From an uncultured Bacteroidota bacterium (GTDB lineage: Bacteria > Bacteroidota > Bacteroidia > Bacteroidales > F082), in NCBI GenBank assembly GCA_900542475.1, contig UQNO01000002.1, positions 64,486 to 128,485 on the forward strand: a DNA stretch of 64,000 nucleotides, in the 5' to 3' direction. Shown here piece by piece: positions 1-64,000 of this stretch (within the stretch, counting starts at the first letter, position 1; every line of letters begins with the position of its first letter). The translations under genes were made by a program, and so were the position numbers. The notes under the pieces are model-generated. The model did no database searches and had not been told where the DNA came from. It saw only the letters and a list, made by a program, of their open reading frames with translations.

Positions 1-615
1 AACAGTGATAATCAATTATTTATAAGAGAAAATTTAAAAAAGACAGATATTTTTTCATCGCATTTCGGAAATGATAATCCAGTGATTATGTACATTGGAA
101 GGATTCAGAAACGTAAAAAATTGGATTTGCTTGTTGAAGGTTTCAAAAAATTGAAAGATGATGGTGAAAAATGCAATCTTGTTATTGTTGGTAAAGATGA
201 GGAAGATATTGGTTTATCAAAGATAATCAACGAGTTGTCTCTATGGGAGTCTGTCTGGTTATATGGTCCGTGCTACGAGGAAACCACTATTGGAGAGATG
301 TTTTATAATTCGGCGGTATGTGTGTCGCCCGGCAATGTGGGCTTGACCTCGATTCACTCTCTGACATACGGCTGTCCTGTGGTGACACACGACAATTTTT
401 CTTATCAAATGCCGGAATTTGAGGCCATTACGGCTAATGTGACAGGCAGTTTTTTTAAAATGGATGATATTGACGATTTGATCGAAAAAATAAAATTCTG
501 GCTTGAAAAAACACCTGAAGAGCAAAATACGACACGGGAAGAAGCGTATCGAACCATTGATGAAAAATGGAATATACACTATCAGATTGAAGTGATGAAA
601 AAAGTATTTGCCTAA
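1..615 (+). CDS. Glycosyltransferase family 4 (GT1-fold C-terminal domain); 5' end lies outside the window
   Basis: Frame 1 is open from base 1 with no stop before 615, so the ORF track start at 82 is an internal Met. The C-terminal GT4-like motif is EGFKKL...VIVGKDEEDIG...GCPVVTHD. Confidence 0.8.
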   Translation, partial: NSDNQLFIRENLKKTDIFSSHFGNDNPVIMYIGRIQKRKKLDLLVEGFKKLKDDGEKCNLVIVGKDEEDIGLSKIINELSLWESVWLYGPCYEETTIGEMFYNSAVCVSPGNVGLTSIHSLTYGCPVVTHDNFSYQMPEFEAITANVTGSFFKMDDIDDLIEKIKFWLEKTPEEQNTTREEAYRTIDEKWNIHYQIEVMKKVFA

Positions 616-1934
616 TGCCCAAAATTATCCAGATAAACACCGCCTTGAACTGTGGCTCGCATGGCAGAATCGTGGAGCAGATTTCACATATCGCTGCCGA
701 AAGAGGCTTCGAGACAACCATCGTACATGGCGCTCGTTATGTGAATAAATCGCAATGCTCCGCTATCCAAACAACTACAAGGTTGCAAGAAAAACTGAAC
801 GGCTTGAGAAGTCTGCTGTTCGACGCTCATGGATTAGGTCTGAAAAATGCTACTAAATCGTTGATAACCAAGCTTGAAAGGATAAAACCGGATATTGTCC
901 ATCTGCATAATATTCACGGATATTATCTGAACTATCGTATTTTGTTTGAATATCTTGCTAAAAGTGGCGTGCCTGTCGTCTGGACATTGCACGACTGTTG
1001 GAGCATGACCGGACATTGTGCGCAGTTTGAAAACTATCATTGCGACAAATGGAAGATACAATGCCATGATTGTCAATATCTTACGGATTGGTATCCAAAG
1101 GCTGTCATGGATAACTCGAAGCGGAATTTTGAACTAAAAAAGCAATGTTTCACCTCGGTTGAAAACATGACAATAGTGCCGGTGTCGCATTGGCTTGAAG
1201 ATGTTGTCAAACAGTCGTTCTTGGCGAAATATCCGATAAAAGTCATCAATAATGGCGTTGACATTTCTTCGTTCCGACCGATGCCCGTTTCACCGTCATC
1301 TCGACCGATGTCCGTTTCACCGTCATTTCGACCGATGCCTGTTTCATCGTCATTTCGACCGATGCCTGTTTCATCGTCATTTCGACCGAGCGAAGCGAGT
1401 GGAGAAATCCCCTCCGACAAATTCGTTATCCTTGGTGTCGCCTCTAACTGGGACAACGACAAGGGCGTTCAAGAGTTTGTTAAACTGTCCGAAAATCATG
1501 ATTATCAAGTTGTCATGCTTGGCGTGAAGGACAATTTAAAACAAAAATTGCCCAAGAATATCATTGCGATTTCATGTACCGACAGTCAGGACGAACTCGC
1601 CGAATATTATTCGCTTGCCGATGTTTTTGTAAATCCTACATACAAGGACACCTTTCCGACGGTGAATCTTGAGGCGTTGGCATGCGGAACACCGGTGGTC
1701 ACATATAAAACCGGAGGCAGTCCGGAGTCTGTCACGGCTGAAACAGGAATTGTGGTTGAAAAAGGCTGTTTCAATCAGCTTGTGGAGGCTGTAGAGACAA
1801 TTCGTAAAAACGGAAAACATTATTACACAACGAGTTGTAGAGACAGAGCTGTGAAGTTTTACAATAAAGACAATCGTTTTAAAGATTATATGGATTTGTA
1901 TGAAAATATCCTTGATAACAGTCACATACAATAG
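615..1934 (+). CDS. Glycosyltransferase (GT4-like) carrying an in-frame 9-aa tandem repeat (SSFRPMPVS, about 4.5 copies)
   Basis: 439-aa ORF with a GT4-like N-terminus and a GT1-type C-terminus (VNLEALACGTPVVTYKTGG). The internal repeat is seen directly at 1268-1390. Confidence 0.7.
   Translation: MPKIIQINTALNCGSHGRIVEQISHIAAERGFETTIVHGARYVNKSQCSAIQTTTRLQEKLNGLRSLLFDAHGLGLKNATKSLITKLERIKPDIVHLHNIHGYYLNYRILFEYLAKSGVPVVWTLHDCWSMTGHCAQFENYHCDKWKIQCHDCQYLTDWYPKAVMDNSKRNFELKKQCFTSVENMTIVPVSHWLEDVVKQSFLAKYPIKVINNGVDISSFRPMPVSPSSRPMSVSPSFRPMPVSSSFRPMPVSSSFRPSEASGEIPSDKFVILGVASNWDNDKGVQEFVKLSENHDYQVVMLGVKDNLKQKLPKNIIAISCTDSQDELAEYYSLADVFVNPTYKDTFPTVNLEALACGTPVVTYKTGGSPESVTAETGIVVEKGCFNQLVEAVETIRKNGKHYYTTSCRDRAVKFYNKDNRFKDYMDLYENILDNSHIQ
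1268..1390 (+). repeat. 27-bp in-frame tandem repeat (about 4.5 units) with consensus GTCATTTCGACCGATGCCTGTTTCATC
   Basis: Units start at 1268, 1295, 1322 and 1349, with a partial unit at 1376. Units 3 and 4 are identical. The unit contains the GTCATTTCGACCGATG motif shared with the intergenic MITE-like repeats. Confidence 0.85.
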
Positions 1935-2661
1935 TGCCGAAACCTTGTGCGATACCTTGCAGAGCGTTCTGAATCAGACGTTTAAAGATATTGACTATAT
2001 TATTGTTGATGGCGCTTCAAAAGACAGCACAATGGATATAGTGAAGGAGTTCGAGCCGAAGTTTGAAGGTCGTCTGCGTTGGTTGTCGGAGCCTGACAAA
2101 GGTATTTACGACGCCATGAACAAAGGCGTTATGATGGCGCAGGGCGAGATTGTGAGTATCTTGAACAGCGACGACTTCTTCGCATCAAATGATATCCTTG
2201 AAAAAGTGAATGCTGCTTTCAAGGAAAACCCTGATGTTGACGGTGTTTACGCTGATGTTCGCTACGTCGGCTGGAACGACACAGGCAAAACAGTGCGTAT
2301 GTTCTCCGGCAAGGATTTCAAACGCGAAAAACTCTGCTGGGGCAAAATGCCTCCTCACCCTTCATTTTATGTAAAAAGAGAGTGTTATGACAAATTCGGT
2401 CTCTACAGCCTCGATTATCCGATTTGCGCCGACTACGACATGTTTGTGAAGATGATATGGATGGGAAACATCAACACATTGTATATCAATGATGTTTTTG
2501 TAAATATGAGAAACGGTGGCACGTCGTCGAACGGAATAAAAGTCCACAGAAAGATAATGAGAGAGAGGATGCGCTGCGTGCGCGAACATAATATGCCAAG
2601 CAATTTCTTCAAGCAGACATCGCGTTATTTTGGTAAAATATTCAGTCTTTTAAGAAAATAA
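1900..2661 (+). CDS. Glycosyltransferase family 2
   Basis: N-terminal GT2 signature ISLITVTYNSAETL...DYIIVDGASKD. Overlaps the upstream gene by 35 nt. Confidence 0.8.
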   Translation: MKISLITVTYNSAETLCDTLQSVLNQTFKDIDYIIVDGASKDSTMDIVKEFEPKFEGRLRWLSEPDKGIYDAMNKGVMMAQGEIVSILNSDDFFASNDILEKVNAAFKENPDVDGVYADVRYVGWNDTGKTVRMFSGKDFKREKLCWGKMPPHPSFYVKRECYDKFGLYSLDYPICADYDMFVKMIWMGNINTLYINDVFVNMRNGGTSSNGIKVHRKIMRERMRCVREHNMPSNFFKQTSRYFGKIFSLLRK

Positions 2662-2664
2662 GCC

Positions 2665-4029
2665 ATGAAACACATGAAGTTATATAAAAACTGGTATCGC
2701 TTTTTTGCCAATTCAATATTGGTTTTGATGGCGTTGTTGTGTTACATTTATGTCTGGTTCAACTACGTGAATGTGATGCTGGATAAAACATATATCATGA
2801 AGGGGAACTTCTTGGTGTTGGGCGTTTATGCCGTCATTATCACATATTTCATAAGTTTTTTCGGCGGATTTAATATAGGGGTGAACAAGAAATCCAATGT
2901 GATTATCTCGCAAATCATCGGGCTTTTAATATCAAACGGCATTTATTTTGTCGTGACGGTGATGATGGCGGGTTATATGCATCGCATTCCGAGGTTGTTG
3001 TTATACTACGGATGCACTTTCATTGTGCAAGCCGTCCTGGTGTCTTTCGTCTCGTATATGTTCATGACGCTGTTTTATAAGATATTTCCGCCTTATAAAG
3101 TGTTGAATATCAGAGGTAATCATGATAATAATCTGGCAGATAAGTTCGATTCGAGAAACGATAAATATAATGTGGCTGGCGAAATAAGTTTTGACGCGGA
3201 TATGGAAGAAATTGACAATATTGTTGATGATTATGACGCCGTTTTGATAAACGATGTGCCGAGTGAGAAGCGGAACCGTATCTTGAAGATATGTTTTGCG
3301 AAAAACAAGAGAGTGTACATCACGCCCAAGATTTCGGATATTATCATCAAAAGCGCCGACACCCTGGCTGTTTTCGACACTCCTTTGCTTTTGGCCAACA
3401 ACAGCACTCTTTCGATAACTGAAAGGGCGGTGAAACGGGCCTTCGACATCTTTTTGTCGGCCTTTGGGTTGATATTGCTCTCACCGCTGATGATATTGGT
3501 TTCGATGGCTATTTTTTTATACGACAGAGGACCTGTTTTTTATCGTCAAGCGAGATACACCAAGGGCGGAAGGATTTTTAAGATATTGAAGTTCAGAAGC
3601 ATGGTGCCCGACGCCGAGAAAGATGGAGTTGCCAGGCTGGCAGCTGACAAGGACGATAGGATTACACCTATAGGAAGATTTATCAGAGCCACGAGATTAG
3701 ACGAGCTTCCCCAGTTTTTCAACATCTTGAGTGGCGACATGAGTTTCGTCGGCCCGCGGCCGGAACGCCCGGAAATCGCCGACGAATACATAAAAGAGCT
3801 GCCGGAGTTCGCTTTTCGTCTAAAGGTCAAGGCTGGACTGACAGGCTATGCGCAGATTTATGGCAAATACAACACCACATCTTACGACAAGCTTAAACTC
3901 GACATGATTTACGTCGAAAACCGCTCGATACTCATGGATTTGAAACTTTTACTATTAACATTGAAGGTTGTCTTTATGAAAGAAAGCACCGAAGGACTTG
4001 AAGACGGACAGATAACAGCAATGAAATAA
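2665..4029 (+). CDS. Polyprenyl glycosylphosphotransferase (bacterial sugar transferase, WbaP/EpsL-like initiating enzyme)
   Basis: N-terminal TM segments plus the C-terminal bacterial sugar-transferase domain (RAFDIFLSAFGLILLSP...DELPQFFNILSGDMSFVGPRPERPE). Confidence 0.85.
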   Translation: MKHMKLYKNWYRFFANSILVLMALLCYIYVWFNYVNVMLDKTYIMKGNFLVLGVYAVIITYFISFFGGFNIGVNKKSNVIISQIIGLLISNGIYFVVTVMMAGYMHRIPRLLLYYGCTFIVQAVLVSFVSYMFMTLFYKIFPPYKVLNIRGNHDNNLADKFDSRNDKYNVAGEISFDADMEEIDNIVDDYDAVLINDVPSEKRNRILKICFAKNKRVYITPKISDIIIKSADTLAVFDTPLLLANNSTLSITERAVKRAFDIFLSAFGLILLSPLMILVSMAIFLYDRGPVFYRQARYTKGGRIFKILKFRSMVPDAEKDGVARLAADKDDRITPIGRFIRATRLDELPQFFNILSGDMSFVGPRPERPEIADEYIKELPEFAFRLKVKAGLTGYAQIYGKYNTTSYDKLKLDMIYVENRSILMDLKLLLLTLKVVFMKESTEGLEDGQITAMK

Positions 4030-4032
4030 GAG

Positions 4033-4782
4033 ATGGAGCCATTAGTTTCCGTAATAATGCCCTGTTACAATGCCGAGCGCTACATAGCGCAAAGCATAGA
4101 GTCGGTATTGGCACAGACCTACCAGAACTGGGAGTTGCTGATAACGGATGACGGCTCAACCGACAGAGTCGTTGAGATTGTCCGTGAATACTGTAAGAAA
4201 GACGGACGAATTGATTTGCTTGTCAACGAGCATAAAGGCATTGCGGAGACAAGAAATGCCTCGATTGCAAGAGCAAAAGGACGGTTTCTGGCGTTTTTGG
4301 ACAATGATGATTTGTGGATGCCTGAAAAACTTGAAAAGCAGATAAGTTTTATGCTTAAACATAAAGTCGGCTTTTCCTATACAAACTATGAACTTATTGA
4401 TAAAAATGGTGTTAGAAAGAACAAAATAATAAAGACACAAGGCATAATCGATTACAAGAAATATTTGAGAAACACTATAATCGGTTGTGGCACTGTGGTT
4501 GTTGACCGTGATATCGTTGGATGTATAAGAATGCCGATAAACGACACAAGCGATGATATGATGTTGTGGCTTTCCATAATGCATAGAGGCTTCAAAGCAT
4601 ATCCACTTGATGAAATCCTGATGAAGTATCGTGTTAGAAAAAAATCTGCTTCAAGCAACAAATTCAAGGCTTCGCGAGATGTTTGGCGAGTTTATCGCGA
4701 CAATGAGGGTTTTGCTGTTGTGAAATCATCATATTATTTTGTTTGTTACGCTTTTAATGCAATAAAAAAACGAATGTTTTGA
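4033..4782 (+). CDS. Glycosyltransferase family 2
   Basis: VSVIMPCYNAERYI...LLITDDGSTD is a GT2 signature, and a DND motif is present. Confidence 0.8.
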   Translation: MEPLVSVIMPCYNAERYIAQSIESVLAQTYQNWELLITDDGSTDRVVEIVREYCKKDGRIDLLVNEHKGIAETRNASIARAKGRFLAFLDNDDLWMPEKLEKQISFMLKHKVGFSYTNYELIDKNGVRKNKIIKTQGIIDYKKYLRNTIIGCGTVVVDRDIVGCIRMPINDTSDDMMLWLSIMHRGFKAYPLDEILMKYRVRKKSASSNKFKASRDVWRVYRDNEGFAVVKSSYYFVCYAFNAIKKRMF

Positions 4783-5615
4783 ACTACGACTTTTTCATAT
4801 ATCGTCATGCCTGGAGATATAATTTGGCTCCCGATTGCGAACCGGAACTCTCTGATGCGCAATTTAAAGAATTGTTGTGTCAAGGTGGTTGGTTTGTCAG
4901 AAACACATTCGATTTTGATTGCAAGGAAAAAACCGATTTCTGGTACGTGATAAAGGATTCGTTCGGTGGGATGGAGGAACACACTTCTAACGAAAGAAGA
5001 AAAATCCGACGTGCTCTGAATGCTTTTGATTACAGGCTTATTGATATTGCAGTTTTAAGAAATCAAGGTTATCCGATAATTAAAGAAACATTTGAGGATT
5101 ACAAAGTTAAAGATCGTCCGATGACGAAAGCTGTTTTTACAGATTATCTTGATTATTGCTCTGAAAACAGATTTAACTATTGGGGCGTTTTTAATAAAGA
5201 CAATCAAGAATTAATAGGCTTCTGCACAGTGCATGTTTGGGATAATTCCTGTGAATACGGTATCTCAGGCATAGTGACGGAGTATAAGCGCAATTCAACT
5301 TATCCATACTATGGACTGTATTTCAAAATGAATGAGTATTACTTGGATGAGAAAAAGTTTGATTACGTTACCGATTCGGCCCGAAGCATCACCGAGCACT
5401 CGAATATCCAGCCGTTTCTTGAGCAGAATTTCAAGTTCAGAAAGGCGTATTGCAAGCTGAAGATTAAATATAAATGGTGGTTCGGGGCAATAGTGAGGCT
5501 GCTGCTGCCATTTAGGAAACTGATAAGAAACAGGAATGTGAGGGCTGTTTTGAACATGCATTTGATGCAGTCGTCAGTTCGACCGAAGCGGAATAAAATG
5601 GAGCGAAATGGATGA
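4779..5615 (+). CDS. Hypothetical protein, possibly a GNAT/FemAB-fold transferase. The last 14 aa or so are encoded by a MITE-like repeat.
   Basis: 278-aa ORF in operon context with GTs. The C-terminal tail SSVRPKRNKMERNG overlaps repeat copy A. Confidence 0.4.
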   Translation: MNYDFFIYRHAWRYNLAPDCEPELSDAQFKELLCQGGWFVRNTFDFDCKEKTDFWYVIKDSFGGMEEHTSNERRKIRRALNAFDYRLIDIAVLRNQGYPIIKETFEDYKVKDRPMTKAVFTDYLDYCSENRFNYWGVFNKDNQELIGFCTVHVWDNSCEYGISGIVTEYKRNSTYPYYGLYFKMNEYYLDEKKFDYVTDSARSITEHSNIQPFLEQNFKFRKAYCKLKIKYKWWFGAIVRLLLPFRKLIRNRNVRAVLNMHLMQSSVRPKRNKMERNG

Positions 5616-5708
5616 ATCTCCTGCAATTGAGTGTTACGGTGCAATGGTTTGTCGGAGATTTATTCACCAAAGGTGAATGCTTTCGCTTCGCTCAGGTCTC
5701 GACTTCGC
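5570..5708. repeat. MITE-like dispersed repeat, copy A (GTCAGTTCGACCGAAGCGGAATAAAATGGAGCGAAATGGA core)
   Basis: Shares an about 40-bp core (AGCGGAATAAAATGGAGCGAAATGGA) with copies B and C. Related copies are at 6659, 7795, 12111 and 17836. Confidence 0.6.
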
Positions 5709-5774
5709 TCGAAATGACGTGTTTGGATGCTTGAAATGACGTGTTTGGATGCTCGAAATGACGTATTTGGACGC
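5709..5774. repeat. 22-bp tandem repeat x3 (TCGAAATGACGTGTTTGGATGC), inverted orientation of the GTCATTTCGA motif
   Basis: Three consecutive near-identical 22-mers. They form the distal inverted terminus of copy A. Confidence 0.8.
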
Positions 5775-5791
5775 TTGACATATCAAAGAAA

Positions 5792-6382
5792 TTGAATATG
5801 ATAATAAAATATATTTTCGATAGATTTTTTTCCTTAATCGGGCTGATATTATTATCTCCCTTTTTGTTGGTGGTTTTTATACTGCATAAGATAAAAATGC
5901 CTAAAGGGTCGTTTATCTATAGGCAGAACAGGGTCGGAAAAGACGGCAAGTTGTTCAAAATCTTCAAGATACGGACTTTGAGAGATAATTCCGAGGAGGC
6001 TGGTTCGGTGACTATAGCTGACGACGAACGCATATTGCCTTTCGGAAAATGGCTGCGCGAGAGCAAAATCGACACGTTTTTGGAACTCATTAATATATTA
6101 ATAGGAGACATGAGTTTCGTGGGTCCGCGTCCCGATGTGCCCGGCTATGCCGACAAACTCGAAGGCGACGACAGAGTCATTCTCAAAATGCGCCCCGGAT
6201 TGACAGGCCCTGCTTCGATAAAATATCGTCACGAAGATGAGATTTTGGCAAGACAAGACAACCCTCAAGAGTATAACGACACAGTAATATGGCCCGACAA
6301 AGTCAAAATCAACAGGGAATATTATGAAAAATGGTCGGTATGGCGCGATGTCTCAATACTTTTTGAAACAATTTTCGGATAG
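5792..6382 (+). CDS. Small monotopic phosphoglycosyl transferase (PglC/WcaJ C-terminal-domain type sugar transferase)
   Basis: 196 aa with a single N-terminal TM and the sugar-transferase motif KIFKIRTL...DMSFVGPRPDVP...PGLTGPASI. Confidence 0.8.
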   Translation: MNMIIKYIFDRFFSLIGLILLSPFLLVVFILHKIKMPKGSFIYRQNRVGKDGKLFKIFKIRTLRDNSEEAGSVTIADDERILPFGKWLRESKIDTFLELINILIGDMSFVGPRPDVPGYADKLEGDDRVILKMRPGLTGPASIKYRHEDEILARQDNPQEYNDTVIWPDKVKINREYYEKWSVWRDVSILFETIFG

Positions 6383-6439
6383 TAATAAATTGAAAATCAA
6401 CAACATATAAAATTTTTTAAAAATATCTTAAAAAAATTG

Positions 6440-6470
6440 TCGCGCGTATTGAAAAACGCCGTACTTTTGC
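6440..6470 (+). promoter_or_regulatory. Candidate Bacteroides-type promoter (-7 TACTTTTG) upstream of tRNA-Asn
   Basis: TAnnTTTG match at 6462-6469 with a TTG about 20 nt upstream. A similar TTTTGCACTCG string recurs upstream of upxY. Confidence 0.4.
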
Positions 6471-6497
6471 ACTCGCAAACGGAGAAAACCGTTGTCA

Positions 6498-6571
6498 GCC
6501 TCCTTAGCTCAGTTGGTTAGAGCATCTGACTGTTAATCAGGGGGTCTCAGGTTCAAGTCCTGAAGGAGGCG
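6498..6571 (+). tRNA. tRNA-Asn (anticodon GTT)
   Basis: Manually folded cloverleaf. The 7-bp acceptor stem is GCCTCCT/AGGAGGC, the anticodon stem is TCTGA/TCAGG with loop CTGTTAA, and GGTTCAAGTCC forms the T-arm. Confidence 0.85.
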
Positions 6572-6620
6572 CGAGAGAGATTACAAAGTGTAATTTTTTA
6601 TGTTTCATGTTATTAATTGA

Positions 6621-6657
6621 GAGAATGGAATCCAAGCGGTTTTCATTCTTTTTTTTA
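6621..6657 (+). terminator. Rho-independent terminator-like hairpin plus T-run after tRNA-Asn
   Basis: AGAATGGAATCCAAGCGGTTTTCATTCT stem-loop followed by TTTTTTTT. Confidence 0.5.
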
Positions 6658-6658
6658 A

Positions 6659-6820
6659 TCCGTGATTTCGACTGTAGCGGAATAAAATGGAGCGAAATGG
6701 AAACTTGAGCGAAGCGAAAGCATTCGCTAAAAGCGGATAAATCTTCTGCATTTGGGTTTTACGGTTCATCTGCTCGAAGAAGATTTCTCGACAACACTTC
6801 GTTTCGCTCGAAAAGACGAG
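6659..6820. repeat. MITE-like dispersed repeat, copy B
   Basis: CGTGATTTCGACTGTAGCGGAATAAAATGGAGCGAAATGGA ... CGCTCGAAAAGACGAG. The termini are imperfect inverted repeats. Confidence 0.55.
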
Positions 6821-6844
6821 TTTGATGAAAAAGCACTGCGAATT

Positions 6845-7813
6845 ATGAAAACTGTTTTAGGTATTGGAAACGCTCTCGTTGATATTTTGACGAGAATTGA
6901 CAACGACAACATTCTCAATGAGTTGGGATTGCCGAAGGGCTCCATGCAGCTTGTTGATGAGAAGACCTCGTCCGAGGTGTCGAAGGTTCTTGAAAAGTTT
7001 GAGAACTCCATGGCGACAGGTGGCTCGGCGGCGAACACCATTCACGGATTGGCGAAGTGCGGGGTGGACTCCGGGTTCATCGGCTTTACGGGCAACGACA
7101 AAGTCGGCCGGTTTTTTGACGATGCCATGAAATCGGTGGGCGTGCGTCCCATCATGTTTCATGGCGACATTCCCTCCGGCGTTGCCCAGGCCATCATCTC
7201 TCCTGATGGGGAGCGCACCTTTGCGACATATCTCGGAGCGGCGGTTTTGCTGAATGAGAGTCTTCTTTCATCAGACATTTTCCAAGGCTGGGACTACTGC
7301 TATGTGGAAGGCTATCTGATTGAAAACCGTCCGCTTTTCAAGAAGGCTATAGAGATGGCTAAAAAGGCGGGCAGCAAAGTGGTTTTAGACCTCGCGTCGT
7401 ACAATGTGGTGGAAGACAACCGCGACTTCTTAATTGAGCTTCTGCCTCGAATCGACATTGTGTTCGCCAACGAGGAAGAAGCCAAGGCGTTGACACAAAG
7501 CACCCCTGAAGCAGCTCTCGATTTCCTCGCCAAAAACTGCGAAATAGCGGTGGTGAAAGTCGGAAGCAAAGGCTCTATGATTAAACATGGCAACGAGAAG
7601 GTTACAGTGGGCTGCAACAAAGTGAACGTTATCGACACCACCGGTGCCGGCGATATGTATGCTGCCGGATTCATGGCAGGACTAATCTTCGGATATGATC
7701 TGAAAATGTGCGGGGAACTCGGCAGCTGCCTCGCCGAAAGAGTGATACAGGTGATGGGGGCGAAACTCACAGAGGAGCAATGGTGCCAAGTGAAGTCGTC
7801 ATTTCGACTGTAG
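6845..7813 (+). CDS. PfkB-family carbohydrate/adenosine kinase
   Basis: GGSAANT plus C-terminal DTTGAGD motifs. The start is set at the internal Met (MKTVLGIGNALVD) because the upstream part of the track ORF (6752-6844) overlaps repeat copy B. The last residues (SSFRL) and the stop codon lie in repeat copy C. Confidence 0.75.
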   Translation: MKTVLGIGNALVDILTRIDNDNILNELGLPKGSMQLVDEKTSSEVSKVLEKFENSMATGGSAANTIHGLAKCGVDSGFIGFTGNDKVGRFFDDAMKSVGVRPIMFHGDIPSGVAQAIISPDGERTFATYLGAAVLLNESLLSSDIFQGWDYCYVEGYLIENRPLFKKAIEMAKKAGSKVVLDLASYNVVEDNRDFLIELLPRIDIVFANEEEAKALTQSTPEAALDFLAKNCEIAVVKVGSKGSMIKHGNEKVTVGCNKVNVIDTTGAGDMYAAGFMAGLIFGYDLKMCGELGSCLAERVIQVMGAKLTEEQWCQVKSSFRL

Positions 7814-7992
7814 CGGAATACAATGAAACGAAATGAATAAGTCCTCCGCATTTGAGCATTGTGGCGCAATTGTTTGTCGGAGACTTGTTCGCCCTAATGG
7901 TTGAATCTTCAACAAACAATTCTTCAAAAATCTTTGAATACTGGAGGTTTTCCTGCCATTTCCCACTCTTCGGGATAGGGTCGAAACGATAT
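7795..7992. repeat. MITE-like dispersed repeat, copy C
   Basis: GTCGTCATTTCGACTGTAGCGGAATACAATGAAACGAAATGAA...TTGTTTGTCGGAGACTTGTTCGCC, with an inverted GTCGAAACGAT near 7980. Confidence 0.5.
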
Positions 7993-8093
7993 TCAAAAAT
8001 ATTGTGAAAAATTAATTATGACTTTCGACTTTTTTGTGTATCTTTGCGCCCAAATTGAAAAAAATAATTGTAAAAGTATAGAATTTAAACAAA

Positions 8094-10229
8094 ATGAAGG
8101 TATTTCAGACAGACGACATTCGGAACATCGCTCTCATTGGAGCTGCTAAATCCGGAAAGACCACGCTTGCAGAAAACATGATTTTTGAAGGCAAGCTCAT
8201 CAACAGAAAAGGGGACACTACAAGCAAGAACACAGTGTCAGACTACCGCCCAATTGAGACGGAACGCGGTATCTCTGTTAACGCCAGCTTGTGTTATACA
8301 ATCTTTAACAATAAGAAAATAAATATCTTGGATACTCCTGGCTTTAGCGATTTTTCTGGCGATATCGTCGCTTGTCTGAACGCTGTCGACACAGCCGTAT
8401 TCACAGTCAACGCACAGTCGGGTGTCGAGGCTACGACGGAAAACGCATGGAAACACGCTGCAAATACAAACAAACCGATAGTGTTCTTCATGAACCAGCT
8501 CGACCATAACAACGCCAACTTCGAGGACGCCATTCATCAGTTGAAGGAATACTTCGGCGACAAGGTGACTCCTATCCAGTTCCCGGTAAACGCCGGCGAA
8601 GGCTTCAACGCTGTCATCGACCTCATCATGAAGAAGATGCTTGTTTTCAAGAATGGCAACGGTGTTCCCGAGGTTCAAGACATTCCTGCCAATCTCGCGG
8701 ACAAGGCGGAAGAGCTTCACAACGAGCTTATCGAGCACGCTGCGGAGGGTGACGACGCTCTCATGGAGAAATTCTTCGACGAAGGCACGCTTTCAGAGGA
8801 GGATATGGAAAAAGGCATTCGCATGGGCATCGCGAAACGCGAGATATTCCCTGTTGTATGCGGCGCGGCAAAGAGCGGTGTCGGCGTGACACGTCTTCTC
8901 GAATTCATTGTCAACGCCTGCCCATCACCGGCACACGTCGCTCCTGTCAAAGCCGAGAACGGCACGGAGTTCCACAACGATGTCAACGAGCCTACAGCCT
9001 TGTTCTTCTTCAAGATATCCAACGAGCAGAACGTCGGCGACGTCTCCATGGCGCGTGTCTATGGTGGCACGGTGTCGGAGGCTCAAGACCTCGTCAACCC
9101 ACGCACGGGCAACAAAGAGCGCATCTCGCAGATACTCGTTTCCAACGGTAAGAACCGCGAGAGAGTGGAGAAAGCATGCGCTGGCGACATCATCTCGACA
9201 ATCAAGTTGAAAGATGTCCGCGTGGGCGACAGCCTCGTTGACGCAAAGGTGGCAGAAGCCGCATTCCCTGCAATACAGTTCCCGACACCTGTCTTCTCAA
9301 TAGCTATCAAAGCTGTCAACTCACAGGAAGATGAAAAACTTGGGAGCATCCTCAACGATATGCACAAGACCGACCCGACTATCATCACAGGTATGTCGCG
9401 CGAGTTGAAACAGAATATCCTTCAGTGCCAGGGTGAATATCACCTCAACACTATCAAATGGTATCTCGACAATGTACATAAAATCGCTGTTGAGTTTGCA
9501 TCACCTAAGATTCCTTACAGAGAGACCATCACAAAGTCGGCTAACGGCGACTATCGTCATAAGAAACAGTCAGGTGGTTCAGGTCAGTTTGGCGAGGTTC
9601 ACATGCGCCTGGCTCCTTACTATGAAGGATACACCGACCCGACAGATTTACAGGTTCGTGACACTCAAGAATACGACCTTCCATGGGGCGGCAAGCTCAT
9701 CTTCAAGAACTGTATCGTCGGTGGCTCCATTGACGCGCGTTTCATGCCGGCTATCTTGAAAGGTATCAACGAGCGTCTCGAAGAAGGTCCTCTCACAGGT
9801 TCGTATGCGCGCGATATCGTCGTTTACGTGTATGACGGTAAGATGCACCCTGTTGATTCTAACGAAATGGCATTCAAGATCGCGGGTCGTATGGCATTCT
9901 CAATAGCATTCAAGGCAGCGGGTCCTAAAATTATGGAACCTATTTACGACCTCACAGTCCGTATGCCAGAAGATATGATGGGTGCTGTCAATACCGACCT
10001 CCAGAGCCGTCGCGCAATCATCATGGGTATGGATTCTGACAGAAACTACCAGATTATCCGTGCTAAAGTGCCGCTTGCGGAGATGGATCGTTATTCGACA
10101 TCTCTCAGCTCTCTCACCTCCGGTCGTGGCTCGTTCACAATGACATACGCTGAATACGCTCAAGTCCCGGCCGATGTCCAGACCAAGCTGTTGAAAGCGT
10201 ACGAGGAATCGAAGAAAGACGAAGATTAA
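8094..10229 (+). CDS. Elongation factor G family GTPase (divergent EF-G paralog)
   Basis: 711 aa with G1 AKSGKTTL, G3 DTPGFSDF and EF-G-like domain order. Its length argues against a TetM/TetQ-type ribosomal protection protein. Confidence 0.75.
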   Translation: MKVFQTDDIRNIALIGAAKSGKTTLAENMIFEGKLINRKGDTTSKNTVSDYRPIETERGISVNASLCYTIFNNKKINILDTPGFSDFSGDIVACLNAVDTAVFTVNAQSGVEATTENAWKHAANTNKPIVFFMNQLDHNNANFEDAIHQLKEYFGDKVTPIQFPVNAGEGFNAVIDLIMKKMLVFKNGNGVPEVQDIPANLADKAEELHNELIEHAAEGDDALMEKFFDEGTLSEEDMEKGIRMGIAKREIFPVVCGAAKSGVGVTRLLEFIVNACPSPAHVAPVKAENGTEFHNDVNEPTALFFFKISNEQNVGDVSMARVYGGTVSEAQDLVNPRTGNKERISQILVSNGKNRERVEKACAGDIISTIKLKDVRVGDSLVDAKVAEAAFPAIQFPTPVFSIAIKAVNSQEDEKLGSILNDMHKTDPTIITGMSRELKQNILQCQGEYHLNTIKWYLDNVHKIAVEFASPKIPYRETITKSANGDYRHKKQSGGSGQFGEVHMRLAPYYEGYTDPTDLQVRDTQEYDLPWGGKLIFKNCIVGGSIDARFMPAILKGINERLEEGPLTGSYARDIVVYVYDGKMHPVDSNEMAFKIAGRMAFSIAFKAAGPKIMEPIYDLTVRMPEDMMGAVNTDLQSRRAIIMGMDSDRNYQIIRAKVPLAEMDRYSTSLSSLTSGRGSFTMTYAEYAQVPADVQTKLLKAYEESKKDED

Positions 10230-10243
10230 TTTTGCGATTTACT

Positions 10244-10271
10244 GTAGAGACGTTTCTTGAAACGTCTCTAC
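10244..10271. terminator. Bidirectional terminator hairpin between convergent genes
   Basis: Perfect palindrome GTAGAGACGTTTC-TT-GAAACGTCTCTAC between the EF-G-like gene and mnmA. Confidence 0.55.
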
Positions 10272-11333
10272 TTATTCTATTACTCCGCTTCCCAGCACCA
10301 CGGGTTCGGTCTCGTGATAGATTGTGCCGAACTGACCGCCGGCAACGCCTGAAATCATCGCGTCGGAGTTGATTTTCAAGCCTTTCTCTGTGATGCCGAG
10401 CGTGCCAGTGCGGAACTCGGGCTGGTGACGGATTTTATATCTCACTTTCTCGCCTTCTGTGAACTTGATGACAGGGTTCATCGCTTGCACATCGACAAGT
10501 TCTATGATATTGGTGTATTGCGCCTCGGGGTCGTAGCCCTGCGATACAAAAACGATGTTCTGTTCAGTGTCTTTCTTGACAACGAACCACGGACCGCCTC
10601 CTAATCCCAGTCCCTTGCGCTGACCGATGGTGTGGAACCAGAATCCTTTGTGTCTGCCGAGTTTTTTGCCGGTCTCAAGCTCGATGATATCACCTTCTTT
10701 CTCTCCGACGTATTCGCGAATATAATCGCTGTAGTTGATTTTCCCCAAGAAGCAGATGCCTTGGGAGTCATGACGTCGCGCACTCGGGAGACCGTATTTT
10801 TTGGCTAACTGCCGCACCTCGCTCTTCGGAATGCCTCCGACAGGAAACATCGCCTTCTTAAGCTGCGGATATGTTATCCTTGCCAGAAAATCGGTCTGGT
10901 CTTTGAATGTGTCGATGGCAGTGCCCAACCAGGCGATGCCGTCATTGTCAATCCATTGCCGGGCATAGTGTCCGGTGGCGATGCGGTCGAACTGATAGCC
11001 CGCTTTCTCCTCGAAAGCGCCGAACTTGATGAAACGGTTGCACATCACGTCCGGGTTGGGAGTGAGACCATTGCGCACAGAGTCCATGGTGTAACGCGCC
11101 ACACGGTCGTAATACTCTTTCTGCAAGTCGATGATGTCGAATTTGCAGCCGTATTTTTTCGCTATATAGGTGGTTATTTCAATGTCTTCCTCCGAAGGGC
11201 AGTCCATCAGGTCTTCCTTGCCCTCAAGTCCAATCTTGATGTAAAAGATATGAGGGTCAATGCCTTGCTCCTTAAGGAGTGGCACTATCACCGAACTATC
11301 GACACCGCCCGATACTAAAGCTGCAACATTCAT
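10272..11333 (-). CDS. mnmA: tRNA-specific 2-thiouridylase MnmA
   Basis: N-terminal PP-loop SGGVDSSV and full-length similarity to MnmA/TrmU. Confidence 0.9.
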   Translation of the reverse strand: MNVAALVSGGVDSSVIVPLLKEQGIDPHIFYIKIGLEGKEDLMDCPSEEDIEITTYIAKKYGCKFDIIDLQKEYYDRVARYTMDSVRNGLTPNPDVMCNRFIKFGAFEEKAGYQFDRIATGHYARQWIDNDGIAWLGTAIDTFKDQTDFLARITYPQLKKAMFPVGGIPKSEVRQLAKKYGLPSARRHDSQGICFLGKINYSDYIREYVGEKEGDIIELETGKKLGRHKGFWFHTIGQRKGLGLGGGPWFVVKKDTEQNIVFVSQGYDPEAQYTNIIELVDVQAMNPVIKFTEGEKVRYKIRHQPEFRTGTLGITEKGLKINSDAMISGVAGGQFGTIYHETEPVVLGSGVIE

Positions 11334-11338
11334 GCCTT

Positions 11339-12103
11339 TTATTTATTTAATTCTACAACAACCGGACAATGGTCGGAGTGCTTTGCCTCGGGTAATATCG
11401 AGGCCCTGATGATATTGTCTTTCAAAGAGTTTGTAACTATATGATAATCAATGCGCCAGCCTTTGTTATTGGCTCTTGCGTTGGCTCGATAGCTCCACCA
11501 TGAATAATGATGCGGCTCCTTGCAGAGATAACGAAAGCTGTCGATGTAGCCGTCGCCGAGGAAGTCGGTGAACCATTGCCGCTCTTCCGGCAAAAAGCCC
11601 GAGCTTGTGGCGTTTCTCACAGGGTCGTGAATGTCGATAGCCTCGTGGCAGATGTTATAATCGCCCGAAAGAACTAAATTGGGGCGTTCTTTTCGCAACT
11701 CATTGACATGATGACGGAAGAATTCGAGCCATTCCATCTTGAAATCCTGGCGTTCCTCTCCCGTGGTGCCGGAAGGGTGATACACGCTTACAATCGACAG
11801 ATCGCCGAAGTCAGCTCTGAGAAAACGCCCTTCGTCGTCGTATTTCTTATTGTTCATGCCGAAAACCACCTTGTCAGGCTCCTTTTTCGTGAGAATTCCC
11901 ACTCCGCTATAGCCTTTCTTCTGTGCCGAGAACCAGAAGCTGTGATAGCCCATTGCCTCAATCTCCATCACCGGAATCTGGTCCGGCATGGCTTTCAACT
12001 CCTGAAAGCACACTATATCCGGCGATACCGAGTCGAGCCACTCGAGCAGGCCTTTCGATATCGCTGCACGAATTCCATTTACATTATAACTGATTATCTT
12101 CAT
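11339..12103 (-). CDS. xth: Exodeoxyribonuclease III (Xth family AP endonuclease)
   Basis: MKIISYNVNGIRA...CFQELK...and a C-terminal SDHCPV motif. The track start (MTIG) derives from the ATGAC of a repeat, so the start is set at MKII. Confidence 0.85.
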   Translation of the reverse strand: MKIISYNVNGIRAAISKGLLEWLDSVSPDIVCFQELKAMPDQIPVMEIEAMGYHSFWFSAQKKGYSGVGILTKKEPDKVVFGMNNKKYDDEGRFLRADFGDLSIVSVYHPSGTTGEERQDFKMEWLEFFRHHVNELRKERPNLVLSGDYNICHEAIDIHDPVRNATSSGFLPEERQWFTDFLGDGYIDSFRYLCKEPHHYSWWSYRANARANNKGWRIDYHIVTNSLKDNIIRASILPEAKHSDHCPVVVELNK

Positions 12104-12110
12104 ACCAATC

Positions 12111-12150
12111 GTCATTTCGACCGATCGCAGGGAGCGGAGAAATCTCCCTC
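12111..12150. repeat. MITE-like repeat terminus (copy D: GTCATTTCGACCGATCG plus GGGAG/CTCCC hairpin)
   Basis: An inverted partner CAGTCGAAATGAC lies at 12257-12269. The pair flanks an about 105-bp AT-rich segment. Confidence 0.5.
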
Positions 12151-12343
12151 AATCAGTGCAATTATTTATTTCATCTATATTTATTATGTCTGTATCATTA
12201 ACCAATTTTATCTCACAATTATATTTATCCGTATGTGATATTTCGCCTATCGGCTTCAGTCGAAATGACTATTGAAGTGCAAAAATAGTTATTTTTTTCA
12301 AAAAATGTTCAATTCTTAAAATCATTTTTTTTATTTTTGCGAT

Positions 12344-14134
12344 ATGAGTTTTAGATTGAAGGCGCGAGTGAAAAAAGTCTTTAAATCATTGAGCGATTGG
12401 CGGTTAACGCATCTTTCCGACCGTCGTTTGATGATAATTTTGGCTATTCCGACTGGTTTTTTAGCTGGTTTGGCTGCTGTCATCATCAAATTTCTCGCCC
12501 ATTCGATTCGGGATTTCTTCTTTTATCTAAGAACTTTCGACCGTAATGTCGATCCTATGTTTTTTGTCTTGCCTGCAATAGGTATCTTGTTGACAATCAT
12601 TGTGATACGATATGTCATTAGACGTGATGTAGGTCATGGCATACCTGGTCTTTTGTATGCTTTGTCGCGAAACAAAGGCATAGTGAAGCCATATACCACG
12701 TTTTCGTCCATCATCACTAGTGCGCTGACAGTAGGCTTCGGCGGCTCCGTCGGATTGGAGGGCCCTTCGGTGTCAACAGGTGGCTCTATAGGCTCCAATA
12801 TCGGACAGTTTCTGAAACTTAACCAGAAACAAATCAATGTACTGATAGGTATGGGCGGCGCCTCGGCTCTTGCATCCATCTTCCAGGCTCCTATCACAGG
12901 TGTCATCTTTGCCATGGAGGTTTTTATGATAGACATCTCCATGACGGCTCTCATACCTATTATAATATCCGCTTTTTGCGCTATCCTGACATCATATTAT
13001 TTCCTTGGTCGAGCCTTTGAGTATGACATCACTATCATCGACTCGTTTGTCCCGTCTAACTCGTTGTATTACGTAGGTTTAGGTCTCGTGGTCGGACTTG
13101 TCTCGGCCTATTTCATGAGAATTTATTTTGATGTGGGGAAGAGATTTGGAAAGATTGAAAACCCTTGGAAACGCTTCGTCATCGCTGCCTTGGGTCTCGG
13201 TGCCTTGATTTACGTGTTCCCCTCGTTGTACGGTGAGGGCTACGAGACCATCAACACCGCATTGAACGGCAATGCGTCCGACATCTTGCAAGGCACTATG
13301 TTTCAGTCGTTTAGTGATAACATCTGGGTGGTGATTCTGGTTTTCGTGGCTATCATCTTGTGCAAGGCGTTTGCCACGTCTCTCACCTTCGCCGCTGGTG
13401 GTGTCGGCGGCACATTCGCTCCGGCATTGTTTTTAGGTGCTATGACAGGTATGTCGTATGCTCTGATTATCAATAATTTAGGGGGCAACCTCGATGTGTC
13501 TAAATTCGCGCTTGTGGGAATGAGCGGTCTCATCGCCGGTATGTTGCATGCCCCTCTGACAGGTATCTTCCTCATCGCGGAAATAACCAACGGATACTCG
13601 CTGATGGTGCCTCTGATGATAGTGTCGGCCCTCTCGCTCGCCGTGAATCGCATCTTCTTCCGTGAATCGATTTACACACACGGCATAGCCGAAAAAGGCG
13701 TGAAAGTGTCGTTCAATAAAGACGAGACTATACTTAACATGATGACATCCAGCAACTTGATAGAGACGAACTTCATCACCATTCGACCGGAGCAGACCCT
13801 CGGCGATTTAGTGAAAATCATAGCATCATCATCAAGAAATATATTCCCTGTTGTGGCAGAAAACGGTGATTTCAAAGGGCATATCCTCTTCGACGACGTG
13901 CGCTCGTTCATGTTCGACACAAGCCTTTATGGCATCTCCGTCGAAAAAATCATGGTCTATCCCGACTATGTCATAAATTATGACGAGGATATGGAAAGCA
14001 TAGTCCAGAAATTCGAGGAATCACATAAATACAACATAGTGATTGTCGAGAATGGCAAATATCTTGGCTATATCTCCCGCGCCAACGTCTTCTCTACCTA
14101 TCAAGCCACATTGAAAGAAATCTCGGCGGAATAA
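12344..14134 (+). CDS. ClC-family voltage-gated chloride channel / H+-Cl- antiporter with C-terminal CBS pair
   Basis: GGSVGLEGP selectivity motif, multiple TM helices and C-terminal CBS-like domains. Confidence 0.85.
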   Translation: MSFRLKARVKKVFKSLSDWRLTHLSDRRLMIILAIPTGFLAGLAAVIIKFLAHSIRDFFFYLRTFDRNVDPMFFVLPAIGILLTIIVIRYVIRRDVGHGIPGLLYALSRNKGIVKPYTTFSSIITSALTVGFGGSVGLEGPSVSTGGSIGSNIGQFLKLNQKQINVLIGMGGASALASIFQAPITGVIFAMEVFMIDISMTALIPIIISAFCAILTSYYFLGRAFEYDITIIDSFVPSNSLYYVGLGLVVGLVSAYFMRIYFDVGKRFGKIENPWKRFVIAALGLGALIYVFPSLYGEGYETINTALNGNASDILQGTMFQSFSDNIWVVILVFVAIILCKAFATSLTFAAGGVGGTFAPALFLGAMTGMSYALIINNLGGNLDVSKFALVGMSGLIAGMLHAPLTGIFLIAEITNGYSLMVPLMIVSALSLAVNRIFFRESIYTHGIAEKGVKVSFNKDETILNMMTSSNLIETNFITIRPEQTLGDLVKIIASSSRNIFPVVAENGDFKGHILFDDVRSFMFDTSLYGISVEKIMVYPDYVINYDEDMESIVQKFEESHKYNIVIVENGKYLGYISRANVFSTYQATLKEISAE

Positions 14135-14195
14135 ACGGAAATTGAAAGTGTAAAACTAAAGGAATGCGAAGCAACATGTATGCAACACCACGCTT

Positions 14196-14801
14196 TCAAC
14201 TTTTCTCTCTCAACACTTTATGATGAAATCGGTCGTTCCACAAAGCCCACATCAAAAAAATCACCACATAAAACATTATCTTAAATATAACATCATGAGC
14301 TAATGCGAATGAATCAGGGAATGGTCTTAAAAACAGGGCTATTCCGACGATTCTCACCACATTGGTGAACTCTATGATGACTAATCCGAGAGGTATATAC
14401 CATGCTTTGTGCTTCCATGGCCCCGGGAAGAGAAGCATCAGGAAAAGCCAATGCAGCCACTGTTTGAGGCTGGTGCATTCAGGCGCTACCGTCACAGCGG
14501 AATATGAATCGTGATAGTTCTCAAAGATTATAGACTGTCCTTTGGTGAAGAAATCCATGCGGAACACATGGTCGAGTGTATAGGTGCTTTGGTTGAAAAG
14601 CAACCTTGAAGCCCAGCCGAAGAGCTTATCGACAGTGCCTTTTATCGGCCAGAAATCCAACGGTCCCTCCCAAATCACATACAAGATATGGAAACTGAAA
14701 ATCAAAGTAAGGAACAGCCCGACATCAAAATACGTCTGATACCGACAGTCATTATAAAGAGCCCTGATTCGCTCTCTATTTATATCTTTAAGCCTGATCA
14801 T
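14196..14801 (-). CDS. Exosortase-family membrane protein (XrtF-like)
   Basis: 201-aa polytopic protein with an exosortase-like Cys motif (VAPECTSLK, compare CSGxRS) and NxxRI motif (TNVVRIV). Assigned by motif recognition only. Confidence 0.45.
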   Translation of the reverse strand: MIRLKDINRERIRALYNDCRYQTYFDVGLFLTLIFSFHILYVIWEGPLDFWPIKGTVDKLFGWASRLLFNQSTYTLDHVFRMDFFTKGQSIIFENYHDSYSAVTVAPECTSLKQWLHWLFLMLLFPGPWKHKAWYIPLGLVIIEFTNVVRIVGIALFLRPFPDSFALAHDVIFKIMFYVVIFLMWALWNDRFHHKVLREKS

Positions 14802-14821
14802 CTAAATAAGAATATTTCATA

Positions 14822-15610
14822 CTATCTAATTCGATATCCTACGATAAACTGCAATGAGTTTGTGGTTGACTTGACATCGTCATAATAGTATTTTACAACC
14901 CCTTCGCTGTTATGCGAGGTGTCGTTATAAGGTGTTTTCTGTTTTAAGACATTCACCAGTCCGAGAGTGTAGCGGGCGGAAAAGAAGATGTCGCCCCAAC
15001 GAGCCGTCAGGCCGCCTGTCGCTCCTATGTTCAACGGATTGTATTCGTCTTTGCCGTCATAAACGTGGTTCTTATGGAAAGGCCCTTTCTTCGTTTCCTT
15101 GGTCATTCTGAAGCAATAACTTGGCTGAACGCCGAGATCGACAGATATGTCTTGCAAGACATAGATGTTAATCATAATGGCGGCGCTCAAATTGCTCATC
15201 TTCAGGCTTGATTCGTAGTTATACGTCATGTAATCGTTGTCGGCAATGTTTTTTTGATTGACGGTGCCTTTCAGCTTATAGCCATATTGTTGGTAAAGCA
15301 ACTCGAACTGAAGACCGACGTTATCGCTGGCCTTATAATCGAAAAATCCTCCGAAAAAGAGATTTCCGTTGGGCTTTGCCGAGGCGTTATCGACAGGAAG
15401 ATATGAAATCTTGTAAGATGTGTCTTGTGTCGATGGATTTATCACGGTCACGGTATTCGGCTCGCTGTCATCGTAATATAACGAACGGCTGATGTTCATC
15501 GTATTCACGCTTCCGCCGAAGAAAATGCCGTAATGCATCTCGCTCTGGGCCAAAATATTCAGGCTGAACATCATCAACAAGAGGACTGTAAAGGTTAGTT
15601 TCTTATACAT
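14822..15610 (-). CDS. Outer-membrane beta-barrel protein (porin-like, signal peptide present)
   Basis: N-terminal signal peptide, alternating beta-strand pattern and an aromatic C-terminus (GYRIR). Confidence 0.6.
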   Translation of the reverse strand: MYKKLTFTVLLLMMFSLNILAQSEMHYGIFFGGSVNTMNISRSLYYDDSEPNTVTVINPSTQDTSYKISYLPVDNASAKPNGNLFFGGFFDYKASDNVGLQFELLYQQYGYKLKGTVNQKNIADNDYMTYNYESSLKMSNLSAAIMINIYVLQDISVDLGVQPSYCFRMTKETKKGPFHKNHVYDGKDEYNPLNIGATGGLTARWGDIFFSARYTLGLVNVLKQKTPYNDTSHNSEGVVKYYYDDVKSTTNSLQFIVGYRIR

Positions 15611-15688
15611 TGTTCAAAAAATTTTTTACAAAAGTAATAAAAAAATAATAAAAGTAGTATCTTTGTGAGATTTTTTTATTGAAAAGAT

Positions 15689-16483
15689 ATGAATTTGAGA
15701 GTCACATGCGTGCAGAGCGATGTCATCGCGAGAGACCCGGAGGGCAATCGCCGCCATCTTGAAGAGATTCTGAAAGACGTTGAAAGCACTGATGTTATCG
15801 TGTTTCCGGAGACATTCACCACGGGCTTTCCCGCCGACCCTGATAAATTTTCCGAAGAACTCGGCGGTCCGACGATGGAATGGATGGAGAGAATCGCGAG
15901 AGAGAAGAATTGCGCAGTGTGCGGCACCATCTTGACAAAAGCCGGCAGTCGCAAATGTTGTCGAAACACTCCTGAAGAGGGCTTTTACAACACTTTTATA
16001 TGGATGGAGCCGGGCTGGAAGTTTTATGTATATAACAAGAGACATCTGTTTACCATGGGAGGTGAGATAGGACTCAACCGTGGCGAGGAAAACATCACTA
16101 TAGAATACAAAGGCTGGAGGATTCGTCCTTTTGTGTGCTATGATTTGCGCTTTCCGGTGTGGAACCGCAACAGTTTTCATGACGAAAAGTTTGAATATGA
16201 CATGGCAATCTTCGTCGCCGAATGGCCGAAAAAGAAATCAGAGGTGTGGAATACTCTTTTGAGAGCGAGAGCCATTGAGAATCAGGCGTTTGTGGTGGGG
16301 GTGAACAGAGTCGGCATCGACGACAGCGAGATAGAGTACGAGGGCGAGAGCATGATTTTGAACATGAAAGGACGTGTGGTGGCGCAGGCTGCGAATGGCG
16401 AGAGCGTGGTGACGGCGGAACTGAACATGGAAGACCTGCTGTCGTTCCGAGATTATTTTATTGTTGCAAAAGATTGGGATTAA
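15689..16483 (+). CDS. Carbon-nitrogen hydrolase family protein (omega-amidase/nitrilase-like)
   Basis: E-K-C catalytic triad context (FPETF...CYDLRFP). Confidence 0.85.
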   Translation: MNLRVTCVQSDVIARDPEGNRRHLEEILKDVESTDVIVFPETFTTGFPADPDKFSEELGGPTMEWMERIAREKNCAVCGTILTKAGSRKCCRNTPEEGFYNTFIWMEPGWKFYVYNKRHLFTMGGEIGLNRGEENITIEYKGWRIRPFVCYDLRFPVWNRNSFHDEKFEYDMAIFVAEWPKKKSEVWNTLLRARAIENQAFVVGVNRVGIDDSEIEYEGESMILNMKGRVVAQAANGESVVTAELNMEDLLSFRDYFIVAKDWD

Positions 16484-16493
16484 TATTTAAAAT

Positions 16494-17834
16494 ATGGACA
16501 TAATCATTGCTGGAGACGGTGAAGTCGGTATGCACCTGGCGGAAGCCTTGGAAAGCAGCGACCATAACATCACCATCGTTGACCCTCACGAGGAGCTGCT
16601 CAAAATGATGGAGTCGCACTCCGACTTGATGACGATAGCCGGCGACTCTACTTCCATCAGCACATTGCAGAAAGCCAACGTGAAGAGAGCCGACATGGTC
16701 ATCGCGGTGCTTCACGACGAACATATCAACCTGCTGACAGGTATCTTGGCGAAGAAACTCGGCGCAAAACGTGTCATAGTGCGCGTCAACACCATGGAGA
16801 ACCTCAGCCCGGAGTCGTGGCGTATATACCAAGACCTCGGCATCGACGGTATTATCTCGCCGGAAGACATCGCGGCGCAAGAGATTATCACCTTGCTGAA
16901 ACAGACAGCGGCGACAGAGGCTTACGACTTCGCGGGTGGTAAACTCGAAATGTATATGATGAAACTCGACGACAACGCCACCGTGCTCGACAAACCTCTC
17001 GAAGAGATAGCCGAGCGTTTCAAACACCTCGACTTTAAATTAGTCGCAATACATCGTCGCCAAAGCACTTTCATCCCGCGCGACGGCGACACTCTCAAGG
17101 TCGGCGACATGGTGTACGTCATCACGAAACCAAGTGCCATCAGAGAACTGATGCAAATGGGCGGCAAACAGAGCTTCAGTATTCATAACGTCATGATTAT
17201 CGGCGGCGGACGTGTTGGGCGTATCACCGCCAAACGTCTCGAAAAAGATATGGACATCAAGATTATAGAAATGGATAAAAACCGTTGCTATGACCTTACC
17301 AATTTGCTGTCGAACACCTTGGTTGTCAACGCCGACGCACGTGATGTCGATATGCTTGAAGAAGAAGGCATCAAGAGCGTCGATGCTTTCATCGCGGTGA
17401 CGGAAAACACCGAGACCAATATTCTTACATGCCTGCAAGCCAAGGCTTACGGCGTGAAAAAAACAATCGCTTTGGTGGAAAACATTGATTATATAGACAT
17501 CTCGCAAAACATCGGTATCGATACCATTATCAATAAGAAACTTATCGCTGCGAGCCACATAGTGCGCTATACTCTCGGCGACAACGTCTCGACGCTGAAG
17601 TGCCTCAGCGGCATCGATGCCGACATCATGGAGTTCGTGGTGCCCGACGGCTGCCTCGCCACCATGCGGCCTATCAACAGACTGCATGTCCCCGAAGGCG
17701 CCATCATAGGCGGCATAATACGTGATGAGATGAGCTATATCGCAACCGGTGACTTCCAAATCGAAGCCGAAGACCGCGTGGTGGTGCTGACGTTGCCAAA
17801 TGCAATAAAAGAAGTGGAAAGGTTGTTCAGATGA
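16494..17834 (+). CDS. trkA: Trk system potassium uptake protein TrkA (tandem RCK domains)
   Basis: Two NAD-binding Rossmann motifs (IIIAGDGEVG, VMIIGGGRVG) plus RCK_C. Confidence 0.9.
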   Translation: MDIIIAGDGEVGMHLAEALESSDHNITIVDPHEELLKMMESHSDLMTIAGDSTSISTLQKANVKRADMVIAVLHDEHINLLTGILAKKLGAKRVIVRVNTMENLSPESWRIYQDLGIDGIISPEDIAAQEIITLLKQTAATEAYDFAGGKLEMYMMKLDDNATVLDKPLEEIAERFKHLDFKLVAIHRRQSTFIPRDGDTLKVGDMVYVITKPSAIRELMQMGGKQSFSIHNVMIIGGGRVGRITAKRLEKDMDIKIIEMDKNRCYDLTNLLSNTLVVNADARDVDMLEEEGIKSVDAFIAVTENTETNILTCLQAKAYGVKKTIALVENIDYIDISQNIGIDTIINKKLIAASHIVRYTLGDNVSTLKCLSGIDADIMEFVVPDGCLATMRPINRLHVPEGAIIGGIIRDEMSYIATGDFQIEAEDRVVVLTLPNAIKEVERLFR

Positions 17835-17835
17835 C

Positions 17836-17945
17836 CTCGTCGTTTCGAGCCTGTCGATTTCGTCATTTCGAGCTTGTCGAGAAATCTACAGCAAGGTGAT
17901 GGGATAATTTGCAAGAGGTAGATTTCTCCACCTGCTGCAGTCGAT
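17836..17945. repeat. MITE-like repeat, copy E (direct GTCGTTTCGAGC/GTCATTTCGAGC plus hairpin GTCGAGAAATCTAC...GTAGATTTCTCCAC)
   Basis: Contains the family motif and a 14-bp inverted repeat. It probably also acts as the trkA terminator. Confidence 0.5.
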
Positions 17946-17959
17946 AAAAATAACAAAAA

Positions 17960-19897
17960 ATGAAGAGAATACCAGTTTTTTTTAAAATCACATTCAATCT
18001 ATACCTTGTTCTGATTGCGATTTACACCGCTTTCAGAGTGTCGCTTCTGCTTTTAAATCTCGATAGAGTTGGCGAAACCTCCTTTGCAGAAGTCCTGCAA
18101 TCTTTCATCATGGGCGTGAGATTCGACGTCGTAACCATTGGATTTGTTATTGCAATACCAACGATAATTCTCACTGTCTTCTCTTTCTTTGGCAAGAAAA
18201 GCAGACCCTTTGAGCATGTTTACACCTGGGTTCTTACCGTATGTTTCACGATAACTTTCGGCATTTGTGCCGCCGACATCCCTTATTTCGACCAGTTTTT
18301 CGACAGATTTAATGTCACCGCTTTCGAGTGGATGGCGACAGGCGACAGCGCCTTCGTCTTCAAGATGGTGCTCGAGGAGCCGACCTATATACTGATGCTG
18401 CTGCCTGTGATTGCCTGCGGCTTCGTTTTCTGGTTCTTTGCCAATAGAATTATGAAAAACTCAACAGGCTGGGAATCTGTAAGTTATGTGCGATATGGCG
18501 TTTATACGGTGCTGTTGTGGGGGCTTGTTTTCATAGGAATGAGAGGGCGCTTGAACGAAAAATCGCCTATCATGGTCGGTACTGCCTATTTTTGTAACAA
18601 CGCCATGCTTAATCAGCTCGGATTGAATCCTAATTTTACTTTGGCGAGAAGCTGGCTCGACAGCAAAGACCCTGACAATCAGAAGGTTGGATTTATGTCA
18701 GATGATGAGGCAATAGCGATGGTGCGGAAAAACTTAAACATCGACAGGCATTATGAAAATTATCCTGTCGCCCGTGAAATTAAAGGTGAGGAGAAATCCA
18801 ACGACTTCAACGTGATTGTGGTGATAATGGAAGGCATGAGCTACAACAAGACGGCTCATGGCGGCAACACCGACAATCTTACACCCTTCCTTGATTCCCT
18901 GATGGATAAATCATTGAGTTTCAATAACTGTTATACGACAGGCACGCATACATACTGTGGCATTTACAGCACCATGGTATCGTATCCGGTTGTGTTCAGA
19001 AACCATGCGCTGAAGCGCATTCCTGTTCTGCAATATGACGGTATTGCATCGACTTTGCAGAAAAACGGCTATCAGACGGCTTATTTCACCACTCACGACA
19101 AGGAGTTCGACAATGTGGCGGGTTTCTTGAGCCAAAACGGGGTGGAGCGTATCATCTCGCAAGCCGACTATCCGTCCGGCGAGGTGAAGACGACGCTCGG
19201 TGTCCCCGATGACTATATGTTCATATTTTCCATGCCGGTTTTTGACGAGATGGCAAGCAAGGGGAAGCCGTTTTTCGCTGCCATGATGACCGCTTCCGAC
19301 CACGGCCCGTTCTATATCCCCGACTATTTCGAGCCGCGAAACACCGAAATAAAATATCAGATTACCGAATATGCCGATTGGTCGCTGCGGCGTTTCGTCG
19401 AGATGGCGCAGGAAAGACCATGGTTCGACAACACTTTGTTCGTCTTCATTGCCGACCACGGAGCAGTTCTCGACACCGACTATTCCATACCGTTGAGCTA
19501 TTTCCACAGCCCCCTGGTGTTTTACAAAAAAGACATACAAGCTGTCGCCGACGAGTCTGTGGCAAGCCAGATGGATATATTCCCCACTGTTATGGGGATT
19601 TTGGGCAAATCATATATTAACAACAGTTTCGGAATCGACTTGCTGAAGGAAAAGAGACCTTATGTGTATTTCATGGGTGACGACAAATACGGTGTGTTGA
19701 ACCACGAGTGGTTGTTGATAAACAAGCCGGCGGAAGAGCAAACGGGCTTGTATAAATATTTGGAAAAAGACAAGAAAAACTATATCGCCGACTTTCCCGA
19801 AGTTGCGGAAGCAATGCGGAAATATGGAGAATCGGCATGGCAAGTCAGTGAATATCAACTGGATAAGAAAAAAACCAAATTTTTTCTTGACAAATAA
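17960..19897 (+). CDS. LTA-synthase-family sulfatase/phosphoglycerol transferase (alkaline-phosphatase superfamily) membrane protein
   Basis: Five N-terminal TM helices plus an extracytoplasmic sulfatase domain. Confidence 0.75.
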   Translation: MKRIPVFFKITFNLYLVLIAIYTAFRVSLLLLNLDRVGETSFAEVLQSFIMGVRFDVVTIGFVIAIPTIILTVFSFFGKKSRPFEHVYTWVLTVCFTITFGICAADIPYFDQFFDRFNVTAFEWMATGDSAFVFKMVLEEPTYILMLLPVIACGFVFWFFANRIMKNSTGWESVSYVRYGVYTVLLWGLVFIGMRGRLNEKSPIMVGTAYFCNNAMLNQLGLNPNFTLARSWLDSKDPDNQKVGFMSDDEAIAMVRKNLNIDRHYENYPVAREIKGEEKSNDFNVIVVIMEGMSYNKTAHGGNTDNLTPFLDSLMDKSLSFNNCYTTGTHTYCGIYSTMVSYPVVFRNHALKRIPVLQYDGIASTLQKNGYQTAYFTTHDKEFDNVAGFLSQNGVERIISQADYPSGEVKTTLGVPDDYMFIFSMPVFDEMASKGKPFFAAMMTASDHGPFYIPDYFEPRNTEIKYQITEYADWSLRRFVEMAQERPWFDNTLFVFIADHGAVLDTDYSIPLSYFHSPLVFYKKDIQAVADESVASQMDIFPTVMGILGKSYINNSFGIDLLKEKRPYVYFMGDDKYGVLNHEWLLINKPAEEQTGLYKYLEKDKKNYIADFPEVAEAMRKYGESAWQVSEYQLDKKKTKFFLDK

Positions 19898-19925
19898 AAA
19901 AAAGTTGTAATTTTGCAGTCGGAAA

Positions 19926-19998
19926 TGCCCAATGGTGTAATTGGCAACACGACTGACTCTGGATCAGTAAAGTCTAGGTTCGAACCCTGGTTGGGCAA
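19926..19998 (+). tRNA. tRNA-Gln (anticodon CTG)
   Basis: Manually folded. The acceptor stem is TGCCCAA/TTGGGCA, the anticodon stem is ACTGA/TCAGT with loop CTCTGGA, and GGTTCGAACCC forms the T-arm. Confidence 0.7.
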
Positions 19999-20551
19999 CA
20001 GAATAATCGCCATAACTTGTTAACATTGTTGAGGTTGTGGCGATTTTTTTGCTTCTTCAGAAAAAGAATGAGACAATCCGTTTTCCATTTTTTTGTTTCG
20101 ATTTTTGTAAAATAATACAATTAGCCGGCAAAATGTTGTTTGTCTTGCCAAAAACACCCGTAAAATCTTGCCCGATGTTTTTTTATGACATACTTTTGCA
20201 AAAAAAATTGACAATGAAGAAAAAAATTTCCATAGTATGAGCATTAGTCAAAAAAATGACTATATTTGCAGCGAGTTGGGGGAGAAATCCTGACTCGGCA
20301 AGAAAGGCATTCAGCAGTCCCAAGCTTTAAAATCGCCAATTAAAAAGTTACGAAGGACGAAGGCTAATGCTCACTTTTGTTTTGATTTCAACAGACTTTT
20401 GTCAAGTTGATAGAAACATGCGTGGGAATTTGTTTCTTCAGTTCATTTCGTAACAGGTGTTTGGCGATACCTAAAGTTTGATGGGCTGTAAAGAATCGAG
20501 TCTCACGCTTTTCTTGTATTAATTAAGGTAAAAAAACCGATTCGGTGGGAC

Positions 20552-20794
20552 TTGCGGAGCGTAAAACTATTAACTATGCTTTACAGAATCGCAGTAAAAT
20601 CGCCAAAGAACACAAACGGCGTCCGCATCGAGCGAGACATGTCGGTCGATGTGGTAACAAACAGTTTCGGCGACCCTGTTTCGACCAACGGCGGGCAGGT
20701 CGTGGCCGACGCTTTCATGAGAATTTACGGTATTGACATCAAAAAAGCTGGAGCTTTGAGCAGAGCTTGGCTGGATGTGGAAAGGATTGGATAA
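20552..20794 (+). CDS. Small hypothetical protein (80 aa; start uncertain)
   Basis: ORF only. GC is higher than in the downstream island. No recognisable domain. Confidence 0.25.
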   Translation: MRSVKLLTMLYRIAVKSPKNTNGVRIERDMSVDVVTNSFGDPVSTNGGQVVADAFMRIYGIDIKKAGALSRAWLDVERIG

Positions 20795-21362
20795 ATTTTT
20801 AATTATTAAAAATATGAATAATATGAATAATATGAATAATACGGACACTTATGTTCATTTTGCCAGAAACATAGAAAGATTTGTCGATGGAGCTCTGGAT
20901 GATGAAATTAAAAAGGCTATTAAACTCAAGGCTTTAATAGCAGGAATTGTTATGGCTGTTCCTTTATGGGGTTTAGAAGTAATTATTTATGCAATTTGTT
21001 TATGGGGTACATATAAAACAATATGTGATATAGGTCATGTCCCTTTTAGAGAAAATTTCTTCAAAAATGTATTATCGGGATTTATTATCAATTTGATAGT
21101 AACATTTATACTAGGACTGATAATGGATTTGATTCCTGTAATAGGATGGATTGCATCATTTGCGATAGGGTCTATATCATTATATTTAAGTGCTATGGGT
21201 TATGTAAAAGTATTAAAGCAATTCCATGGTAATAAACTTAGAACTAACGTGAACTTCAAAAAAGGATATGATAACATGAAAAAAAATGCATATTCCAGAG
21301 ATACAACTATTGATAAAGTCATTGATGGCACATCAAAATATATTGATAATGGAAATTATTGA
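20775..21362 (+). CDS. Hypothetical integral membrane protein (about 4 TM) at the boundary of the AT-rich island
   Basis: Hydrophobic segments are present. Alternative start at 20814 within a 3x ATGAATAAT tandem repeat (MNNMNNMNN). Confidence 0.5.
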   Translation: MWKGLDKFLIIKNMNNMNNMNNTDTYVHFARNIERFVDGALDDEIKKAIKLKALIAGIVMAVPLWGLEVIIYAICLWGTYKTICDIGHVPFRENFFKNVLSGFIINLIVTFILGLIMDLIPVIGWIASFAIGSISLYLSAMGYVKVLKQFHGNKLRTNVNFKKGYDNMKKNAYSRDTTIDKVIDGTSKYIDNGNY

Positions 21363-21460
21363 TAAGAATACAACTATTTAACAATATAGGAGAATTGCCG
21401 AAAATCCTTTAAAGAGTAGGCGTTTAACAGTTGTGCCCGACACAAATTAGGGTTAAAATA

Positions 21461-21607
21461 ATGGTACTTTCATATCAAAAACAGGATTATCAAGCACCAA
21501 AAATTTTTGGTGTTAAAGAAAACGAGATGACGCCAATGGCAGCAAATCGTTTCATGCCAGGGAATATGTGCTGCGTTTGCACGGGAATTGGCATGTCAAG
21601 GACTTAA
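21461..21607 (+). CDS. Candidate RiPP precursor peptide (48 aa, C-terminal Cys-rich core: MVLSYQKQDYQAPKIFGVKENEMTPMAANRFMPGNMCCVCTGIGMSRT)
   Basis: Hand-translated small ORF, absent from the track because it is under 60 aa. It lies 70 nt upstream of a radical SAM/SPASM gene on the same strand and has a CCVC cluster near the C-terminus. Confidence 0.55.
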   Translation: MVLSYQKQDYQAPKIFGVKENEMTPMAANRFMPGNMCCVCTGIGMSRT

Positions 21608-21676
21608 AACGTTATTAAATAACACAGAGACTGCGTAAAAAGTTTAGCAGTCTCTGTAAACTTTTTTATTAAAGTA

Positions 21677-23077
21677 ATGTATTATAAATTAAACAGTTTT
21701 GTGTTTGTCAGAAATGTCAATAATTATATGCAAATCATTGACAAACGAATTGATGATGAATTAATTGGTGACTTCAATTCTTATTTATTTGCCAAACATT
21801 TGGATTATGCTTTTAGGCATATTGATGTGATTACCGAGAAAATATGCATGGAATTTTTGGGGAATGTAGACTTTGGTGTTGTAAGAAGTGATACTATTCA
21901 TTTTTTGGACAGGTTAGTTGATTTTGGTTTGGTGACAAAAAGTCTCAAAACGGAATATGTTGATAATCATATAGATAACAAACCAATACGACACAATATT
22001 TTATTGCCCAAAGATGAATTAGAGAAGTTTCAATCGTTAAAAAGGCAAAATCCTTGCTTACAAAACATTGTGGTTGAAATAACACAAATATGCAATGAAA
22101 GATGTCTCCATTGTTATATACCACATGAGAACAAGAATTCTGTAATGTCCGACAAAGATTTTTATAAAATTGTTGATATGTGCAGTGAAATAAAAACCAT
22201 TGTCAATTTTAGGCTTACTGGTGGTGAATGTATGAGTCATCCTTCTTTTAAACATTATATAAAATATGTTAAAGAGAGAGGTTTTGCTTTGATTTTGCTG
22301 ACAAACTTAACATTATTAGATGATGATATAATTAAAATTTTGAAAACAGGAACATTGTCTCAGGTTCAAGTGTCTTTGTTCGCGCTTGATCCAAATGTTC
22401 ACGATAAAATCACAACAATACCCGGTTCTCTAAATAGGACTTTAAAAAATATAGAGAGATTAAAATCAGCAGGTATTCCTGTGACGATTGCCACACAAGC
22501 AATGGAAATCAACAAAAACAGTATTGATGGATTATATAAATACGCAAAACATAATGGTTTTGACTTGCGGTGCGACTGGACAATAATTGCAAAAGAAGAT
22601 AGAAATAATAATAATTTATCACATAGAATTTGCGATCTTACAACTTATAAAAATCTCTGTAAATTGAGATTAAAGTATATGGAGGGTTATAAAGACGATG
22701 TAAGCAAAGAGTTGTCAAGAACACCAAAATCGGAAATCACCCATCTATGTAATGCAGGAACAAATGGATTATACGTTGATACAAATTTGTTTGTTCATCC
22801 ATGTCCAGGTTGGGATTTGACGGTTGGAAATCTCAAACAAGAATCATTGTCTCATATTTGGAACTATTCCGAAAATTTGCAAAAGGTACGAGATGTTGTG
22901 TTGAAAGATTTCCCCAAATGTGTAAAATGCGACATCAGAAATCTTTGCTCAATTTGTATGGCACAAGCCGATTTGGAAAACACAGCACACGACTTTAAGT
23001 TTGAGATGCCAGAATATGTGTGTTCTATGTATAAAGTAATTTATGATACGATTCAAGACGAGGTATTTAAAGTCTGA
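21677..23077 (+). CDS. Radical SAM / SPASM-domain peptide-modifying enzyme (RiPP maturase-like)
   Basis: CNERCLHC (CxxxCxxC) 4Fe-4S motif. The C-terminal Cys clusters (CNAG...CPGW, CVKCDIRNLCSIC) are typical of a SPASM/twitch domain. An N-terminal extension of about 120 aa is consistent with a peptide-recognition domain. Confidence 0.85.
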   Translation: MYYKLNSFVFVRNVNNYMQIIDKRIDDELIGDFNSYLFAKHLDYAFRHIDVITEKICMEFLGNVDFGVVRSDTIHFLDRLVDFGLVTKSLKTEYVDNHIDNKPIRHNILLPKDELEKFQSLKRQNPCLQNIVVEITQICNERCLHCYIPHENKNSVMSDKDFYKIVDMCSEIKTIVNFRLTGGECMSHPSFKHYIKYVKERGFALILLTNLTLLDDDIIKILKTGTLSQVQVSLFALDPNVHDKITTIPGSLNRTLKNIERLKSAGIPVTIATQAMEINKNSIDGLYKYAKHNGFDLRCDWTIIAKEDRNNNNLSHRICDLTTYKNLCKLRLKYMEGYKDDVSKELSRTPKSEITHLCNAGTNGLYVDTNLFVHPCPGWDLTVGNLKQESLSHIWNYSENLQKVRDVVLKDFPKCVKCDIRNLCSICMAQADLENTAHDFKFEMPEYVCSMYKVIYDTIQDEVFKV

Positions 23078-23129
23078 TGAGTCAGTTTGCGGTGTTTATA
23101 ATTATTATAGTAACTTTAAATAATATATT

Positions 23130-23594
23130 ATGTCAAAAAATGTCAAAGAAAGCAAAGTTATTAAGGAACTTGATGGTAAATCCAGGCAAGAACAAATTGA
23201 AATCATCAAGAAACACGTGCAAAACAAGGACTACAAAAATCGACAATTTGAAACAATTACAAATGCTTTTGCAAACGATTCTGGTGTTTTAAAAATTATC
23301 ATTGATAGTTTAAGAATCTTAAAAACAACATCAGAGTTTATTGTTGATAAACATGAAAAAGCGTTTCAAAAGGCTTGTTCTGTAGCGGAAAAAGTTATTG
23401 ATAATCCCAATTCTACTGAAAAAGAGAGAGCAGATGCTATAAAACTTATCAATAAATGCTACGTAATGTTAACTGCTGTAAATGCAATAATCATAATAGC
23501 TATTTTGATTCCAATACTATTGTTAATAAGCATTTTGACAAGAGGTAATAACAATAATAATGTTGCTAACACTAACCCTACACCTAAAACATGA
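23130..23594 (+). CDS. Hypothetical protein with C-terminal TM helix and Asn-rich tail
   Basis: ORF in the AT-rich island directly after the rSAM gene. Single hydrophobic helix AVNAIIIIAILIPILLLISIL. Confidence 0.5.
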   Translation: MSKNVKESKVIKELDGKSRQEQIEIIKKHVQNKDYKNRQFETITNAFANDSGVLKIIIDSLRILKTTSEFIVDKHEKAFQKACSVAEKVIDNPNSTEKERADAIKLINKCYVMLTAVNAIIIIAILIPILLLISILTRGNNNNNVANTNPTPKT

Positions 23595-23711
23595 CCGCTC
23601 TTGTAGGAATCCTCAACAAGCGTGCTGCTGTTATTGCAGCCGATAGTGCCGTTACAATTACTCGTGGCGACAAGAATCCGCAGATGATGGAAAAGAGATA
23701 AAAGCGGCATC

Positions 23712-24071
23712 ATGAGAAAATCAACACTCCAGTTCGACCAACCCGCCCGTCGCGTCTATACCGCCACGAAAAATGCCGTTCAATCATGCGGCCAATTCAA
23801 GAAGATAGTATGCAACGATGACAATTTCACCGTCACGGCGAGGCATGGGATGAGCCTGTTTCCATTCGGTGAAAACATAACCATTCATGTTGTCGCCACA
23901 GGCACTCAGGAAACGGAGGTTCGCATTGAATCGAAATCTCGCATATTTCTTAACTTCATTAACGGCGGCGTAAACAAAAAGAACGTCCAGAGCCTCGAAG
24001 ACTTCATCCGCAACAGGGTATATAAACTTTGCAGCGACGAGGAAATAAAACTTAAAACGTTTAATAATTAG
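23712..24071 (+). CDS. Hypothetical protein
   Basis: 119-aa ORF with no recognised domain. Confidence 0.4.
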   Translation: MRKSTLQFDQPARRVYTATKNAVQSCGQFKKIVCNDDNFTVTARHGMSLFPFGENITIHVVATGTQETEVRIESKSRIFLNFINGGVNKKNVQSLEDFIRNRVYKLCSDEEIKLKTFNN

Positions 24072-24082
24072 TAATAAACATT

Positions 24083-24274
24083 ATGATCAGAGGCAAAACC
24101 ATTTTCCGCTGCACCAACTGCCATAAAGTGTTTGTTGGTGTTGACGTTGAATATATGGCAACAGCGTTGTCAGTGCCCGTCAAATGCCCAAAATGCAGCA
24201 GTAATCATACTTTGCCATTGCTCGCATTTAAACATTTGTATAAAGGAATTTGGAAAAATATGAACAACAAATAA
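24083..24274 (+). CDS. Small zinc-ribbon protein (CxxC...CxxC)
   Basis: CTNCHK...CPKCSS. Confidence 0.45.
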   Translation: MIRGKTIFRCTNCHKVFVGVDVEYMATALSVPVKCPKCSSNHTLPLLAFKHLYKGIWKNMNNK

Positions 24275-24364
24275 GTCAATTCAATTATGAATCTATCAGT
24301 ATCATTTCAAGAATTATCCGGACTCCTGTCGAAGACATGAGGCAAAAGCATCGGATTCGAGTTT

Positions 24365-24772
24365 GTGTCCCACGACACCGTCAAAGTTATAATACACGAC
24401 ATCAATGAGTTTGTGGAGAAAAAAGGAGGCGTCGCCAAATTTGCCACTATTGTTGTGAAAAAGCTTGGGGCTCAAACACAAAGTGTAAAAGCGAGAATTG
24501 TGGAAATCGCAAATAACGACGTTGTGCTGGATTTGACGGTTGACAACGGCGCAATCGACCGGTTGTATAAATACCTGGCATCGCGTCTCATCGACCAAAA
24601 AACAATAGTGTCGGATCCGGACAACCCGGGACGGCTCACAGTGCGTCTGGCGGAAATAGATTCGTTGAGAAAAACGCTTGACATTGTCGAATTGGACAAA
24701 CTGGCTTTTGACGAGACATCGGCATTGATTACCTCAAAACAAAAAAACAGTGACACGAGGAGTGTGTCCTGA
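24365..24772 (+). CDS. Hypothetical protein
   Basis: 135-aa ORF with coding-like composition. Confidence 0.45.
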   Translation: MSHDTVKVIIHDINEFVEKKGGVAKFATIVVKKLGAQTQSVKARIVEIANNDVVLDLTVDNGAIDRLYKYLASRLIDQKTIVSDPDNPGRLTVRLAEIDSLRKTLDIVELDKLAFDETSALITSKQKNSDTRSVS

Positions 24773-24841
24773 AGAACCCTGATGTTACGGGTGGAAAGAA
24801 GCCGGGGCGGGGAAATACATGTTCGACGAGAACAGCCCGCC

Positions 24842-24849
24842 GGGGGGGG
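24842..24849. repeat. G8 homopolymer tract (intergenic, between convergent genes)
   Basis: Seen directly: CGGGGGGGGT. Confidence 0.9.
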
Positions 24850-24874
24850 TGATGACTTTGCGGTTCAAGCGGGT

Positions 24875-25474
24875 TTACTGGCATTTCCCGGGAGACGCCG
24901 AAGCCTTGTTGATGTGCGAGTACACCATTCTCTGGAAGTCAACTCCAAAGGCGTGGCAGCGGTCTGCAAGTGTGAAGCCGACCGAGGAGTACAGGCGGAT
25001 AAGATGCGGCATTCCCGGATCGACAAGCAAGGTGATTTTGTCGTATCCCAGGCTGATGCCGCGTTCTATTGCATCATGTATCAGGGCTCGCCCGATGCCT
25101 TGTCCTCGTTGCGACGGCAGCACAGCCAGAGTGTCGAGGTAAAACTCCCCCGGACCGGTCTCTTGCTCGAAAATGCCATCAACATTCGCAAAATCAGGCC
25201 ACGGCTCGGTGAAGGTGCGCTGTCGTAGCTCTTTATAAATCTCGCCTGGATAGCTTAAAAGCGCCCCCGCCAATTGACCGTCAACCTCCGCAACACGGCT
25301 GTTGCGGTATGTGTAAAGCAAGTTGTCGCTCTGCGCGCATTCGGTGAACCGCCGGAAAACGTCCTTGCTCTCGGGAATCTCTTTTTCGAAATCATAGATG
25401 TGCAGCCCGGCCATCAGACATTTGGCCAGAAAAGGAGCGTCGGAAGGAGTGGCATTACGAATTGTCATTGTCAT
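24875..25474 (-). CDS. GNAT family N-acetyltransferase
   Basis: QRGQGIGRAL acetyl-CoA binding motif (Q/RxxGxG/A). Confidence 0.8.
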   Translation of the reverse strand: MTMTIRNATPSDAPFLAKCLMAGLHIYDFEKEIPESKDVFRRFTECAQSDNLLYTYRNSRVAEVDGQLAGALLSYPGEIYKELRQRTFTEPWPDFANVDGIFEQETGPGEFYLDTLAVLPSQRGQGIGRALIHDAIERGISLGYDKITLLVDPGMPHLIRLYSSVGFTLADRCHAFGVDFQRMVYSHINKASASPGKCQ

Positions 25475-25589
25475 GATTTTTCCCGCAAAGATACTGCTTT
25501 TTTGATAATGAACGGAAGTTTCAAGCGTTTTTTGTCACGGGTGATTTTTTTGTGTCTGTCCTGGAAAAACACTGTTGTCTCAATTTTTG

Positions 25590-25635
25590 CGATTTTTTTG
25601 TCGGAGATATTTGTTTTATACTTATTTTTGCACTC
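25590..25635 (+). promoter_or_regulatory. Candidate promoter of the UpxY-led capsule operon (-7 TATTTTTG at 25623-25630)
   Basis: TAnnTTTG match about 150 nt upstream of upxY. A long 5' UTR is typical for UpxY-regulated loci. Confidence 0.35.
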
Positions 25636-25782
25636 GATAAATTTCCATTTAATTGTGAGTTTTTAAATCGAGGCTGAATGAAGTGGAAATCCCAGCGTTT
25701 TTTATAAATAATTGAAACACAATAACATAGGTGATTTCGATGTCCCCGAGGTATACCTTGTTAAATGGTTGCGCCCTAAAAG

Positions 25783-26421
25783 ATGGATGGAAGAATTAAA
25801 AAAAAAGAATTAGAAAAAGAATTAGAAAAGAAATTAAAAAAAGACGAAGTCTCTTGGTATGTTTTGCGCGTTACTTATCAGCGTGAGATGGCGGCTGCGA
25901 AACAATTTGAAAAGCTTGGCGTAGAGCACTTCGTTCCCACAGTAAGAAAAAAAATCCACAATAATCAGGGTCTTGCGATAGGCTGGAGAACGGAACCGTT
26001 GATTCACAATTATATATTTGTCCACGACAGGTACAGCAACATTTACAAAATAAAGCACGGCAAGATGAATTATCTTCGTTTCGTGATGTCGAAGAGTCTC
26101 GAAAATGGTTTGAATGAGGCGCAATACGTACCCGACAAGCAGATGGCCGACTTCATGAAAGTTGTCCGCACCAGGGGTTCCAAGCCTGTGGATGCTGATA
26201 TAGACTTGCGCAAAGGCGACAGGGTGCGCGTGCTGACGGGTATGTTCGAGGGTGTCGAGGGAGTCTATGTAGAAATGCCGAACCGTCACGAAAAACGCGT
26301 CGTCGTAAAAATCGAGGGCGTCGCCGCGTTTGCGACAGTGGCACTGAAAGTTTCGGATGTGGAGAAACTCGAAGGAAAAGAGACGGAGACCAAGAATCTA
26401 TTCGATAGCGAAAATGCTTAA
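25783..26421 (+). CDS. upxY: UpxY-family transcription antiterminator (NusG/KOW paralog of capsule loci)
   Basis: WYVLRV...EHFVP NusG-N-like segment plus a C-terminal KOW. It sits at the head of a polysaccharide operon. Confidence 0.8.
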   Translation: MDGRIKKKELEKELEKKLKKDEVSWYVLRVTYQREMAAAKQFEKLGVEHFVPTVRKKIHNNQGLAIGWRTEPLIHNYIFVHDRYSNIYKIKHGKMNYLRFVMSKSLENGLNEAQYVPDKQMADFMKVVRTRGSKPVDADIDLRKGDRVRVLTGMFEGVEGVYVEMPNRHEKRVVVKIEGVAAFATVALKVSDVEKLEGKETETKNLFDSENA

Positions 26422-26488
26422 CTGTCTCCGAAAATAAAAACTCAAAGCATCAATCCGACAATCTATTAATCTTAATAATCTAAAAATC

Positions 26489-27784
26489 ATGAACATTTCC
26501 GTTGCAGGTACCGGTTATGTAGGTCTTTCAGTAGCGACTTTGTTGGCGCAGCACAATCATGTCACAGCCGTTGACGTGATTCCGGAAAAGGTTAGTCTCA
26601 TCAACAACAAGAAGTCTCCTGTTCAAGACGAATATATCGAGAAATATCTATTGGAGAAAAATCTTGACCTTACCGCCACTTTAGATGGCGAAGCCGCATA
26701 TAAAAACGCCGAGTTTGTCGTGATAGCGGCTCCCACCAACTATGATTCTCAAAAGAACTTCTTTGATACAAGTCGTGTCGAAGAGGTGATAGACCTTGTT
26801 CTGAAGGTGAATCCGGACGCTGTGATGGTTATCAAATCGACAATTCCGGTGGGTTACACCCGCGGATTGTATTTGAAATACGCCGCCAAAGGCGTGAAGA
26901 AGCTCAACTTGCTGTTTTCTCCGGAGTTCCTCAGGGAAAGCAAGGCGTTGTACGATAATCTGTATCCTTCAAGAATTATTGTCGGTTATCCTAAAGATAT
27001 TGAAGGTTTTGACGAGGAAAACGAGATTGTAAGGAAGATGGCGAGCGTCAATCTTGAGGAAAAGGCGCATGTTTTCGCAAGGCTTCTTCAGGAAGGTGCC
27101 GTCAAGGAAGACGTTCCGGTGTTGTTCATGGGAATGAAGGAGGCCGAGGCGGTGAAACTCTTCGCCAACACTTACCTTGCCTTGCGTGTTTCTTACTTCA
27201 ACGAGCTTGACACATACGCCGAGATAAAGGGCCTTGATACACAAGCGATTATTGAGGGTGTCGGTCTCGACCCCCGTATCGGGACGCATTACAACAACCC
27301 TTCTTTCGGCTACGGCGGTTATTGCTTGCCAAAAGATACCAAGCAGCTTCTTGCCAATTATGAGGACGTGCCTCAGAATATGATGAGCGCCATTGTGGAA
27401 AGCAACAGAACCCGTAAGGATTTTATCGCCGACCAGGTGCTTAAAATGGCTGGCTATTACGCCTACACGGAAAATAATGTTTATGGCTCCGAGCAACAGG
27501 TTCCTGTCATCGGGGTATATCGTCTCACCATGAAGAGCAATAGCGACAACTTCCGTCAGAGCGCCATACAAGGCGTGATGAAGCGCGTGAAAGCCAAAGG
27601 CGCGAAAGTGATTATCTATGAGCCGACATTGGAAGACGGCGGCACCTTCTTCGGCTCGTTGGTTGTCAACGACTTGAAGAAGTTCAAGGAGTTGTCGCAA
27701 GCCATCATCGCAAACAGATATGACAGCTGCCTTGATGACGTGAAGGACAAAGTTTATACGAGAGACATTTTTAAGAGAGATTAA
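26489..27784 (+). CDS. ugd: UDP-glucose 6-dehydrogenase (nucleotide-sugar dehydrogenase)
   Basis: N-terminal GTGYVG Rossmann motif and catalytic [10 protein letters not shown]. Confidence 0.85.
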
Positions 27785-29062
27785 ATGAGCGACATCGAAA
27801 TCTGTGTCATAGGCTTGGGTTATGTAGGATTGCCTTTGGCGAGGCTGTTCTCGACAAAATATAAAACGATTGGTTTCGACATGGACCAGTCGCGTGTCGA
27901 TGCCTTGATGGAGGGGCATGACTCGACACTTGAGGTTGAGGACGTCCTGCTTCAGCAGGCGATAAAGAACCACGGCTTCCGCTGCACGACAAATCTCGAC
28001 GATATCAAGCAGTGCAACCTCTATATAGTCGCTGTCCCCACGCCCGTCGATGACAACAACCGTCCCGACCTTAAGCCGTTGAGGAACGCTTCCGAGACAG
28101 TTGGCAAAGTCATCTCGAAGGGCGATGTGGTCGTTTACGAAAGCACGGTATATCCGGGAGTCACCGAAGAAGAGTGCATTCCCGTGGTGGAGCGTGTCTC
28201 GGGTCTGAAGTTCAACATGGATTTCTTCGCGGGATATAGTCCGGAGCGCATCAATCCAGGCGACAAGACGCATACGGTGGAGAAAATCAAGAAGGTCACG
28301 TCCGGCTCGACACCGGAGATTGCCGAATTGGTTGACAACATATACAGCAGCGTGATAGTCGGCGGCACGCACAAGGCCCCGAGCATCAAGGTGGCGGAGG
28401 CGAGCAAGATTATCGAGAACACGCAGCGCGATGTGAACATCGCCTTCATGAACGAGCTGGCGAAGATTTTCAACGCGATGGACATCGACACTCACGATGT
28501 CATAGAAGCCGCCTCGTCGAAGTGGAACTTCATCAAATTGAGCCCCGGTCTCGTCGGTGGCCATTGCATCTCTGTCGATCCGTATTATCTAATCCAGAAA
28601 GCGCAGGTTTACGGAGTGTTTCCACGTGTGATGAGCAACGCACGCCGCCTTAACGACGGCATGGGGGCTTACGTGGCAAATCAGACCGTCAAATGCATGA
28701 ACAAGAAAGGCGTGATGGTGAAAGACGCCCAGGTGCTGATTTTAGGTGTCACCTTCAAGGAAAATTGCCCGGATATCCGCAATACGAAAGTCGTTGACAT
28801 CTATCACACTTTAAGAGAATACACAAACAACATCACTGTTTTCGACCCATGGGCCGATGCCGAGAAGGTCGAGAAAGAGTATGGAATAAAGACAAACCCC
28901 CATCTCCCGGCTTCAAACACCCGACTCTACGATGCAGTCATATTAGCCGTGGCACACAGAGAGTTCGCGGAGCTCGACATTCGCTCGTTGGTGAAGCCCG
29001 GCGGTGTGATTTACGATGTAAAAGGCTTCTTGCCGAGAGAAATTGTTGACGGAAGACTGTAG
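27785..29062 (+). CDS. UDP-N-acetyl-hexosamine 6-dehydrogenase (WbpO/TviB/Cap5O-like)
   Basis: GLGYVGLP and GGHCISVDPYY motifs. It is the second dehydrogenase paralog of this family. Confidence 0.85.
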   Translation: MSDIEICVIGLGYVGLPLARLFSTKYKTIGFDMDQSRVDALMEGHDSTLEVEDVLLQQAIKNHGFRCTTNLDDIKQCNLYIVAVPTPVDDNNRPDLKPLRNASETVGKVISKGDVVVYESTVYPGVTEEECIPVVERVSGLKFNMDFFAGYSPERINPGDKTHTVEKIKKVTSGSTPEIAELVDNIYSSVIVGGTHKAPSIKVAEASKIIENTQRDVNIAFMNELAKIFNAMDIDTHDVIEAASSKWNFIKLSPGLVGGHCISVDPYYLIQKAQVYGVFPRVMSNARRLNDGMGAYVANQTVKCMNKKGVMVKDAQVLILGVTFKENCPDIRNTKVVDIYHTLREYTNNITVFDPWADAEKVEKEYGIKTNPHLPASNTRLYDAVILAVAHREFAELDIRSLVKPGGVIYDVKGFLPREIVDGRL

Positions 29063-29126
29063 TCTGACCCATCATGGAATTTGTTGACAAACCATTGTTT
29101 TTTTTTATTGAAGATAATTAAAGAAA

Positions 29127-31331
29127 TTGATGAAGATTCAATATAACACAGAGAGCAAGGTAGAGGAGTATTTCAAAGGATTCGATTCGTTGTTCGCTGA
29201 AAACGAGCGTTGTTGCCGCACCACGACTTTGGTGACCGACAACTACATCGTTCTCGGGCAGCTCACGGCCTTGCGTTTCATCGAGTGGGTGTCGCTCAAC
29301 CCCGGAGGGGTGGTGGCATTGCCTACCGGCAAGACCCCCGAGTTCTTCATCAAGTGGCTGGAGTATTATCGCGACAACTGGGAACGCGAGAGCCAGACCG
29401 GGCTGATAGGCAAGTTAGGCATTCAGAAACCCGACTTCAGCTCTCTGCATTTCTTTCAGTTAGACGAGTTTTTCCCCATCAATCCGGAACACGAGCGCTC
29501 GTTCCGCTACTTTGTGAAGAAATATTACATTGACGTCTTGGGTTTCGACCAGCAGAAGACACACCTTATAAACACCTGGTATCTCAACGAGTGGGAGCAG
29601 CAGTTGTTAGACGGCGCTAAAAACATGGGTGAGATATTCACTGACGGGAAGGTGGATTTGTCGTTGCGCACTCGCATGGCGCTGAACAAACAAGAGGAGT
29701 TGAAGCAATGTGCCATTCGTATGTTCGACGAGTGGTGCATGCGTTATGAAAGCAAGATACGCTCTTTGGGCGGCATAGGGTTTTTCCTGGGCGGCATTGG
29801 TCCTGACGGACACATAGCGTTCAATGTGCGTGGCAGCAGCCCGTTCTCGCATACGCGCCTGACCACCCTCAACTATGAGAGCCAGGCAGCCGCGGCGGGC
29901 GACTTGGGTGGTATCACCGCAGTGAGGAAAAAGGCTGTAGTGACTATGGGTTTGGAAACCATCACTTTCAATCCTGATTGCGTGGCGGTCATCATTGCCG
30001 CCGGTCAGTCGAAGGCCAAAGTGGTGGCAGGCTCGGTAAACAGTTTGCCCACACAACACTATCCGGCGACCTGTTTGCAAAGTTTGCCCAATGCGCGGTT
30101 CTTCATCACGCGTGCCTCGGCGGTGGAGCTGCCTTCGGTGAAGAACAGCCTGCACACCTTGTCTGTCGATGCGGTGAAAGGCAAAATAGACAAGGGCCTG
30201 CGGATGCCGCAAGATGCTGTTATCCTGCACACCTCGCCCCATCACGACGATGTCGAGTTGGCGTATTTCCCGTATCTGCACCATTTAGTTCGTTCAAAGA
30301 GCATTCAAAACCATTTCGCCTATTGTACCAATGGCTACACCTCGGTCACGAGTGAGTACCTGTTGAGTGTATATCGCAATTTGCTTCGCCGCATCGAGCC
30401 GAGCGAAGCCGCTCTCCGGCAGGAAAGCCTGGCATCTGTGTTTACGACAACATATCAAGAAGACCTGACGCATTATTTACGCGGCATCGCCAGCCTCAAA
30501 GAATCCATACAGCACTATGCTGTGGCCCGTCGTATGGCTCGCAAATGGATGTCAGAGAGAGACTTCGAGTCGTTGCAAGAGCTGAGGGCGTTTGTCGAGG
30601 GCGAGGTTCAATGTTTGGAGACCCTTGAACTGGGTCGTCGCGAGCCGGAGACATTCCATACAGCCAAAGGCTGGCTGCGCGAGATGGAAGCCGAGTTGGT
30701 GTGGGCGCATTTCGGCATCGGCAGCGACCGCGTGAGTCATCTGCGCCTGCCGTTTTATAGCGACGATATATTTCCCCACTATCCCGACATGGATAATGAT
30801 GTGAAGCCCATCGTAAATCTTTTGGAGCGGGTGAAACCCACCATAGTTTCCCTGGCTCTCGACCCGGAGGGCAGCGGTCCCGACACGCATTTCAAGACCC
30901 TTATCGCCATCGGCGCCGCATTAGAGCAATATCACGCCGCACACCCTGATATTGACCTTCACGTGTGGGGCTATCGTAATGTCTGGTCGCGTTGGCTGAT
31001 GAGCGAGGTAAACACCATGATACCGGTGTCGCTAAACAGTTTTGCCGTTATTCGCAATATGTTCGACACCTGCTACCTCAGTCAGCGCGGAGCCGAGTTC
31101 CCAAGTTATGAGCACGACGGCCCGTTTAGCGAGTTGGCACAAAAGGTTTGGGTGGAGCAGTTCGACGATGTGTGCAACCTGTTGGGCGAAGGCTATTTCT
31201 ATCGAGGCAACGACCCGATGCTCAAACGAGCGTACGGAATGATATATCTTAAGGATATGAAGTATGATGAGTTTGTGAAATATATGAAACCGGTGCAAAA
31301 GCTGTTGGACACAAAGGCGGCAATGCGTTAA
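29127..31331 (+). CDS. Glucosamine-6-phosphate deaminase-like (NagB fold) fused to a PIG-L/LmbE-like deacetylase domain
   Basis: N-terminal ALPTGKTP and GIGPDGHIAFN NagB motifs. C-terminal SPHHDDVEL resembles the PIG-L AHPDDE zinc motif. Confidence 0.65.
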   Translation: MMKIQYNTESKVEEYFKGFDSLFAENERCCRTTTLVTDNYIVLGQLTALRFIEWVSLNPGGVVALPTGKTPEFFIKWLEYYRDNWERESQTGLIGKLGIQKPDFSSLHFFQLDEFFPINPEHERSFRYFVKKYYIDVLGFDQQKTHLINTWYLNEWEQQLLDGAKNMGEIFTDGKVDLSLRTRMALNKQEELKQCAIRMFDEWCMRYESKIRSLGGIGFFLGGIGPDGHIAFNVRGSSPFSHTRLTTLNYESQAAAAGDLGGITAVRKKAVVTMGLETITFNPDCVAVIIAAGQSKAKVVAGSVNSLPTQHYPATCLQSLPNARFFITRASAVELPSVKNSLHTLSVDAVKGKIDKGLRMPQDAVILHTSPHHDDVELAYFPYLHHLVRSKSIQNHFAYCTNGYTSVTSEYLLSVYRNLLRRIEPSEAALRQESLASVFTTTYQEDLTHYLRGIASLKESIQHYAVARRMARKWMSERDFESLQELRAFVEGEVQCLETLELGRREPETFHTAKGWLREMEAELVWAHFGIGSDRVSHLRLPFYSDDIFPHYPDMDNDVKPIVNLLERVKPTIVSLALDPEGSGPDTHFKTLIAIGAALEQYHAAHPDIDLHVWGYRNVWSRWLMSEVNTMIPVSLNSFAVIRNMFDTCYLSQRGAEFPSYEHDGPFSELAQKVWVEQFDDVCNLLGEGYFYRGNDPMLKRAYGMIYLKDMKYDEFVKYMKPVQKLLDTKAAMR

Positions 31332-31367
31332 TTATATCAAGGTATAACATTATAAAAACAAATAATT

Positions 31368-32279
31368 ATGAAAGGTATCGTACTCGCCGGTGGTTCCGGC
31401 ACAAGATTATATCCGATTACCAAGGGGGTGAGCAAGCAGTTGCTTCCGATTTACGACAAGCCGATGGTGTATTATCCTATCAGCGTCTTGATGTTGGCGG
31501 GCATCAGGGATATTTTGATTATCTCCACACCTCAGGATTTGCCGGGGTTCAGGCGTCTTCTCGGAGACGGCAGCGACTATGGAGTTCATTTCGAGTATGC
31601 CGAGCAGCCCTCGCCTGACGGATTGGCGCAGGCTTTTATAATAGGAGAGAATTTTATAGGCGACGACAGCGTATGCCTGGTGTTAGGCGACAATATCTTC
31701 CACGGAAGCGGCTTGACAAGAATGTTGAGAAACGCAGTCCGTGATGCCGAGGAGAATAAAAAAGCCACGGTTTTCGGCTATTGGGTGTCCGACCCTGAAA
31801 GATACGGTGTGGCTGAGTTCGACAAACAAGGCAACTGCTTGAGTATAGAAGAGAAGCCAAAGAATCCGAAGAGCAACTACGCCGTGGTGGGATTGTATTT
31901 TTATCCTAACAAAGTGGTTGAAGTCGCAAAGAATATAAAGCCGTCCGCAAGAGGCGAGCTTGAGATTACCACGGTAAACCAGGAGTTCTTGAAAGACGGA
32001 GAGCTGAAGGTGCAGGTCTTCGGCCGCGGTTTCGCCTGGCTTGACACCGGCACGCACGACAGTCTCTCGGAGGCATCGACATTTGTCGAGGTTATAGAGA
32101 AGCGCCAGGGCTTGAAGATAGCATGTCTGGAAGGCATCGCCTACCGCAACGGCTGGATTACAGAAGAAAAAATGCGCGAGTTGGCGCAGCCGATGCTGAA
32201 GAACCAGTACGGACAATACCTGTTGAAAGTAATCGACGAGATGAAGGAGGAAGTCAACTCGGAGACGTTTACGAAATAA
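31368..32279 (+). CDS. rfbA: Glucose-1-phosphate thymidylyltransferase RmlA
   Basis: [16 protein letters not shown]...and full-length RmlA similarity. Confidence 0.95.
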
Positions 32280-32500
32280 TCCATGTAGAGCAGGTTGAAA
32301 GCAATCATAGGAGTTTATGGGGAATCGGAAACTTTAAATAAAGACTTTGAAAAAAGCGGGGAAAGACAGTGCGATAGATAATATGGAGACAAGAAACCTC
32401 GGGGAAAAGACAGACTTGTGTAAACTTGAGCAGTTCATGTTCGGGAAATCACAAGAAAAGGATGGAGTTTTATAAGACATTGTATCAAAACTTAAATTAA

Positions 32501-32583
32501 GAGAATTTCTTAATAAAGATTTTGGACAAAAATTTAAACAAGGGGATTTCTTAATAAAGATTTTGGACAAAAACTTAAATAAG
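32501..32583. repeat. Two direct copies of an about 40-bp element (ATTTCTTAATAAAGATTTTGGACAAAAAYTTAAA)
   Basis: Seen directly. The region downstream of rmlA is non-coding. Confidence 0.8.
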
Positions 32584-32607
32584 AAAAATTGAACAGTCAG
32601 ACATCCC

Positions 32608-32763
32608 ATGAAAAATTTTGTATCCGGAACATATAACAACCAAGGCTATTACAATAGTTTTAGTCCGAGTCTTATCAATCATCAATGGGAGATTGATGAT
32701 ATGGAAATCGTGACCCTTTTAAGTAGGGATTGTCGTTTAACTTTAAGAATTCAATATCTATAG
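32608..32763 (+). pseudogene. Fic/DOC-family protein N-terminal remnant (52 codons, truncated)
   Basis: MKNFVSGTYNNQGYYNSFSPSLINHQWEIDDMEIVTLLSRDCRLTLRIQ matches the Fic N-terminal pattern (G.Y..Q..Y..F.P....W.ID..L...LS.A...L..I). There is no downstream continuation. Confidence 0.4.
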
Positions 32764-32896
32764 ACGAGGATATGCCTTCTGAGGCTGCCATCGTATGCTT
32801 TTTTTCGGAGTTTTATCGTAATTTGAGTAGTTTTTTGTCTTGTCAGGGCATAGTTGTCCCTTGTATGGAGGATAATGCTATACGTGGTTATGCAGC

Positions 32897-33217
32897 CTGA
32901 TGGAATTCCGCCTTCGCAATTCTCCTTGCCAGTTGTACTGCATTAGCCGTGTGGATGCCGAAGAAGATGATCAAGATTTCCGTCTTCTTGATCCGGCCGT
33001 TTATCCGCTTGAGTCCGTAATGTTCCTTCTGCGTTCCAAAGGACCCTTCCATTGCCGTGGCTCGTACACGGGCAAGTTCTTTCTTGACCGAGCTGACAGA
33101 GGATGTGGTTTCTCGCTTCTCGCCTTTCTGCGAGAATGAAGTCGCTATGTTTTGTTCACTGCAGAAAGAACGGTTGGCATTGCCAGAATAACTGCAGTCG
33201 CCAGCCAGTTTGGGGAA
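32897..33217 (-). mobile_element. IS1182/IS5-like DDE transposase C-terminal remnant (no intact start)
   Basis: Minus-strand translation ...MEGSFGTQKEHYGLKRINGRIKKTEILIIFFGIHTANAVQLARRIAKAEF* fits the C-terminal E..FG..KE.HGL.R...RG motif of IS1182/IS5 transposases. The open frame is only about 107 codons. Confidence 0.55.
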
Positions 33218-33350
33218 TTTTTTGTTGTCCTATGCAAAGATACAAAAAAATATAACATTGGCAATCAAATCGTTAGGTTTGTTTTGATTAATTTACGACC
33301 TTCCCTAAATAGAGCACTAACAAGAACATAAAAAACTAACTAAAAGAACC

Positions 33351-34262
33351 ATGAAGAATGTAATTGCTGTTATTTGGGATTTTGACAAAACCCTTGTTGA
33401 TGGATATATGCAAAATCCTATATTTGAGGAATACCATGTTGATGCCACTGAATTCTGGAAAGAAGTCAATGCCCTTCCCGAGAAATATATGGAAGAGCAA
33501 GGTGTCAAGGTGAATAGAGACCTCATATATCTGAATCAGTTTATTAATGATGCAAAACCAGGAGGTCGTTTTGCAGGGTTGGACAATAAGAAGTTGTTTA
33601 GTTATGGTGAGAAACTGAAATTCTATCCTGGTGTACCGGAAATTTTTGAAAAGACAAAACATCTTTTGGATGACGATACGCTCTGTGGTGAGTATAATAT
33701 TAAAGTAGAACATTATATTGTAAGTACCGGTTTTGCCCAAGTTATTAAAGGTTCGGCTCTCAAGGATTATGTCTCCGGGATATGGGGATGTGAACTTATT
33801 GAGAATCGTGATGATGTGAACAATCCATATATAAGCGAAATAGCTTATACAATAGACAATACAAGTAAGACAAAGGCAATTTTTGAGATAAACAAAGGTG
33901 CTCATGACGACCATAAGGTTGATGTAAATGTGAAAATGAATTTAGACCAGCGAAGAGTTGACTTCAAGAATATGATTTACATAGCCGATGGACCAAGTGA
34001 TGTCCCTGCTTTTTCTGTCATAAAAGGACGTGGGGGAGCAACTTTTGCAATATATCCTCATGGAAGCAAGTCTGCCTTTAAGCAAGTGGAAAAACTACGT
34101 CAAGACGATCGAATTGATATGTTTGCAGAAGCTGATTATCAAGATGATACAACTGCTAATATGTGGATATGCAATAAAATTCAAGAGTTTGCTGAAAGAA
34201 TTAAAGAGCAAGAAAAGTCAAAATTACAGAACACCAATGAATCACCAAAGCACCTTGTGTAG
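33351..34262 (+). CDS. HAD-superfamily hydrolase/phosphatase
   Basis: Motif I DFDKTLVDG (DxDxT). Lies in an AT-rich segment. Confidence 0.65.
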   Translation: MKNVIAVIWDFDKTLVDGYMQNPIFEEYHVDATEFWKEVNALPEKYMEEQGVKVNRDLIYLNQFINDAKPGGRFAGLDNKKLFSYGEKLKFYPGVPEIFEKTKHLLDDDTLCGEYNIKVEHYIVSTGFAQVIKGSALKDYVSGIWGCELIENRDDVNNPYISEIAYTIDNTSKTKAIFEINKGAHDDHKVDVNVKMNLDQRRVDFKNMIYIADGPSDVPAFSVIKGRGGATFAIYPHGSKSAFKQVEKLRQDDRIDMFAEADYQDDTTANMWICNKIQEFAERIKEQEKSKLQNTNESPKHLV

Positions 34263-34305
34263 CTAAATAATTAATTTGAGTACTTGAAGACAAAAAGACA
34301 TAAGA

Positions 34306-34623
34306 ATGTATAAAACAATTGAAATAAAAGACATTATAGGATCTTTCTGTGATATAATGTCTTACCAATTAAGTATCGATATGAATGACGTGAGAGAAGT
34401 AATGAAGATAGTAAATGAAAAAGATGACTTTATTACAACAGTATTCACTCATAAGGCAATATGTCGCGTAAACGAACTTTTAGAAATAGACGTTGATGAC
34501 AACAGTAATTTGATATCCCCTGATGAGACTATTCGTAATGAGTTTATCAGAGAGTATTACCGTGTAGATTCCTCAACCCGTACCATTGTATCAGAAGTTA
34601 TAAGAGAATATATAAAGCAATGA
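34306..34623 (+). CDS. Hypothetical protein (105 aa)
   Basis: ORF between the HAD and HD genes, 4-nt overlap with the downstream gene. Confidence 0.4.
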   Translation: MYKTIEIKDIIGSFCDIMSYQLSIDMNDVREVMKIVNEKDDFITTVFTHKAICRVNELLEIDVDDNSNLISPDETIRNEFIREYYRVDSSTRTIVSEVIREYIKQ

Positions 34624-36050
34624 AAGGTTATAAAATCTTCCTTGATACTGTACATGGATATATTTCTGTACCCAATGGGTATTGTGACAAGTTTGTAGAT
34701 ACAGCCAATTTCCAACGTTTGCGTAGAATTGAGCAGTTATCTTCCCGTTCGTTATATCCATGTGCTCGTCATGACCGTTTCGTTCATTCCATTGGTGTGT
34801 TTCATATTGGAGAAAGGCTTTTGGATACAATCAAGTCTGACGGTGTAGAATTGGATGAAAGTCTGAAGCAGTCATTTCTTATAGCATGTCTGCTTCACGA
34901 TGTTGGTCACTCTCCGTTTTCTCATACCTTGGAGAGTTGTTTTGGTAGCACGTCCGATTTGTTTGACGTGTATAAGTCAGATCTTGTAGCAGGTGGGATA
35001 AAAGACCAACCACTCCAAAAACTTGATGTAACTCAAACGGATGTAAAACAACATGAAATTATGTCTGCTCTTCTATGTGTCACTACATATAAGGATGCTA
35101 TACAGTCATTAAAAGGCGATCCTGCATTGATTGGAAGAATGATAATGGGTTTTCAATATATTGATGATTCAAAATCATTAGAAAACTGTTTTATCTCCCT
35201 ATTACATGGAGATGTTATTGATGCCGATAAACTTGACTATATATGTAGGGACAAATGGTCTTCTGGTTATCAGAACAATTCAGTTGATGTTGAGAGGATT
35301 ATTAAGTCTGTAAAATTGTACAGGGATCAAGATGGGAAATATAGAATTGTTTATTTGAAAAATGCTTTGTATGACATACAGAGTATGATTGACAACAAGA
35401 ATTTCCAAAGTAATTGGGTATTTAAACATCATCAGGTTGTATATGAGCAGAAAATTTTCAAGGATGCTGTTCAAGAATTAGTGAAGAGTTTAGGCAAAGA
35501 AGTCAAGAAAGAGCAGTTGTTTAATTATCGCTCTTTCTTTGAAAAAGTTCAAGTTTGTGATGGCGTTTCTGTTTATATGTTATCAGATGATGATATAATC
35601 CATCTGATGAAGAGTCACTATGAGACTATACCTCATTTTAATGAATGGTTTTCACGCTCGTATGAATATGTTCCATTATGGAAAACATATTCAGAGCTTA
35701 TTGCCATGTTGGGCGATGATTTGAGTGACTTTTTATTGAAAGATGTTGGAGAGGTGTATGACAAGATTGAGGACTTTTTGCGCAATGAGTATAATGTGAA
35801 AGTGTTTACACTTGAAAGTACGCCATCAATGAAAAGTGTAAAACAAGGTCAAGTTTATTTAATGTATGGAGATGATTTGATTGTTGATTATACTGAATTA
35901 GGTATGCCCAAAGCAGATACTACATATAATAATAAAACATTCAAGTATGTTTTCATTGAAAGAACCTTGTTTGAAAAAGAAGGAATCAATCGAGAAAACA
36001 TTGTTCTAAAGATTGTGAATTTTTTGAGGGAAATCAAACATTCTCATTAG
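34620..36050 (+). CDS. HD-domain dNTP triphosphohydrolase-like protein (dGTPase/SAMHD1 family signature)
   Basis: HxxHD(V)GHSPFSH plus downstream DADKLDY motif. Confidence 0.7.
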   Translation: MKGYKIFLDTVHGYISVPNGYCDKFVDTANFQRLRRIEQLSSRSLYPCARHDRFVHSIGVFHIGERLLDTIKSDGVELDESLKQSFLIACLLHDVGHSPFSHTLESCFGSTSDLFDVYKSDLVAGGIKDQPLQKLDVTQTDVKQHEIMSALLCVTTYKDAIQSLKGDPALIGRMIMGFQYIDDSKSLENCFISLLHGDVIDADKLDYICRDKWSSGYQNNSVDVERIIKSVKLYRDQDGKYRIVYLKNALYDIQSMIDNKNFQSNWVFKHHQVVYEQKIFKDAVQELVKSLGKEVKKEQLFNYRSFFEKVQVCDGVSVYMLSDDDIIHLMKSHYETIPHFNEWFSRSYEYVPLWKTYSELIAMLGDDLSDFLLKDVGEVYDKIEDFLRNEYNVKVFTLESTPSMKSVKQGQVYLMYGDDLIVDYTELGMPKADTTYNNKTFKYVFIERTLFEKEGINRENIVLKIVNFLREIKHSH

Positions 36051-36163
36051 AAATACAATATATAGGCACTTGCAAAAGTGCCTATACAAAGGGCTATGCC
36101 CTAAATTGAGTACTAACAATAGTTTCCTCAACAGAAATATAATAACGACATAAACATATAACG

Positions 36164-37372
36164 ATGTTTAATCTCAATAAATTCATTGGTCGGTATGTGA
36201 CCAAGCGTGAAACAAGTATGTTTGCTCAAGATATCGAGTCAAACAAGGAGAAGCTTTCAGCCGAAATTAAAGATAAGAAAGTGTGTGTAATTGGTGGAGC
36301 CGGCTCTATCGGTTCTTCATTCATCAAGGCTGTACTGCGCTTTGAGCCAAAGAGTGTCGTAGTTGTTGACTTGAATGAGAACGGATTGGCAGAGTTGGTT
36401 CGTGATGTGCGCAGTACAGAAGGACTTTATGTGCCTGATGAGTTCTGTTGCTATACTCTCAACTTTGCAGATCCAATTTTCGAACGTATTTTCCGTGAGG
36501 AGAAAGGCTTTGACATTGTAGCAAACTTCTCTGCACACAAACATGTGCGTTCAGAAAAAGATAAATACAGTGTACAAGCACTTATTGAGAACAATGACCT
36601 CAATGCCAAAAAGTTAATGGATTTACTTTGCGTATATCCTCCCAAACATTTCTTCTGTGTTTCTACAGATAAGGCTGCTAACCCAGTTAATATTATGGGA
36701 GCCAGCAAGCGAATCATGGAAGATTTGGTAATGGCTTATAATGAGCATTTCAAGGTAACCACTGCTCGATTTGCTAATGTAGCTTTCTCTAATGGTTCTT
36801 TACCAGATGGCTGGATTCATCGCTTGCAGAAGAAGCAGCCATTGGCAGCACCATCTGATGTGAAGCGCTATTTTGTATCTCTTGAGGAGTCTGGTCAGAT
36901 TTGTATGTTGGCTTGTATCCTTGGTAATGGTGGTGAAGTGTTCTTCCCTAAGTTGGGTGAAGAACAGATGCTTACTTTCTCATCTATCTGCGATGACTTT
37001 ATAAAGGCTGAGGGATTTAAGAAAGTGGAGTGTCAGAATGACCCAGAGGCAAAGAAGTATGCAGCCGAAATGGATTATGAAAGTGACAACTATCCTGTAG
37101 TTTATTTCAAGAGTGATACCACAGGAGAAAAGGCTTACGAGGAATTCTACGTTCCTGGTGAGAAGATAAATATGACTCGATTCTCTGCACTTGGTGTAGT
37201 AGAGGAGACACCCCGTCATCCGATGTTAGAGATTAATCAGTTCTTCGATGAGTTGGAGGGTATCTTTGCCGAAGAAAACTTTACTAAAGCAGAAGTGGTA
37301 GAAGCAATAAAGCGCTTCATCCCGAACTTCGAGCATGAAGAAAAAGGTAAGAACCTGGATTCCAAGATGTAG
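36164..37372 (+). CDS. Nucleotide-sugar 4,6-dehydratase of the CapD/PseB/LegB type (SDR, polysaccharide biosynthesis protein)
   Basis: KKVCVIGGAGSIGS Rossmann motif and a CapD-like C-terminal region. Confidence 0.75.
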   Translation: MFNLNKFIGRYVTKRETSMFAQDIESNKEKLSAEIKDKKVCVIGGAGSIGSSFIKAVLRFEPKSVVVVDLNENGLAELVRDVRSTEGLYVPDEFCCYTLNFADPIFERIFREEKGFDIVANFSAHKHVRSEKDKYSVQALIENNDLNAKKLMDLLCVYPPKHFFCVSTDKAANPVNIMGASKRIMEDLVMAYNEHFKVTTARFANVAFSNGSLPDGWIHRLQKKQPLAAPSDVKRYFVSLEESGQICMLACILGNGGEVFFPKLGEEQMLTFSSICDDFIKAEGFKKVECQNDPEAKKYAAEMDYESDNYPVVYFKSDTTGEKAYEEFYVPGEKINMTRFSALGVVEETPRHPMLEINQFFDELEGIFAEENFTKAEVVEAIKRFIPNFEHEEKGKNLDSKM

Positions 37373-37496
37373 TTATTGAGAGACAAAAAGTCGAAGAGAG
37401 GAAAAAAGACAGATAGACTAAATGTTGAAAAGGTTAAAAGTTGAAGAGATAAAGAGAGTAAAAGTCAAAGGGGTAGAAGTTAAGGAGGCATAGAGA

Positions 37497-37796
37497 ATGG
37501 AACGAAACTTTGAAAACTTGTACATTTGGAAGGAGTCGAGAGTCTTAATTGGGTCTATTTATAAAATGATGGATAAATGTAAAGACTACGGATTCAAAGA
37601 TCAGATTCAACGAGCAGCGGTTTCTATAATGAATAACATTGCCTAGGGACATGAATCTGGAACAGATGCTAAGTTTTTATAGTTCTTGAATATTGCAAGA
37701 GGTAGTTGTGGCGAAGTTCGTTCGATGTTGTATTTATGCGAAGACCTCGGTTTTTGCACCGTAACAGAGATAGAGAATCTCTTCAAATACAAGTAA
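37497..37796 (+). pseudogene. Four-helix-bundle protein (23S rRNA IVS-protein family) disrupted by two in-frame TAG codons
   Basis: MERNFENLYIWKESRVL...NNIA*GHESGTDAKFL*FLNIARGSCGEVRSMLYL matches the family consensus (NNIAEGF.R....F..FL.IA.GSC.E...QL) apart from the stops. Confidence 0.6.
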
Positions 37797-37987
37797 GAAA
37801 AATAACTTCAGGTATTGTAAAATTAGCAGATACTTTATCAAAGAAAAACTCCCCAAACAAATAACCTTTTTTTATATTCAGAGTCTTCGCTTCTTTGCTC
37901 ATTTTGACTCTCAGACCTATTGACTCTCAGACCCTTGGGCTTTCAGACTTTCAGCCTCTCAGCCCTTTAGACTATAAAAATAAAAAG

Positions 37988-39208
37988 ATGGCAGATTATA
38001 GTAAAACAATTGACTTTATCAAGTCGATATATGGCAATCAGGACTTTACTCCATTGGCCGTTCCTGTTTTTGCAGGTAATGAAAAGGAATATCTCAACGA
38101 GTGTATTGACACTACCTTCGTTTCATCTGTCGGTAAGTTTGTGGATCGCTTTGAGGAGGATATGGCAAAATACACAGGTGCGAAGAAAGCAGTTGTCTGT
38201 GTAAGCGGTACTAACGCTTTACACATGAGTTTGCTTCTTGTTGGTGTTAAGCAAGATGATGAGGTGCTTACCCAAGCTCTTACTTTTATTGCTACATGTA
38301 ATGCTCTAAGCTATATTGGTGCCCATGCCGTGTTTATTGATGTAGACCGTTCTACCATGGGACTCTCTCCCGACTCCCTGAGGGCATGGCTACATGCTAA
38401 CGCTGAAGTAAAAGAAGTCAAAAAGGTCAAACGGGACAAAGAGGACTGTTTCTCTTTTAGTCATTTAGACTCTTCGACTTTCTCCTGTTTTAACAAAAAT
38501 ACAGGTCGTCGTGTCAAGGCATGTGTGCCTATGCACACCTTCGGTCATCCTGTTCGCATTGATGAGATTGCTGCTATCTGTAAGGAGTGGCATATTGAAC
38601 TTGTAGAGGATGCAGCCGAGAGTATCGGCTCAACTTTCAAGGGACAGCACACTGGTACTTTTGGTAAAATTGGTGCGATTAGCTTCAATGGTAACAAGAC
38701 CATTACTACTGGTGGTGGCGGTATGATGCTCTTCAATGATGAGGAGTTGGGTGCATACGCAAAGCATATCACCACACAAGCCAAAATACCACACCGTTTG
38801 GAGTTCCGTCATGACCATATCGGTTACAATTATCGTATGCCTAATATCAATGCGGCAATGGGTTGTGCCCAGTTGGAGAATCTTGATAAGTATGTAGCCA
38901 GCAAGCGTAAGGTTGCAGCCGAATATGAGGAGTTCTTCAAGAATGTACCAGATATCGAGTTTTTCGTAGATTCTCCAGATACAGTCTCTAACTATTGGCT
39001 CAACGCCGTTATTTTGAAGGACAAGGAGGCTCAGATTGACTTCCTCACTCAGACCAATGATAATGGTGTGATGACTCGTCCTATCTGGGAATTGATGAAT
39101 CGTCTGCCGATGTTTGAAAATTGTGAGAACGATGGATTGGAGAATACTATATGGTTTGCTGATAGAGTAGTGAATATTCCAAGTTCTGTTCGTTACGGAG
39201 ATTTATAA
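37988..39208 (+). CDS. DegT/DnrJ/EryC1/StrS-family PLP-dependent sugar aminotransferase (LegC/PseC-like)
   Basis: Full-length DegT similarity. Start chosen at the internal Met (MADYSK) because the upstream 31 codons look non-coding. Contains an about 30-aa insertion (AEVKEVKKVKRDKEDCFSFSHLDSSTFSCF) before the active-site lysine region. Confidence 0.8.
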   Translation: MADYSKTIDFIKSIYGNQDFTPLAVPVFAGNEKEYLNECIDTTFVSSVGKFVDRFEEDMAKYTGAKKAVVCVSGTNALHMSLLLVGVKQDDEVLTQALTFIATCNALSYIGAHAVFIDVDRSTMGLSPDSLRAWLHANAEVKEVKKVKRDKEDCFSFSHLDSSTFSCFNKNTGRRVKACVPMHTFGHPVRIDEIAAICKEWHIELVEDAAESIGSTFKGQHTGTFGKIGAISFNGNKTITTGGGGMMLFNDEELGAYAKHITTQAKIPHRLEFRHDHIGYNYRMPNINAAMGCAQLENLDKYVASKRKVAAEYEEFFKNVPDIEFFVDSPDTVSNYWLNAVILKDKEAQIDFLTQTNDNGVMTRPIWELMNRLPMFENCENDGLENTIWFADRVVNIPSSVRYGDL

Positions 39209-39210
39209 AA

Positions 39211-40461
39211 ATGAATGCTTTATTAAGATTTACAATAGAAAATTTCCGTTCTTTTGCTGAGCGGAAATCTCTAGTTTTAAGCCATGCGCCATTAAACGAG
39301 AATAGCACATCGCTGCCTTTTTTGAGGGTTTGTGCTTTGTATGGTGCTAATTCTAGTGGAAAAAGTAATTTGGTTAATGCCTTAGCAAGGATGAGATATA
39401 TCATTCTGAATTCTGTTAAGGTTAATGATGGTGAAGATTTAGAATATGAACCTTTTTTGTTAAGTGATAAGAAAAATGAGCCGACGCTTTATGAATTAGA
39501 ATTTGTTTTGTCAGACAAACATTATAGATATGGTTTTTCGAACGATTCTAAAAGGATAGTGCAAGAATGGCTATATTGCATTAATCCTAACAGTTTAGAA
39601 ATCCCTCTTTTTATTCGTGATCAAGAAGATATTGGTGTAAGTGAGAAGGATTTTCCAGAAGGAGTAGATATGGAAGAGAGAACAAATGATAATCGTCTTT
39701 TCTTATCTCTTGTTGCTCAGTTAGGTGGCTCTTTGTCTAAAAAGATTATTAGTTTTTTCTCTAAGTCTATCAATATCCTTTCTGGACTAGAAACTGATGA
39801 TTATCTGACGTTTTCTGCTCGAATGCTTAAGGAGGAAAAGACCGTTGCATCGTTGATGAAGAACTTCTTTAATAGAGTGCAATTAGGTTTTTCTGATTTA
39901 ACAACACGCACACAAGACTTTGACGCTAAATCTCTTCCTCATGATATGCCTGAAGAATTAAAGAATTTACTTGTCTCTAATTTAACAGGGAAAAAAAGTG
40001 TTTCTATATTTTCTGTTCACGGATGTTATGATTCTGAAGGAAAAGTTTTAGAAAATCGATCTTTTCCTTTTGATAAGATGGAGTCTGAAGGTACCAAAAA
40101 ACTGTTTGAGATTTCAGGTCCAATCTTTGATACTTTATTAGAAGGGAAAATTCTGTTTGTTGACGAACTTGATGCAAAAATGCATCCTCTCTTATCTCGA
40201 GAATTAGTTAGATTGTTTACCGATGAATCTACAAATTCCAAGGGGGCTCAATTGATTTTTACCACTCATGATACAAATCTTCTTTCATCTAATCTTTTGA
40301 ATAGTAATGAAGTTTGGTTTACAGAAAAAGACCAACAAGAACGTTCTGATCTTTATTGCTTGAATGATATTAGGTACTTGGATGGAAGCAGGATGGAAGA
40401 GACTGAATTGATGGAACATAATTACATTCAGGGGCGTTATGGTGCAATACCATATTTGTAG
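39211..40461 (+). CDS. AAA-family ATPase (AAA15/OLD-like, RloA-type partner of RloB)
   Basis: Walker A GANSSGKSN and a C-terminal ATPase lid (LFVDELDAKMHP). The ATG lies 3 nt after the degT stop. Confidence 0.7.
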   Translation: MNALLRFTIENFRSFAERKSLVLSHAPLNENSTSLPFLRVCALYGANSSGKSNLVNALARMRYIILNSVKVNDGEDLEYEPFLLSDKKNEPTLYELEFVLSDKHYRYGFSNDSKRIVQEWLYCINPNSLEIPLFIRDQEDIGVSEKDFPEGVDMEERTNDNRLFLSLVAQLGGSLSKKIISFFSKSINILSGLETDDYLTFSARMLKEEKTVASLMKNFFNRVQLGFSDLTTRTQDFDAKSLPHDMPEELKNLLVSNLTGKKSVSIFSVHGCYDSEGKVLENRSFPFDKMESEGTKKLFEISGPIFDTLLEGKILFVDELDAKMHPLLSRELVRLFTDESTNSKGAQLIFTTHDTNLLSSNLLNSNEVWFTEKDQQERSDLYCLNDIRYLDGSRMEETELMEHNYIQGRYGAIPYL

Positions 40462-40472
40462 AAATATGTGAT

Positions 40473-41222
40473 ATGGCGAAGAAAAAGAATATAACAGAAA
40501 TGAAATATCTTTCTGTTTTCAATCAAAATGAAGATCAAACAAATGCGCATAAAGTAAAGTGTCGAGTGCTCATAGTTTGTGAAGGATTAAAAACAGAACC
40601 AAATTATTTTAAATCGTTTCATATGATGGAAAATAGTGGCGGTTTGGTTTTTGAGATAACTAGTGCGGGTGGTGGTATTAATACTATTCAAGTTGTTCAA
40701 AAGGCGATAGAATTGCGTGATAAAGCTGTTTGTGATAAAAAGCCATACGATGTTACTTGGGCTGTGTTTGATAGAGACAGTTTTGCTGCTGCTGATTTTG
40801 ATAATGCTATACATATGGCAGATTCAAATGACATACGTTGTGCTTGAAGTAATGAGGCTTTTGAATTGTGGTATATTTATCATTTTGAAAACAGAATAAC
40901 GCCAATGTCTCGTAAGGAATATGCGCATAAGATAACAACCTTAGTTCAAGAAAAACAGAAATTAAAAGCAGGTAAAAAGTCTACTTTCGTTTATAAAAAA
41001 AATGATCCGGAAATGCGATCAATTTTGCTTGGTTGTGGCTGTAATGAACAACGAGCTATTCGTTGGGCTAAAGAACAAAGTGAGTCTTTCGATGCGCAAG
41101 ATTATCATTCACATAATCCTTGTACAAAGGTTTATGAACTTGTCGAACTTTTGCTTGGAGAAGACAAAGTTTTTAATGAGAAAATTAGAGCAATAATGAC
41201 TAAAAGAGGATGTAAGCAATGA
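40473..41222 (+). pseudogene. RloB-like protein interrupted by a single in-frame TGA (TGG to TGA at the conserved W of the AWSN motif)
   Basis: Two same-frame ORFs (40473-40847 and 40866-41222). The junction reads IRCA*SNEAFELWYIYHFE, against the RloB consensus IxxAWSNPCFELWLLLHFE. Confidence 0.6.
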
Positions 41223-41860
41223 AACGTCCATTAATTCTTATCGGTGGCGGAGGTCATTGCAAATCTGTGATTGAAATCACTGAAAGTGCAGGCTATGAAA
41301 TCAAGGGAATCCTTGATATGCCAGATGAAGTTGGAAAGGAGGTTCTTCCTGGTCATAAGGTAATAGGCTCTGACAATAATATTCCTCAATATGTTGAAGA
41401 ATGTGATTTTGTCATTACTGTTGGCTTCATCAAAAATCCAGCACTTCGAATCAAACTATATAATAAGGTAAAGGAGGCAGGAGGAAAGTTAGCAACTATT
41501 GTAGCCTCTACCGCCCATGTAAGCAAATATGCCAAAGTTGGCGAGGGTACTGTCATTATGCATCATGCGTTCGTTAATGCTGATGCTAAGATTGGTGATA
41601 ATTGCATTATCAATACTTTCGTTGATATAGAACATGATGCAGAGGTCGGTAATCAATGCCATATTTCAACAGGAACCATGGTAAATGGAGAGTGTAAGAT
41701 AGGAGATAATTGCTTTATCGGTTCTCAATCCGTTTGTGTCAATTGTATCGAAATCGCCTCTGATATTATCGTGGGAGCAGGTTCTGTGGTTCGTAAGTCT
41801 TTACTTACAAAGGGAATTTATACAGGTAATCCTGCCATCCTTAAAATTAAAGCAAAATAG
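41219..41860 (+). CDS. Hexapeptide-repeat sugar N-acetyltransferase (PglD/NeuD/LegH-like)
   Basis: N-terminal LILIGGGGHCKSV Rossmann-like motif plus a left-handed beta-helix. Confidence 0.8.
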   Translation: MKRPLILIGGGGHCKSVIEITESAGYEIKGILDMPDEVGKEVLPGHKVIGSDNNIPQYVEECDFVITVGFIKNPALRIKLYNKVKEAGGKLATIVASTAHVSKYAKVGEGTVIMHHAFVNADAKIGDNCIINTFVDIEHDAEVGNQCHISTGTMVNGECKIGDNCFIGSQSVCVNCIEIASDIIVGAGSVVRKSLLTKGIYTGNPAILKIKAK

Positions 41861-41861
41861 T

Positions 41862-42872
41862 ATGAACAACCATACATTGATTATAGCCGAAGCAGGTGTA
41901 AACCATAATGGCTCCTTGGATATAGCCAAGCAGCTTATTGATGCTGCTGTAGATGCAGGAGTGGATATTATAAAATTCCAAACCTTCAAGGCTGACAAGC
42001 TTGTATCTAAAGATGCCAAGAAGGCAGAATATCAAAAGAATAATATTGGTGACGGTGATGATTCTCAATACCAGATGCTCAAGAAATTGGAGTTGTCTGA
42101 TGAAGACCATCAAGAACTTGTTGCCTATTGTCGCCAGAAAGGTATCCGTTTTTGGTCAACAGCTTTTGATTTGGAAAGCATCGATTTCTTGCATTCTCTT
42201 GGTTTGGGACTTTGGAAAATACCATCTGGTGAAATTACTAACTATCCATTCATCAAGAAAATTGCTCTTCTTCATGAGCCGGTCATCATGTCCACCGGAA
42301 TGTGCGATGAAGAAGATATCAGGAATGCGATGGAAGTATTGTTGAAGAATGGTTTGACGAAAGACCAAATCATAATCTTGCATTGCAATACTCAGTATCC
42401 TACGCCGATAGAGGACGTCAACTTGAAAGCGATGCTCACTATCAAAGATGACTTTGGCACAATAGTAGGTTATTCTGACCATACACAAGGAATAGAAGTA
42501 CCTATTGCTGCTGTTGCTCTTGGAGCACAAGTAATAGAAAAGCACTTTACACTTGATAGAAATATGGTTGGACCTGACCACAAGGCATCATTAGAGCCAC
42601 ATGAATTAAAAGCGATGGTAAAAGCCATTCGTAATATAGAACAAGCTTTGGGTACGGGAATAAAGCAGGTGTCTGATTCAGAACGTGCTAATATTGAAGT
42701 TGCCCGTAAGAGTATTGTGGCAAGTACCTCTATTAAGAAAGGTGAAACATTGTCTGATAATAACTTGGCTGTAAAACGTCCTGGTACTGGTATTTCACCT
42801 ATGCGCTGGGAAGATGTTGTAGGTAAAAAAGCAATTAAAGATTATCAACCAGACGAACAAATACTATTATGA
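41862..42872 (+). CDS. neuB: Nonulosonic acid synthase (NeuB/LegI family, PEP-condensing) with C-terminal SAF domain
   Basis: IIAEAGVNHNGSLD...IKFQTF motif. Start set at MNNHTLII (41862) rather than the track start, which overlaps the upstream gene. Confidence 0.85.
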   Translation: MNNHTLIIAEAGVNHNGSLDIAKQLIDAAVDAGVDIIKFQTFKADKLVSKDAKKAEYQKNNIGDGDDSQYQMLKKLELSDEDHQELVAYCRQKGIRFWSTAFDLESIDFLHSLGLGLWKIPSGEITNYPFIKKIALLHEPVIMSTGMCDEEDIRNAMEVLLKNGLTKDQIIILHCNTQYPTPIEDVNLKAMLTIKDDFGTIVGYSDHTQGIEVPIAAVALGAQVIEKHFTLDRNMVGPDHKASLEPHELKAMVKAIRNIEQALGTGIKQVSDSERANIEVARKSIVASTSIKKGETLSDNNLAVKRPGTGISPMRWEDVVGKKAIKDYQPDEQILL

Positions 42873-44023
42873 GAAAGATTTGTTTTGTAACGGGCACTCG
42901 TGCAGAATATGGCTTATTGAGTCGTTTAATGAGATTAGTCAAGGATGATGAAGATATGCAGCTTCAAGTCATAGCCACTAATATGCACCTGATGCCTGAA
43001 TATGGAGAAACTTATAAAGAGATAGAGAAAGATGGATTTACTATAGATAAAAAGGTCTATATGCATAAACCATCTGATGATGCCCATGGCATTATTTCAT
43101 CAATGGCAGAAGAGATGCAAGGCATGAATGATGCATTGTCAGAGCTTAAGCCCGATATTCTCGTACTATTAGGTGATAGATATGAGATTCTTGTTGCTGC
43201 ACAGGTAGCGTTGATTCATCGTATTCCAATCGCTCATATTCATGGTGGGGAAGTTACTGAAGGTGCATTTGATGATGCTATTCGTCATTCTGTGACCAAG
43301 ATGTCTTCATTGCATTTTACCTCTTGTGAAGAATATCGCCATCGTGTTATTCAACTGGGAGAACAACCATCAAGAGTTTTTAATGTAGGGGCTCTTGGTG
43401 TGGAAAACATCAAGAAGTTCCCGCTGATGAGCAAAACGGAAGTGGAGGAATCTGTCAACTTTAAGTTAGATGAGAACACCATCCTTGTTACTTACCATCC
43501 TGTAACTTTAGGAGAGCATACCACAGAAAAGGACATCAAAGAGTTTATTGCAGCATTGGAAGAGCGCAAGAATTTGAGAGTGTTCTTCACTATGCCTAAC
43601 TCTGATACTGGTTCGCAGGCTATTGTAGATGCTATCAATGAGTTTGTTGCAAACAATGCTGACAGATCCATTGCTTATAAGTCACTTGGCATTAAGCGTT
43701 ACCTCTCTGTGATGAAATATACAGGAGCCGTGGTTGGTAACTCTTCCAGCGGCTTGCTGGAAGTCCCTTCGTTTTGCATTCCCACATTGAATATAGGTGA
43801 CCGCCAGAAGGGTAGAATGGCAGCAGACAGTGTGTATAACTGTGAGACTGATAAAGAATCCATCCTGAAAGGTTTAGAAGTGACTATGTCACCAGCTTTT
43901 AAGAAGAAGGCAGCAGAAACTCATAATCCTTACGAGAAAGCGAATACAGCGGAGGAAATCTTTGAGGTGATAAGCACCTATCCATTGGAACAACTAAAAC
44001 AAAAGCAATTTTATAATTTATAG
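42869..44023 (+). CDS. neuC: UDP-/GDP-N-acetylhexosamine 2-epimerase (hydrolysing), NeuC/LegG family
   Basis: ICFVTGTRAEYG N-terminus and full-length NeuC similarity. Confidence 0.85.
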   Translation: MRKICFVTGTRAEYGLLSRLMRLVKDDEDMQLQVIATNMHLMPEYGETYKEIEKDGFTIDKKVYMHKPSDDAHGIISSMAEEMQGMNDALSELKPDILVLLGDRYEILVAAQVALIHRIPIAHIHGGEVTEGAFDDAIRHSVTKMSSLHFTSCEEYRHRVIQLGEQPSRVFNVGALGVENIKKFPLMSKTEVEESVNFKLDENTILVTYHPVTLGEHTTEKDIKEFIAALEERKNLRVFFTMPNSDTGSQAIVDAINEFVANNADRSIAYKSLGIKRYLSVMKYTGAVVGNSSSGLLEVPSFCIPTLNIGDRQKGRMAADSVYNCETDKESILKGLEVTMSPAFKKKAAETHNPYEKANTAEEIFEVISTYPLEQLKQKQFYNL

Positions 44024-44028
44024 TTTTT

Positions 44029-44751
44029 ATGTACAAAGGCAAAAGAATTTTGGCCATTATTCCTGCACGTGGGGGTAGTAAAGGTCTTCCTGGAAAAAAC
44101 ATACGTGAATTGTGTGGCAAACCGCTCATCGCATGGTCTATTGAACATGCCCAGAAGAGCAAGTATGTAGATGAGATTTTTATCTCGACCGATAGCCAGG
44201 AAATAGCAAATGTGGCAGAGAAGTATGGCGCACCTTGCCCTGAACTCCGTCCTGCTGAACTGGCCCGTGACACTGCTCCTTCTTCGGAGTTTATTGTTTA
44301 TACGCTGAATAAGATGAAGAATGAAAACAAGCCGTTTGACTACTTCATCTTGTTGGAACCTACCTCACCGCTGCGTGATGTTGAAGATGTGGACAAGTCC
44401 ATTGAAATGCTTATTGACAGCCCAGAAAGTGAGAGTTGTGTAGGTGTTGCCATGTCTGGCACTGTTCACCCTGCATTTATGGTTGTTAAAGATGAAAACG
44501 GCTACTTGAAAGCCCTTATGCCTGACAAATCTACATTGAGAAGGCAGGATCTTCCGGATGTGTATTTCTTTGAGGGCAGTGTTTATGTGAGTAGCGTTGA
44601 TGCATATCTCCAGAAACGCACCTTCTATCACGATAAGACCCTTCCTTTTGTAGTGCCTGAATGGAAGAGCTACGAGGTGGACGACTTTGTGGATTTTACT
44701 ATCATTGAAGCAATTATGAAACTTAAGTTAAATGGATATTTTAATAAATAA
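44029..44751 (+). CDS. neuA: Acylneuraminate (nonulosonate) cytidylyltransferase, NeuA/LegF family
   Basis: ILAIIPARGGSKGLPGKN motif. Confidence 0.85.
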   Translation: MYKGKRILAIIPARGGSKGLPGKNIRELCGKPLIAWSIEHAQKSKYVDEIFISTDSQEIANVAEKYGAPCPELRPAELARDTAPSSEFIVYTLNKMKNENKPFDYFILLEPTSPLRDVEDVDKSIEMLIDSPESESCVGVAMSGTVHPAFMVVKDENGYLKALMPDKSTLRRQDLPDVYFFEGSVYVSSVDAYLQKRTFYHDKTLPFVVPEWKSYEVDDFVDFTIIEAIMKLKLNGYFNK

Positions 44752-44759
44752 ACAATATT

Positions 44760-46091
44760 ATGGTTAAGATTGAACTTACGAAGACTGGTAAAAGTCAGCT
44801 CCTTTACAAGGAAGCTAAGAAGATCATCCCAGGAGGTTGCCAACTGTTGTCAAAGAGACCCGAAAAGTTTGTTCCCGAATACTGGCCTGCTTATTATTCA
44901 AAGGCTAAAGGATGCAAGGTTTGGGATCTTGATGGAAACGAGTATCTTGATTTTAGTACGATGGGCATTGGTGCTTGCACAATTGGCTATGCTGACGAGG
45001 AGATAGACAATGCTGTAAAGGCTGCTATTGACAATGGCAGTATGTGTTCGCTGATGGTTCCTGAAGAGGTTGAACTGGCAGAACTACTACTGGAGCTTCA
45101 TCCTTGGGCTGACATGGTTCGCTACGGTAAGGGTGGCGGTGATGCCATGGCCGTTGCCGTGCGTATTGCCCGTGCTGCCACCAAGAAGGATATTATACTC
45201 TTCAGTGGTTATCACGGCTGGCACGACTGGTATCTTTCTGCCAACCTTGCAGATAATGCCGCTCTTGATGGTCAGCTGATGGCTGGTCTTAGTCCAGTTG
45301 GTGTTGCTCGTGGTCTTAAAGGTACCTCTAAACCTTTCTACTACAATAACAAACAGGAGTTCCTTGAGCTAATCAATACATACGGTGATCAGATTGGTGG
45401 TGTTGTTCTGGAAGCTGCCAGAAACATGACTCCTGAGACTGACTTCTTTACTGCAATTGAACACGAAACCCGGCGTCTTGGTGTACCTCTCATCATTGAT
45501 GAGGTTACCAGTGGTTTCCGTATGAACTGTGGTGGTGCTTGCGAATATTTTGGCATCCATCCTGATATGGCAGTATTTGCCAAGGGTATGGGTAACGGCT
45601 ATCCTATTGCTGCCATCATTGGTAAGGAAAAGTTCATGGATGCAGCCCAAGAGAGTTTTATCAGCTCTACTTTCTGGACAGAGCGTGTTGGTTTTGCTGC
45701 TGCAATCGCTACTATTAAGAAGATGAAGCGTGAGAAGGTACAAGACCACATGGTGGCTTGCGGTAAGCAGGTACAGGAAGGCTGGACTAACCTTGCCAAG
45801 AAGCATTGCCTTGATATCCATATCAGCGGGATCTATCCGCTCAGTCACATCTCCTTCACGGCTGCACCTGGTGAGCTAAAAACTCTGTTCACGCAGGAAA
45901 TGCTGAGGAGGGGATTTATTGCCAGCGATGCTTACTATGCAAGCTTTGCTCATAAGGAAGAACACATGGTTAAGTATCTGGAGGCAGTAGATGAGGTGTT
46001 TGCACTGATGGCAAAGGCTGTTAAGGAAGGCAACTACAAACAGTTGCTCCTTGGCCCTGTTGCTCACGGTGGTTTCGTTCGTCTTGCCTAA
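44760..46091 (+). CDS. Class-III PLP aminotransferase (glutamate-1-semialdehyde aminomutase-like)
   Basis: GSA-AT-like fold with VFAKGMGNGYP lysine region. Confidence 0.75.
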   Translation: MVKIELTKTGKSQLLYKEAKKIIPGGCQLLSKRPEKFVPEYWPAYYSKAKGCKVWDLDGNEYLDFSTMGIGACTIGYADEEIDNAVKAAIDNGSMCSLMVPEEVELAELLLELHPWADMVRYGKGGGDAMAVAVRIARAATKKDIILFSGYHGWHDWYLSANLADNAALDGQLMAGLSPVGVARGLKGTSKPFYYNNKQEFLELINTYGDQIGGVVLEAARNMTPETDFFTAIEHETRRLGVPLIIDEVTSGFRMNCGGACEYFGIHPDMAVFAKGMGNGYPIAAIIGKEKFMDAAQESFISSTFWTERVGFAAAIATIKKMKREKVQDHMVACGKQVQEGWTNLAKKHCLDIHISGIYPLSHISFTAAPGELKTLFTQEMLRRGFIASDAYYASFAHKEEHMVKYLEAVDEVFALMAKAVKEGNYKQLLLGPVAHGGFVRLA

Positions 46092-46154
46092 ATAACCATT
46101 GTCTGGTGGCGGCTGACCCAGCCGCCACCAGATACCAATCAAATTCTTGGAGTT

Positions 46155-46889
46155 ATGCTTAGTAATAAAGTAGTCATTATTATTGGTGGCGGTGGCCTTA
46201 TAGGTAGAGAAATAGTAAAGGATGCCTTTAAGAAACATGCCATGGTGGTTAATTGCGACATCGCGTTTGACACAGACTGGGAAAAAGGAACCTATCATTT
46301 GGATGTGACCTCAACAGAAGCAATTGACAAGCTCATTGTTGATGTAGTTGAGAAATATGGCTGCATTGACGGTCTCGTTAATAGTGGTTATCCTCGCACA
46401 AAGGACTGGGGTGTATTCTTTGAGGATATTCCCCTTGAGTCCTGGCGTAAGAATGTGGAGTGGCAGTTGAACAGTTGTTTCTATATTTGCCAGAAGACAT
46501 TGGAGGTGATGAAGAAGCAAAAATTCGGTTCCATTGTGAACTTTGGCTCTATCTATGGTGTGGTAGGTAACGATTTCACCATCTATGAAGGTTATGGCGG
46601 AACTTCACCCGCGGCCTATCCTGCCATCAAGGGCGGTATCATCAATTTCTCCCGCTACCTTGCCTCTTATTTTGGCAAGTACGGCATTCGCGTGAATGTG
46701 GTTTCGCCTGGCGGCATTATTGACAAACAGCATCCATCTTTTATTGAACGCTATAGTGAAAAATCACCCCTGAAGCGTCTTGGGAAACCGGAGGAGGTTG
46801 CACCTGCTGTCAGTTTCCTTTTGTCCGATGAAGCTTCGTTTATTACAGGCCATAACCTGATGGTGGATGGTGGTTGGACTGCCATTTGA
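46155..46889 (+). CDS. SDR-family oxidoreductase (PtmA-like)
   Basis: GGGGLIG cofactor motif and a YxxxK catalytic dyad. Confidence 0.8.
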
Positions 46890-46911
46890 TGCTTTAAGAA
46901 AAAATGATGAG

Positions 46912-47952
46912 ATGTGCATAATGAATACGGATTTCAACTTGGATAAAACAATATTGGAAGCTCTGGTTGAGCTGGAAGATGTTCGCCGCAACCAGACATT
47001 GTTCGTTACGGACAAGGAAGGCCATTTCATAGGAACGCTCACTGATGGCGACATCCGTCGTTATTTGATTGCCGGTGGGCAGCTTCAGGATTCGGTGGGA
47101 AAAGCGATTCATAAAGAGGCTATTACCGTCCATGCTGATGACCCGATGCTGCTTTCTAAATTAAAAGAATATCGTAATTCTAATATTAAATCTATTCCAT
47201 GTGTTGACGAAGACGGTAAGATAGTCAGAGTATTTGATTTGATTCATTATAAGTCTCATCTCCCTATCGATGCTGTACTAATGGCAGGAGGTAAAGGCGA
47301 GCGTCTCCGCCCATTGACCGAAAAGACTCCCAAGCCGCTCATCAAAGTAGGGAATAAGTGTATTATTGACTACAATGTTGACCGCCTGATAGAATTTGGC
47401 GTTGAAAACATCAATGTAACGGTCAATTATCTTGGTGAGCAGTTGGAGGAACACTTTGCCGAGCCGCGAGGCAAGGTTAAGGTGCAGACCGTTCGCGAAC
47501 CCCAATACTTGGGTACCATTGGGAGTATCCGTTTTGTGGAGGAGTTCAAGAATGATAATATCTTGGTGATGAATTCAGATCTCTTTACCAATATTGACTT
47601 TGAGGATTTCTATCTCCATTTCAAGGAGCATGATGCTATGATGAGTGTTGCGTCCATTCCTTACAATGTCAGTATTCCGTTTGGTATATTGGATTTGAAT
47701 GGCCGCAATATCAAGGGATTGATTGAGAAACCCAAGTACAACTATTATGCAAACGGGGGCATCTATCTTATCAAGAAAGAAGCTCTCCAGTATATTCCTG
47801 AAGAAATCTTCTTCAATGCCACAGACCTTATCGAGGCATTAATAAAGACTAACCAGACAGTTATTCGCTATCCGCTGAACGGAACGTGGATAGATATTGG
47901 GCAACATGCTGATTTGGCAAAAGCCCAGGATTTGGTCAAACATTTGAGGTAG
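46912..47952 (+). CDS. CBS-pair plus sugar-phosphate nucleotidyltransferase (PtmE-like)
   Basis: CBS pair followed by MAGGKGERLRPLT NTP-transferase motif. Start ambiguous between 46912 and 46921. The track start at 46867 would overlap the SDR gene. Confidence 0.75.
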   Translation: MCIMNTDFNLDKTILEALVELEDVRRNQTLFVTDKEGHFIGTLTDGDIRRYLIAGGQLQDSVGKAIHKEAITVHADDPMLLSKLKEYRNSNIKSIPCVDEDGKIVRVFDLIHYKSHLPIDAVLMAGGKGERLRPLTEKTPKPLIKVGNKCIIDYNVDRLIEFGVENINVTVNYLGEQLEEHFAEPRGKVKVQTVREPQYLGTIGSIRFVEEFKNDNILVMNSDLFTNIDFEDFYLHFKEHDAMMSVASIPYNVSIPFGILDLNGRNIKGLIEKPKYNYYANGGIYLIKKEALQYIPEEIFFNATDLIEALIKTNQTVIRYPLNGTWIDIGQHADLAKAQDLVKHLR

Positions 47953-48590
47953 CTTGGCACCAATAATCCCTACCAGAATGTTAAAGATTATCATGGTTCT
48001 TTAAGCTGTGAGAGGAAAGTTGTAATTTTGCAGAATAATTGAAAAAATATCTGGATGACAGATTATCGTGTTAATATATATGCCCCCAATCTGAATAACT
48101 TGTTCGAGTTTTTCGACAACAGAGTGGACAGGCAGGTGGTGTCTGATGCAGAAGGTGGTGACTCTTGATAAAACATACGCCAAGGACACGGTTATTACCG
48201 TCCTTTCTTGGGCAGAGACATTGGGATTATTGCAGCTCGGCAGCAAGAAATATTATAATGCGAACAAGGAAGAGGATGAAGAAGACCAGAACGATTACCC
48301 TTCGCTTGATGATGAGGAGTCGATTCTTTCCGACACGTCACGTTTTGAGCCTGCTGATTTCCGTTATAAGGGGGCGTATCATGTATCGTCGTAAAGGACC
48401 GGCCATATTGGTTATATTGACAGTAAGCATTTTGGTGAGGCCGCTCATATCGAAGAATTCAACGAGAAAACCAAGGGAATGCTGAGAACATTGAAAATCA
48501 ACGAAGATGTTGAGCATCATCCGTTGACTGGCAATGAACAAAAGCGAAAGCTGAAGAAGTAAATTAGAGGTAAATATCAAAGAAAATATT

Positions 48591-50114
48591 ATGCAGAATT
48601 CGAAAAGAGTCATTGTTAATACAATAGCACAATATACAAGGACGGTTATCAATATGTTGCTGTCCTTGTACGTGGTACGTATTGTGTTAATTACATTAGG
48701 AGCGAGTGACTATGGCATCTATTCCGTTGTAGCTGGTGTGACTGCAATGCTGGCATTTATTACCAATGCATTAGTCCAGACCACACAGCGATATATGTCT
48801 TTTTACCAAGGCCAAAACAACATGGTCAAAATGAAAGAGGTATTTAGCAATAGCGAGTTCTTGCATTTGATTATTGGTGGATTGTTGGTTGTTGTATTAT
48901 TGGCCTTGAAACCTCTTCTGTTCAACGGTTTTCTGAGTATTGATGCTGAGCGAATAGATGCGGCAAAATATGTGTATCAAATTGTTATTGTCACACTTTT
49001 TATCACATTTTGCACTGCACCTTTCCGATCTTTATTGATTTCGCATGAGAACATCGTCTATATTTCGATTATTGATGTGTTAGATGGTGTTCTACGAGTG
49101 ATAGTTGTGACACTATTGACGTATGTCTCCTTTGACAAATTGGTGATGTACGCTATATTTCTTTTGGGAATACAATTGTTTAACTTTATTGCTTTTTCAT
49201 GGTTCTCATTCAAAAAATACGAGGAGTGCATCCTCCCGAGGATTAGTTTGTTCAGCAAGTCTTACTTTAAAGAATTATCGTCTTTTGCCGGGTGGGTGAT
49301 TTATGGAACAGGGTGTTACATTTTTAGGAATCAGGGTGTTGCAATTGTAATTAATAAAGTCCTTTCGACAGCTGCTAATGCTGCATACGGTGTTGGCCAA
49401 CATATTTCCGTTGCCGTTAGCACGGTATCTGGTTCTCTGATGAATGCTATGATACCGCAGATTGTTAAAGCAGAGGGTGCTGGTAACCGTACCAAGATGC
49501 TTTCATTGGCAACTGTTCTTTGCAAGTTTTCCTTTTTCCTATTGACGGCTTTGTGCATTCCCTGTGTCTTTGAAATGCCCAACTTGTTGCAATTGTGGTT
49601 AAAAGACGTACCAGACTATACCGTTCTTTTTGCGCGTATGGCCATGATAGCTGCCATGGCAGACACGCTTACCGGGGGACTCCATTATGCAAATGATGCT
49701 GTTGGGAAACTCAAGAATTATCACCTCGTTGTTAGTACACTTAAACTATTAACGCTACCCTTATCTGCTATATTTATGTATATGGGTTATGCCCCTATAT
49801 TAATTGCTGTCTGTTTCGTTGGAACCGAGTTTATAGCAGCATTAGTAAGATTACCTTTCCTACATAAAACAAGCGGATTGATTGTCAGTGATTTTATTAA
49901 AAGTGTTTTATGCCGCGAACTTATCCCTTTAGTTGTAACAATATCTATTTGTTTTGCTTGTGTGTCCTTTATTGATTGGGAATGGCGTTTTTTGATAACC
50001 TTTTCCGTGAGTATTCTTTTTTATGCGATAGTCATTTGGCTGATAGGTCTTAACCGACAAGAGCGCACAATGATTTCTTCGATGGTTTTCAAGAAATTAC
50101 ATCAAAAAAAATAA
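48591..50114 (+). CDS. wzx: Oligosaccharide-repeat flippase (Wzx, MOP superfamily)
   Basis: 507-aa polytopic protein (about 12-14 TM) with a Wzx-type N-terminus. Confidence 0.75.
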   Translation: MQNSKRVIVNTIAQYTRTVINMLLSLYVVRIVLITLGASDYGIYSVVAGVTAMLAFITNALVQTTQRYMSFYQGQNNMVKMKEVFSNSEFLHLIIGGLLVVVLLALKPLLFNGFLSIDAERIDAAKYVYQIVIVTLFITFCTAPFRSLLISHENIVYISIIDVLDGVLRVIVVTLLTYVSFDKLVMYAIFLLGIQLFNFIAFSWFSFKKYEECILPRISLFSKSYFKELSSFAGWVIYGTGCYIFRNQGVAIVINKVLSTAANAAYGVGQHISVAVSTVSGSLMNAMIPQIVKAEGAGNRTKMLSLATVLCKFSFFLLTALCIPCVFEMPNLLQLWLKDVPDYTVLFARMAMIAAMADTLTGGLHYANDAVGKLKNYHLVVSTLKLLTLPLSAIFMYMGYAPILIAVCFVGTEFIAALVRLPFLHKTSGLIVSDFIKSVLCRELIPLVVTISICFACVSFIDWEWRFLITFSVSILFYAIVIWLIGLNRQERTMISSMVFKKLHQKK

Positions 50115-50125
50115 AAGTAGTATTT

Positions 50126-51385
50126 ATGAGAGTATTATTCATAGCAAGTTCTGCGTATGTACCCGATGACGGGAGAAAGACCGTCACAGGCTACGATTAT
50201 ATAGTATCTGAGATTGCCCAGAAACTGAGCGAGAAGTGCGACGTTGATCTTTATCTACTGAGGCCGTATCCTCGAAGCCTCAAAGTTGGAAATGTATCGA
50301 TTATAGGGCATTCGAATAAGGATTTGTTGAAGTATCTCCAAATTAGAAATTTGTTTGCTTATTGTAAAATAGCACTCAAAGGTAAGAATGGCATCAAATC
50401 CCGCCTAAGGAATATTACTTATTATCTGACCATGCGGGATATTGAGCATCTGATAAAGAAGAACAACTATGATATTGTGCATATTCATGGAGTCACGTTT
50501 ATGTGTTTAGTAGCTTCGCTTGCATCAGCAGAATGCAAAGTTCCTTTCTTGTTCACCATGCATGGGCTCATTTCCTACGGTATTCCCAATATCGCCAAGA
50601 TAGATCAAGAATCCGAGCAGGCTGTTCTAAATATGGTTAGGGACAATGATTTTGTCATTACCACTGTCAGTACAGGTACGAAGATGGTTCCTTGTAAAGA
50701 GAAAGGAATTGACCTTTCCAAGGTCGTTGTTGTGAATAATGCGGTCAAAATAGACAAACAGGCAGATGCAATTTCTTGGGAGGATAAATATCCGAAAATT
50801 AAAGATAAATATCTGATAATCAGTGTTGGTTCGGTGTCGTTGAGAAAAAACCAAATACAACTTTTGCGAGCCTTTACACTTTTACCGGAAGATGTCAAAA
50901 CCAAGACCATGATATTCCTTGCAGGGCAAGATTTGACAAATGGAGTAGTTGCAGATTATGTAGAGAAGAACCAATTGCAAGACAATGTGGTGATATGCGG
51001 ATTCCTTTCCAAGAGAGAGTTGGCAGGATTATACAAAGTTGCCAATTACAATGCCCTGTTAAGTATTTCAGAGGGTTTTGGCTTGTCTATGATTGAAGCT
51101 GCTAAATATGGTATTCCTACGCTGACCTTTGCAGACATAGATGCAATCAAAGATTTACCCACAACAGAAACTATGCTCTTGCTCAATGAGCGGACAGATG
51201 AAGCGGTGGCTAAAGGTTTGATAAAAATGTTCTCTACTGAATGGAACAAAGAGACTATCATCAAGTCGGTTGAGCGATTTAATGAAAACATCTATTTCCA
51301 GTATTTGGATGTTTATAATCAGATTATTAAGAACAAAACCAATTTGGTTAAGCCCAAGGTTGTTCTTGAGGCTTTAGGATTGTAG
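50126..51385 (+). CDS. Glycosyltransferase family 4
   Basis: GT1-type C-terminal domain (SEGFGLSMIEAAKYGIPTL). Confidence 0.8.
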   Translation: MRVLFIASSAYVPDDGRKTVTGYDYIVSEIAQKLSEKCDVDLYLLRPYPRSLKVGNVSIIGHSNKDLLKYLQIRNLFAYCKIALKGKNGIKSRLRNITYYLTMRDIEHLIKKNNYDIVHIHGVTFMCLVASLASAECKVPFLFTMHGLISYGIPNIAKIDQESEQAVLNMVRDNDFVITTVSTGTKMVPCKEKGIDLSKVVVVNNAVKIDKQADAISWEDKYPKIKDKYLIISVGSVSLRKNQIQLLRAFTLLPEDVKTKTMIFLAGQDLTNGVVADYVEKNQLQDNVVICGFLSKRELAGLYKVANYNALLSISEGFGLSMIEAAKYGIPTLTFADIDAIKDLPTTETMLLLNERTDEAVAKGLIKMFSTEWNKETIIKSVERFNENIYFQYLDVYNQIIKNKTNLVKPKVVLEALGL

Positions 51386-51388
51386 TGT

Positions 51389-52585
51389 ATGGCAAGTATA
51401 ATTAATGATAGAACGCGTTCGAAAGATGCATTTGGGTGGTCTTTTTTCTTTCCTGTTTCTTTTCTATTGGTACAGTATGGATACGGCTTTGGAACACCGA
51501 TGCTTACCTATTGTTTGTTGTTCGCAGGTTATTGTGTTATTAGATATCAGGAGTTGCCTGTTTTCAAGCCATTGTCAATATATACTTTGTGGTATGTTAT
51601 TATACTACTCAGCACGGTTTTATATTTTGGACATTCTGCCGATAGAGCGTATTGGATGCATTTGATACAGATTTTGGTATGTGGCTATTGTGTTGCCATT
51701 ATTGCGAAACATTTAAACATTGATTCTCTATATAGGTGTTGGAAAGTTTTAGGTTTAATCGTATGCGTCGTTGTCTTTTATCAGTTCTTTCAAATATATG
51801 TTTTGCATCAAACGATTTTGCCTATACGTTTAATGCCGGTAAGTAGCGAATCTTTAAGATTAAATGAAAATTGGACAAATCCTTCTTATAGACCGGTGGC
51901 TTTCTTTACGGAGCCATCAATGGTGGTGAGTTTCCTTGCGCCGGTTTTACTTTTTGCTCAACAAAAGAAGGATTTGCTGGTCGCAGCCATTGTTTCTATA
52001 GCTATTTTGTTTTCGGGTAGTACATCTGGTATAGTTGCATTGGGTGTTTTGTGGGGATTATTTATATTTAATTATAAATTATCGAGGTCTTCTAAAATAT
52101 TAATAATTCTACTTTTTGTAGTGGCTGTATTTGCTTTTTTAAATCTTCCATATTTTCGAGATTCGTTAGAAAAAATCAATTATGAATTGAGTGGTGAAAG
52201 TTCTAATATGAACACGAGAATGTTGAGAGGATGGTTTATATATGCTGTTCTTGATACGCGATCTCAACTATTAGGTATTAGTGATTATGATATAGCATCT
52301 TTCATATATGGAAATGCAAGTGAGTTTACTTGGCAAACAGGGTATGAAGATAATTTTTATTTGAATACTGCACAGCGTATATTCATTCAAACAGGAGCAG
52401 TGGGAGCAGTCCTATATGTTTGGATGCTGATTAGATTATGGAAGTCCACAGACAAAATAGTACATCCTTATTTGGCTTTTGTGATTGTTTCCATGTTCTT
52501 TGGGTCGGAGTTTTATATCAGTGGATTGTTTGTAATGCAATTTATTGTACTTCTCGCTTATTTAAAGCCGAGCAAGGAACAGTGA
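51389..52585 (+). CDS. wzy: O-antigen/capsule repeat-unit polymerase-like membrane protein (Wzy/O-antigen ligase family)
   Basis: About 10 TM helices with a large periplasmic loop. Positioned next to wzx. Confidence 0.6.
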   Translation: MASIINDRTRSKDAFGWSFFFPVSFLLVQYGYGFGTPMLTYCLLFAGYCVIRYQELPVFKPLSIYTLWYVIILLSTVLYFGHSADRAYWMHLIQILVCGYCVAIIAKHLNIDSLYRCWKVLGLIVCVVVFYQFFQIYVLHQTILPIRLMPVSSESLRLNENWTNPSYRPVAFFTEPSMVVSFLAPVLLFAQQKKDLLVAAIVSIAILFSGSTSGIVALGVLWGLFIFNYKLSRSSKILIILLFVVAVFAFLNLPYFRDSLEKINYELSGESSNMNTRMLRGWFIYAVLDTRSQLLGISDYDIASFIYGNASEFTWQTGYEDNFYLNTAQRIFIQTGAVGAVLYVWMLIRLWKSTDKIVHPYLAFVIVSMFFGSEFYISGLFVMQFIVLLAYLKPSKEQ

Positions 52586-52606
52586 AATTAAATAAACGAG
52601 GCTGTT

Positions 52607-53770
52607 ATGTTCAAGAGATTCATCAATAAGTTTTTCACATTAGAGAAAGGTTTCTATCAGAAATCGGTTGACTGCTACTTTGATAGAGATATAGAGAAAG
52701 ATATTGGGTTTTTCCAAAGGCTTCACCCCCGAAACGATTTTAGCCGAAGTATCGCCCAGCATAAATGTCAGACCTATCACTGCAAGAAGAATGTGTTCTT
52801 GCTGAACTGCATGGCTGTTTTTATGACACCTGTTGTTCTGTTAATGTTAATCATGAAGAAGCGACCACTTGTAGTGGATGACCGAACAACAGTGGTTTGC
52901 TATAAATGTTTTAATACACCTGGTTCTTTGCCTTTGGCCTTGTCAGACAAAAACATCAGTTACATTAGCAGCAGTGTTGATACCCCCTCGTTTTTAAGAA
53001 AGGCTGACATCCCTTTTCTTTTTAGATTCTTCTTTAGGAGCTTCTTTCATTCATTCTTGTCTTTTAGAGTAATGTTGAAAGTGGCCAAATACAGGGCTAT
53101 TCTTGATTCTTTCAGCCATTTGGAGGCCATTGCAATAACAGGCGAGTTCACGGATACCTCGTCGGTCATGACCCAGTATTGTCACGAGAGGGGCATCAAG
53201 CACTATAATTTTATGCAAGGGGAGGCGTTCGGTTCTCCGCGAGTGTCTTTCTTCCGTTTCGATAAATGCTTTGTCTGGGATCAGCATTATGTGGATATGT
53301 TTACCTCATTAGGAGCTCCTTCTGAACAGTTTGTAGTCTCACTCCCACGGTGCCTACAGAAAATTAAAAACGACGGACTTGAAAAGACGATTGACTATAC
53401 CTATTATTTGGGAGGAGATGCCGACGAAGAACTGTCCGTTATCAAAAAAGCATTAGATACCCTTGTTTCCAAAGGATATGTATGTGAAGTAAGACCGCAC
53501 CCAAAATGGTCTAATATGGAAACCATAAGGAAAGAGTTTTGCGGTATCTCAATACAAGATGCCACTGCTGTTAACATAGACAAGTCTATTTTGCAGACCA
53601 AAAACGCCATCAGTCTTTATTCCACCGTTTTGCTACAGGCTTTCTTCAACGACGTGAACGTAGTAATTGATGATCTGTCAAGTCCCGATAAATACAATAT
53701 GCTTGAAAAGTATCAATACATCATGTTAGACAAACCCCATGAATTATTGTCTGAAATAACGAACAATTGA
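52607..53770 (+). CDS. Hypothetical protein; candidate unassigned transferase, possibly the nonulosonic-acid transferase
   Basis: 387-aa soluble ORF in the operon with no recognisable GT signature. It is the only unassigned enzyme-sized gene beside the NulO genes. Confidence 0.4.
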   Translation: MFKRFINKFFTLEKGFYQKSVDCYFDRDIEKDIGFFQRLHPRNDFSRSIAQHKCQTYHCKKNVFLLNCMAVFMTPVVLLMLIMKKRPLVVDDRTTVVCYKCFNTPGSLPLALSDKNISYISSSVDTPSFLRKADIPFLFRFFFRSFFHSFLSFRVMLKVAKYRAILDSFSHLEAIAITGEFTDTSSVMTQYCHERGIKHYNFMQGEAFGSPRVSFFRFDKCFVWDQHYVDMFTSLGAPSEQFVVSLPRCLQKIKNDGLEKTIDYTYYLGGDADEELSVIKKALDTLVSKGYVCEVRPHPKWSNMETIRKEFCGISIQDATAVNIDKSILQTKNAISLYSTVLLQAFFNDVNVVIDDLSSPDKYNMLEKYQYIMLDKPHELLSEITNN

Positions 53771-54429
53771 AACAATTAAATATGAGAGATGTAGCAATAT
53801 ATGGTGCAGGCGGCTTTGGCCGCGAGGTGGCCTGCATTTTGGAGAAGATTAACGAGGTTGAACCCACCTGGAACTTGGTTGGCTTCTTTGATGATACCCC
53901 AGACCTAAAAGGTCAGATGATTTCACACTATGCACCTTGTTTGGGCGGAATCAACGAACTGAATGCCTACGACAAAGAGATAGGTGTGGCCGTCGCCATC
54001 GGGAGTCCCAAGACGGTGGAGAAAATGGTGGGCAACATCACCAACCCTAATGTCTGGTTCCCCAACATCATCCATCCCAACTTCGTAATCGCTGATGAAA
54101 AGACCTTTACCATTGGCAAAGGCAATATCATTCAATGCGACTGCAAGGTGAGTTGTGATGTGACTATAGGCGACTTCAATGTGTTGAACGGAAATACCGC
54201 TATGGGACATGATGTGAATGTGGGTTCGTATAATGTGTTTATGCCCTCCGCACGTATATCCGGCCAGACCAGGATGGGGGACAAGAATTTCTTCGGTGTT
54301 GGATGCATCGTACTGCAACAGATGAAGATTGGTAACGAGATAAGGCTTGGTGCAGGCAGTGTACTGATGACCAAACCCAAAGATGGATTTCTCTATATGG
54401 GAAACCCCGCAAAGAAGACCGTATTATAA
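53767..54429 (+). CDS. Hexapeptide-repeat sugar O/N-acyltransferase (NeuD/PglD family)
   Basis: VAIYGAGGFGREV N-terminus and hexapeptide repeats. Confidence 0.8.
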   Translation: MKQLNMRDVAIYGAGGFGREVACILEKINEVEPTWNLVGFFDDTPDLKGQMISHYAPCLGGINELNAYDKEIGVAVAIGSPKTVEKMVGNITNPNVWFPNIIHPNFVIADEKTFTIGKGNIIQCDCKVSCDVTIGDFNVLNGNTAMGHDVNVGSYNVFMPSARISGQTRMGDKNFFGVGCIVLQQMKIGNEIRLGAGSVLMTKPKDGFLYMGNPAKKTVL

Positions 54430-54450
54430 ATTTTAAAATAGAAATGTGTT

Positions 54451-54681
54451 ATGGAAATTAAAGAGTTTATCCAGAATTTTGCAGATCAGTTTGAAGATAC
54501 TGATGCCAGTGTGTTTGCCCCTGAGACCGTGTTCCATGATTTGGACGAGTGGAGTTCGCTGGTGGGTCTGTCACTCATTGCTATGATTGATGACGAATAT
54601 GATGTGACCATCAAGGGCGACGAACTGAGAGCCTCCAAGACTATCAACGATGTGTTTGAACTGGTAAAGAGCAAGAAGTAA
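54451..54681 (+). CDS. Acyl carrier protein-like (76 aa)
   Basis: Small acidic protein with a DEWSSLVGLSLI putative phosphopantetheine-attachment serine. Confidence 0.65.
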   Translation: MEIKEFIQNFADQFEDTDASVFAPETVFHDLDEWSSLVGLSLIAMIDDEYDVTIKGDELRASKTINDVFELVKSKK

Positions 54682-55436
54682 TGTACAATCCGTTTACCCT
54701 TGAGGGAAAAACCATCCTTGTGACCGGTGCCGGCGGCGGCATCGGTCGCGCAACGGCTACCACGTGTAGCAAAATGGGAGCAACGCTAGTCGTGACAGAC
54801 ATCAATGCAGAAACACTGCCTGAAACACTCTCGCTGCTGGAAACAGAAGGTAAGCGCAAACACCTGATGTTTACTGCGGACCTAACCAACGACGAGGCGT
54901 TGGACAAGATGGTGGCTGAAATGCCTCTGCTTGATGGCATTGTTTGCAATGCGGGTATCTCCAAAGTGTTGCCCATTCAGTTCTTGAATGCAGATGACAT
55001 GAATCGTATCATGGCCATCAACGCCCTTGCGCCCATGTATATGACGCAGCGCCTCTACAAGAAGAAGCGCATCAACAAAGGTGGTTCCATTGTCTTTACA
55101 ACTTCCATCAGTGGTGTGAGCATGGTTTCAATGGGCGGCGTGATGTATGCTGTCTCGAAAAATGCCTTGGATGCCTTTATGCGCAATGCCGCCTTGGAGT
55201 TTGCAGCCCGCAATATCCGCGTGAACAGCGTGAATCCCAGCCGTGTGAAGACACCTCTTCTTCAGAACAGCGTCTATTCTGAAGAAGAGGTTGCCAAGGA
55301 TATGCAGACCTATCCGTTAAAACGCTATGCAGAACCGGAAGAAATAGCCAACTGCATGGTGTTCTTGCTTTCTGATGCCTCTTCGTATATCACTGGCCAT
55401 GCACTAATTGTGGATGGTGGAAAAACATTGAATTAA
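54681..55436 (+). CDS. SDR oxidoreductase (FabG-like 3-oxoacyl-ACP reductase)
   Basis: TGAGGGIG motif and a YxxxK dyad. Confidence 0.85.
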   Translation: MYNPFTLEGKTILVTGAGGGIGRATATTCSKMGATLVVTDINAETLPETLSLLETEGKRKHLMFTADLTNDEALDKMVAEMPLLDGIVCNAGISKVLPIQFLNADDMNRIMAINALAPMYMTQRLYKKKRINKGGSIVFTTSISGVSMVSMGGVMYAVSKNALDAFMRNAALEFAARNIRVNSVNPSRVKTPLLQNSVYSEEEVAKDMQTYPLKRYAEPEEIANCMVFLLSDASSYITGHALIVDGGKTLN

Positions 55437-55440
55437 TTAT

Positions 55441-56166
55441 ATGAACGTAATTATCACCGGCAGCAATCGTGGTATAGGCAAAGCCATGGTGGAAGCCTTT
55501 GCGGCATCAGGAGCCAATATTTGGGCTTGTACCCGTAAATCGACGCCTGAACATGAAACTTGGCTGAAAGAAACAGCAAACAAAGCCAACGTTTGGATTA
55601 AGCCCGTCTATTTTGAATTGACGGATAAAGATGCGATCAACAACGGTATACAGTCAATTATTGATGAAGGTCAGAGCATAGATATACTGGTGAACAATGC
55701 AGGTGTTTCCACGGTCGGACTATTAAGTATGAGCAAGGTGGAAGACATTGAAAACCTCTTTGCCGTGAACTACTTTGCCATGCTTCGCATCATCCAGAAG
55801 GTTTCTAAACGGATGGCACGACAGAAGAAAGGCGTAATCATCAATATGGGTTCCATTGCCGGTATTGAACCGCAAGCAGGAAAGATAGCCTACGGTAGCA
55901 GCAAGGCTGCGATTATACTGATGACACAATGCTTGGCCAAAGAACTTGGTCCTATGGGAATCCGTGTGAATGCCATTGCACCGGGACCCATTGAAACGGA
56001 AATGATACATCAGTACAATGATGAGATGTTAACTAAACTTGCTGCTGAATCAGCATTACGTCGTTTGGGCAAAAAAGAGGAAATAGCACAGGTGGCGGTG
56101 TTCTTGGCATCTGAACAGGCTTCATACATCAATGGCGAAATAATTAAAGTTGACGGAGGAAGGTGA
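55441..56166 (+). CDS. SDR oxidoreductase (FabG-like), second copy
   Basis: TGSNRGIG motif and a YxxxK dyad. Confidence 0.85.
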   Translation: MNVIITGSNRGIGKAMVEAFAASGANIWACTRKSTPEHETWLKETANKANVWIKPVYFELTDKDAINNGIQSIIDEGQSIDILVNNAGVSTVGLLSMSKVEDIENLFAVNYFAMLRIIQKVSKRMARQKKGVIINMGSIAGIEPQAGKIAYGSSKAAIILMTQCLAKELGPMGIRVNAIAPGPIETEMIHQYNDEMLTKLAAESALRRLGKKEEIAQVAVFLASEQASYINGEIIKVDGGR

Positions 56167-56189
56167 ATCGAATTGATAATTGATAATTT

Positions 56190-57017
56190 ATGAATAGACG
56201 AATATTATCAGAGGAAGAAATAAAGTCAATGTGCAAACGCATGAGGCTTCATGCGATGGATATGGCATTGGCAGCTGGTAGCCGTGGCGCACACGTGAGC
56301 GGCAGTTTGTCGTGCATGGAAATCTATGCGGTGCTTTACGGTGCTATCCTGAATTATGATATTGACAACCCTTTGTGGAACGACCGTGACCGCTTCATTG
56401 CCGGTAAGGAACATGCCCGTTTGGCAGAATATCCGGCTCGTGCAGAGATGGGTTTTTATCCTGTGGAAGTGCTGAACACCTACGAGGAGAATGACGGTCT
56501 GCTGGTGGGTCACCAGTTAAAGAAAGAACTGGGTGCGGAGTATGGTTCCATGAGCTTGGGTATGGAGATGTCGTTTGCCGTGGGTAAGGCTCTTATCGCC
56601 AAGCAGACTGACCAGAAGTATCATGTGTATTGCCTGCTGGGTGATGCAGAGTGTGAGGAGGGTCCTGTATGGGAGGCCTTTATTGCCGCTGCTCATTACA
56701 ATCTGGATAATCTGACGGTGATTATTGACCGTAACCGCATGTCGGTGGATGGCAACACAGAGGAGTTGATGGCGCTGTGCGATATGCGGAAAAAAATGGA
56801 AGCCTTTGGCTTTGAATCTGTCACCGTAGATGGTCACGACATCCATCAGTTGAGGGAAGCCTTGAAGCATAAACCAGAGGGGCTGCCATACGCAGTGATA
56901 GCAGAGACAACTAAAGGCAAGGGGGTGTCATTTGTTGAAAACAATAAGTCTTGGCATCAAGCGGTATTGAATGAAAAGCAATACCATGAGGCCGTGGAAG
57001 AAATACAAAACAGTTAG
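56190..57017 (+). CDS. Transketolase, N-terminal (ThDP-binding) subunit of a split transketolase
   Basis: GHVSGSLSCMEIY...GDAECEEG ThDP motif. Confidence 0.85.
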   Translation: MNRRILSEEEIKSMCKRMRLHAMDMALAAGSRGAHVSGSLSCMEIYAVLYGAILNYDIDNPLWNDRDRFIAGKEHARLAEYPARAEMGFYPVEVLNTYEENDGLLVGHQLKKELGAEYGSMSLGMEMSFAVGKALIAKQTDQKYHVYCLLGDAECEEGPVWEAFIAAAHYNLDNLTVIIDRNRMSVDGNTEELMALCDMRKKMEAFGFESVTVDGHDIHQLREALKHKPEGLPYAVIAETTKGKGVSFVENNKSWHQAVLNEKQYHEAVEEIQNS

Positions 57018-57022
57018 AGAAT

Positions 57023-57997
57023 ATGGGATACAGTCCAGCATTAATAAAAGCCTACGCCCGCATGGGGCAGAAAGGCGCAGCGGCCGGAATTGGCATGATG
57101 GAATTAGCCAAGAGTGACCCTGATATGCGGGTGGTTGTGGCTGACAGTGTGGCCATTGCCAGTCTGGACCGCTTCTATACCAACTATCCGAATCAAGTGG
57201 TTAATGCCGGTATCTCTGAGCAGAGCATGATTGGCATTGCCGCCGGTTTGTCATCAGAAGACGGACGAGCAGTGTATGCTTGTACATACGCCGCTTTTGT
57301 GTTAGTAAAAGCCATTGAGTTTGTAAGGCACAATTTAGCATATCACCAGTTCAATGTGAAAATAGTGGGTAATTCCGCAGGATTTGCCATGGAAACCCTT
57401 TCTATATCCCATTGGGCGACGGAAGACATAGCCATGGCCAGAGCACTGCCCAACATGACCATCCTTTCTGCTGCTGACAGTCTGGAGGCTATCAAGATGG
57501 TGAAAGCAGCCCACGACGTGAAAGGCCCCGTGTATGTACGCCTTTCAGGCTTGTTGAACTGCCCCGTTGTGTACTCCAACGACTTTGACTACCAGATTGG
57601 CAAAGCCAACAAATTGCGAGACGGGGATGGAGTTACTATTATAGCAACTGGTATGATGGTGCGTGAATCCTTGGATGCCGCAGAACTTCTTGCTGCCAAA
57701 GGCATCAATGCCCGCGTGGTGGATATGCATACTATCAAGCCGCTTGATACAGTATGTATAGATAAGGCTATGGCAGACTCCAAATTGCTGGTTTCAGTAG
57801 AGGAGCATAGCATTATTGGCGGTTTAGGTGGCGCTATTGCAGAGTATCTGTCTGAAAGAGAGAACACGGCCAGACTGGTACGCATAGGTGTTGGTGATTT
57901 TTATGGAAAATTAGGCGACCTGCGCTACTGCTGGGAACAGCACGGCTTGACAGCCCCGCAGATTGCAAATAGAATAGAAAAAGAGTTAAAAAAATAA
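57023..57997 (+). CDS. Transketolase, C-terminal (pyrimidine-binding) subunit
   Basis: Full-length similarity to TK C-terminal subunits. Confidence 0.85.
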   Translation: MGYSPALIKAYARMGQKGAAAGIGMMELAKSDPDMRVVVADSVAIASLDRFYTNYPNQVVNAGISEQSMIGIAAGLSSEDGRAVYACTYAAFVLVKAIEFVRHNLAYHQFNVKIVGNSAGFAMETLSISHWATEDIAMARALPNMTILSAADSLEAIKMVKAAHDVKGPVYVRLSGLLNCPVVYSNDFDYQIGKANKLRDGDGVTIIATGMMVRESLDAAELLAAKGINARVVDMHTIKPLDTVCIDKAMADSKLLVSVEEHSIIGGLGGAIAEYLSERENTARLVRIGVGDFYGKLGDLRYCWEQHGLTAPQIANRIEKELKK

Positions 57998-58011
57998 AAA
58001 TCTATAAGAAA

Positions 58012-58248
58012 ATGAATAACATTGATAAATTAAAAGAAGCATTTGTCGAAGGTCTTGAAATTCCCATTGAAGAAGTTGAAACTGCTACCATGGAAAGTGT
58101 AGATAAGTGGGACAGCATTGGTCAGATGAGCCTGATTGCCATTATTGAAGAGGTCTTTAGTATTGAGTTTGAGCCTGATGAGGTAATGCAGTTCACTTCT
58201 TTCGAGACTGGTAAAGAGATACTGAAAAACCACGGAATTGAGATGTAA
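58012..58248 (+). CDS. Acyl carrier protein (78 aa)
   Basis: DKWDSIGQMSLI phosphopantetheine site (DSx). Confidence 0.75.
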   Translation: MNNIDKLKEAFVEGLEIPIEEVETATMESVDKWDSIGQMSLIAIIEEVFSIEFEPDEVMQFTSFETGKEILKNHGIEM

Positions 58249-59674
58249 GACCACAAATTATACGAAATATTTGATGCTGTTTGATATTGATAAGAAGCCT
58301 GCGTCGGCGGTGGCTGCCGTTGATGATGCGGGTGGTCAGTTGACATACGGAGAAATAGTTTATCTTCGCAGTGAACTATCTACCATATTGCCGGAACGTG
58401 AGTTGGTGTTTTGTCTGTGCGAAAACCGAGTAGGGGCATTGGCTGGTTTCCTGTCGTTGTATGACTGCAAGGACGTGTGTCTGTTGCTTAATGCGCATAT
58501 TGACAAGGCATTGTTGAAGAAGCTGGATGAAACTTACAAACCGTCCTATTACTGGATGCCGGAGGCTATAGCTGGGGCGAGCAGTTATGATAAAGTGTAT
58601 GACTACAAAGGCTATGTGCTGTGCAAGACTGGTAAGAAAGCCCCTGCAATGCACACCGACCTATCTATGTTGATGACCACTTCCGGAACCACGGGAAGTC
58701 CGAAACTGGTGCGTCACAAGTATGGCAACATAGAGAGCAACGCCAAAAATGTAGCTAAAGTGTTTGGTTGGACCCCAGAAGAAAGAGGTATAGTTGACCT
58801 GCCCATGCAATACACTATGGGACTGAATGTCATTAACAGCCACCTCTTCGCCGGTGCCACCGTATTGTTGATCGAGGTGAATTTGATGAGTCCTAAATAC
58901 TGGACTTTCATCAAGGAGCAGAAAGGAACCAACTTCACAGGCGTGCCGTTCAGCTATGAAATCCTGAATCGTCTGCGTTTCTGGAAGATGGATTTGCCGC
59001 ATCTGACCACGATGGCAGAAGGTGGTGGCAAGCTGTCTGATACGCTTTTCAAGACTTTTGCAGATTATGCCGTGAATAACAGTAAACGGTTCTTTGCTAC
59101 TTTTGGCACTACAGAAACCTCGGCTCGTTTGGCATTCCTGCCACCCGAGCAGGCTGCAACTCATATTGGCAGTATTGGTCACGCCATTCCTGAGGGAAAA
59201 ATCATTTTGGTGGATGAAAACGACAACGAAATCACCGAACCAGATGTGGAAGGCGAACTTCGCTATGAAGGTCCAAATGTCACGATGGGTTACGGGACCT
59301 GCGTGGAAGACCTGTCCAAGGGCGATGAGTTCTGTGGCGTATATGAAACTGGCGACTTGGCCAAGAAAGATGCAGATGGATTCTTCTATATCGTTGGCCG
59401 CAAGAAACGTTTCTTGAAACTCTTTGGACTCCGTGTAAGCCTGGATCAGAGCGAAAAGATTATCTCCGAGAACTTTGGCGGCATGGAATGCGCCTGCACG
59501 GGTGATGACAATCAGATGTTGATTTACATCACACAAAAGGATTTGAAGGAGGACGTTAAAAAACTGATTTCCGAAAAAACAGGTTTAATGACCAAGTTCT
59601 TTGATGTAAAAGAGATAGAAGTAATCCCGAGATTGGAATCGGGGAAGATTAATTACAAGAAATTAGGAAAATAA
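58238..59674 (+). CDS. Adenylate-forming acyl-CoA/acyl-ACP ligase (AMP-binding family)
   Basis: AMP-binding motif MTTSGTTGSPK plus YETGD. Confidence 0.8.
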   Translation: MRCKTTNYTKYLMLFDIDKKPASAVAAVDDAGGQLTYGEIVYLRSELSTILPERELVFCLCENRVGALAGFLSLYDCKDVCLLLNAHIDKALLKKLDETYKPSYYWMPEAIAGASSYDKVYDYKGYVLCKTGKKAPAMHTDLSMLMTTSGTTGSPKLVRHKYGNIESNAKNVAKVFGWTPEERGIVDLPMQYTMGLNVINSHLFAGATVLLIEVNLMSPKYWTFIKEQKGTNFTGVPFSYEILNRLRFWKMDLPHLTTMAEGGGKLSDTLFKTFADYAVNNSKRFFATFGTTETSARLAFLPPEQAATHIGSIGHAIPEGKIILVDENDNEITEPDVEGELRYEGPNVTMGYGTCVEDLSKGDEFCGVYETGDLAKKDADGFFYIVGRKKRFLKLFGLRVSLDQSEKIISENFGGMECACTGDDNQMLIYITQKDLKEDVKKLISEKTGLMTKFFDVKEIEVIPRLESGKINYKKLGK

Positions 59675-59675
59675 C

Positions 59676-60731
59676 ATGGCTTTTTTTAAAATTGAGAATG
59701 TAAAGATAAGTGGTATTTCCGCCTGTGTGCCGCCCAAAAGGGTGGATAATATGGAGTCTGACCTTGTTGAGGACAAGCATGAGATGGAGAAATACATAGA
59801 GACTACTGGTGTAAGATACAGGTATGTGGCAGAAGATGGTATTTGCTCTTCTGACCTCTGCAAGCAGGCAGCTGACAAGCTGATTGAAGAGATGGAAATA
59901 GACAAGTCAGAGATTGGTTGCCTGATTATGGTGACACAGACCCCTGACTATATTTTCCCTGCAACAGCTTGTATTCTGCAAGATCGTCTGGGTTTGCCAT
60001 CGGACTGTATGAGTTTTGATATTACTATGAGCTGTCCAGGATGGATCTATGGCTTGTCCGTGATGTCATCTATTCTCAGTGCAGGCAAGGTAAAGAAAGG
60101 TTTGCTGCTGGTTGGCGAAACATCTACCAAAGCCAAGTCTCCTTATGACCGCGTGAACTTGTTGGCCGGTGATGCAGGTACGGCTACCATATTGGAGTAT
60201 CAGGAAGGTGCAAGTCCCCTGTTGTTTAGTATGCATACGGACGGAAGCAATTACCGCTCGCTTATTATCCCTGATGGTGGTTACAGGAATCCTGTTACAC
60301 TTCAATCTTTTGAGTATTATGAGTGTAAGGATGGTATAAAGCGTAATCGCTTGAATGCCAATATGGAAGGAGAGGATATTCTTTCATTTGCCATGCATAC
60401 GGCCCCTAAATGCATCAAGGGTTTGCTGGAGCATTTTGAGTTGCCCAAGGAAGAAATTGACTACTTTTTGATACATCAAGCCAACCAAATGATTAACAAG
60501 TTAATCCAAAAAAGGTTAAAGGTTGATGAAACTCATTGTCCGTATAATATCCACGACTTTGGTAATACATCTTCAACATCAATTCCGCTGATGATTGTGA
60601 ACAAATTGCGTGAAAAAATTGGTGGAAAGAAGATTGTGGCTTGTGGATTTGGTACTGGATTGGCTTGGGGAGCGATGTGTACGGACATTTCGAATGATTG
60701 TAAGGTAGTTAAATTAAAGAAATATAATTGA
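59676..60731 (+). CDS. 3-oxoacyl-ACP synthase III (FabH-like KAS III)
   Basis: Cys-His-Asn architecture (SCPGW ... HQAN ... GNTSS). Confidence 0.85.
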   Translation: MAFFKIENVKISGISACVPPKRVDNMESDLVEDKHEMEKYIETTGVRYRYVAEDGICSSDLCKQAADKLIEEMEIDKSEIGCLIMVTQTPDYIFPATACILQDRLGLPSDCMSFDITMSCPGWIYGLSVMSSILSAGKVKKGLLLVGETSTKAKSPYDRVNLLAGDAGTATILEYQEGASPLLFSMHTDGSNYRSLIIPDGGYRNPVTLQSFEYYECKDGIKRNRLNANMEGEDILSFAMHTAPKCIKGLLEHFELPKEEIDYFLIHQANQMINKLIQKRLKVDETHCPYNIHDFGNTSSTSIPLMIVNKLREKIGGKKIVACGFGTGLAWGAMCTDISNDCKVVKLKKYN

Positions 60732-61402
60732 AATTAAGCAATATGTCTTCAATAAAGAAAAAATTAAAAGATAATAGTTTTATCAATTCTATCTACTGGA
60801 AGTATATATATTGTCCAGCGGTATTACAAGCGGATTTGTCAGAACTTATGCCAGTTGCTGACAACTTTAATGGTTGCAGTGTAAAAGAATTAACCATTAA
60901 TAGCCCGATGTTTGATAAGTATCTCGCTTTCATAAATGCTATGTATGAAGAGAAAATATATACGAAAAAAGAACTAATACAACTTTTGTCCAATCATTAT
61001 TGGTTAAGAGACGTAAAGACATATGTGCTAATCAATAAGTCTAATCAGATTGTTTCAACAATCTCAACGGGGAAATATAAAAATAACGAAAAACAGGGCG
61101 GTGTGTTTAAATTTGCCACAGATAAGAATAAAAGAAAGCAGGGGTTTGGATTGTATATGTTGCGTTATGGTTATGGCAGACTAAAAACAGACGGATGCTC
61201 TTATGGCGAATCAATAGTGTCATTTAGGAAGAATAGAATACCATCATTGATGACGCATTTTAAATGTGGTTTTATTCCTCAAATGGATAGAAAACTTGTT
61301 GTGTATGAATTAGTTAACAAGAGGGGGGGGGTAAAACATTGGTTTACAAGAAACTGGGTAATGAAGTATTATCAACTATATTTAAGAAAACATTATAAGT
61401 AA
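60728..61402 (+). CDS. GNAT-like hypothetical protein containing a G9 homopolymer tract in its coding sequence
   Basis: QGFGLYML acetyl-CoA-binding-like motif. The G9 tract at 61323-61331 encodes KRGGV. Confidence 0.5.
   Translation: MKLSNMSSIKKKLKDNSFINSIYWKYIYCPAVLQADLSELMPVADNFNGCSVKELTINSPMFDKYLAFINAMYEEKIYTKKELIQLLSNHYWLRDVKTYVLINKSNQIVSTISTGKYKNNEKQGGVFKFATDKNKRKQGFGLYMLRYGYGRLKTDGCSYGESIVSFRKNRIPSLMTHFKCGFIPQMDRKLVVYELVNKRGGVKHWFTRNWVMKYYQLYLRKHYK
61323..61331. repeat. G9 homopolymer tract inside the coding sequence
   Basis: Seen directly: AGAGGGGGGGGGTAAAAC. Confidence 0.9.
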
Positions 61403-61406
61403 TATT

Positions 61407-62477
61407 ATGAAAGTATCTGTTCTGGGCGCTGGCAACGGCGGTCAGGCTATTGCAGGATGGCTTGCAATGCAAGGTTATTCTGTCAGTCTTTATGGCAGAA
61501 ATGAAAAAACTATATTAGAACTTGATGCAAAAAAAAGTATAGAATTTTCCGGAATGATCACTGGGAAAGGGATTCTCGCTAATGTTACAACTAATATGCA
61601 ACGATCAATTGCTGATGCTGATGTCATAATGGTGGTAACTACGGCCAATGCTCATGGTTCAATTGCTCGGCAGATTGCGGGTGATTTAAAAAATGGTCAA
61701 ATAATTATACTTAACCCTGGTCGTACTGGTGGTGCACTAGAGTTTAAACAGGCGTTAGAATCTGCTGGTTGCAAAGCAAGAGTGTATGTTGCAGAGGCAC
61801 AGACGTTGATATATGCCTGTCGTTTGATGAAAAATGGTTTAGTTAATATCATCGGTGTAAAGGATAAGGTTTTGCTTTCGGCACTGCCTTCTTCTGATAC
61901 GGAATATGTTCTTTCCAAAATAACACCTGTTTTTCCCTGTTTTTGTCCAGCAGAAAACGTATTACAAACTTCATTAGAGAACATAGGTGCAATGTTCCAT
62001 CCATGTGTACTATTGTTCAATGCTGCTACCGTAGAACGAAATTCCATGTTTTGGTTCTACCGAGATATGACTCCCAAGATAGCTGACTTTATTGAAAAAT
62101 TTGATAGCGAACGTTTGGCAGTAGGTAAGTCATACGGAATCGACCTTCTTGGTGTGAGCGAATGGATTAGTTATGCATATCCTGGCACAATAGGTGATAC
62201 TCTTTGTGAAAAGATGAAAAATAACCCGGCATATCACGACATCAAATCTCCTTCAACTATTTTTACTCGTCAGTTGACGGAAGACATACCTACTGGTGTT
62301 CTTCCCATTATGGAATTGGGTGAAGTGGCGGGTGTGCCAGTGCCATTGTTGCATTCTATGGTTGCAATTTGTGGAAATTTACTGGATATTGATTTCCGCC
62401 AGAAAGGACGTACACTTAAGCATTTGGGGTTGGCTGGAAAAACAAAAGAAGAAATAATAGATTATCTGTCGCGATGA
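61407..62477 (+). CDS. Opine dehydrogenase-like NAD(P) oxidoreductase (NAD_Gly3P_dh_N plus Octopine_DH-type fold)
   Basis: N-terminal VSVLGAGNGGQA Rossmann motif and an overall opine/ketopantoate-reductase-like layout. Confidence 0.6.
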   Translation: MKVSVLGAGNGGQAIAGWLAMQGYSVSLYGRNEKTILELDAKKSIEFSGMITGKGILANVTTNMQRSIADADVIMVVTTANAHGSIARQIAGDLKNGQIIILNPGRTGGALEFKQALESAGCKARVYVAEAQTLIYACRLMKNGLVNIIGVKDKVLLSALPSSDTEYVLSKITPVFPCFCPAENVLQTSLENIGAMFHPCVLLFNAATVERNSMFWFYRDMTPKIADFIEKFDSERLAVGKSYGIDLLGVSEWISYAYPGTIGDTLCEKMKNNPAYHDIKSPSTIFTRQLTEDIPTGVLPIMELGEVAGVPVPLLHSMVAICGNLLDIDFRQKGRTLKHLGLAGKTKEEIIDYLSR

Positions 62478-64000
62478 AAGAGAAAGCAAGAAGCATGGAC
62501 GTATTTGGATTTATTAAACCGTTGGTGGATGTTCACACAATGGGAGTGTTCACTATTGCAAACCTGTTGATGGACTGCGGATACAAAGTGTATGTGTCAA
62601 AGGATGATGTGAACGAGGCTGTACAAGACCTACGGAAGTTCAATAACTATGGTCTTGTAAAACGCTGGATATTGGATAAGCAAATCAACCGTTTAGGATT
62701 TAGCTATAGGTTGGATCCCGTGGAAGGGTGTAACTATTTCATGTCATTGTATGAGCGTCTTGAACAAGACGATATGTTTGCCAAAGACGGTGGCCCTTTA
62801 ACTCAAATATTCTTTGCAGGTTTGCCGGATACATGTGATCGGGTGAAAGGAAAGACAAATGGAGAAGTACTGGTGTTTCCAGGAAACGAAACACCAATTG
62901 AGTCTCTCAAGATGCTGAACGTTCCAGATAAATGTCTGTCAGGAACACTTATTGAGGATAATGCCTACGATAAGATGCGTTGGAATTTTGCCAAAGAACT
63001 TATTGAGAGTGAACGCTGGCGTTTAGCGTCCTACCAGGATCATTATGGTTACAAAACATGTGGTACAAAGAATGATAAGTTCGTAGACCGTTTAAACTAT
63101 GCGGTGGAGAAACATTCGCTGCCTATAATCCGTACGCATTCTGGCCCGTATAATCCTAACAGATTGGAGGCATTGAAAGAATATAATTCATGGATTAAGG
63201 ATTTGGCACAGTCAAAATTGTTGGATGTGCTTTCTATTGGTAGTTCTCAATTAACGCAGTCTCACTTTGGAGAGGATTGGAAAGATCTTCCTAATGGAGG
63301 TGGTGTGCCTGTTAATTCAGAAATGGAGTACAACATTATTCGCGACAATGCCTCTCCTATGCTTGTCCGTACTTATTCAGGCACTAAGAATGTACCTGAT
63401 TTGGCTAAAATACATGAACGTTCGCTGAATATATCTTGGCATGCATTGTCTTTTTGGTGGTTTAATGAAATAGATGGTCGTGGCAGTAATACACTCTTGG
63501 AAAATCTTAGAGAGCATTTTGAAACGGTAAAATATGCAGCATCCTCTGATAAGCCAGTGGAACCTAATGTGCCGCACCATTTTGCTTTCCGTGGTGCAGA
63601 TGACATTACCTATATAATTTCCGGGTATCTTGCAGCCAAGGCTTGCAAGAAGATGGGCTTGAAGCATTTGATACTCCAGAATATGCTCAATACACCTAAA
63701 TACACTTGGGGTGTTGAAGATCTGGCCAAAGGGCGAGCCATGATAAAAATAGTACGCTCGTTGGAAAATGCAAACTTCAAGGTAAGCCTTCAGAGTCGTG
63801 CTGGTTTGGATTACTTTGCACCTAACTTGGAGTATGCCAAAATTCAATTGGCGGCTGTGACTTGTATGATGGATGATCTTGATCCTGGCAATGATAATAG
63901 CCCTGAGATTGTTCATGTTGTGAACTATTCAGAGGCGGTTCGTTTAGCAACACCACCAGTCATTAAGGATAGTATCAAGATAACACTTTCTGCATTACAT
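62474..64000 (+). CDS. Cobalamin(B12)-binding-domain protein with a large C-terminal domain; 3' end outside the window
   Basis: Hand-translated open frame from an ATG overlapping the upstream stop (ATGA). No stop occurs before 64000. The N-terminal DVHTMGVF matches the DxHxxG B12-binding signature. Confidence 0.55.
   Translation, partial: MKEKARSMDVFGFIKPLVDVHTMGVFTIANLLMDCGYKVYVSKDDVNEAVQDLRKFNNYGLVKRWILDKQINRLGFSYRLDPVEGCNYFMSLYERLEQDDMFAKDGGPLTQIFFAGLPDTCDRVKGKTNGEVLVFPGNETPIESLKMLNVPDKCLSGTLIEDNAYDKMRWNFAKELIESERWRLASYQDHYGYKTCGTKNDKFVDRLNYAVEKHSLPIIRTHSGPYNPNRLEALKEYNSWIKDLAQSKLLDVLSIGSSQLTQSHFGEDWKDLPNGGGVPVNSEMEYNIIRDNASPMLVRTYSGTKNVPDLAKIHERSLNISWHALSFWWFNEIDGRGSNTLLENLREHFETVKYAASSDKPVEPNVPHHFAFRGADDITYIISGYLAAKACKKMGLKHLILQNMLNTPKYTWGVEDLAKGRAMIKIVRSLENANFKVSLQSRAGLDYFAPNLEYAKIQLAAVTCMMDDLDPGNDNSPEIVHVVNYSEAVRLATPPVIKDSIKITLSALH

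What the first reader, a model, noticed from the sequence alone, without database searches (positions are those of the whole stretch)
1268..1390. In-frame 27-bp tandem repeat inside a glycosyltransferase gene, built from the MITE terminal motif
About 4.5 head-to-tail units of GTCATTTCGACCGATGCCTGTTTCATC lie inside the GT4-like ORF 615-1934 and keep the frame, producing SSFRPMPVS repeats between the two halves of the enzyme. The unit contains GTCATTTCGACCGATG, identical to the terminal motif of the intergenic repeats (compare 12112-12128). Units 3 and 4 are 100% identical, which suggests recent expansion. Copy-number change by slippage would alter an interdomain linker of a surface-glycan enzyme. 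This is a potential variable-number tandem repeat acting on glycan synthesis and an example of a mobile-element motif seeding a coding repeat.
Basis: seen in the sequence. Interest (0 to 1): 0.55.

Follow-up and report, generated by a model that had tools for sequence, protein, structure and literature searches.

The report
Repeat-element-derived variable linker in glycosyltransferase
A capsule-type sugar-transferase gene of an uncultured gut Bacteroidales bacterium has its flexible inter-domain linker encoded by one arm of a widespread palindromic "junk" repeat. The outer end of that arm has multiplied into an in-frame 27-bp minisatellite whose copy number differs between strains.

Summary
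Four 27-bp units at 1269-1376 run into a fifth, partial repeat that is the start of a complete 35-nt repeat-element arm (1375-1409). All lie in frame in a GT4 gene (615-1934), between its two Rossmann lobes, in a segment AlphaFold models as disordered.

The arm is 89% identical over 37 nt to an intergenic element in the same window. Its 24-nt core occurs verbatim on at least 120 metagenome contigs.

The array is a true VNTR. Twelve conspecific alleles form a ladder of 412, 421, 430, 439 and 448 aa, which corresponds to 1-5 units upstream of the arm. All alleles are in frame.

The gene is not a pseudogene. dN/dS is about 0.07, and D-x7-E is invariant in 66 homologues.

New context:
- Orthologues in sister species already use the element arm as their linker.
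- Stuttering of the arm's outer end is a family-wide habit. It is seen at 18 of 80 unrelated sites. It is also seen at 5707-5775, a 22-bp intergenic array that varies from 2 to 6 copies between strains.
- Periods are multiples of 3 in every coding case with Pfam domain support.
- The same arm sits in frame in three other genes.

The most likely reading is a tolerated, slippage-driven minisatellite seeded by an intragenic palindromic repeat. An effect on glycan synthesis is untested. This is a new variant of a known kind, of moderate interest.

The parts
615..1934 (+). GT4 (GT-B fold) glycosyltransferase gene, 439 aa, in a polysaccharide-synthesis locus
   Evidence: ORF. Pfam PF13439 and PF00534. 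AF2 model with pTM 0.81. Foldseek hits to BshA, MshA, PimA and others. dN/dS 0.07. Synteny with Wzy, Wzx, other GT and Bac_transf genes.
1269..1295 (+). Unit 1 (TCGTTCCGACCG...), which encodes the family's conserved NGVD-x3-F-R-P motif. It is the fixed 5' anchor of the array in every allele.
   Evidence: All five DNA alleles start with TCGTTCCGACC. F[RK]P is also present in orthologues that lack any element sequence.
1296..1376 (+). Units 2-4, each made of the element's outer 13 nt (TCAT[T/C]TCGACCGA) plus a 14-nt filler. This is the copy-number-variable part; units 3 and 4 are identical.
   Evidence: (D1). Other alleles have 0 to 4 such internal units.
1375..1409 (+). Complete 35-nt arm of the interspersed palindromic repeat (CGTC tag + ATTTCGACCGAGCGAAGCGAGTGGAGAAATC). 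It is read as SFRPSEASGEI.
   Evidence: 89% identity over 37 nt to 12108-12144, E = 1.9e-6 (D16, 43). The 24-nt core is found verbatim on at least 120 metagenome contigs.
5572..5775 (.). Intergenic palindromic element E1. Its right arm is followed by a 22-bp stutter array (5707-5775, 3 copies here).
   Evidence: The array has 2, 2, 4 and 6 copies in four other strains.
6660..6819 (.). Intergenic element E2 of the same family
   Evidence: (D2, I1).
7796..7893 (+). Element E3, with a left arm only. It supplies the TAG stop codon of the upstream PfkB gene.
   Evidence: (D3).
12109..12271 (.). Intergenic element E4.
   Evidence: (D16).
17837..17954 (.). Intergenic element E5, with a 23-bp duplication of the outer end (17837-17880)

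Best explanation
One arm of a widespread interspersed palindromic repeat became the coding sequence for the inter-domain linker of this GT4 enzyme in a clade of uncultured Bacteroidales. This step is inferred to be an in-frame insertion or recombination event. The arm has no stop codon in 5 of its 6 reading frames. Its first bases (TCATTTCGACCGA) resemble the gene's own F-R-P codons 27 bp upstream (TCGTTCCGACCGA). That gives two direct repeats on which slipped-strand mispairing or unequal recombination can add or remove 27-bp units, each made of the arm's outer end plus a 14-nt filler. Because the segment is a disordered Ser/Pro-rich tether between the two Rossmann lobes, length changes are tolerated as long as the frame is kept. 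Only arrays with a period that is a multiple of 3 survive. The result is a polymorphic minisatellite that is most likely neutral or nearly neutral for the enzyme.

Shown: the repeat, its frame, its position in the protein, its identity with the element arm, the allele ladder, and purifying selection on the gene.

Inferred: how the arm arrived, slippage as the mechanism of change, and near-neutrality.
For: Anatomy.

Disordered linker: residues 225-263 have pLDDT below 50 and no secondary structure, and they lie between the N-lobe (last strand 185-189, helix 192-199, and the NGVD motif at aa 213-216) and the first C-lobe strand at 270-275. The fold matches GT4 enzymes.

Element identity: E = 1.9e-6 for the window linker. 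E = 2.8e-6 for the longer arm subtype that forms the linker in L007 and L012. Native-type linkers from L008 and L010 give no hits and serve as controls.

Orthologue series:
- Distant homologues have the ordinary F-x-P...LRKKLGIGDK linker.
- L003 has the arm directly after NGVD-I.
- L005 and L009 have the native FKP or FRP, a spacer of 4-5 codons, then the arm.

Allele ladder: 412, 421, 430, 439 and 448 aa in 12 distinct proteins. Several were seen on more than one contig, one of them on 9 contigs, and one contig has about 1030x coverage. Five DNA alleles all start with the native-type unit, end with the full arm, and have element-type internal units with shuffled variants.

Gene integrity: dN/dS is 0.07-0.09 between species, and the catalytic residues are invariant.

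Generality of the stutter: 18 of 80 unrelated sites carry it, against 3 of 74 in a shifted control. There are also five arrays in this species.

Periods: the coding cases with Pfam domain support have periods of 27 (window species), 24 (L009) and 27, 24, 27, 27 (L161). Arrays outside those cases range from 19 to 45 with mixed residues modulo 3.

Peptide constraint: unit variants are mostly non-synonymous (F/S, P/S, M/R), which argues against a sequence-specific role for the peptide.
Against: All alleles come from short-read metagenome assemblies, which can miscount tandem repeats. No read-level or long-read check was possible.

Near-neutrality is assumed. No activity or phenotype data exist.

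The 36-nt arm is more conserved between species (32-35 of 36 nt, synonymous sites nearly frozen) than a disordered linker needs. This hints at constraint on the nucleotide sequence or at gene conversion from the genomic repeat pool.

In a non-coding stutter, two strains that are 99% identical differ by a clustered 5-nt replacement exactly at the junction. Simple slippage does not predict this.

Linker types are patchy on the gene tree, so how the arm arrived is unresolved.
Confidence: 0.68

Rival explanations
1. Adaptive contingency locus. Linker length tunes hinge motion between the two GT-B lobes, and so tunes the rate or specificity of a capsule-building step. Copy-number variation would then be maintained by selection, for example from phage or host immunity.
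For: The gene sits in a polysaccharide locus. Five length classes coexist among close strains. The linker is the hinge region of a GT-B enzyme.
Against: The neighbouring non-coding array varies just as much (2-6 copies). The stutter occurs at 22% of unrelated sites. Variation therefore needs no selection. The unit peptides are poorly conserved. Sister species work with 0 extra units or with a native linker.
Confidence: 0.15
2. Element-driven stutter. The partial copies at the tagged end are footprints of the repeat family's own copying or nicking mechanism, such as iterative abortive insertion or re-priming at the [C/T]GTC tag. On this view they are not products of generic replication slippage, and the coding VNTR is a by-product of that activity.
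For: In every array found, the partial copies lie on the tag side of a complete arm. The breakpoint within the arm varies from 11 to 22 nt, and the filler is specific to each locus. Two near-identical strains differ by a clustered replacement exactly at one junction.
Against: Within an array the filler is the same in all units, as local tandem duplication would give. Units are shuffled between alleles, as unequal recombination would give. No transposase or nuclease linked to the arms was identified. The published CGTC-tagged repeats likewise have no dedicated enzyme (PMC3733652).
Confidence: 0.15
3. Artefact or chance. The array is a mis-assembly, or its likeness to the intergenic repeat is coincidental.
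For: Short-read assemblers can collapse or expand tandem repeats. The assemblies here use k-mers up to 141 or SPAdes (record names).
Against: The same alleles recur on independent contigs and samples. Alleles differ in unit sequence as well as in unit number. The arrays are only 54-162 bp and their units are imperfect. The match to the element is significant and the controls are negative.
Confidence: 0.03

Closest known systems
Intragenic palindromic repeats: Rickettsia palindromic elements (RPE; Ogata et al. 2000, cited from memory) and intragenic GTAG/CGTC REPs (Di Nocera et al. 2013, PMC3733652)
   Same: A short interspersed palindromic repeat, mostly intergenic and lying close to the 3' ends of genes, is also found in frame inside conserved genes. 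There it adds a peptide without destroying the protein. Clusters encoding 43-82 aa are reported. In this window the elements also supply stop codons to neighbouring genes.
   Different: Here only the tag-proximal 13 nt plus a local filler is amplified, upstream of one complete arm. The array is polymorphic between strains in 27-bp steps. The arm has replaced a native linker rather than adding a surface loop.
CGTC-tagged REP superfamily (PMC3733652)
   Same: The repeat has a CGTC or TGTC terminal tag followed by AT. Head-to-head pairs form long hairpins. The superfamily is reported in Bacteroidetes, and no linked transposase is known.
   Different: A single arm is not a palindrome in its own right (DNA fold z = 0.15), whereas REP units have an 8-9 bp stem and a 4-5 nt loop. 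It is therefore not filed as a member.
BrickBuilt, a minisatellite inside a MITE of Porphyromonas gingivalis (Klein et al. 2015, PMC4596501)
   Same: It is an element from the order Bacteroidales that carries a tandem array of about 23 nt with highly variable copy number.
   Different: Its 23-nt consensus AGAYCATARTATCCTCTCRTRTG is unrelated. BrickBuilt is always intergenic, and its array is internal rather than at the outer end.
MIRU-VNTR loci of Mycobacterium tuberculosis (own knowledge)
   Same: They are interspersed repeat units arranged in tandem, with strain-specific copy number, inside operons, and they are compatible with reading frames.
   Different: MIRUs lie between genes of an operon, and whole units are repeated. 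Here the array lies inside an enzyme and repeats a fragment of the element.
Phase-variable simple-sequence repeats in glycosyltransferase genes, such as lgtC and lic2A in Haemophilus and lgt genes in Neisseria (own knowledge)
   Same: They are tandem repeats inside surface-glycan glycosyltransferase genes, and slippage changes their copy number.
   Different: Those units are 1-4 nt long and switch the gene on and off by frameshift. This 27-nt unit never changes the frame.

Membership tests
Coding-region VNTR / minisatellite | Head-to-tail units of 10-100 bp whose length is a multiple of 3, leaving the ORF intact | tested here: met
   Period 27, 4.3 copies, no indels, ORF intact.
Coding-region VNTR / minisatellite | Copy number differs between strains of one species | tested here: met
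   Alleles of 412, 421, 430, 439 and 448 aa. Five DNA alleles are 98-99% identical outside the array. Caveat: these are metagenome assemblies.
Coding-region VNTR / minisatellite | Copy number changes a phenotype | not testable with these tools
   This needs enzyme assays or capsule phenotyping.
Intragenic palindromic repeat (RPE / intragenic REP type) | The inserted sequence belongs to an interspersed family with many intergenic copies | tested here: met
   There are five intergenic elements in the window. The match has E = 1.9e-6. At least 120 metagenome contigs carry the 24-nt core.
Intragenic palindromic repeat (RPE / intragenic REP type) | The insert is in frame and stop-free inside a conserved gene, and is absent from more distant orthologues | tested here: met
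   Homologues at 66% identity or less have the ordinary GT4 linker. The closer clade has the arm.
Intragenic palindromic repeat (RPE / intragenic REP type) | The insert lies in a structurally permissive region and the host gene stays functional | tested here: met
   pLDDT is below 50 for residues 225-263, between the lobes. dN/dS is 0.07. Function itself is inferred, not assayed.
CGTC-tagged REP (Di Nocera 2013) | Terminal CGTC (or TGTC) tag outside the stem, with the stem starting AT | tested here: met
   Copies read CGTC|ATTTCGA or TGTC|ATTTCGA. Definition taken.
CGTC-tagged REP (Di Nocera 2013) | Each unit is itself a palindrome with an 8-9 bp stem and a 4-5 nt loop | tested here: not met
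   A single arm folds no better than shuffles (-2.8 kcal/mol, z = 0.15). Only inverted pairs give strong hairpins.
MITE | Terminal inverted repeats, small size, no coding capacity, multiple copies | tested here: met
   E1 and E4 fold as long hairpins closed by the arms and are 160-205 bp long.
MITE | Target-site duplication flanking the element | tested here: not met
   Direct reading of the flanks of E1, E4 and the L001 515-572 copy shows no flanking direct repeat. No empty site was available for comparison.
MITE | A parent IS with the same terminal repeats | not tested
   No transposase search was run on the window or on the loci.
Frameshift-type phase-variable repeat in a glycosyltransferase | The unit length is not a multiple of 3, so copy changes switch the ORF on and off | tested here: not met
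   The unit is 27 bp and all 12 alleles are full length.
GT4 glycosyltransferase (GT-B) | Glyco_transf_4 plus Glycos_transf_1 domains, a two-Rossmann fold, and an E-x7-E type motif | tested here: met
   Pfam domains. Foldseek E = 1e-17 to BshA, MshA, PimA and others. The motif is D345-x7-E353 in all 66 homologues, a family-wide variant rather than a loss.
BrickBuilt MITE (P. gingivalis) | 23-nt unit matching AGAYCATARTATCCTCTCRTRTG | tested here: not met
   The consensus is unrelated to GTCATTTCGA...

The most novel reading that the evidence does not exclude
The tag-side stutter may be the footprint of how this transposase-less palindromic repeat family is copied, for example by iterative nicking or re-priming at the [C/T]GTC tag. 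The 35-nt arm is identical over at least 24 nt in rumen and sediment metagenomes, and its synonymous sites are nearly frozen inside the GT gene. It may therefore be kept by a conserved nucleic-acid-level function or binding protein. On that reading the coding VNTR would be a readable by-product of an unknown DNA transaction, and it would make the propagation mechanism of tagged palindromic repeats experimentally accessible.
Probability: 0.12. Interest if true: 0.75.

Novelty: new variant of a known kind. Interest (0 to 1): 0.45.

Why it matters
This locus shows, with a full allele series, how selfish palindromic DNA can be converted into working protein sequence and then into a length-variable protein linker. 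The same process runs side by side in coding DNA, where only periods that are multiples of 3 are seen, and in non-coding DNA, where any period occurs. Practically, this locus and its 22-bp neighbour are ready-made strain-typing markers for an uncultured gut Bacteroidales. They are also a warning for assembly and annotation of capsule loci. If linker length affects the enzyme, this would be a non-frameshift route to capsule variation in an order known for using invertible promoters. If the stutter reflects the element's own copying mechanism, it gives a handle on how palindromic repeats that lack a transposase spread.

Tried and rejected
- Rfam: no family matches any of the elements, either at gathering thresholds over the whole window or at E <= 1 on 1-18500 and on seven metagenome loci.
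- Literature search for the motif strings GTCATTTCGA and TCGAAATGAC: only unrelated primer hits.
- BrickBuilt as the same element: rejected, because the consensus is unrelated.
- Filing the arm as a CGTC REP: rejected, because a single arm is not a palindrome.
- Finding the same species among GTDB representatives: the best hit has only 79% aa identity, so the organism remains an uncultured Bacteroidales bacterium.
- Whether the long-type linker (KRNEMERSGEI) descends from the native linker (KKNDDLRRKIAG): a codon-by-codon comparison by eye of the L007 and L010 linker DNA (sequences) gives about 60% identity. This cannot be told apart from the gene-wide background, so it is left unresolved. The match of the long-type linker to the element is significant.
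- NJ tree of the GT proteins without the linker: the linker types are patchy. The tree is too weakly resolved to count independent acquisitions.
- Sliding-window nucleotide identity: the arm ranks in the top 4-8% of 42-nt windows, but other windows reach 95-98%, so this test alone is not decisive. The synonymous-site test is suggestive (nominal P = 0.003-0.12), and the pairs compared are not independent.
- Frameshift phase variation: rejected.

Full report
**1. The observation**

Tandem Repeats Finder reports a 27-bp repeat at 1275-1389, with 4.3 copies, 94% matches and no indels. The repeat finder puts the units in register at 1269, 1296, 1323 and 1350, and the last two units are identical. 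The array lies in ORF 615-1934 (+), 439 aa, and begins exactly at codon 219. It reads SFRPMPVSP, SSRPMSVSP, SFRPMPVSS, SFRPMPVSS and then SFRPSEASGEI.

**2. The gene**

Pfam finds Glyco_transf_4 at aa 18-218 and Glycos_transf_1 at aa 264-402, so the repeat fills the gap between the two domains. An AlphaFold2 model built from a 66-sequence alignment has mean pLDDT 82 and pTM 0.81. It gives pLDDT below 50 and no secondary structure for residues 225-263. These lie between the N-lobe (last strand 185-189, helix 192-199, and the NGVD motif at aa 213-216) and the first C-lobe strand at 270-275. Foldseek matches GT4 enzymes such as BshA, MshA, PimA, GlgM and sucrose-phosphate synthase at E of about 1e-17.

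The gene sits in a polysaccharide locus with Wzy, Wzx, other glycosyltransferases and two Bac_transf genes. It is not a pseudogene. Outside the linker, dN/dS against five other species is 0.07-0.09. D345-x7-E353 and E371 are invariant in all 66 homologues, so the Asp in place of the first Glu is a trait of the whole family.

**3. The last unit is a whole element arm**

Region 1373-1409 is 89% identical over 37 nt to 12108-12144, the left end of an intergenic palindromic element (D16). The blastn-short E-value is 1.9e-6 against 229 kb of held sequence with the GT genes masked.

The window holds five such elements:
- 5572-5775
- 6660-6819
- 7796-7893
- 12109-12271
- 17837-17954

E1 (5572-5775) and E4 (12109-12271) fold as long hairpins closed by the two arms. 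The elements abut genes: they supply the stop codons of the genes ending at 5615 and 7813. No Rfam family matches them.

Of these, 80 were loaded as loci. None of the 80 is this GT gene, and they come from varied samples. The in-gene sequence is therefore close to the consensus of a very widespread repeat.

Read directly from the sequence, the arm has no stop codon in its three forward frames (VISTERSEWRNL, SFRPSEASGEI, CHFDRAKRVEKS) or in two of its reverse frames.

**4. History of the linker**

Homologues at 66% identity or less have the ordinary GT4 linker, NGVD-x3-F-x-P followed by ...LRKKLGIGDK. Within the closer clade, three linker types occur:
- The short arm: SFRP-SEASGEISSN.
- A 12-nt-longer arm subtype: SFRP-KRNEMERSGEI. 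It is 91% identical over 33 nt to window 5573-5605, with E = 2.8e-6.
- A native-like type: C-x-DT-x2-VS.

Native-type linkers give no hit to the elements and serve as a control.

L003 has the arm directly after NGVD-I. L005 and L009 keep a native FKP or FRP, then 4-5 codons, then the arm. The one-unit allele of the window species (L001) has the same layout. The gene's own F-R-P codons (TCGTTCCGACCGA) and the arm's start (TCATTTCGACCGA) therefore form two direct repeats 27 bp apart. That is the classic substrate for slipped mispairing or unequal exchange.

Linker types are patchy on a neighbour-joining tree of the rest of the protein. Repeated replacement or recombination is therefore likely, but it cannot be counted.

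**5. The array is polymorphic**

The window protein is in the protein collection. Its 90% cluster and the neighbouring cluster together hold 12 distinct sequences of 412, 421, 430, 439 and 448 aa. These differ by whole 9-aa units, giving 1-5 units upstream of the arm. Several alleles were seen on more than one contig, and the 421-aa allele P0122 on nine.

Five alleles were read as DNA: the window, L001, L002, L211 and L212. For the three aligned at DNA level (window, L001, L002), the genes are 98-99% identical outside the array. Every allele starts with the native-type unit and ends with the full arm. The internal units are of the element type, and their variants (TTT/TCT, CCT/TCC/CCC, TCG/CCG) are shuffled between alleles. 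Most unit variants change the amino acid, so the peptide sequence is under little constraint.

Caveat: all alleles come from short-read metagenome assemblies.

**6. The stutter is a habit of the element family**

In the same locus, the 22-bp array at 5707-5775 repeats the outer end of the right arm of element E1. It has 3 copies in the window and 4, 6, 2 and 2 copies in four other strains, and it varies independently of the coding array.

Other outer-end duplications in this species and its relatives are at 17837-17880 (23 bp), L001 3532-3583 (22 bp), L005 477-537 (31 bp) and L009 (24 bp, coding).

Among 80 unrelated metagenome sites, 18 carry one to four partial copies on the tag side, with periods of 19-45. 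A control shifted by 200 nt gives 3 of 74. In every array, the partial copies lie outside a complete arm. The filler is constant within an array and differs between loci.

**7. Other in-frame copies**

Pfam support shows the same arm inside real genes:
- L107: inside an aminotransferase class I/II domain (domain 36-400, arm at aa 340, frame CHFDRAKRVEKS).
- L118: between a radical-SAM core (25-187) and its SPASM domain (333-392), at aa 268.
- L161 and L150: between an APH kinase domain and a PapZ_C domain, in the same frame as in the GT (SFRPSEASGEI). L161 has a stutter with periods 27, 24, 27 and 27.

All coding arrays with Pfam domain support have periods that are multiples of 3. Arrays outside those cases have mixed periods. 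This pattern is what a frame filter acting on a general duplication process would produce.

**8. Mechanism**

Best supported: a tolerated, slippage- or recombination-driven minisatellite, seeded by an intragenic palindromic-repeat arm, in a permissive disordered linker. Confidence is about 0.68.

Two observations are not explained by that account:
- The 36-nt arm is 32-35 of 36 nt identical among species whose GT genes are about 79% identical, with 8/9 to 11/11 synonymous positions conserved against 59-68% gene-wide. One sister lineage (L011) has let the arm decay (output and direct comparison).
- Two strains that are 99% identical differ by a clustered replacement (GAAAC versus GGGGGT) exactly at a non-coding stutter junction.

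These two points keep alive an element-driven rival and a possible function at the nucleotide level. An adaptive role for linker length is possible, but it is not needed to explain the variation.

**9. Comparison with known systems**

The closest published frame is intragenic palindromic repeats. These include Rickettsia RPEs and the GTAG/CGTC-tagged REPs of Di Nocera et al. 2013 (PMC3733652). That paper reports CGTC repeats in Bacteroidetes, head-to-head dimers, termini providing stop codons, intragenic copies with clusters encoding 43-82 aa, and no dedicated transposase.

Our arm shares the CGTC/TGTC tag and the AT start. However, a single arm is not a palindrome (z = 0.15), so it is not filed as a member of that superfamily. 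MITE status is also unproven, because no target-site duplication was seen and no parent IS was sought.

BrickBuilt of P. gingivalis (PMC4596501) is an analogous minisatellite within a MITE, but it is unrelated in sequence and is always intergenic.

Frameshift-type phase variation of glycosyltransferases does not apply, since the unit is 27 bp.

**10. Verdict**

It is a new variant of a known kind: an intragenic palindromic repeat whose outer end has become a strain-variable, in-frame minisatellite in an enzyme linker. Functional consequences are unknown. Interest is moderate (0.45).

Noticed in passing
window 5707-5775: A 22-bp tandem repeat of the outer end of the right arm of intergenic element E1. 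It has 3 copies here and 4, 6, 2 and 2 copies in four conspecific strains, so it is a second, non-coding VNTR in the same locus.
   Followed up: yes
window 17837-17880: A 23-bp duplication of the element's outer end (TCGTCGTTTCGAGCCTGTCGATT / TCGTCATTTCGAGCTTGTCGAGA...) just downstream of the gene ending at 17834.
   Followed up: partly
window 5566-5615, 7796-7813, 12100-12115: Element arms overlap gene ends. They supply the last codons and the TAA or TAG stop of the genes ending at 5615 and 7813. They also supply an upstream in-frame ATG for the minus-strand gene starting near 12103-12115.
   Followed up: partly
L001 3555-3570 versus L002 3555-3571: Two strains are 99% identical across a palindromic element, yet differ by a clustered replacement (GAAAC versus GGGGGT) exactly at the junction between the full arm and its stuttered partial copy. 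This is not what simple slippage predicts.
   Followed up: no
L107 11-1252 (-); L118 610-1899 (+); L161 764-2722 (+); L150 1067-2581 (-): The same 35-nt arm lies in frame inside an aminotransferase domain, between a radical-SAM core and its SPASM domain, and between APH and PapZ_C domains. The L161 copy has a stutter with periods 27, 24, 27 and 27. Whether APH-PapZ_C is one gene or two was not settled.
   Followed up: partly
L008 6001-7215 (linker); proteins P0004, P0026, P0035, P0036, P0040-42: The native-like linker type C-x-DT-x2-VS is encoded by a perfect 8-bp inverted repeat in L008 (GGACACAT-CGA-ATGTGTCC). The conserved DT..VS residues correspond to GACAC...GTGTC, which suggests a conserved hairpin in the coding sequence.
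   Followed up: no
window 1385-1400 and most copies of the arm: The arm contains GCGAAGC at its centre. From memory, d(GCGAAGC) is an unusually stable DNA mini-hairpin. Whether this matters for the element was not tested.
   Followed up: no
L094-L166 (many freshwater-sediment contigs): In sediment metagenomes the arm is embedded in a longer conserved unit (...TACCGCATTTCATAAGTTCTATGACTATCC | arm | TGTCAAAACAGTTACAATC...). Some copies carry a nested insert inside the arm (GGAGA[CACGAAGCGAAGCGCAGAGCCCGGAACGG]AAATC). This suggests a larger modular element in those organisms.
   Followed up: no
window 21387-21422: Rfam DUF805b RNA motif, 39.3 bits, above the gathering score.
   Followed up: no
window 32487-32583 and 20811-20841: A 41-bp tandem repeat (2.3 copies, 87% match) and a perfect 9-bp repeat (AATATGAAT x 3.4). 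Neither is related to the element family, and neither was examined.
   Followed up: no
proteins P0077, P0094, P0108, P0109, P0118, P0120; loci L021, L033, L046, L053: Some homologues of this GT4 family are 570-589 aa long, about 170 aa more than usual, while keeping an ordinary linker. The extra segment lies elsewhere in the protein and was not located.
   Followed up: no

Follow-up and report, generated by a model that had tools for sequence, protein, structure and literature searches.

The SCIFF/thermocellin system of clostridia consists of two genes, one for a short precursor whose C-terminal core is rich in Cys (CteA) and one for an RRE-radical SAM-SPASM enzyme (CteB), without a dedicated exporter or peptidase. 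The Bacillus sactipeptide synthases SkfB and AlbA are likewise RRE-bearing and have Cys-containing precursors, and genes for export, a protease and immunity form part of the skf and sbo-alb operons. Streptide is the product of the three-domain enzyme SuiB, and its operon includes a transporter. In the PQQ system, the SPASM enzyme PqqE occurs with PqqD, the peptide PqqA and the products of pqqB, pqqC and pqqF. SkfB and CteB both form Cys thioethers, and an open site on auxiliary cluster I has been seen in these two enzymes (PMC6231123). RiPP clusters mined earlier from Bacteroidales typically combine leaders that carry a GG motif with a PCAT, an ABC transporter containing a peptidase (PMC10352776).

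In this study, we analyzed a pair of genes for a 48-aa peptide and a 466-aa radical SAM/SPASM enzyme on a 64,000-nt stretch of DNA (the window) from an uncultured Bacteroidales bacterium. The pair resembles SCIFF in all the traits named above, and the ranthipeptide synthase CteB matches the fold of the enzyme over its full length; yet CteA shows no detectable sequence similarity to the present precursor, whose core holds three Cys against six in SCIFF, the relationship to CteB is remote, and diderm Bacteroidales and spirochaetes take the place of clostridia as hosts. SkfB and AlbA share the RRE and the Cys-containing precursors, and the AlbA model aligns nearly full length, but the present enzyme has a full seven-Cys SPASM domain where a Twitch domain and a single auxiliary cluster are found in SkfB (PMC6231123), and its family scores are far lower than required (SkfB, 53.8 against 300 bits; AlbA, 63.2 against 850 bits). 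SuiB has in common with it the three-domain layout, a possible auxiliary cluster I linker cysteine and an invariant aromatic residue in the substrate, whereas identity is 14-15% and the K-x-x-x-W motif is absent from the present peptide. A SPASM enzyme with a PqqD-like domain, here fused to the enzyme, recalls the PQQ system, but no pqqB, pqqC or pqqF genes are present. As in the mined Bacteroidales clusters, a SPASM enzyme with an RRE-like N-terminus stands beside a short precursor in the same order, although neither a GG leader nor a PCAT is found here (PMC10352776). No name for the peptide family was found in any source or database searched, additional called copies all being unnamed, and our literature search returned nothing specific on the peptide and enzyme family. 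We classified the cassette as a new family within a known kind, probably that of the ribosomally made, radical-SAM-modified peptides (RaS-RiPPs).

The peptide gene and its conservation

The cassette and the elements within it are as follows.

21387..21422, + strand: match to the DUF805b RNA motif (Rfam RF02914, a candidate cis-regulatory element); part of the 5' leader, with its end 38 nt upstream of the peptide ATG
21461..21607, + strand: precursor peptide gene, 48 aa, sequence MVLSYQKQDYQAPKIFGVKENEMTPMAANRFMPGNMCCVCTGIGMSRT; assigned from ORF translation, homologues, selection and locus conservation
21624..21670, + strand: 11-bp hairpin (21624-21657) and then a U-rich tract, between the peptide stop and enzyme start codons
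21677..23077, + strand: radical SAM/SPASM peptide maturase, 466 aa; assigned from Pfam matches, invariant Cys and fold matches
21677..21946, + strand: predicted N-terminal RRE-like (PqqD-like) domain, residues 1-90, beta strands followed by three helices
22091..22114, + strand: CxxxCxxC radical SAM cluster motif (C139, C143, C146)
22748..23023, + strand: SPASM domain with seven invariant Cys (C358, C376, C415, C418, C424, C427, C449)

The first-pass annotation had proposed a 48-codon ORF at 21461-21607, and we recovered it on the + strand with a translation identical to the quoted 48-aa peptide. By itself such an ORF means little, because 85 ORFs of at least 30 aa overlap 8.5 kb here. Its homologues were sought at related loci, as that annotation had recommended: a homologous small ORF lies directly upstream of the enzyme gene, on the same strand, at 33 of 34 close-family loci with enough upstream sequence, which come from Bacteroidales and Treponema/Spirochaetales metagenomes, and these 33 loci hold 20 distinct peptide sequences. 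Purifying selection on the small ORF is similar to that on the enzyme gene (pN of 0.2-0.5 against a near-saturated pS of 0.66-0.95), the divergences of peptide and enzyme are correlated (r = 0.66), and in spirochaete loci AGGAGG-type Shine-Dalgarno sites lie 6-9 nt 5' of the peptide ATG. Upstream conservation, purifying selection, Shine-Dalgarno sites and the hairpin that follows it demonstrate that the small ORF is a genuine gene, and peptide and enzyme very probably form a precursor-maturase pair. Gene callers often skip the peptide ORF or call an antisense ORF in place of it.

Alignment of the peptide family revealed that Y10, P13 and G17 of the leader are invariant, as is R30, which is always followed at position 31 by Y, F or W (F31 here). 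The core contains a C37-C38 pair (C38 invariant), C40 and a conserved C-terminal S-R-[G/A/T], and apart from R30 and the aromatic residue, Cys is its sole invariant side chain. The family pattern can be written Y-x-x-P-x-x-x-G ... R-[Y/F/W]-x4-6-C-C-x-C-[T/S]-G-H-G-x-S-R, with 4 to 6 residues between the aromatic residue and the Cys pair and frequently a Gly as the second residue after the aromatic. The C/S-x-P/A-x-R sulfatase motif is absent from the peptide, and so is a conserved Glu-x3-Tyr pair, as in PqqA, from the alignment.

Two RNA elements accompany the peptide gene. The DUF805b match reached 39.3 bits, the gathering score being 35.6; the motif also occurs in the related locus L078, 42 nt upstream of the peptide, with weaker look-alikes in L001, L002 and L081, and nothing specific on DUF805b was found in the literature. 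The hairpin is strong (dG -22.2 kcal/mol, z -5.0), and a stem of 10-16 bp occupies the corresponding position in each of the 12 further loci examined; the sequences are unrelated in 13/13 loci including this one. Hairpin and U-rich tract probably constitute a partial terminator or an RNA-stabilising stem.

The first-pass annotation had seen no dedicated peptidase or ABC exporter, which agrees with our results: none lies nearby in the window, and no exporter, peptidase or immunity gene is conserved within 4 kb of the cassette across about 45 loci. Since no exporter, peptidase or other partner is conserved, the conserved unit consists of two genes. The absence of such conserved genes would be unusual for a secreted bacteriocin of diderm bacteria.

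The enzyme and its relatives

The enzyme gene was located at 21677-23077 as previously described, the gap to the peptide gene being 69 nt instead of 70. Pfam annotations assigned it a Radical_SAM domain (PF04055, 80.5 bits against a cut-off of 29.5, E 2e-22) and a SPASM domain (PF13186, 31.5 against 21.5 bits). The radical SAM motif C139-x3-C143-x2-C146 is invariant in 28 of 28 family members, and the SPASM cysteines are spaced C-x17-C ... C-x2-C-x5-C-x2-C ... C, compared with a canonical C-x2-C-x5-C-x3-C; the CxxxCxxC motif and SPASM-type Cys clusters reported earlier are thereby confirmed. Of the less conserved cysteines, C328 (25/28) falls close to the alignment position of the SuiB linker cysteine and C299 is present in 22/28. 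A thioether assignment drawn from an open auxiliary-cluster site was dropped, the state of ligation being uncertain in view of these two near-conserved residues.

About 130 residues lie N-terminal to the radical SAM core, close to the extension of about 120 aa claimed at first, and their N-terminal part is confidently predicted to be an RRE-like recognition domain. The AlphaFold model of the enzyme has a mean pLDDT of 89.8, with about 90-95 over residues 1-90, followed by a low-confidence linker to about residue 125. The best full-length Foldseek matches, SuiB (E 5e-18), CteB, SkfB and TigE, are all peptide maturases, and a profile search of PDB sequences returned SkfB (1e-19), SuiB (7e-8) and CteB (3.5e-6), the SuiB and CteB alignments beginning inside the N-terminal domain (CteB from residue 67). 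Pfam PqqD gave weak, sub-threshold matches in 8 of 28 family members (best E 0.0047), and relatives with PF05402 cover the whole query at 30-34% identity.

None of the curated NCBIfam cut-offs was reached by the enzyme, by its distant relatives or by their peptides. The best score, for AhbD, was 108.2 bits and that for NirJ2 95.8 bits, both against 500, and a heme-type SPASM enzyme was rejected. Sactipeptide and ranthipeptide maturase models (AlbA, SkfB, StsB, PapB) gave 50-63 bits against cut-offs of 300-850. Assignment to the PQQ system was rejected as well (PqqE, 49.5 against 381 bits; Glu-x3-Tyr not conserved in the peptides), and the mycofactocin model scored 68.8 against 265 bits. Anaerobic sulfatase maturases (anSMEs) have no RRE domain and act on a C/S-x-P/A-x-R motif in a sulfatase. 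Their models are not among the 25 best NCBIfam matches listed; anSME fold alignments extend over about 370 columns and leave the RRE-like N-terminus uncovered, and with no sulfatase motif in the peptide this identity was discarded too. The HMM searches that the first-pass annotation had advised, together with fold searches, group the enzyme with RiPP maturases and not with anaerobic sulfatase maturases.

A variable genomic setting

The surroundings of the cassette comprise these features.

19926-19999: tRNA-Gln(CTG)
20552..20794, + strand: DUF6140 small protein gene (PF19637, E 4.8e-31), GC 50%, probable start ATG 20576 (72 aa)
20775..21362, + strand: 195-aa ORF for a multi-span membrane protein with several hydrophobic spans, lineage-specific
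20795..23711, no strand: AT-rich variable segment, the cassette and lineage-specific cargo between conserved flanking genes
23130..23594, + strand: 154-aa ORFan with a single membrane span near the C terminus, known from only 4 protein clusters
23712..24071, + strand: 119-aa gene, conserved right-hand flank of the variable segment (82% identity in L001, 87-89% in L078-L080)

Over 20795-23711 the GC content falls to 31.5%, compared with 45-50% in the flanks. An AT-rich block is therefore present as first described, with an extent of about 20.8 to 23.6 kb, while its proposed end at 24.3 kb did not hold. In locus L001 the same flanks enclose a different set of cargo. Among the genes found upstream of the cassette in Bacteroidales, the DUF6140 gene recurs most often (in 8 loci), and nothing specific on DUF6140 was found in the literature.

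Two membrane proteins flank the cassette as the first-pass annotation had stated, but they are not conserved across lineages. The true start of the 195-aa ORF is probably ATG 20832, giving 176 aa, and in locus L086 a gene of 176 aa is called; neither a family match nor a homologue in the other loci compared was found. The 154-aa gene shares 96-97% DNA identity with its counterpart in L078, against 57-83% on both sides of the gene, and the enzyme beside this near-identical gene has only 69% protein identity and a different peptide core. It has been recently exchanged between lineages, and its membership of the system is doubtful. We rejected the two proteins as conserved immunity or export partners, the first being confined to one lineage and the second being an ORFan that is almost unchanged beside a different core peptide.

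The block had also been placed directly downstream of tRNA-Gln, but a conserved non-coding element of roughly 500 nt and the DUF6140 gene intervene. A role of the tRNA as integration site, and with it a tRNA-linked island, was abandoned: there is no att-like repeat and no integrase among the ORFs, and no tRNA adjoins the cassette in any of 11 other loci. Horizontal acquisition itself fared better. Mosaic structure and occurrence in two phyla support movement of the cassette among gut and rumen Bacteroidales and spirochaetes, and the cassette is present in metagenomes from pig gut, rumen and the guts of other animals. At other loci its neighbours are, among others, a P-loop GTPase-like protein that matches PADLOC HEC-01A weakly (E 1.5e-6), an 8xMP membrane protein, an LRAT/NlpC-P60 protein, PIN toxins, a vWA and PP2C pair, a serine recombinase and transposases.

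Proposed maturation and competing explanations

As a whole explanation, the cassette is likely to be a minimal two-gene RaS-RiPP unit, a reading of the sequence data that agrees with the RiPP cassette first suggested and is supported by neighbour conservation, the grouping with RiPP maturases and the RRE-like N-terminal fold. The 48-aa precursor would be translated from its own small gene, behind a 5' leader motif that is conserved in Bacteroidales, and the stem-loop after the gene would probably let the peptide message outnumber the enzyme message by attenuation. The N-terminal leader, Y10-x-x-P13-x-x-x-G17, may dock as a strand on the RRE-like domain; the radical SAM core would then cleave SAM and abstract a hydrogen atom in the C-terminal core, and two SPASM iron-sulfur clusters would help to close at least one cross-link within the peptide. 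Proteins encoded elsewhere would remove the leader and export the product, should these steps occur.

The product class had been left open at first, which we judge to be right. In sactipeptides and ranthipeptides, a Cys sulfur is bound to the alpha, beta or gamma carbon of an acceptor residue. The favoured bonds are thioethers of the sactionine or ranthionine type from the C37/C38 pair plus C40, because Cys is invariant in the core and the near solved relatives SkfB and CteB form Cys thioethers, although this chemistry, read from sequence, is put forward tentatively at somewhat less than even chance. A sactionine model leaves the strict aromatic residue after R30 unexplained. The same precursor-maturase pair might instead give a C-C bond (cyclophane or streptide-like) or another cross-link onto the invariant aromatic (F31), the Cys serving as donors, disulfide partners or metal ligands, and we give this perhaps a one-in-several chance. 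A position always occupied by Y, F or W is the pattern expected if any aromatic ring accepts the radical; the top structural match, SuiB, is a Lys-Trp C-C cross-linker, which counts against a thioether; and C328 aligns near the linker cysteine by which SuiB completes its auxiliary cluster I, which suggests full ligation of the cluster, as in non-thioether enzymes (PMC6231123). However, the varying spacing between the aromatic and the Cys pair speaks against such a link, the frequent Gly two residues after the aromatic rules out a three-residue cyclophane pattern, and by sequence the closest of the solved structures is SkfB, which forms thioethers. Less probable still is a cross-link new to radical SAM enzymes, for example of the Cys pair to the Arg-aromatic dipeptide, in a self-sufficient two-gene RiPP class of gut and rumen diderm anaerobes whose product acts without dedicated export or processing genes.

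The role of the product can be given only as a guess, an antagonistic or signalling peptide. A secreted antimicrobial role is rather unlikely, and we rate equally low a product that is no secreted antibiotic but a peptide with an intracellular or signalling function, comparable to the two-gene SCIFF of clostridia, or a cofactor derived from a peptide, as in PQQ and mycofactocin. Conservation of two genes only, with no exporter, peptidase or immunity gene, and a PqqD-like RRE fit such a product, and the aromatic-x-x-P-x-hydrophobic leader presumably resembles the start of PqqA, a likeness we treat as a lead only. On the other hand, the extra tailoring enzymes needed by cofactor pathways are absent, the PqqE and mycofactocin models stay far under their cut-offs, and a patchy mosaic distribution in variable regions with swapped cores is more in keeping with an accessory trait for competition than with a housekeeping cofactor. 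The defence- and mobile-type neighbours in other loci and the AT-rich, variable segment would also suit a component of an anti-phage or conflict system; this is improbable, as none of those neighbours recurs across lineages, in PADLOC the enzyme matches only viperins, through their generic radical SAM core, no copy of the cassette was found on viral contigs, and bacteriocin genes too typically co-locate in variable regions. We regard it as highly improbable that the small ORF arose by chance in AT-rich DNA and lies beside a non-RiPP SPASM enzyme of anSME or heme/AhbD type. AhbD and NirJ2 are the top NCBIfam matches by score, anSME fits the core and SPASM fold well and the ORF is often missed or replaced by an antisense call, but AhbD and NirJ2 lie at 96-108 bits against 500, the anSME alignments leave out the N-terminal domain, the peptide lacks the sulfatase motif, and conservation at 33/34 loci, purifying selection and ribosome binding sites contradict this explanation.

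The RiPPs of Bacteroidales and spirochaetes have barely been explored. The probable RaS-RiPP cassette described here is compact and readily cloned, its two genes occurring with about 20 natural variants of the core; gene callers have missed it, and the case shows the systematic under-annotation of short precursor genes. It makes a possibly new radical-SAM cross-link tractable and bears on the use of such peptides by diderm gut anaerobes.

The cassette and its AT-rich segment

Both ORFs described in the first-pass annotation are present in the window, together with the elements listed below: a 48-codon ORF and, 69 nt downstream, an ORF for a 466-aa radical SAM enzyme.

Features around the cassette
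19926-19999, tRNA-Gln(CTG)
20552-20794, + strand, DUF6140 gene, GC 50%
21387-21422, + strand, match to the Rfam DUF805b RNA motif (39.3 bits against a gathering score of 35.6)
21461-21607, + strand, precursor peptide ORF of 48 codons, product MVLSYQKQDYQAPKIFGVKENEMTPMAANRFMPGNMCCVCTGIGMSRT
21624-21657, 11-bp hairpin followed by a U-rich tract, between peptide stop and enzyme start (dG -22.2 kcal/mol, z -5.0)
21677-23077, + strand, radical SAM/SPASM enzyme ORF of 466 aa

GC content falls to 28-34% from about 20.8 to 23.6 kb and is 31.5% across 20795-23711 versus 45-50% on both sides. The AT-rich block earlier placed at about 20.8-24.3 kb therefore exists, with its right end near 23.6 rather than 24.3 kb. 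It does not lie directly downstream of tRNA-Gln, as had been proposed: a conserved non-coding element of about 500 nt (20068-20584) and the DUF6140 gene intervene. The flanking 195-aa and 154-aa ORFs do encode membrane proteins by hydropathy. The former opens with three copies of a 9-nt tandem repeat, ATGAATAAT (20801-20839), coding MNN-MNN-MNN, so its true start codon is ambiguous.

The apparently non-coding element between tRNA-Gln and the DUF6140 gene shows 77-79% identity to two copies (1253-1796 and 5095-5456) in L078, a related locus, where one copy precedes a WG_beta_rep gene and the other the peptide gene. Its 20205-20575 portion folds as a long rod-like structure (dG -109.5 kcal/mol, z -5.5), TACTTTTG near 20193 resembles the Bacteroides -7 promoter box, and an Rfam search of 20068-20584 gave no match. 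Possible identities for the element are a promoter/leader cassette present as a repeat, a structured RNA and a MITE-like repeat.

DUF805b takes its name from DUF805 genes and is a candidate cis-regulatory element. In the window the motif lies about 40 nt 5' of the peptide gene, and it also precedes the peptide in L078 (5680-5714); weaker look-alikes (GGAGA..CCGAAA..GTAGG) occur 5' of the peptide in three Bacteroidales loci (L001, L002, L081). No DUF805 gene is found at the motif in the window, and some instances of the motif may lead small unannotated ORFs. A hairpin of 10-16 bp occupies the same intergenic position in all 12 other loci examined, with unrelated sequences; its structure is conserved and its sequence is not. 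In lantibiotic and sactipeptide operons, a hairpin after the RiPP structural gene is common and increases the precursor message relative to that of the enzyme, and by analogy the one at 21624-21657 would do the same.

The precursor family

Enzyme homologues at 40-97% identity were found only in metagenome-derived sequences, whose identifiable sources are animal gut and rumen (e.g., goat rumen/abomasum MAGs and pig-gut assemblies). By label, the MAGs belong to Bacteroidales/Bacteroidia and Treponema/Spirochaetales. Profiles of peptide and enzyme were built and run against all fetched loci. Of the close-family loci that retain 250 nt or more upstream of the enzyme gene, 33 of 34 carried a peptide homologue immediately 5' on the same strand, the sole exception (L009) having a truncated enzyme gene; the small ORF is thus kept beside homologous enzymes elsewhere. 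Twenty distinct peptide sequences were recovered, and one locus (L007) carries the peptide in two tandem copies. Searches of protein collections gave 28 peptide clusters, then 16 representatives at 50% identity, all of 34-103 aa and none with a name beyond "hypothetical protein". Pairwise codon comparisons of the peptide gene gave pN of 0.2-0.5 versus near-saturated pS of 0.66-0.95, much as for the enzyme gene, and in spirochaete loci ribosome binding sites of the AGGAGG type precede the peptide ATG by 6-9 nt. Gene callers often overlooked the ORF or called an antisense ORF instead. On this evidence the 48-codon ORF is a real, under-annotated gene.

Across the alignment Y10, P13, G17, R30 and C38 are invariant and C37 nearly so, and residue 31 is Y, F or W in every member. 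Most peptides end in C-C-x-C-[T/S]-[G/A]-H-G-x-S-R-[G/A/T], with variant cores such as CCIKTNGSHC, CCMTTK, CSCMGRQSSSSRGA and CCVCSGHSGGWLK.

Remoter enzymes, of 28-34% identity, are encoded in MAGs of Treponema, Lentisphaerae, Kiritimatiellae and Verrucomicrobia (L012-L060). Peptides near them, sometimes in tandem copies, start similarly (e.g., MAYKKPQIVAKS...AGCP...) and have unrelated Cys-containing cores. The shared N-terminal motif is thus best taken as leader and the variable C-terminus as core.

Example peptides beside remoter enzymes
L046, 4413-4559
L048, 4797-4934 and 5066-5203
L013, 5808-5918

These peptides open with MAYKKPQIVAKS or MKFTEPKILAEN and contain S-[Y/F]-[V/A]-A-G-C-P ahead of variable Cys-rich tails, and no named NCBIfam family matched them or their enzymes. 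Together with the close family they look like a larger unnamed precursor superfamily sharing an aromatic-x-x-P leader start.

The maturase and its possible chemistry

Pfam identified Radical_SAM (E 2e-22) and SPASM (31.5 bits, cut-off 21.5) in the 466-aa protein. Common to 28 family members are C139-x3-C143-x2-C146, a GGEC motif and SPASM cysteines 358/376/415/418/424/427/449. An AlphaFold model from their alignment (mean pLDDT 89.8, pTM 0.88) places beta strands and then three helices in residues 1-90, followed by a low-confidence linker, a radical SAM barrel and a SPASM domain; it thus predicts the RRE-radical SAM-SPASM/Twitch layout common to SuiB, CteB and SkfB (PMC6231123). Foldseek against PDB ranked SuiB (E 5e-18), CteB, SkfB and TigE in that order over about 480 columns, which includes the N-terminal domain, and anSME after them over only about 370. 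A profile search of PDB sequences gave SkfB (1e-19), SuiB (7e-8, from residue 73) and CteB (3.5e-6, from residue 67). Pfam PqqD matched weakly in 8 of the 28 members, and PF05402 is present in relatives of 30-34% identity that align across the whole query. No NCBIfam model reached its cut-off; since the best, AhbD (108 bits) and NirJ2 (96 bits), fall far below 500 each, and anSME aligns over fewer columns, the enzyme does not group with non-RiPP SPASM enzymes.

Divergence of peptide and enzyme is correlated (r = 0.66 over 55 non-independent pairs), and sequence comparison shows the precursor and its RRE-bearing radical SAM/SPASM enzyme as a co-evolving pair. By analogy with CteA, whose leader binds the CteB RRE as an added strand (PMC6231123), the Y-x-x-P-x-x-x-G leader would dock on the RRE in the same manner, and the leader-bound enzyme would then cross-link the C-terminal core.

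According to a review of the field, unless an uncharacterised radical SAM enzyme is very highly identical to a known one, its reaction is next to impossible to predict (PMC10288494). Cys thioethers are favoured on two grounds: within the core, conservation is highest at the Cys pair, and the nearest relatives include SkfB and CteB. Against this, the top fold match, SuiB, forms a C-C bond, and the invariant Arg-aromatic dipeptide is unexplained by a simple sactionine model. Both facts make a cross-link onto the aromatic ring of the peptide a live alternative, as does the near-conserved C328 (25/28), which aligns near the linker cysteine of SuiB; the enzyme therefore cannot be credited with the open site that CteB and SkfB have at auxiliary cluster I (PMC6231123).

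Mobility, relationships and significance

All ORFs within 4 kb were clustered for about 45 loci. Peptide and enzyme genes were the only conserved genes, and in that span no candidate exporter, peptidase or immunity gene recurred across loci. In Bacteroidales the gene seen most often upstream is DUF6140 (8 loci, just 5' of the cassette), of which no mention was found in the literature. It encodes 72-76 aa, with identity to the window's copy down to 42-44%.

DUF6140 copies in other loci
L001, 532-780
L002, 722-952
L081, 5470-5700

DUF6140 may have a functional link to the cassette, or it may simply tag an insertion site that the loci share. In L001, too, the DUF6140 and 119-aa genes are the flanks, and a different AT-rich cargo lies between them: the cassette and three genes, one of them P-loop GTPase-like. 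This three-gene set 3' of the cassette (L001 2955-4892, also L095 1963-3901) may be an unrelated conflict module in the same variable segment. Its products are a P-loop GTPase-like protein of 215 aa, weakly matching PADLOC HEC-01A (E 1.5e-6), and two further proteins of 163 aa and 259 aa, the 163-aa one with a membrane span at its C-terminus.

DNA identity between the window and L078 is 57-83% over the peptide, enzyme and downstream genes and 96-97% across the 154-aa gene alone (window 23119-23600, L078 7450-7930), a sign that this gene alone was exchanged between two lineages very recently. The gene is an ORFan with four known clusters. A specific immunity role for its product is argued against, because the near-identical gene adjoins a peptide with a different core in L078.

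At other loci the genes nearby include those for PIN toxins, a serine recombinase and transposases, and also for a vWA and PP2C pair, an LRAT-type protein and the membrane protein 8xMP. The idea of a tRNA-Gln island found no support, with no tRNA adjoining the cassette in 11 other loci and no att-like repeats at the window locus; no copies were found on viral contigs. The mosaic neighbours and varied cargo and hosts indicate that the cassette is a mobile accessory module of variable regions, common to two phyla.

The cassette appears to work like the RRE-dependent radical SAM/SPASM RiPP systems SCIFF/CteB, SkfB/AlbA and SuiB, and in lacking export genes it resembles the two-gene SCIFF system. 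Unlike the Bacteroidales RiPP clusters reported with GG-leader and PCAT architecture (PMC10352776), it has neither. The enzyme falls in no curated family tested and the precursor family is unnamed; on this basis we classified the cassette as a new family within known RRE-dependent radical SAM/SPASM RiPPs, and consider a new cross-link type or class unlikely. As uncharacterised radical-SAM RiPP families are numerous, the cassette comes as no surprise, yet it offers a solid lead that can be cloned. Its patchy, mosaic distribution and core diversity suggest an accessory competition or signalling trait.

Follow-up and report, generated by a model that had tools for sequence, protein, structure and literature searches.

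Three questions are raised by a capsule locus in a 64,000-nucleotide stretch of contig UQNO01000002.1 (hereafter the window) from an uncultured Bacteroidota bacterium of gut type: which nonulosonic acid its genes would supply, through which nucleotide-linked intermediates, and what an aminotransferase with no assigned role does among them. A first-pass annotation had read nine consecutive genes as a near-complete legionaminic acid (Leg) pathway of the Campylobacter GDP-linked kind. All nine gene types that it named are present on the forward strand between positions 36164 and 47952, and such a run of co-oriented, pathway-related genes far exceeds chance.

Nine pathway-related genes in an interrupted capsule locus

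The proposed capsule setting and Bacteroidales host both hold. The locus is headed by an UpxY antiterminator (25783-26421, forward strand; NF033644, 122.3 bits, cut-off 100), and the forward-strand block 48591-53770 encodes a Wzx flippase, a GT4 glycosyltransferase and a Wzy polymerase (48591-52585, identified with Pfam) together with an orphan 387-aa protein. By sequence this orphan matches nothing in Pfam, NCBIfam or the PDB, and its AlphaFold model (pLDDT 91.4) resembles GT-B glycosyltransferases, so that on structure prediction it matches a GT-B-fold protein. Pfam, NCBIfam and PDB sequence searches recognised no Leg-transferring, sialyltransferase-like glycosyltransferase. EF-G and TrkA encoded in the window belong to 90% clusters named 'Bacteroidales bacterium' MAGs, and the same locus, with an identical class-III aminotransferase, occurs on 22 metagenomic contigs.

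The nine genes are not consecutive, however, being broken at two places. A 23S-rRNA-IVS four-helix-bundle pseudogene (37497-37808, forward strand), with in-frame stops at codons 50 and 62 of its translation, lies between the dehydratase and LegC genes, and the corresponding position of a sister locus (L001) holds a PF05635 remnant of 61 aa. An AbiL insertion of about 2 kb (39182-41233) separates the LegC and acetyltransferase genes and carries, on the forward strand, an AbiLi-type AAA_21 ATPase gene (39211-40461; PADLOC AbiLi, 280 bits; Pfam AAA_21) and a broken AbiLii/RloB gene (40473-41222). In the latter an in-frame stop (40845-40847) stands in place of W in CAWSNEAFELW; the two halves cover positions 1-103 and 111-195 of the Pfam RloB profile and both match PADLOC AbiLii, and the gene is inactivated by this nonsense codon. 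In near-identical metagenomic copies of the locus the site of the AbiL insertion spans only some 380 bp, and the ATPase is missing from three near-identical loci (L001, L003 and L005). The AbiL insertion is a strain-specific defence insertion, and its genes and the four-helix-bundle pseudogene are later arrivals without a role in the pathway.

Family assignment of the core enzymes

The first gene (36164-37372) encodes a soluble 400-aa Polysacc_synt_2 dehydratase (Pfam, 1e-38) of the PglF class and LgaA/Elg1/3PVZ type, matching PDB 3PVZ over its full length with 331 bits, as against 93 bits for PglF and 57 bits for PseB/FlaA1, and sharing 41% identity with the gene that opens each of two E. coli Leg O-antigen clusters. 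Its signature T168-D-K...M178-x3-K182 corresponds to the TDK..Mx3K of C5-retaining PglF/WbpM enzymes, which is common to the first genes of the E. coli Leg clusters and a Leg-type locus (L079), whereas PseB has TDK..Yx3K, as do most dehydratases found in a PseG context. The PLP-dependent aminotransferase assigned to C4 amination (37988-39208, starting at ATG 37988 and not at TTG 37895) passes the LegC model TIGR04181 with 528.6 bits (cut-off 420) and is 50-52% identical to the E. coli 'LegC family aminotransferase'; an assignment to PseC was rejected (206 against a cut-off of 423.5). The PglD/NeuD/LegH-type N-acetyltransferase (41219-41860), assigned to 4-N-acetylation, has PglD_N and Hexapep domains, scores 196.2 bits against TIGR03570 (cut-off 160.8) and is 32% identical to its counterparts in E. 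coli Leg clusters.

The NeuB-family synthase with a SAF domain, a LegI candidate (41862-42872, starting at ATG 41862), reaches 516.9 bits with TIGR03569 (NeuB_NnaB, cut-off 399.65), and was rejected as PseI (306.8, cut-off 340.25). A neighbour-joining tree groups it with NeuC-associated synthases and apart from the PseG-associated (PseI) clade; Leg and Neu5Ac synthases are not resolved from each other in this tree, and phylogenetic placement, which the first-pass annotation had proposed as a check, thus speaks against a pseudaminic acid (Pse) synthase but leaves the Leg/Neu5Ac distinction to other evidence. The hydrolysing NDP-sugar 2-epimerase, a LegG candidate (42869-44023; TIGR03568, 479.6 bits, cut-off 235.9), has as its best solved relative an A. 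baumannii LegG (PDB 5XVS/5ZLR, 354 bits; human GNE, 152 bits) and, as had been claimed, is NeuC/LegG-like and not of the PseG type, no PseG being found among the ORFs scanned. The CMP-nonulosonate synthetase, a LegF candidate with a CTP_transf_3 domain (44029-44751), reaches no NCBIfam equivalog cut-off; it shares 37-40% identity with the cytidylyltransferases from E. coli Leg clusters and 34% with K1 NeuA.

A pseudaminic acid pathway, to which the best NCBIfam match of the cytidylyltransferase (PseF, 170 bits, below its cut-off of 205.7) and the mostly Pse-type surroundings of the class-III aminotransferase family would point, is scarcely tenable and already contradicted by the sequence: PseG was not found among the ORFs scanned, NeuC plays no part in the Pse route, LegC and NeuB_NnaB pass their cut-offs where PseC and PseI fail, and the dehydratase carries Mx3K. 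The preference for Leg over Pse in the earlier reading is thereby upheld. An arrangement of two separate sugars appears improbable as well, in which NeuC, NeuB and NeuA would convert UDP-GlcNAc to CMP-Neu5Ac and the dehydratase, aminotransferase and acetyltransferase—which alone constitute a complete diNAcBac-type pathway—would provide an NDP-2,4-diacetamido-2,4,6-trideoxyhexose (bacillosamine/QuiNAc4NAc type) for the repeat unit. The synthase is indeed 51% identical to K1 NeuB, with which it pairs in the tree on a very short branch, and shares 50-52% identity with the Leg-type NeuB enzymes of E. coli; however, the epimerase is clearly nearer the LegG type, also in sharing 47-49% identity with the Leg-type NeuC of E. 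coli as against 39% with K1 NeuC, the aminotransferase passes a LegC-specific model, and the E. coli Leg O-antigen clusters share the whole set, including the CBS-nucleotidyltransferase.

The locus would therefore be best read, with good confidence, as the sugar-precursor module of an UpxY-controlled Wzx/Wzy-type capsule locus, its product most likely being a CMP-activated Leg-type 5,7-diacylamido-3,5,7,9-tetradeoxynonulosonate. We infer product, stereochemistry and nucleotide carrier alike, and the route from family membership. The PtmE/LegX-type CBS-nucleotidyltransferase would provide a dedicated NDP-GlcN(Ac) pool, probably GDP-linked, on which the PglF-class dehydratase would carry out 4,6-dehydration with C5 retained, followed by C4 amination by LegC and N4 acetylation by the PglD/NeuD-type transferase; the LegG-type enzyme would then remove the nucleotide and epimerise C2, the NeuB-type synthase would condense the sugar with PEP, and the cytidylyltransferase would activate the product with CTP.

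The nucleotide carrier and the likeness to known gene sets

Judged by content, the gene set is of the lga/elg type, which has been described for E. coli O-antigens, A. baumannii capsules and V. fischeri, and not of the Campylobacter/Tannerella type. An E. coli O-antigen cluster (L089) contains nine Leg-pathway genes, eight of which are matched here by homologues of 30-52% identity; the ninth, a Gfo/Idh/MocA gene, has none. In contrast with the 323-aa Cj1319-type LegB of Campylobacter and Tannerella (legB, 972 bp), which is GDP-specific in Tannerella, the dehydratase here is the 400-aa PglF-class enzyme resembling V. fischeri 3PVZ.

The Campylobacter GDP-linked label consequently stands only in part. 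In its favour are the CBS-pair nucleotidyltransferase of PtmE/LegX architecture (CBS and NTP_transferase domains; 46867-47952) and the PtmA-like SDR (46155-46889), while the dehydratase is of the lga/elg type, a Gfo/Idh/MocA-type PtmF was not found in the locus by Pfam and NCBIfam profile searches of its ORFs, and the SDR falls below the cut-offs of its two best models (PRK09186, 228.6 against 255; FlagModPtmA, 152.6 against 350), being 35% identical to the oxidoreductase of an E. coli Leg cluster. Over its full length the CBS-nucleotidyltransferase shares 30-32% identity with the NTP-transferases found in E. coli Leg clusters; its true start may be a downstream ATG. According to published work LegX/PtmE marks Leg pathways, and LegX was shown to be necessary for Leg in B. 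subvibrioides, but a CBS-nucleotidyltransferase is not an absolute marker, since a polysaccharide locus without NeuB or NeuC (L094) also has one. Nor would a GDP-linked Leg route be new to Bacteroidales, that of Tannerella forsythia having been reconstituted biochemically in 2017.

A GDP route is in tension with the dehydratase, because characterised enzymes of the PglF/WbpM class (TDK..Mx3K) use UDP-GlcNAc. Synthesis of the same Leg-type product via UDP-linked intermediates (a Legionella/PglFED-type route) is hence a serious contender, if at somewhat less than an even chance; the CBS-nucleotidyltransferase would then serve a regulated supply of UDP- or other NDP-hexosamine, or another repeat-unit sugar. 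Consistent with this are the name UDP-GlcNAc 4,6-dehydratase given to 3PVZ by its depositors, that of the solved LegG homologue ('GDP/UDP-N,N'-diacetylbacillosamine 2-epimerase (hydrolysing)'), the NeuB- and NeuC-less locus just mentioned and the missing PtmF. However, both E. coli Leg clusters, and A. baumannii according to the literature, combine the same dehydratase class with PtmE/LegX-type genes, the solved structures nearest to the transferase domain are those of GDP-mannose pyrophosphorylases, which form GDP-sugars, and rebuilding Leg synthesis needed LegX although the host has UDP-GlcNAc.

The class-III aminotransferase and its likely oxidoreductase partner

The remaining gene (44760-46091) encodes a class-III (GSA-aminomutase-like) aminotransferase with an Aminotran_3 domain, for which all HemL/GSAM models stay below their cut-offs. 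The first-pass annotation rightly gave this "extra" enzyme no assigned role, but it is not a local oddity: its family, in which the PLP lysine Lys275 and Asp247 are invariant, counts at least 598 confirmed matches among species-representative genomes and lies almost always in nonulosonic-acid clusters, mostly of the pseudaminic type, 36 of the 38 loci that have full flanks carrying nonulosonate genes. For the 56 loci with three or more called genes to either side, an AKR, Gfo or SDR gene lies within three genes in 75% and a cytidylyltransferase in 71%; the aminotransferase and the cytidylyltransferase are fused in two samples, and in four further loci, from other phyla, an SDR homologue sits directly downstream of the aminotransferase (offset +1). 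An acetamidino variant, as had been suggested, normally needs WbuX/HisH/HisF-type genes, of which none was found among the ORFs scanned. The SDR is likely the partner of the aminotransferase, and the two form part of an accessory oxidoreductase/aminotransferase module, found next to the cytidylyltransferase gene in many Leg and Pse clusters.

As a guess, the pair may form a dehydrogenase/transaminase couple whose target is the nonulosonate or CMP-nonulosonate, or else one that helps to supply hexosamine phosphate, the role reported for PtmF/PtmA. On the former target, the product could be a modified or epimeric Leg relative and not plain Leg5Ac7Ac, for example a triamino nonulosonate, the couple oxidising and transaminating the free C4 or C8 hydroxyl or altering the configuration; we regard this as possible but doubtful. 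Free hydroxyls of Leg and Pse arise, by pathway logic, only at or after the synthase step, and the aminotransferase adjoins, or in some lineages is fused to, the cytidylyltransferase, with an oxidoreductase nearby. Gfo/Idh/MocA, SDR and AKR genes are interchangeable in this slot, as in known dehydrogenase/aminotransferase couples, and among the enzyme's solved relatives are sugar C-6' aminotransferases from aminoglycoside pathways; Vibrio is reported to have cytidylyltransferase-AKR fusions. On the other hand, a literature text search turned up no paper joining nonulosonic with triamino, the family is common in Aeromonas islands without an amino-substituted Pse derivative having been reported there, and P. 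shigelloides needs PtmA-type genes for Leg itself. A purely decorative role of the module is thus disfavoured, PtmA having been published as required for Leg.

Supply of hexosamine phosphate to a dedicated NDP-GlcNAc pool in place of PtmF/PtmA, possibly by transamination of fructose-6-P to 2-amino-2-deoxyglucitol-6-P and C1 oxidation to GlcN-6-P, is an unlikely alternative on present evidence. AKRs are aldose/alditol oxidoreductases, and in the order PtmE-PtmF-CT-PtmA of C. jejuni and E. coli the class-III aminotransferase fills the PtmF slot, PtmF being missing here; PtmA/PtmF have been assigned to the first pathway segment, in which GDP-GlcNAc is made, and Leg-dependent flagellation is lost in a ptmA mutant. 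However, most family members lie in Pse clusters, with a housekeeping UDP-GlcNAc pool and without PtmE, co-occurrence of Gfo/Idh/MocA with the aminotransferase in 14 loci does not fit a simple replacement, LegX and six Leg enzymes sufficed for heterologous Leg synthesis, and a precursor-supply role is disfavoured because the enzyme is fused or adjacent to the pathway's final enzyme, the cytidylyltransferase. The class-III aminotransferase emerges as a widespread companion of nonulosonic-acid pathways.

Gene content of the predicted legionaminic acid set and defence genes lodged within it

Scanning of ORFs against Pfam and NCBIfam, with every ORF of interest on the + strand, located the genes of the predicted legionaminic acid (Leg) pathway named in the first-pass annotation, each where it had been placed. 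These are a 402-aa Polysacc_synt_2 dehydratase (36164-37372; Pfam), a LegC-family aminotransferase (37988-39208; TIGR04181 528.6 bits, cut-off 420) whose true start is the ATG at 37988, the listed TTG at 37895 lying upstream, an acetyltransferase with PglD_N and hexapeptide domains (41219-41860; 196.2 bits, cut-off 160.8, against TIGR03570, a subfamily model that is not LegH-specific), a NeuB synthase with a SAF domain (41862-42872; TIGR03569 516.9, cut-off 399.65; PseI 306.8, cut-off 340.25), a hydrolysing 2-epimerase (42869-44023; TIGR03568 479.6 bits, cut-off 235.9), a cytidylyltransferase with the Pfam domain CTP_transf_3 and scores below every equivalog cut-off (44029-44751), a class-III aminotransferase of Aminotran_3 type (44760-46091), an SDR (46155-46889) whose two best models are PRK09186 (228.6, cut-off 255) and FlagModPtmA (152.6, cut-off 350), and a CBS-nucleotidyltransferase with CBS and NTP_transferase domains (46867-47952; Pfam). 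The PgmL/GlmM and GlmU functions, which have no genes in the locus, would have to come from housekeeping genes.

Contrary to the earlier description, the genes are not consecutive, since a decayed gene and the genes of an AbiL system (39211-41222) break up the set. The former, between the dehydratase gene and legC (37497-37808), once encoded a 23S-rRNA-IVS four-helix-bundle protein and now has two in-frame stops; a truncated gene of this type is also found in sister loci. Both components of the AbiL abortive-infection system are present inside this sugar-biosynthesis operon. AbiLi, an AAA_21 ATPase (39211-40461; PADLOC 280 bits), is intact, but AbiLii/RloB (40473-41222), both halves of which match PADLOC AbiLii and Pfam RloB, is broken by a stop at 40845-40847 that replaces the Trp of a conserved CAWSNEAFELW motif. 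Because of this nonsense codon at a conserved Trp, the system is probably inactive. The identical aminotransferase protein occurs on 22 metagenomic contigs, and in three of the four contigs aligned the AbiL module, which lies between legC and the acetyltransferase gene (39182-41233), is replaced by ~380 bp with a small ORF, the flanks being 96-99.5% identical; by this comparison, AbiL entered the operon recently, as an insertion specific to the strain.

The interval 33351-36050, in a low-GC stretch (32-36 kb) shortly before the dehydratase gene, encodes the PADLOC candidate PDC-S34 (207 bits) together with an HD-domain dGTPase-like protein and a 105-aa ORF. An otherwise near-identical metagenomic copy of the locus (L001) has Hachiman (HamA and a DEAD helicase; L001 1-2249) where the window has PDC-S34, so that the capsule locus has a second slot of variable defence content here. 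Defence genes are lodged at two variable slots of one capsule operon, one holding AbiL and the other PDC-S34 with the HD-domain protein, or Hachiman in the sister strain.

Type of nonulosonic acid, cluster type and nucleotide carrier

Four independent lines of evidence, namely the dehydratase motif, the LegC model, the NeuC/LegG-type epimerase and the clade of the synthase, favour Leg-type chemistry, and all agree with the earlier preference for Leg over pseudaminic acid (Pse). The dehydratase carries the signature T168-D-K...M178-x3-K182, i.e., TDK..Mx3K (residues 168-182), which a published motif table assigns to the PglF/WbpM class of C5-retaining UDP-GlcNAc 4,6-dehydratases, as opposed to [ST]DK..Yx3K in the inverting PseB class. 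In two E. coli Leg O-antigen clusters and in a Leg-type locus fetched for comparison (L079) the first gene likewise encodes Mx3K, and dehydratases of PseG-containing loci mostly carry Yx3K. Against PDB the protein scores 331 bits to 3PVZ (full length), 93 to PglF and 57 to PseB/FlaA1, and the PseB HMM gives 66, with a cut-off of 408. It is accordingly predicted to be a C5-retaining NDP-GlcNAc 4,6-dehydratase, as the Leg pathway requires.

The C4 aminotransferase clears the LegC model and falls short of PseC (206, cut-off 423.5), and the acetyltransferase, with PglD_N, Hexapep and TIGR03570 matches, has the features of left-handed-beta-helix PglD/NeuD/LegH enzymes. The best solved relative of the epimerase is the A. 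baumannii 'GDP/UDP-N,N'-diacetylbacillosamine 2-epimerase (hydrolysing)' (LegG, 5XVS) at 354 bits, with human GNE at 152, and it is 47-49% identical to NeuC of the E. coli Leg clusters versus 39% to K1 NeuC. An epimerase of the NeuC/LegG type has no place in the Pse route, and the scan of ORFs over 25-62.5 kb of the window detected no PseG-like protein.

In a neighbour-joining (NJ) tree of 54 NeuB-family sequences (the window's own, E. coli Leg-type and K1 sequences, three from PDB and 47 from the fetched loci labelled by their context), the window synthase falls in the NeuC-associated clade, far from the PseG-associated one. The first-pass annotation had held that grouping with Pse or Neu5Ac synthases would speak against Leg; the tree splits PseI from NeuB/LegI and places the window protein apart from the Pse synthases, and does not separate Leg from Neu5Ac synthases. 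Scores in a PDB search do not discriminate either, PseI, SpsE and NmNeuB all giving 198-206 bits. Because the window NeuB is as close to K1 NeuB (51% identity), with which it pairs on a very short NJ branch, as to the Leg-type synthases (50-52%), the reading that Neu5Ac is made alongside a separate bacillosamine-type sugar survives, at low probability; NeuC was the more informative marker. The cytidylyltransferase is 37-40% identical to its counterparts in the E. coli Leg clusters. The product predicted from these genes is of Leg type, either Leg itself (a 5,7-diamino-3,5,7,9-tetradeoxy-D-glycero-D-galacto-nonulosonate, for which the synthase would use 2,4-diacetamido-2,4,6-trideoxymannose) or an 8-epi or 4-epi relative.

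A blastn search against complete E. coli genomes gave only short matches of 66-70% and led to two annotated reference clusters, both of O-antigen type. NZ_CP074576 (1462947-1471692) has the order UDP-GlcNAc 4,6-dehydratase, LegC-family aminotransferase, NeuC, NeuB, acetyltransferase, nucleotidyltransferase, Gfo/Idh/MocA, cytidylyltransferase and oxidoreductase, and NZ_CP045190 (787757-794777) has the first six of these genes plus a cytidylyltransferase. Homologues of all these genes except Gfo/Idh/MocA exist in the window (dehydratase 41% identical, LegC 50-52%, acetyltransferase 32%, SDR 35%, NTP-transferase 30-32% over its full length). The window contains the whole seven-gene lga/elg core (dehydratase, LegC, NeuC, NeuB, acetyltransferase, CBS-NTP-transferase and cytidylyltransferase), its members being 30-52% identical to their counterparts in the E. 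coli clusters L089 and L090 and partly rearranged in order. Because of these homologues and the full-length 331-bit match to 3PVZ, which we take to be the V. fischeri enzyme (VF_0140-type), we assign the predicted pathway to the lga/elg type of Leg cluster, a type already routinely annotated in E. coli.

Like the window, lga/elg clusters (E. coli O-antigen, A. baumannii lgaA-G, V. fischeri) have as first gene a 400-aa soluble PglF-class dehydratase with TDK..Mx3K, and they share LegC, NeuC, NeuB, a NeuD/PglD acetyltransferase, the CBS-NTP-transferase and the cytidylyltransferase, with a PtmA-like oxidoreductase in CP074576. The window differs in gene order, the acetyltransferase preceding NeuB and NeuC, in lacking Gfo/Idh/MocA (PtmF), in having the class-III aminotransferase between the cytidylyltransferase and the SDR, and in its interruption by AbiL and the pseudogene; moreover, its setting is a Bacteroidales capsule locus with UpxY, Wzx and Wzy, whereas the E. 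coli clusters lie in an enterobacterial O-antigen locus.

The first-pass annotation had placed the pathway with the GDP-linked kind of Campylobacter. The C. jejuni pathway (Cj1319-Cj1332) comprises LegB, C, H, G, I and F with PtmE, PtmF and PtmA. The window shares LegC and LegG with it, has candidates for LegI and LegF, and encodes a CBS-nucleotidyltransferase of PtmE type and an SDR resembling PtmA; accessory genes flank the cytidylyltransferase gene in both. In contrast, the window dehydratase is of another class, its SDR lies below the PtmA equivalog cut-off (152.6 vs 350), the slot of the missing PtmF is taken by the class-III aminotransferase, and the target is capsule rather than flagellin; no Gfo/Idh/MocA gene (PtmF) was found among the ORFs scanned around the locus. 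The C. jejuni legB gene measures 972 bp (~323 aa) and Cj1319 is presumably RmlB-like; the window dehydratase, at 402 aa and of the PglF class, scores only 25.6 bits with the dTDP-glucose-dehydratase model and does not appear to be a LegB of the Cj1319/BFO_1074 type. The dehydratases of the PglF class that have been characterised act on UDP-GlcNAc, which counts against a GDP route.

Tannerella forsythia FDC 92A2/UB4 (BFO_1063-1074), like the window from Bacteroidales, has LegB/C/H/G/I/F and a PtmE homologue (PMC5378307), and the pathway predicted for the window follows the same logic. Leg biosynthesis with a PtmE homologue is thus already known in this order from the reconstitution of the T. 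forsythia CMP-Leg pathway with GDP-GlcNAc, in which LegB took GDP-GlcNAc only (PMC5378307). The Tannerella LegB (BFO_1074 type) is 62% identical to the 323-aa Cj1319, unlike the 402-aa PglF-class enzyme of the window; the Tannerella sugar terminates a protein O-glycan rather than entering a Wzy-dependent capsule, and neither a class-III aminotransferase nor PtmA is listed in the Tannerella locus (PMC5378307).

In architecture, size and context the CBS-nucleotidyltransferase matches PtmE/LegX, the tandem-CBS enzyme that makes GDP-GlcN from GlcN-1-P, and the solved structures nearest to its transferase domain are GDP-mannose pyrophosphorylases. LegX is needed for Leg-dependent flagellin glycosylation in Brevundimonas, and rebuilding Leg synthesis in Caulobacter, which has UDP-GlcNAc, also needed LegX, proposed by the authors as a Leg marker. 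Enzymes of this type are not confined to Leg clusters, a second point against a GDP route, because a bacillosamine-type polysaccharide locus without NeuB or NeuC (L094, 16378-18092) has one, adjoined by a small hexapeptide acetyltransferase. We put the odds of a GDP-linked Leg route in the window at roughly even; the likeness to Campylobacter extends to the PtmE-like and, weakly, the PtmA-like gene, and not to the LegB type or PtmF.

Capsule locus context

The description of the region as a Bacteroidales capsule locus is correct, because EF-G and TrkA of the window belong to 90%-identity clusters named 'Bacteroidales bacterium' MAGs, and UpxY, Wzx and Wzy are all present (Polysacc_synt and Wzy_C domains in Pfam for the latter two). 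The UpxY antiterminator heads the locus (25783-26421; NF033644 122.3 bits, cut-off 100), and behind it come genes for two NDP-sugar dehydrogenases, a NagB-like/PIG-L protein and RmlA. On the downstream side of the Leg genes the locus continues with Wzx, a GT4, Wzy, an orphan protein, another acyltransferase of NeuD type and a set of acyl-ACP-forming enzymes. GC content is ~51% in the conserved head (28000-32000) and drops to 34-45% over the defence, Leg and Wzx/Wzy part (32000-54000), which fits a horizontally exchanged variable region. A promoter and terminator scan, of a kind that does not apply to Bacteroidales promoters, stayed close to shuffle expectation.

No recognisable nonulosonate transferase was found in the locus in Pfam, NCBIfam and PDB searches. 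The 387-aa orphan protein (52607-53770), Wzy-adjacent, has no sequence match in Pfam, NCBIfam or PDB and ~151 detectable family members, and its predicted model (pLDDT 91.4) has a GT-B glycosyltransferase fold. We considered it as a dedicated Leg transferase, but it cannot be assigned to Leg transfer because a 34%-identical relative (L094, 9001-10164), also adjoining Wzy, sits in an unrelated polysaccharide locus without NeuB or NeuC.

Two further parts of the locus may bear on sugar decoration and supply. The stretch 53767-62477 encodes the second NeuD/PglD-type acyltransferase, two ACPs, two FabG-like SDRs, a split transketolase-like pair, an AMP-ligase, a KAS III, a weak GNAT and an octopine-dehydrogenase-like protein, an acyl-ACP-forming set by which an amino sugar, possibly the Leg residue, could receive an unusual N-acyl group; in Aeromonas group II islands the pse genes have comparable ACP/reductase/ligase sets between them. 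In the conserved head, the 734-aa protein (29127-31331) is NagB-like (glucosamine-6-phosphate deaminase-like; 184 bits, below cut-off) with a weak PIG-L region, and could bear on hexosamine supply.

The class-III aminotransferase and its accessory module

The class-III aminotransferase shares its fold with HemL, scores ~137 bits to solved GSAMs and keeps the PLP lysine and aspartate, but sits in a polysaccharide rather than a haem cluster and misses every HemL cut-off (TIGR00713 205.4 vs 527.3; PRK06209 255.7 vs 486), and a HemL identity was rejected. Among solved structures it is equally distant from GSAMs, aminoglycoside (sugar) C-6' aminotransferases and FumI, and K275 (the PLP lysine) and D247 are invariant within its family. 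The earlier statement that it has no assigned role stands: a literature search on class-III aminotransferases of Pse and Leg clusters returned annotations (Aeromonas and Legionella loci) and no assay report.

A search of one-genome-per-species contigs with the family-specific peptides YHGWHDW and AQ[DE][ST]FISST matched at least 600 stretches, 598 of them confirmed by tblastn, and with at least 598 confirmed matches in species-representative genomes the family spans bacteria, candidate phyla radiation lineages and archaea. The best 80 of these at least 598 are 48-67% identical and come from more than 20 phyla, including Patescibacteria and archaea. In these 80 loci ORFs were called and grouped by single linkage and the main clusters annotated, family counts being approximate owing to crude calling; nine loci have no called aminotransferase ORF.

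The genomic context ties the family to nonulosonic acid clusters. Flanks of at least 7 kb in each direction are available for 38 loci (window included); a NeuB-family gene is present in 30 of them, and six of the remaining eight have other Pse genes; PseG-type contexts number 21 and NeuC-type contexts 6 (the window among them) in 71 loci. Where at least three genes were called per side (56 loci), an oxidoreductase lies within three genes in 42 (AKR 26, Gfo/Idh/MocA 11, SDR 10) and a cytidylyltransferase in 40. The usual order is PseB-PseC-AKR-(SpsF-type cytidylyltransferase)-aminotransferase-PseG-PseI. Group I polar-flagellin glycosylation islands of Aeromonas have pseB-pseC-AKR-pseF-class III aminotransferase-pseG-pseI, with no function given for the aminotransferase (PMC7874193), and the L. 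pneumophila Sg6 O-antigen locus has PseG-'GSA aminomutase'-cytidylyltransferase (PMC3694923). Like the window, both carry an uncharacterised class-III aminotransferase beside a cytidylyltransferase, with an oxidoreductase, but they are Pse-type with an AKR, whereas the window represents a minority context, Leg-type with a PtmA-like SDR. Among Aeromonas strains, those of subgroups IA and IB carry the AKR and the aminotransferase, and those of subgroup IG have neither.

The link to the cytidylyltransferase extends to fusions of the two enzymes (P0083, at L092 9001-11088, and P0069; 688 and 695 aa), the former found in a PseB-PseC-AKR context in two samples; in Vibrio, fusions of cytidylyltransferase and AKR have been reported. 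A PtmA-like SDR lies directly downstream of the aminotransferase in four further loci (SAR86, Bacteroidota, Chlamydiaceae and Flavobacteriales), and L079 has the order NTP-transferase-Gfo-cytidylyltransferase-aminotransferase-SDR. Oxidoreductases likewise flank the cytidylyltransferase in E. coli (NZ_CP074576) and in C. jejuni, where we take the order to be PtmE-PtmF-LegF-PtmA, with which consecutive accession numbers fit. We conclude that a conserved accessory module surrounds the cytidylyltransferase and that the aminotransferase is one of its optional members.

Two readings compete for the role of the aminotransferase and SDR. Oxidation and transamination at the level of the nonulosonate is favoured by the fusions with, and adjacency to, the cytidylyltransferase. 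A supply of hexosamine phosphate is favoured by the reported activity of PtmF/PtmA, conversion of Fru-6-P to GlcN-6-P (summarised in PMC4481668), by a P. shigelloides ptmA mutant that loses its Leg-dependent flagellation (PMC4481668) and by the lack of PtmF in the window. Simple replacement of PtmF by the aminotransferase was rejected as a general rule, Gfo/Idh/MocA and the aminotransferase occurring together in 14 loci.

In 10 of 37 aminotransferase loci with full flanks there is no DegT-family aminotransferase within ~10 kb; among these, L045 and L061 lack nothing else of a Leg-type cluster, and in both the class-III gene comes after two dehydratase-like genes. Dehydratase, SpsF-type cytidylyltransferase, class-III aminotransferase, NeuB and two unknowns of 198 and 209 aa recur together as a compact module in Bacteroidales and Lachnospiraceae, and in the NJ tree the NeuB homologues of this module branch separately within the PseG-context sequences. 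Loci without DegT or with the compact module include, besides L045 and L061, L009, L011 and L033. More tentatively, and with the balance of our judgement against it, the aminotransferase and the cytidylyltransferase, with an oxidoreductase that can be AKR, Gfo/Idh/MocA or PtmA-like SDR interchangeably, might constitute a conserved but so far unrecognised unit for a step absent from the textbook Pse and Leg pathways. This step may be C4/C8 oxidation-transamination of a (CMP-)nonulosonate to a triamino sugar, or an alternative, glutamate-dependent route to the hexosamine precursor; in the ten loci without a DegT-family gene it may be C4 amination itself.

The interest of the locus lies in its capsule context in an uncultured gut-type Bacteroidales, in its combination of a LegX-type transferase with a dehydratase of the PglF class, and in this large uncharacterised aminotransferase family. 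Legionaminic acid has the configuration of sialic acid, and a Leg capsule could change how host lectins, complement and phages see a gut Bacteroidales strain; a review of the field describes no structurally characterised Leg-containing capsule from Bacteroides or Bacteroidales. The aminotransferase family is a more useful outcome than the Leg pathway, which is textbook: it is large, well conserved and tied to nonulosonic acid clusters, and one biochemical study would annotate hundreds of loci.
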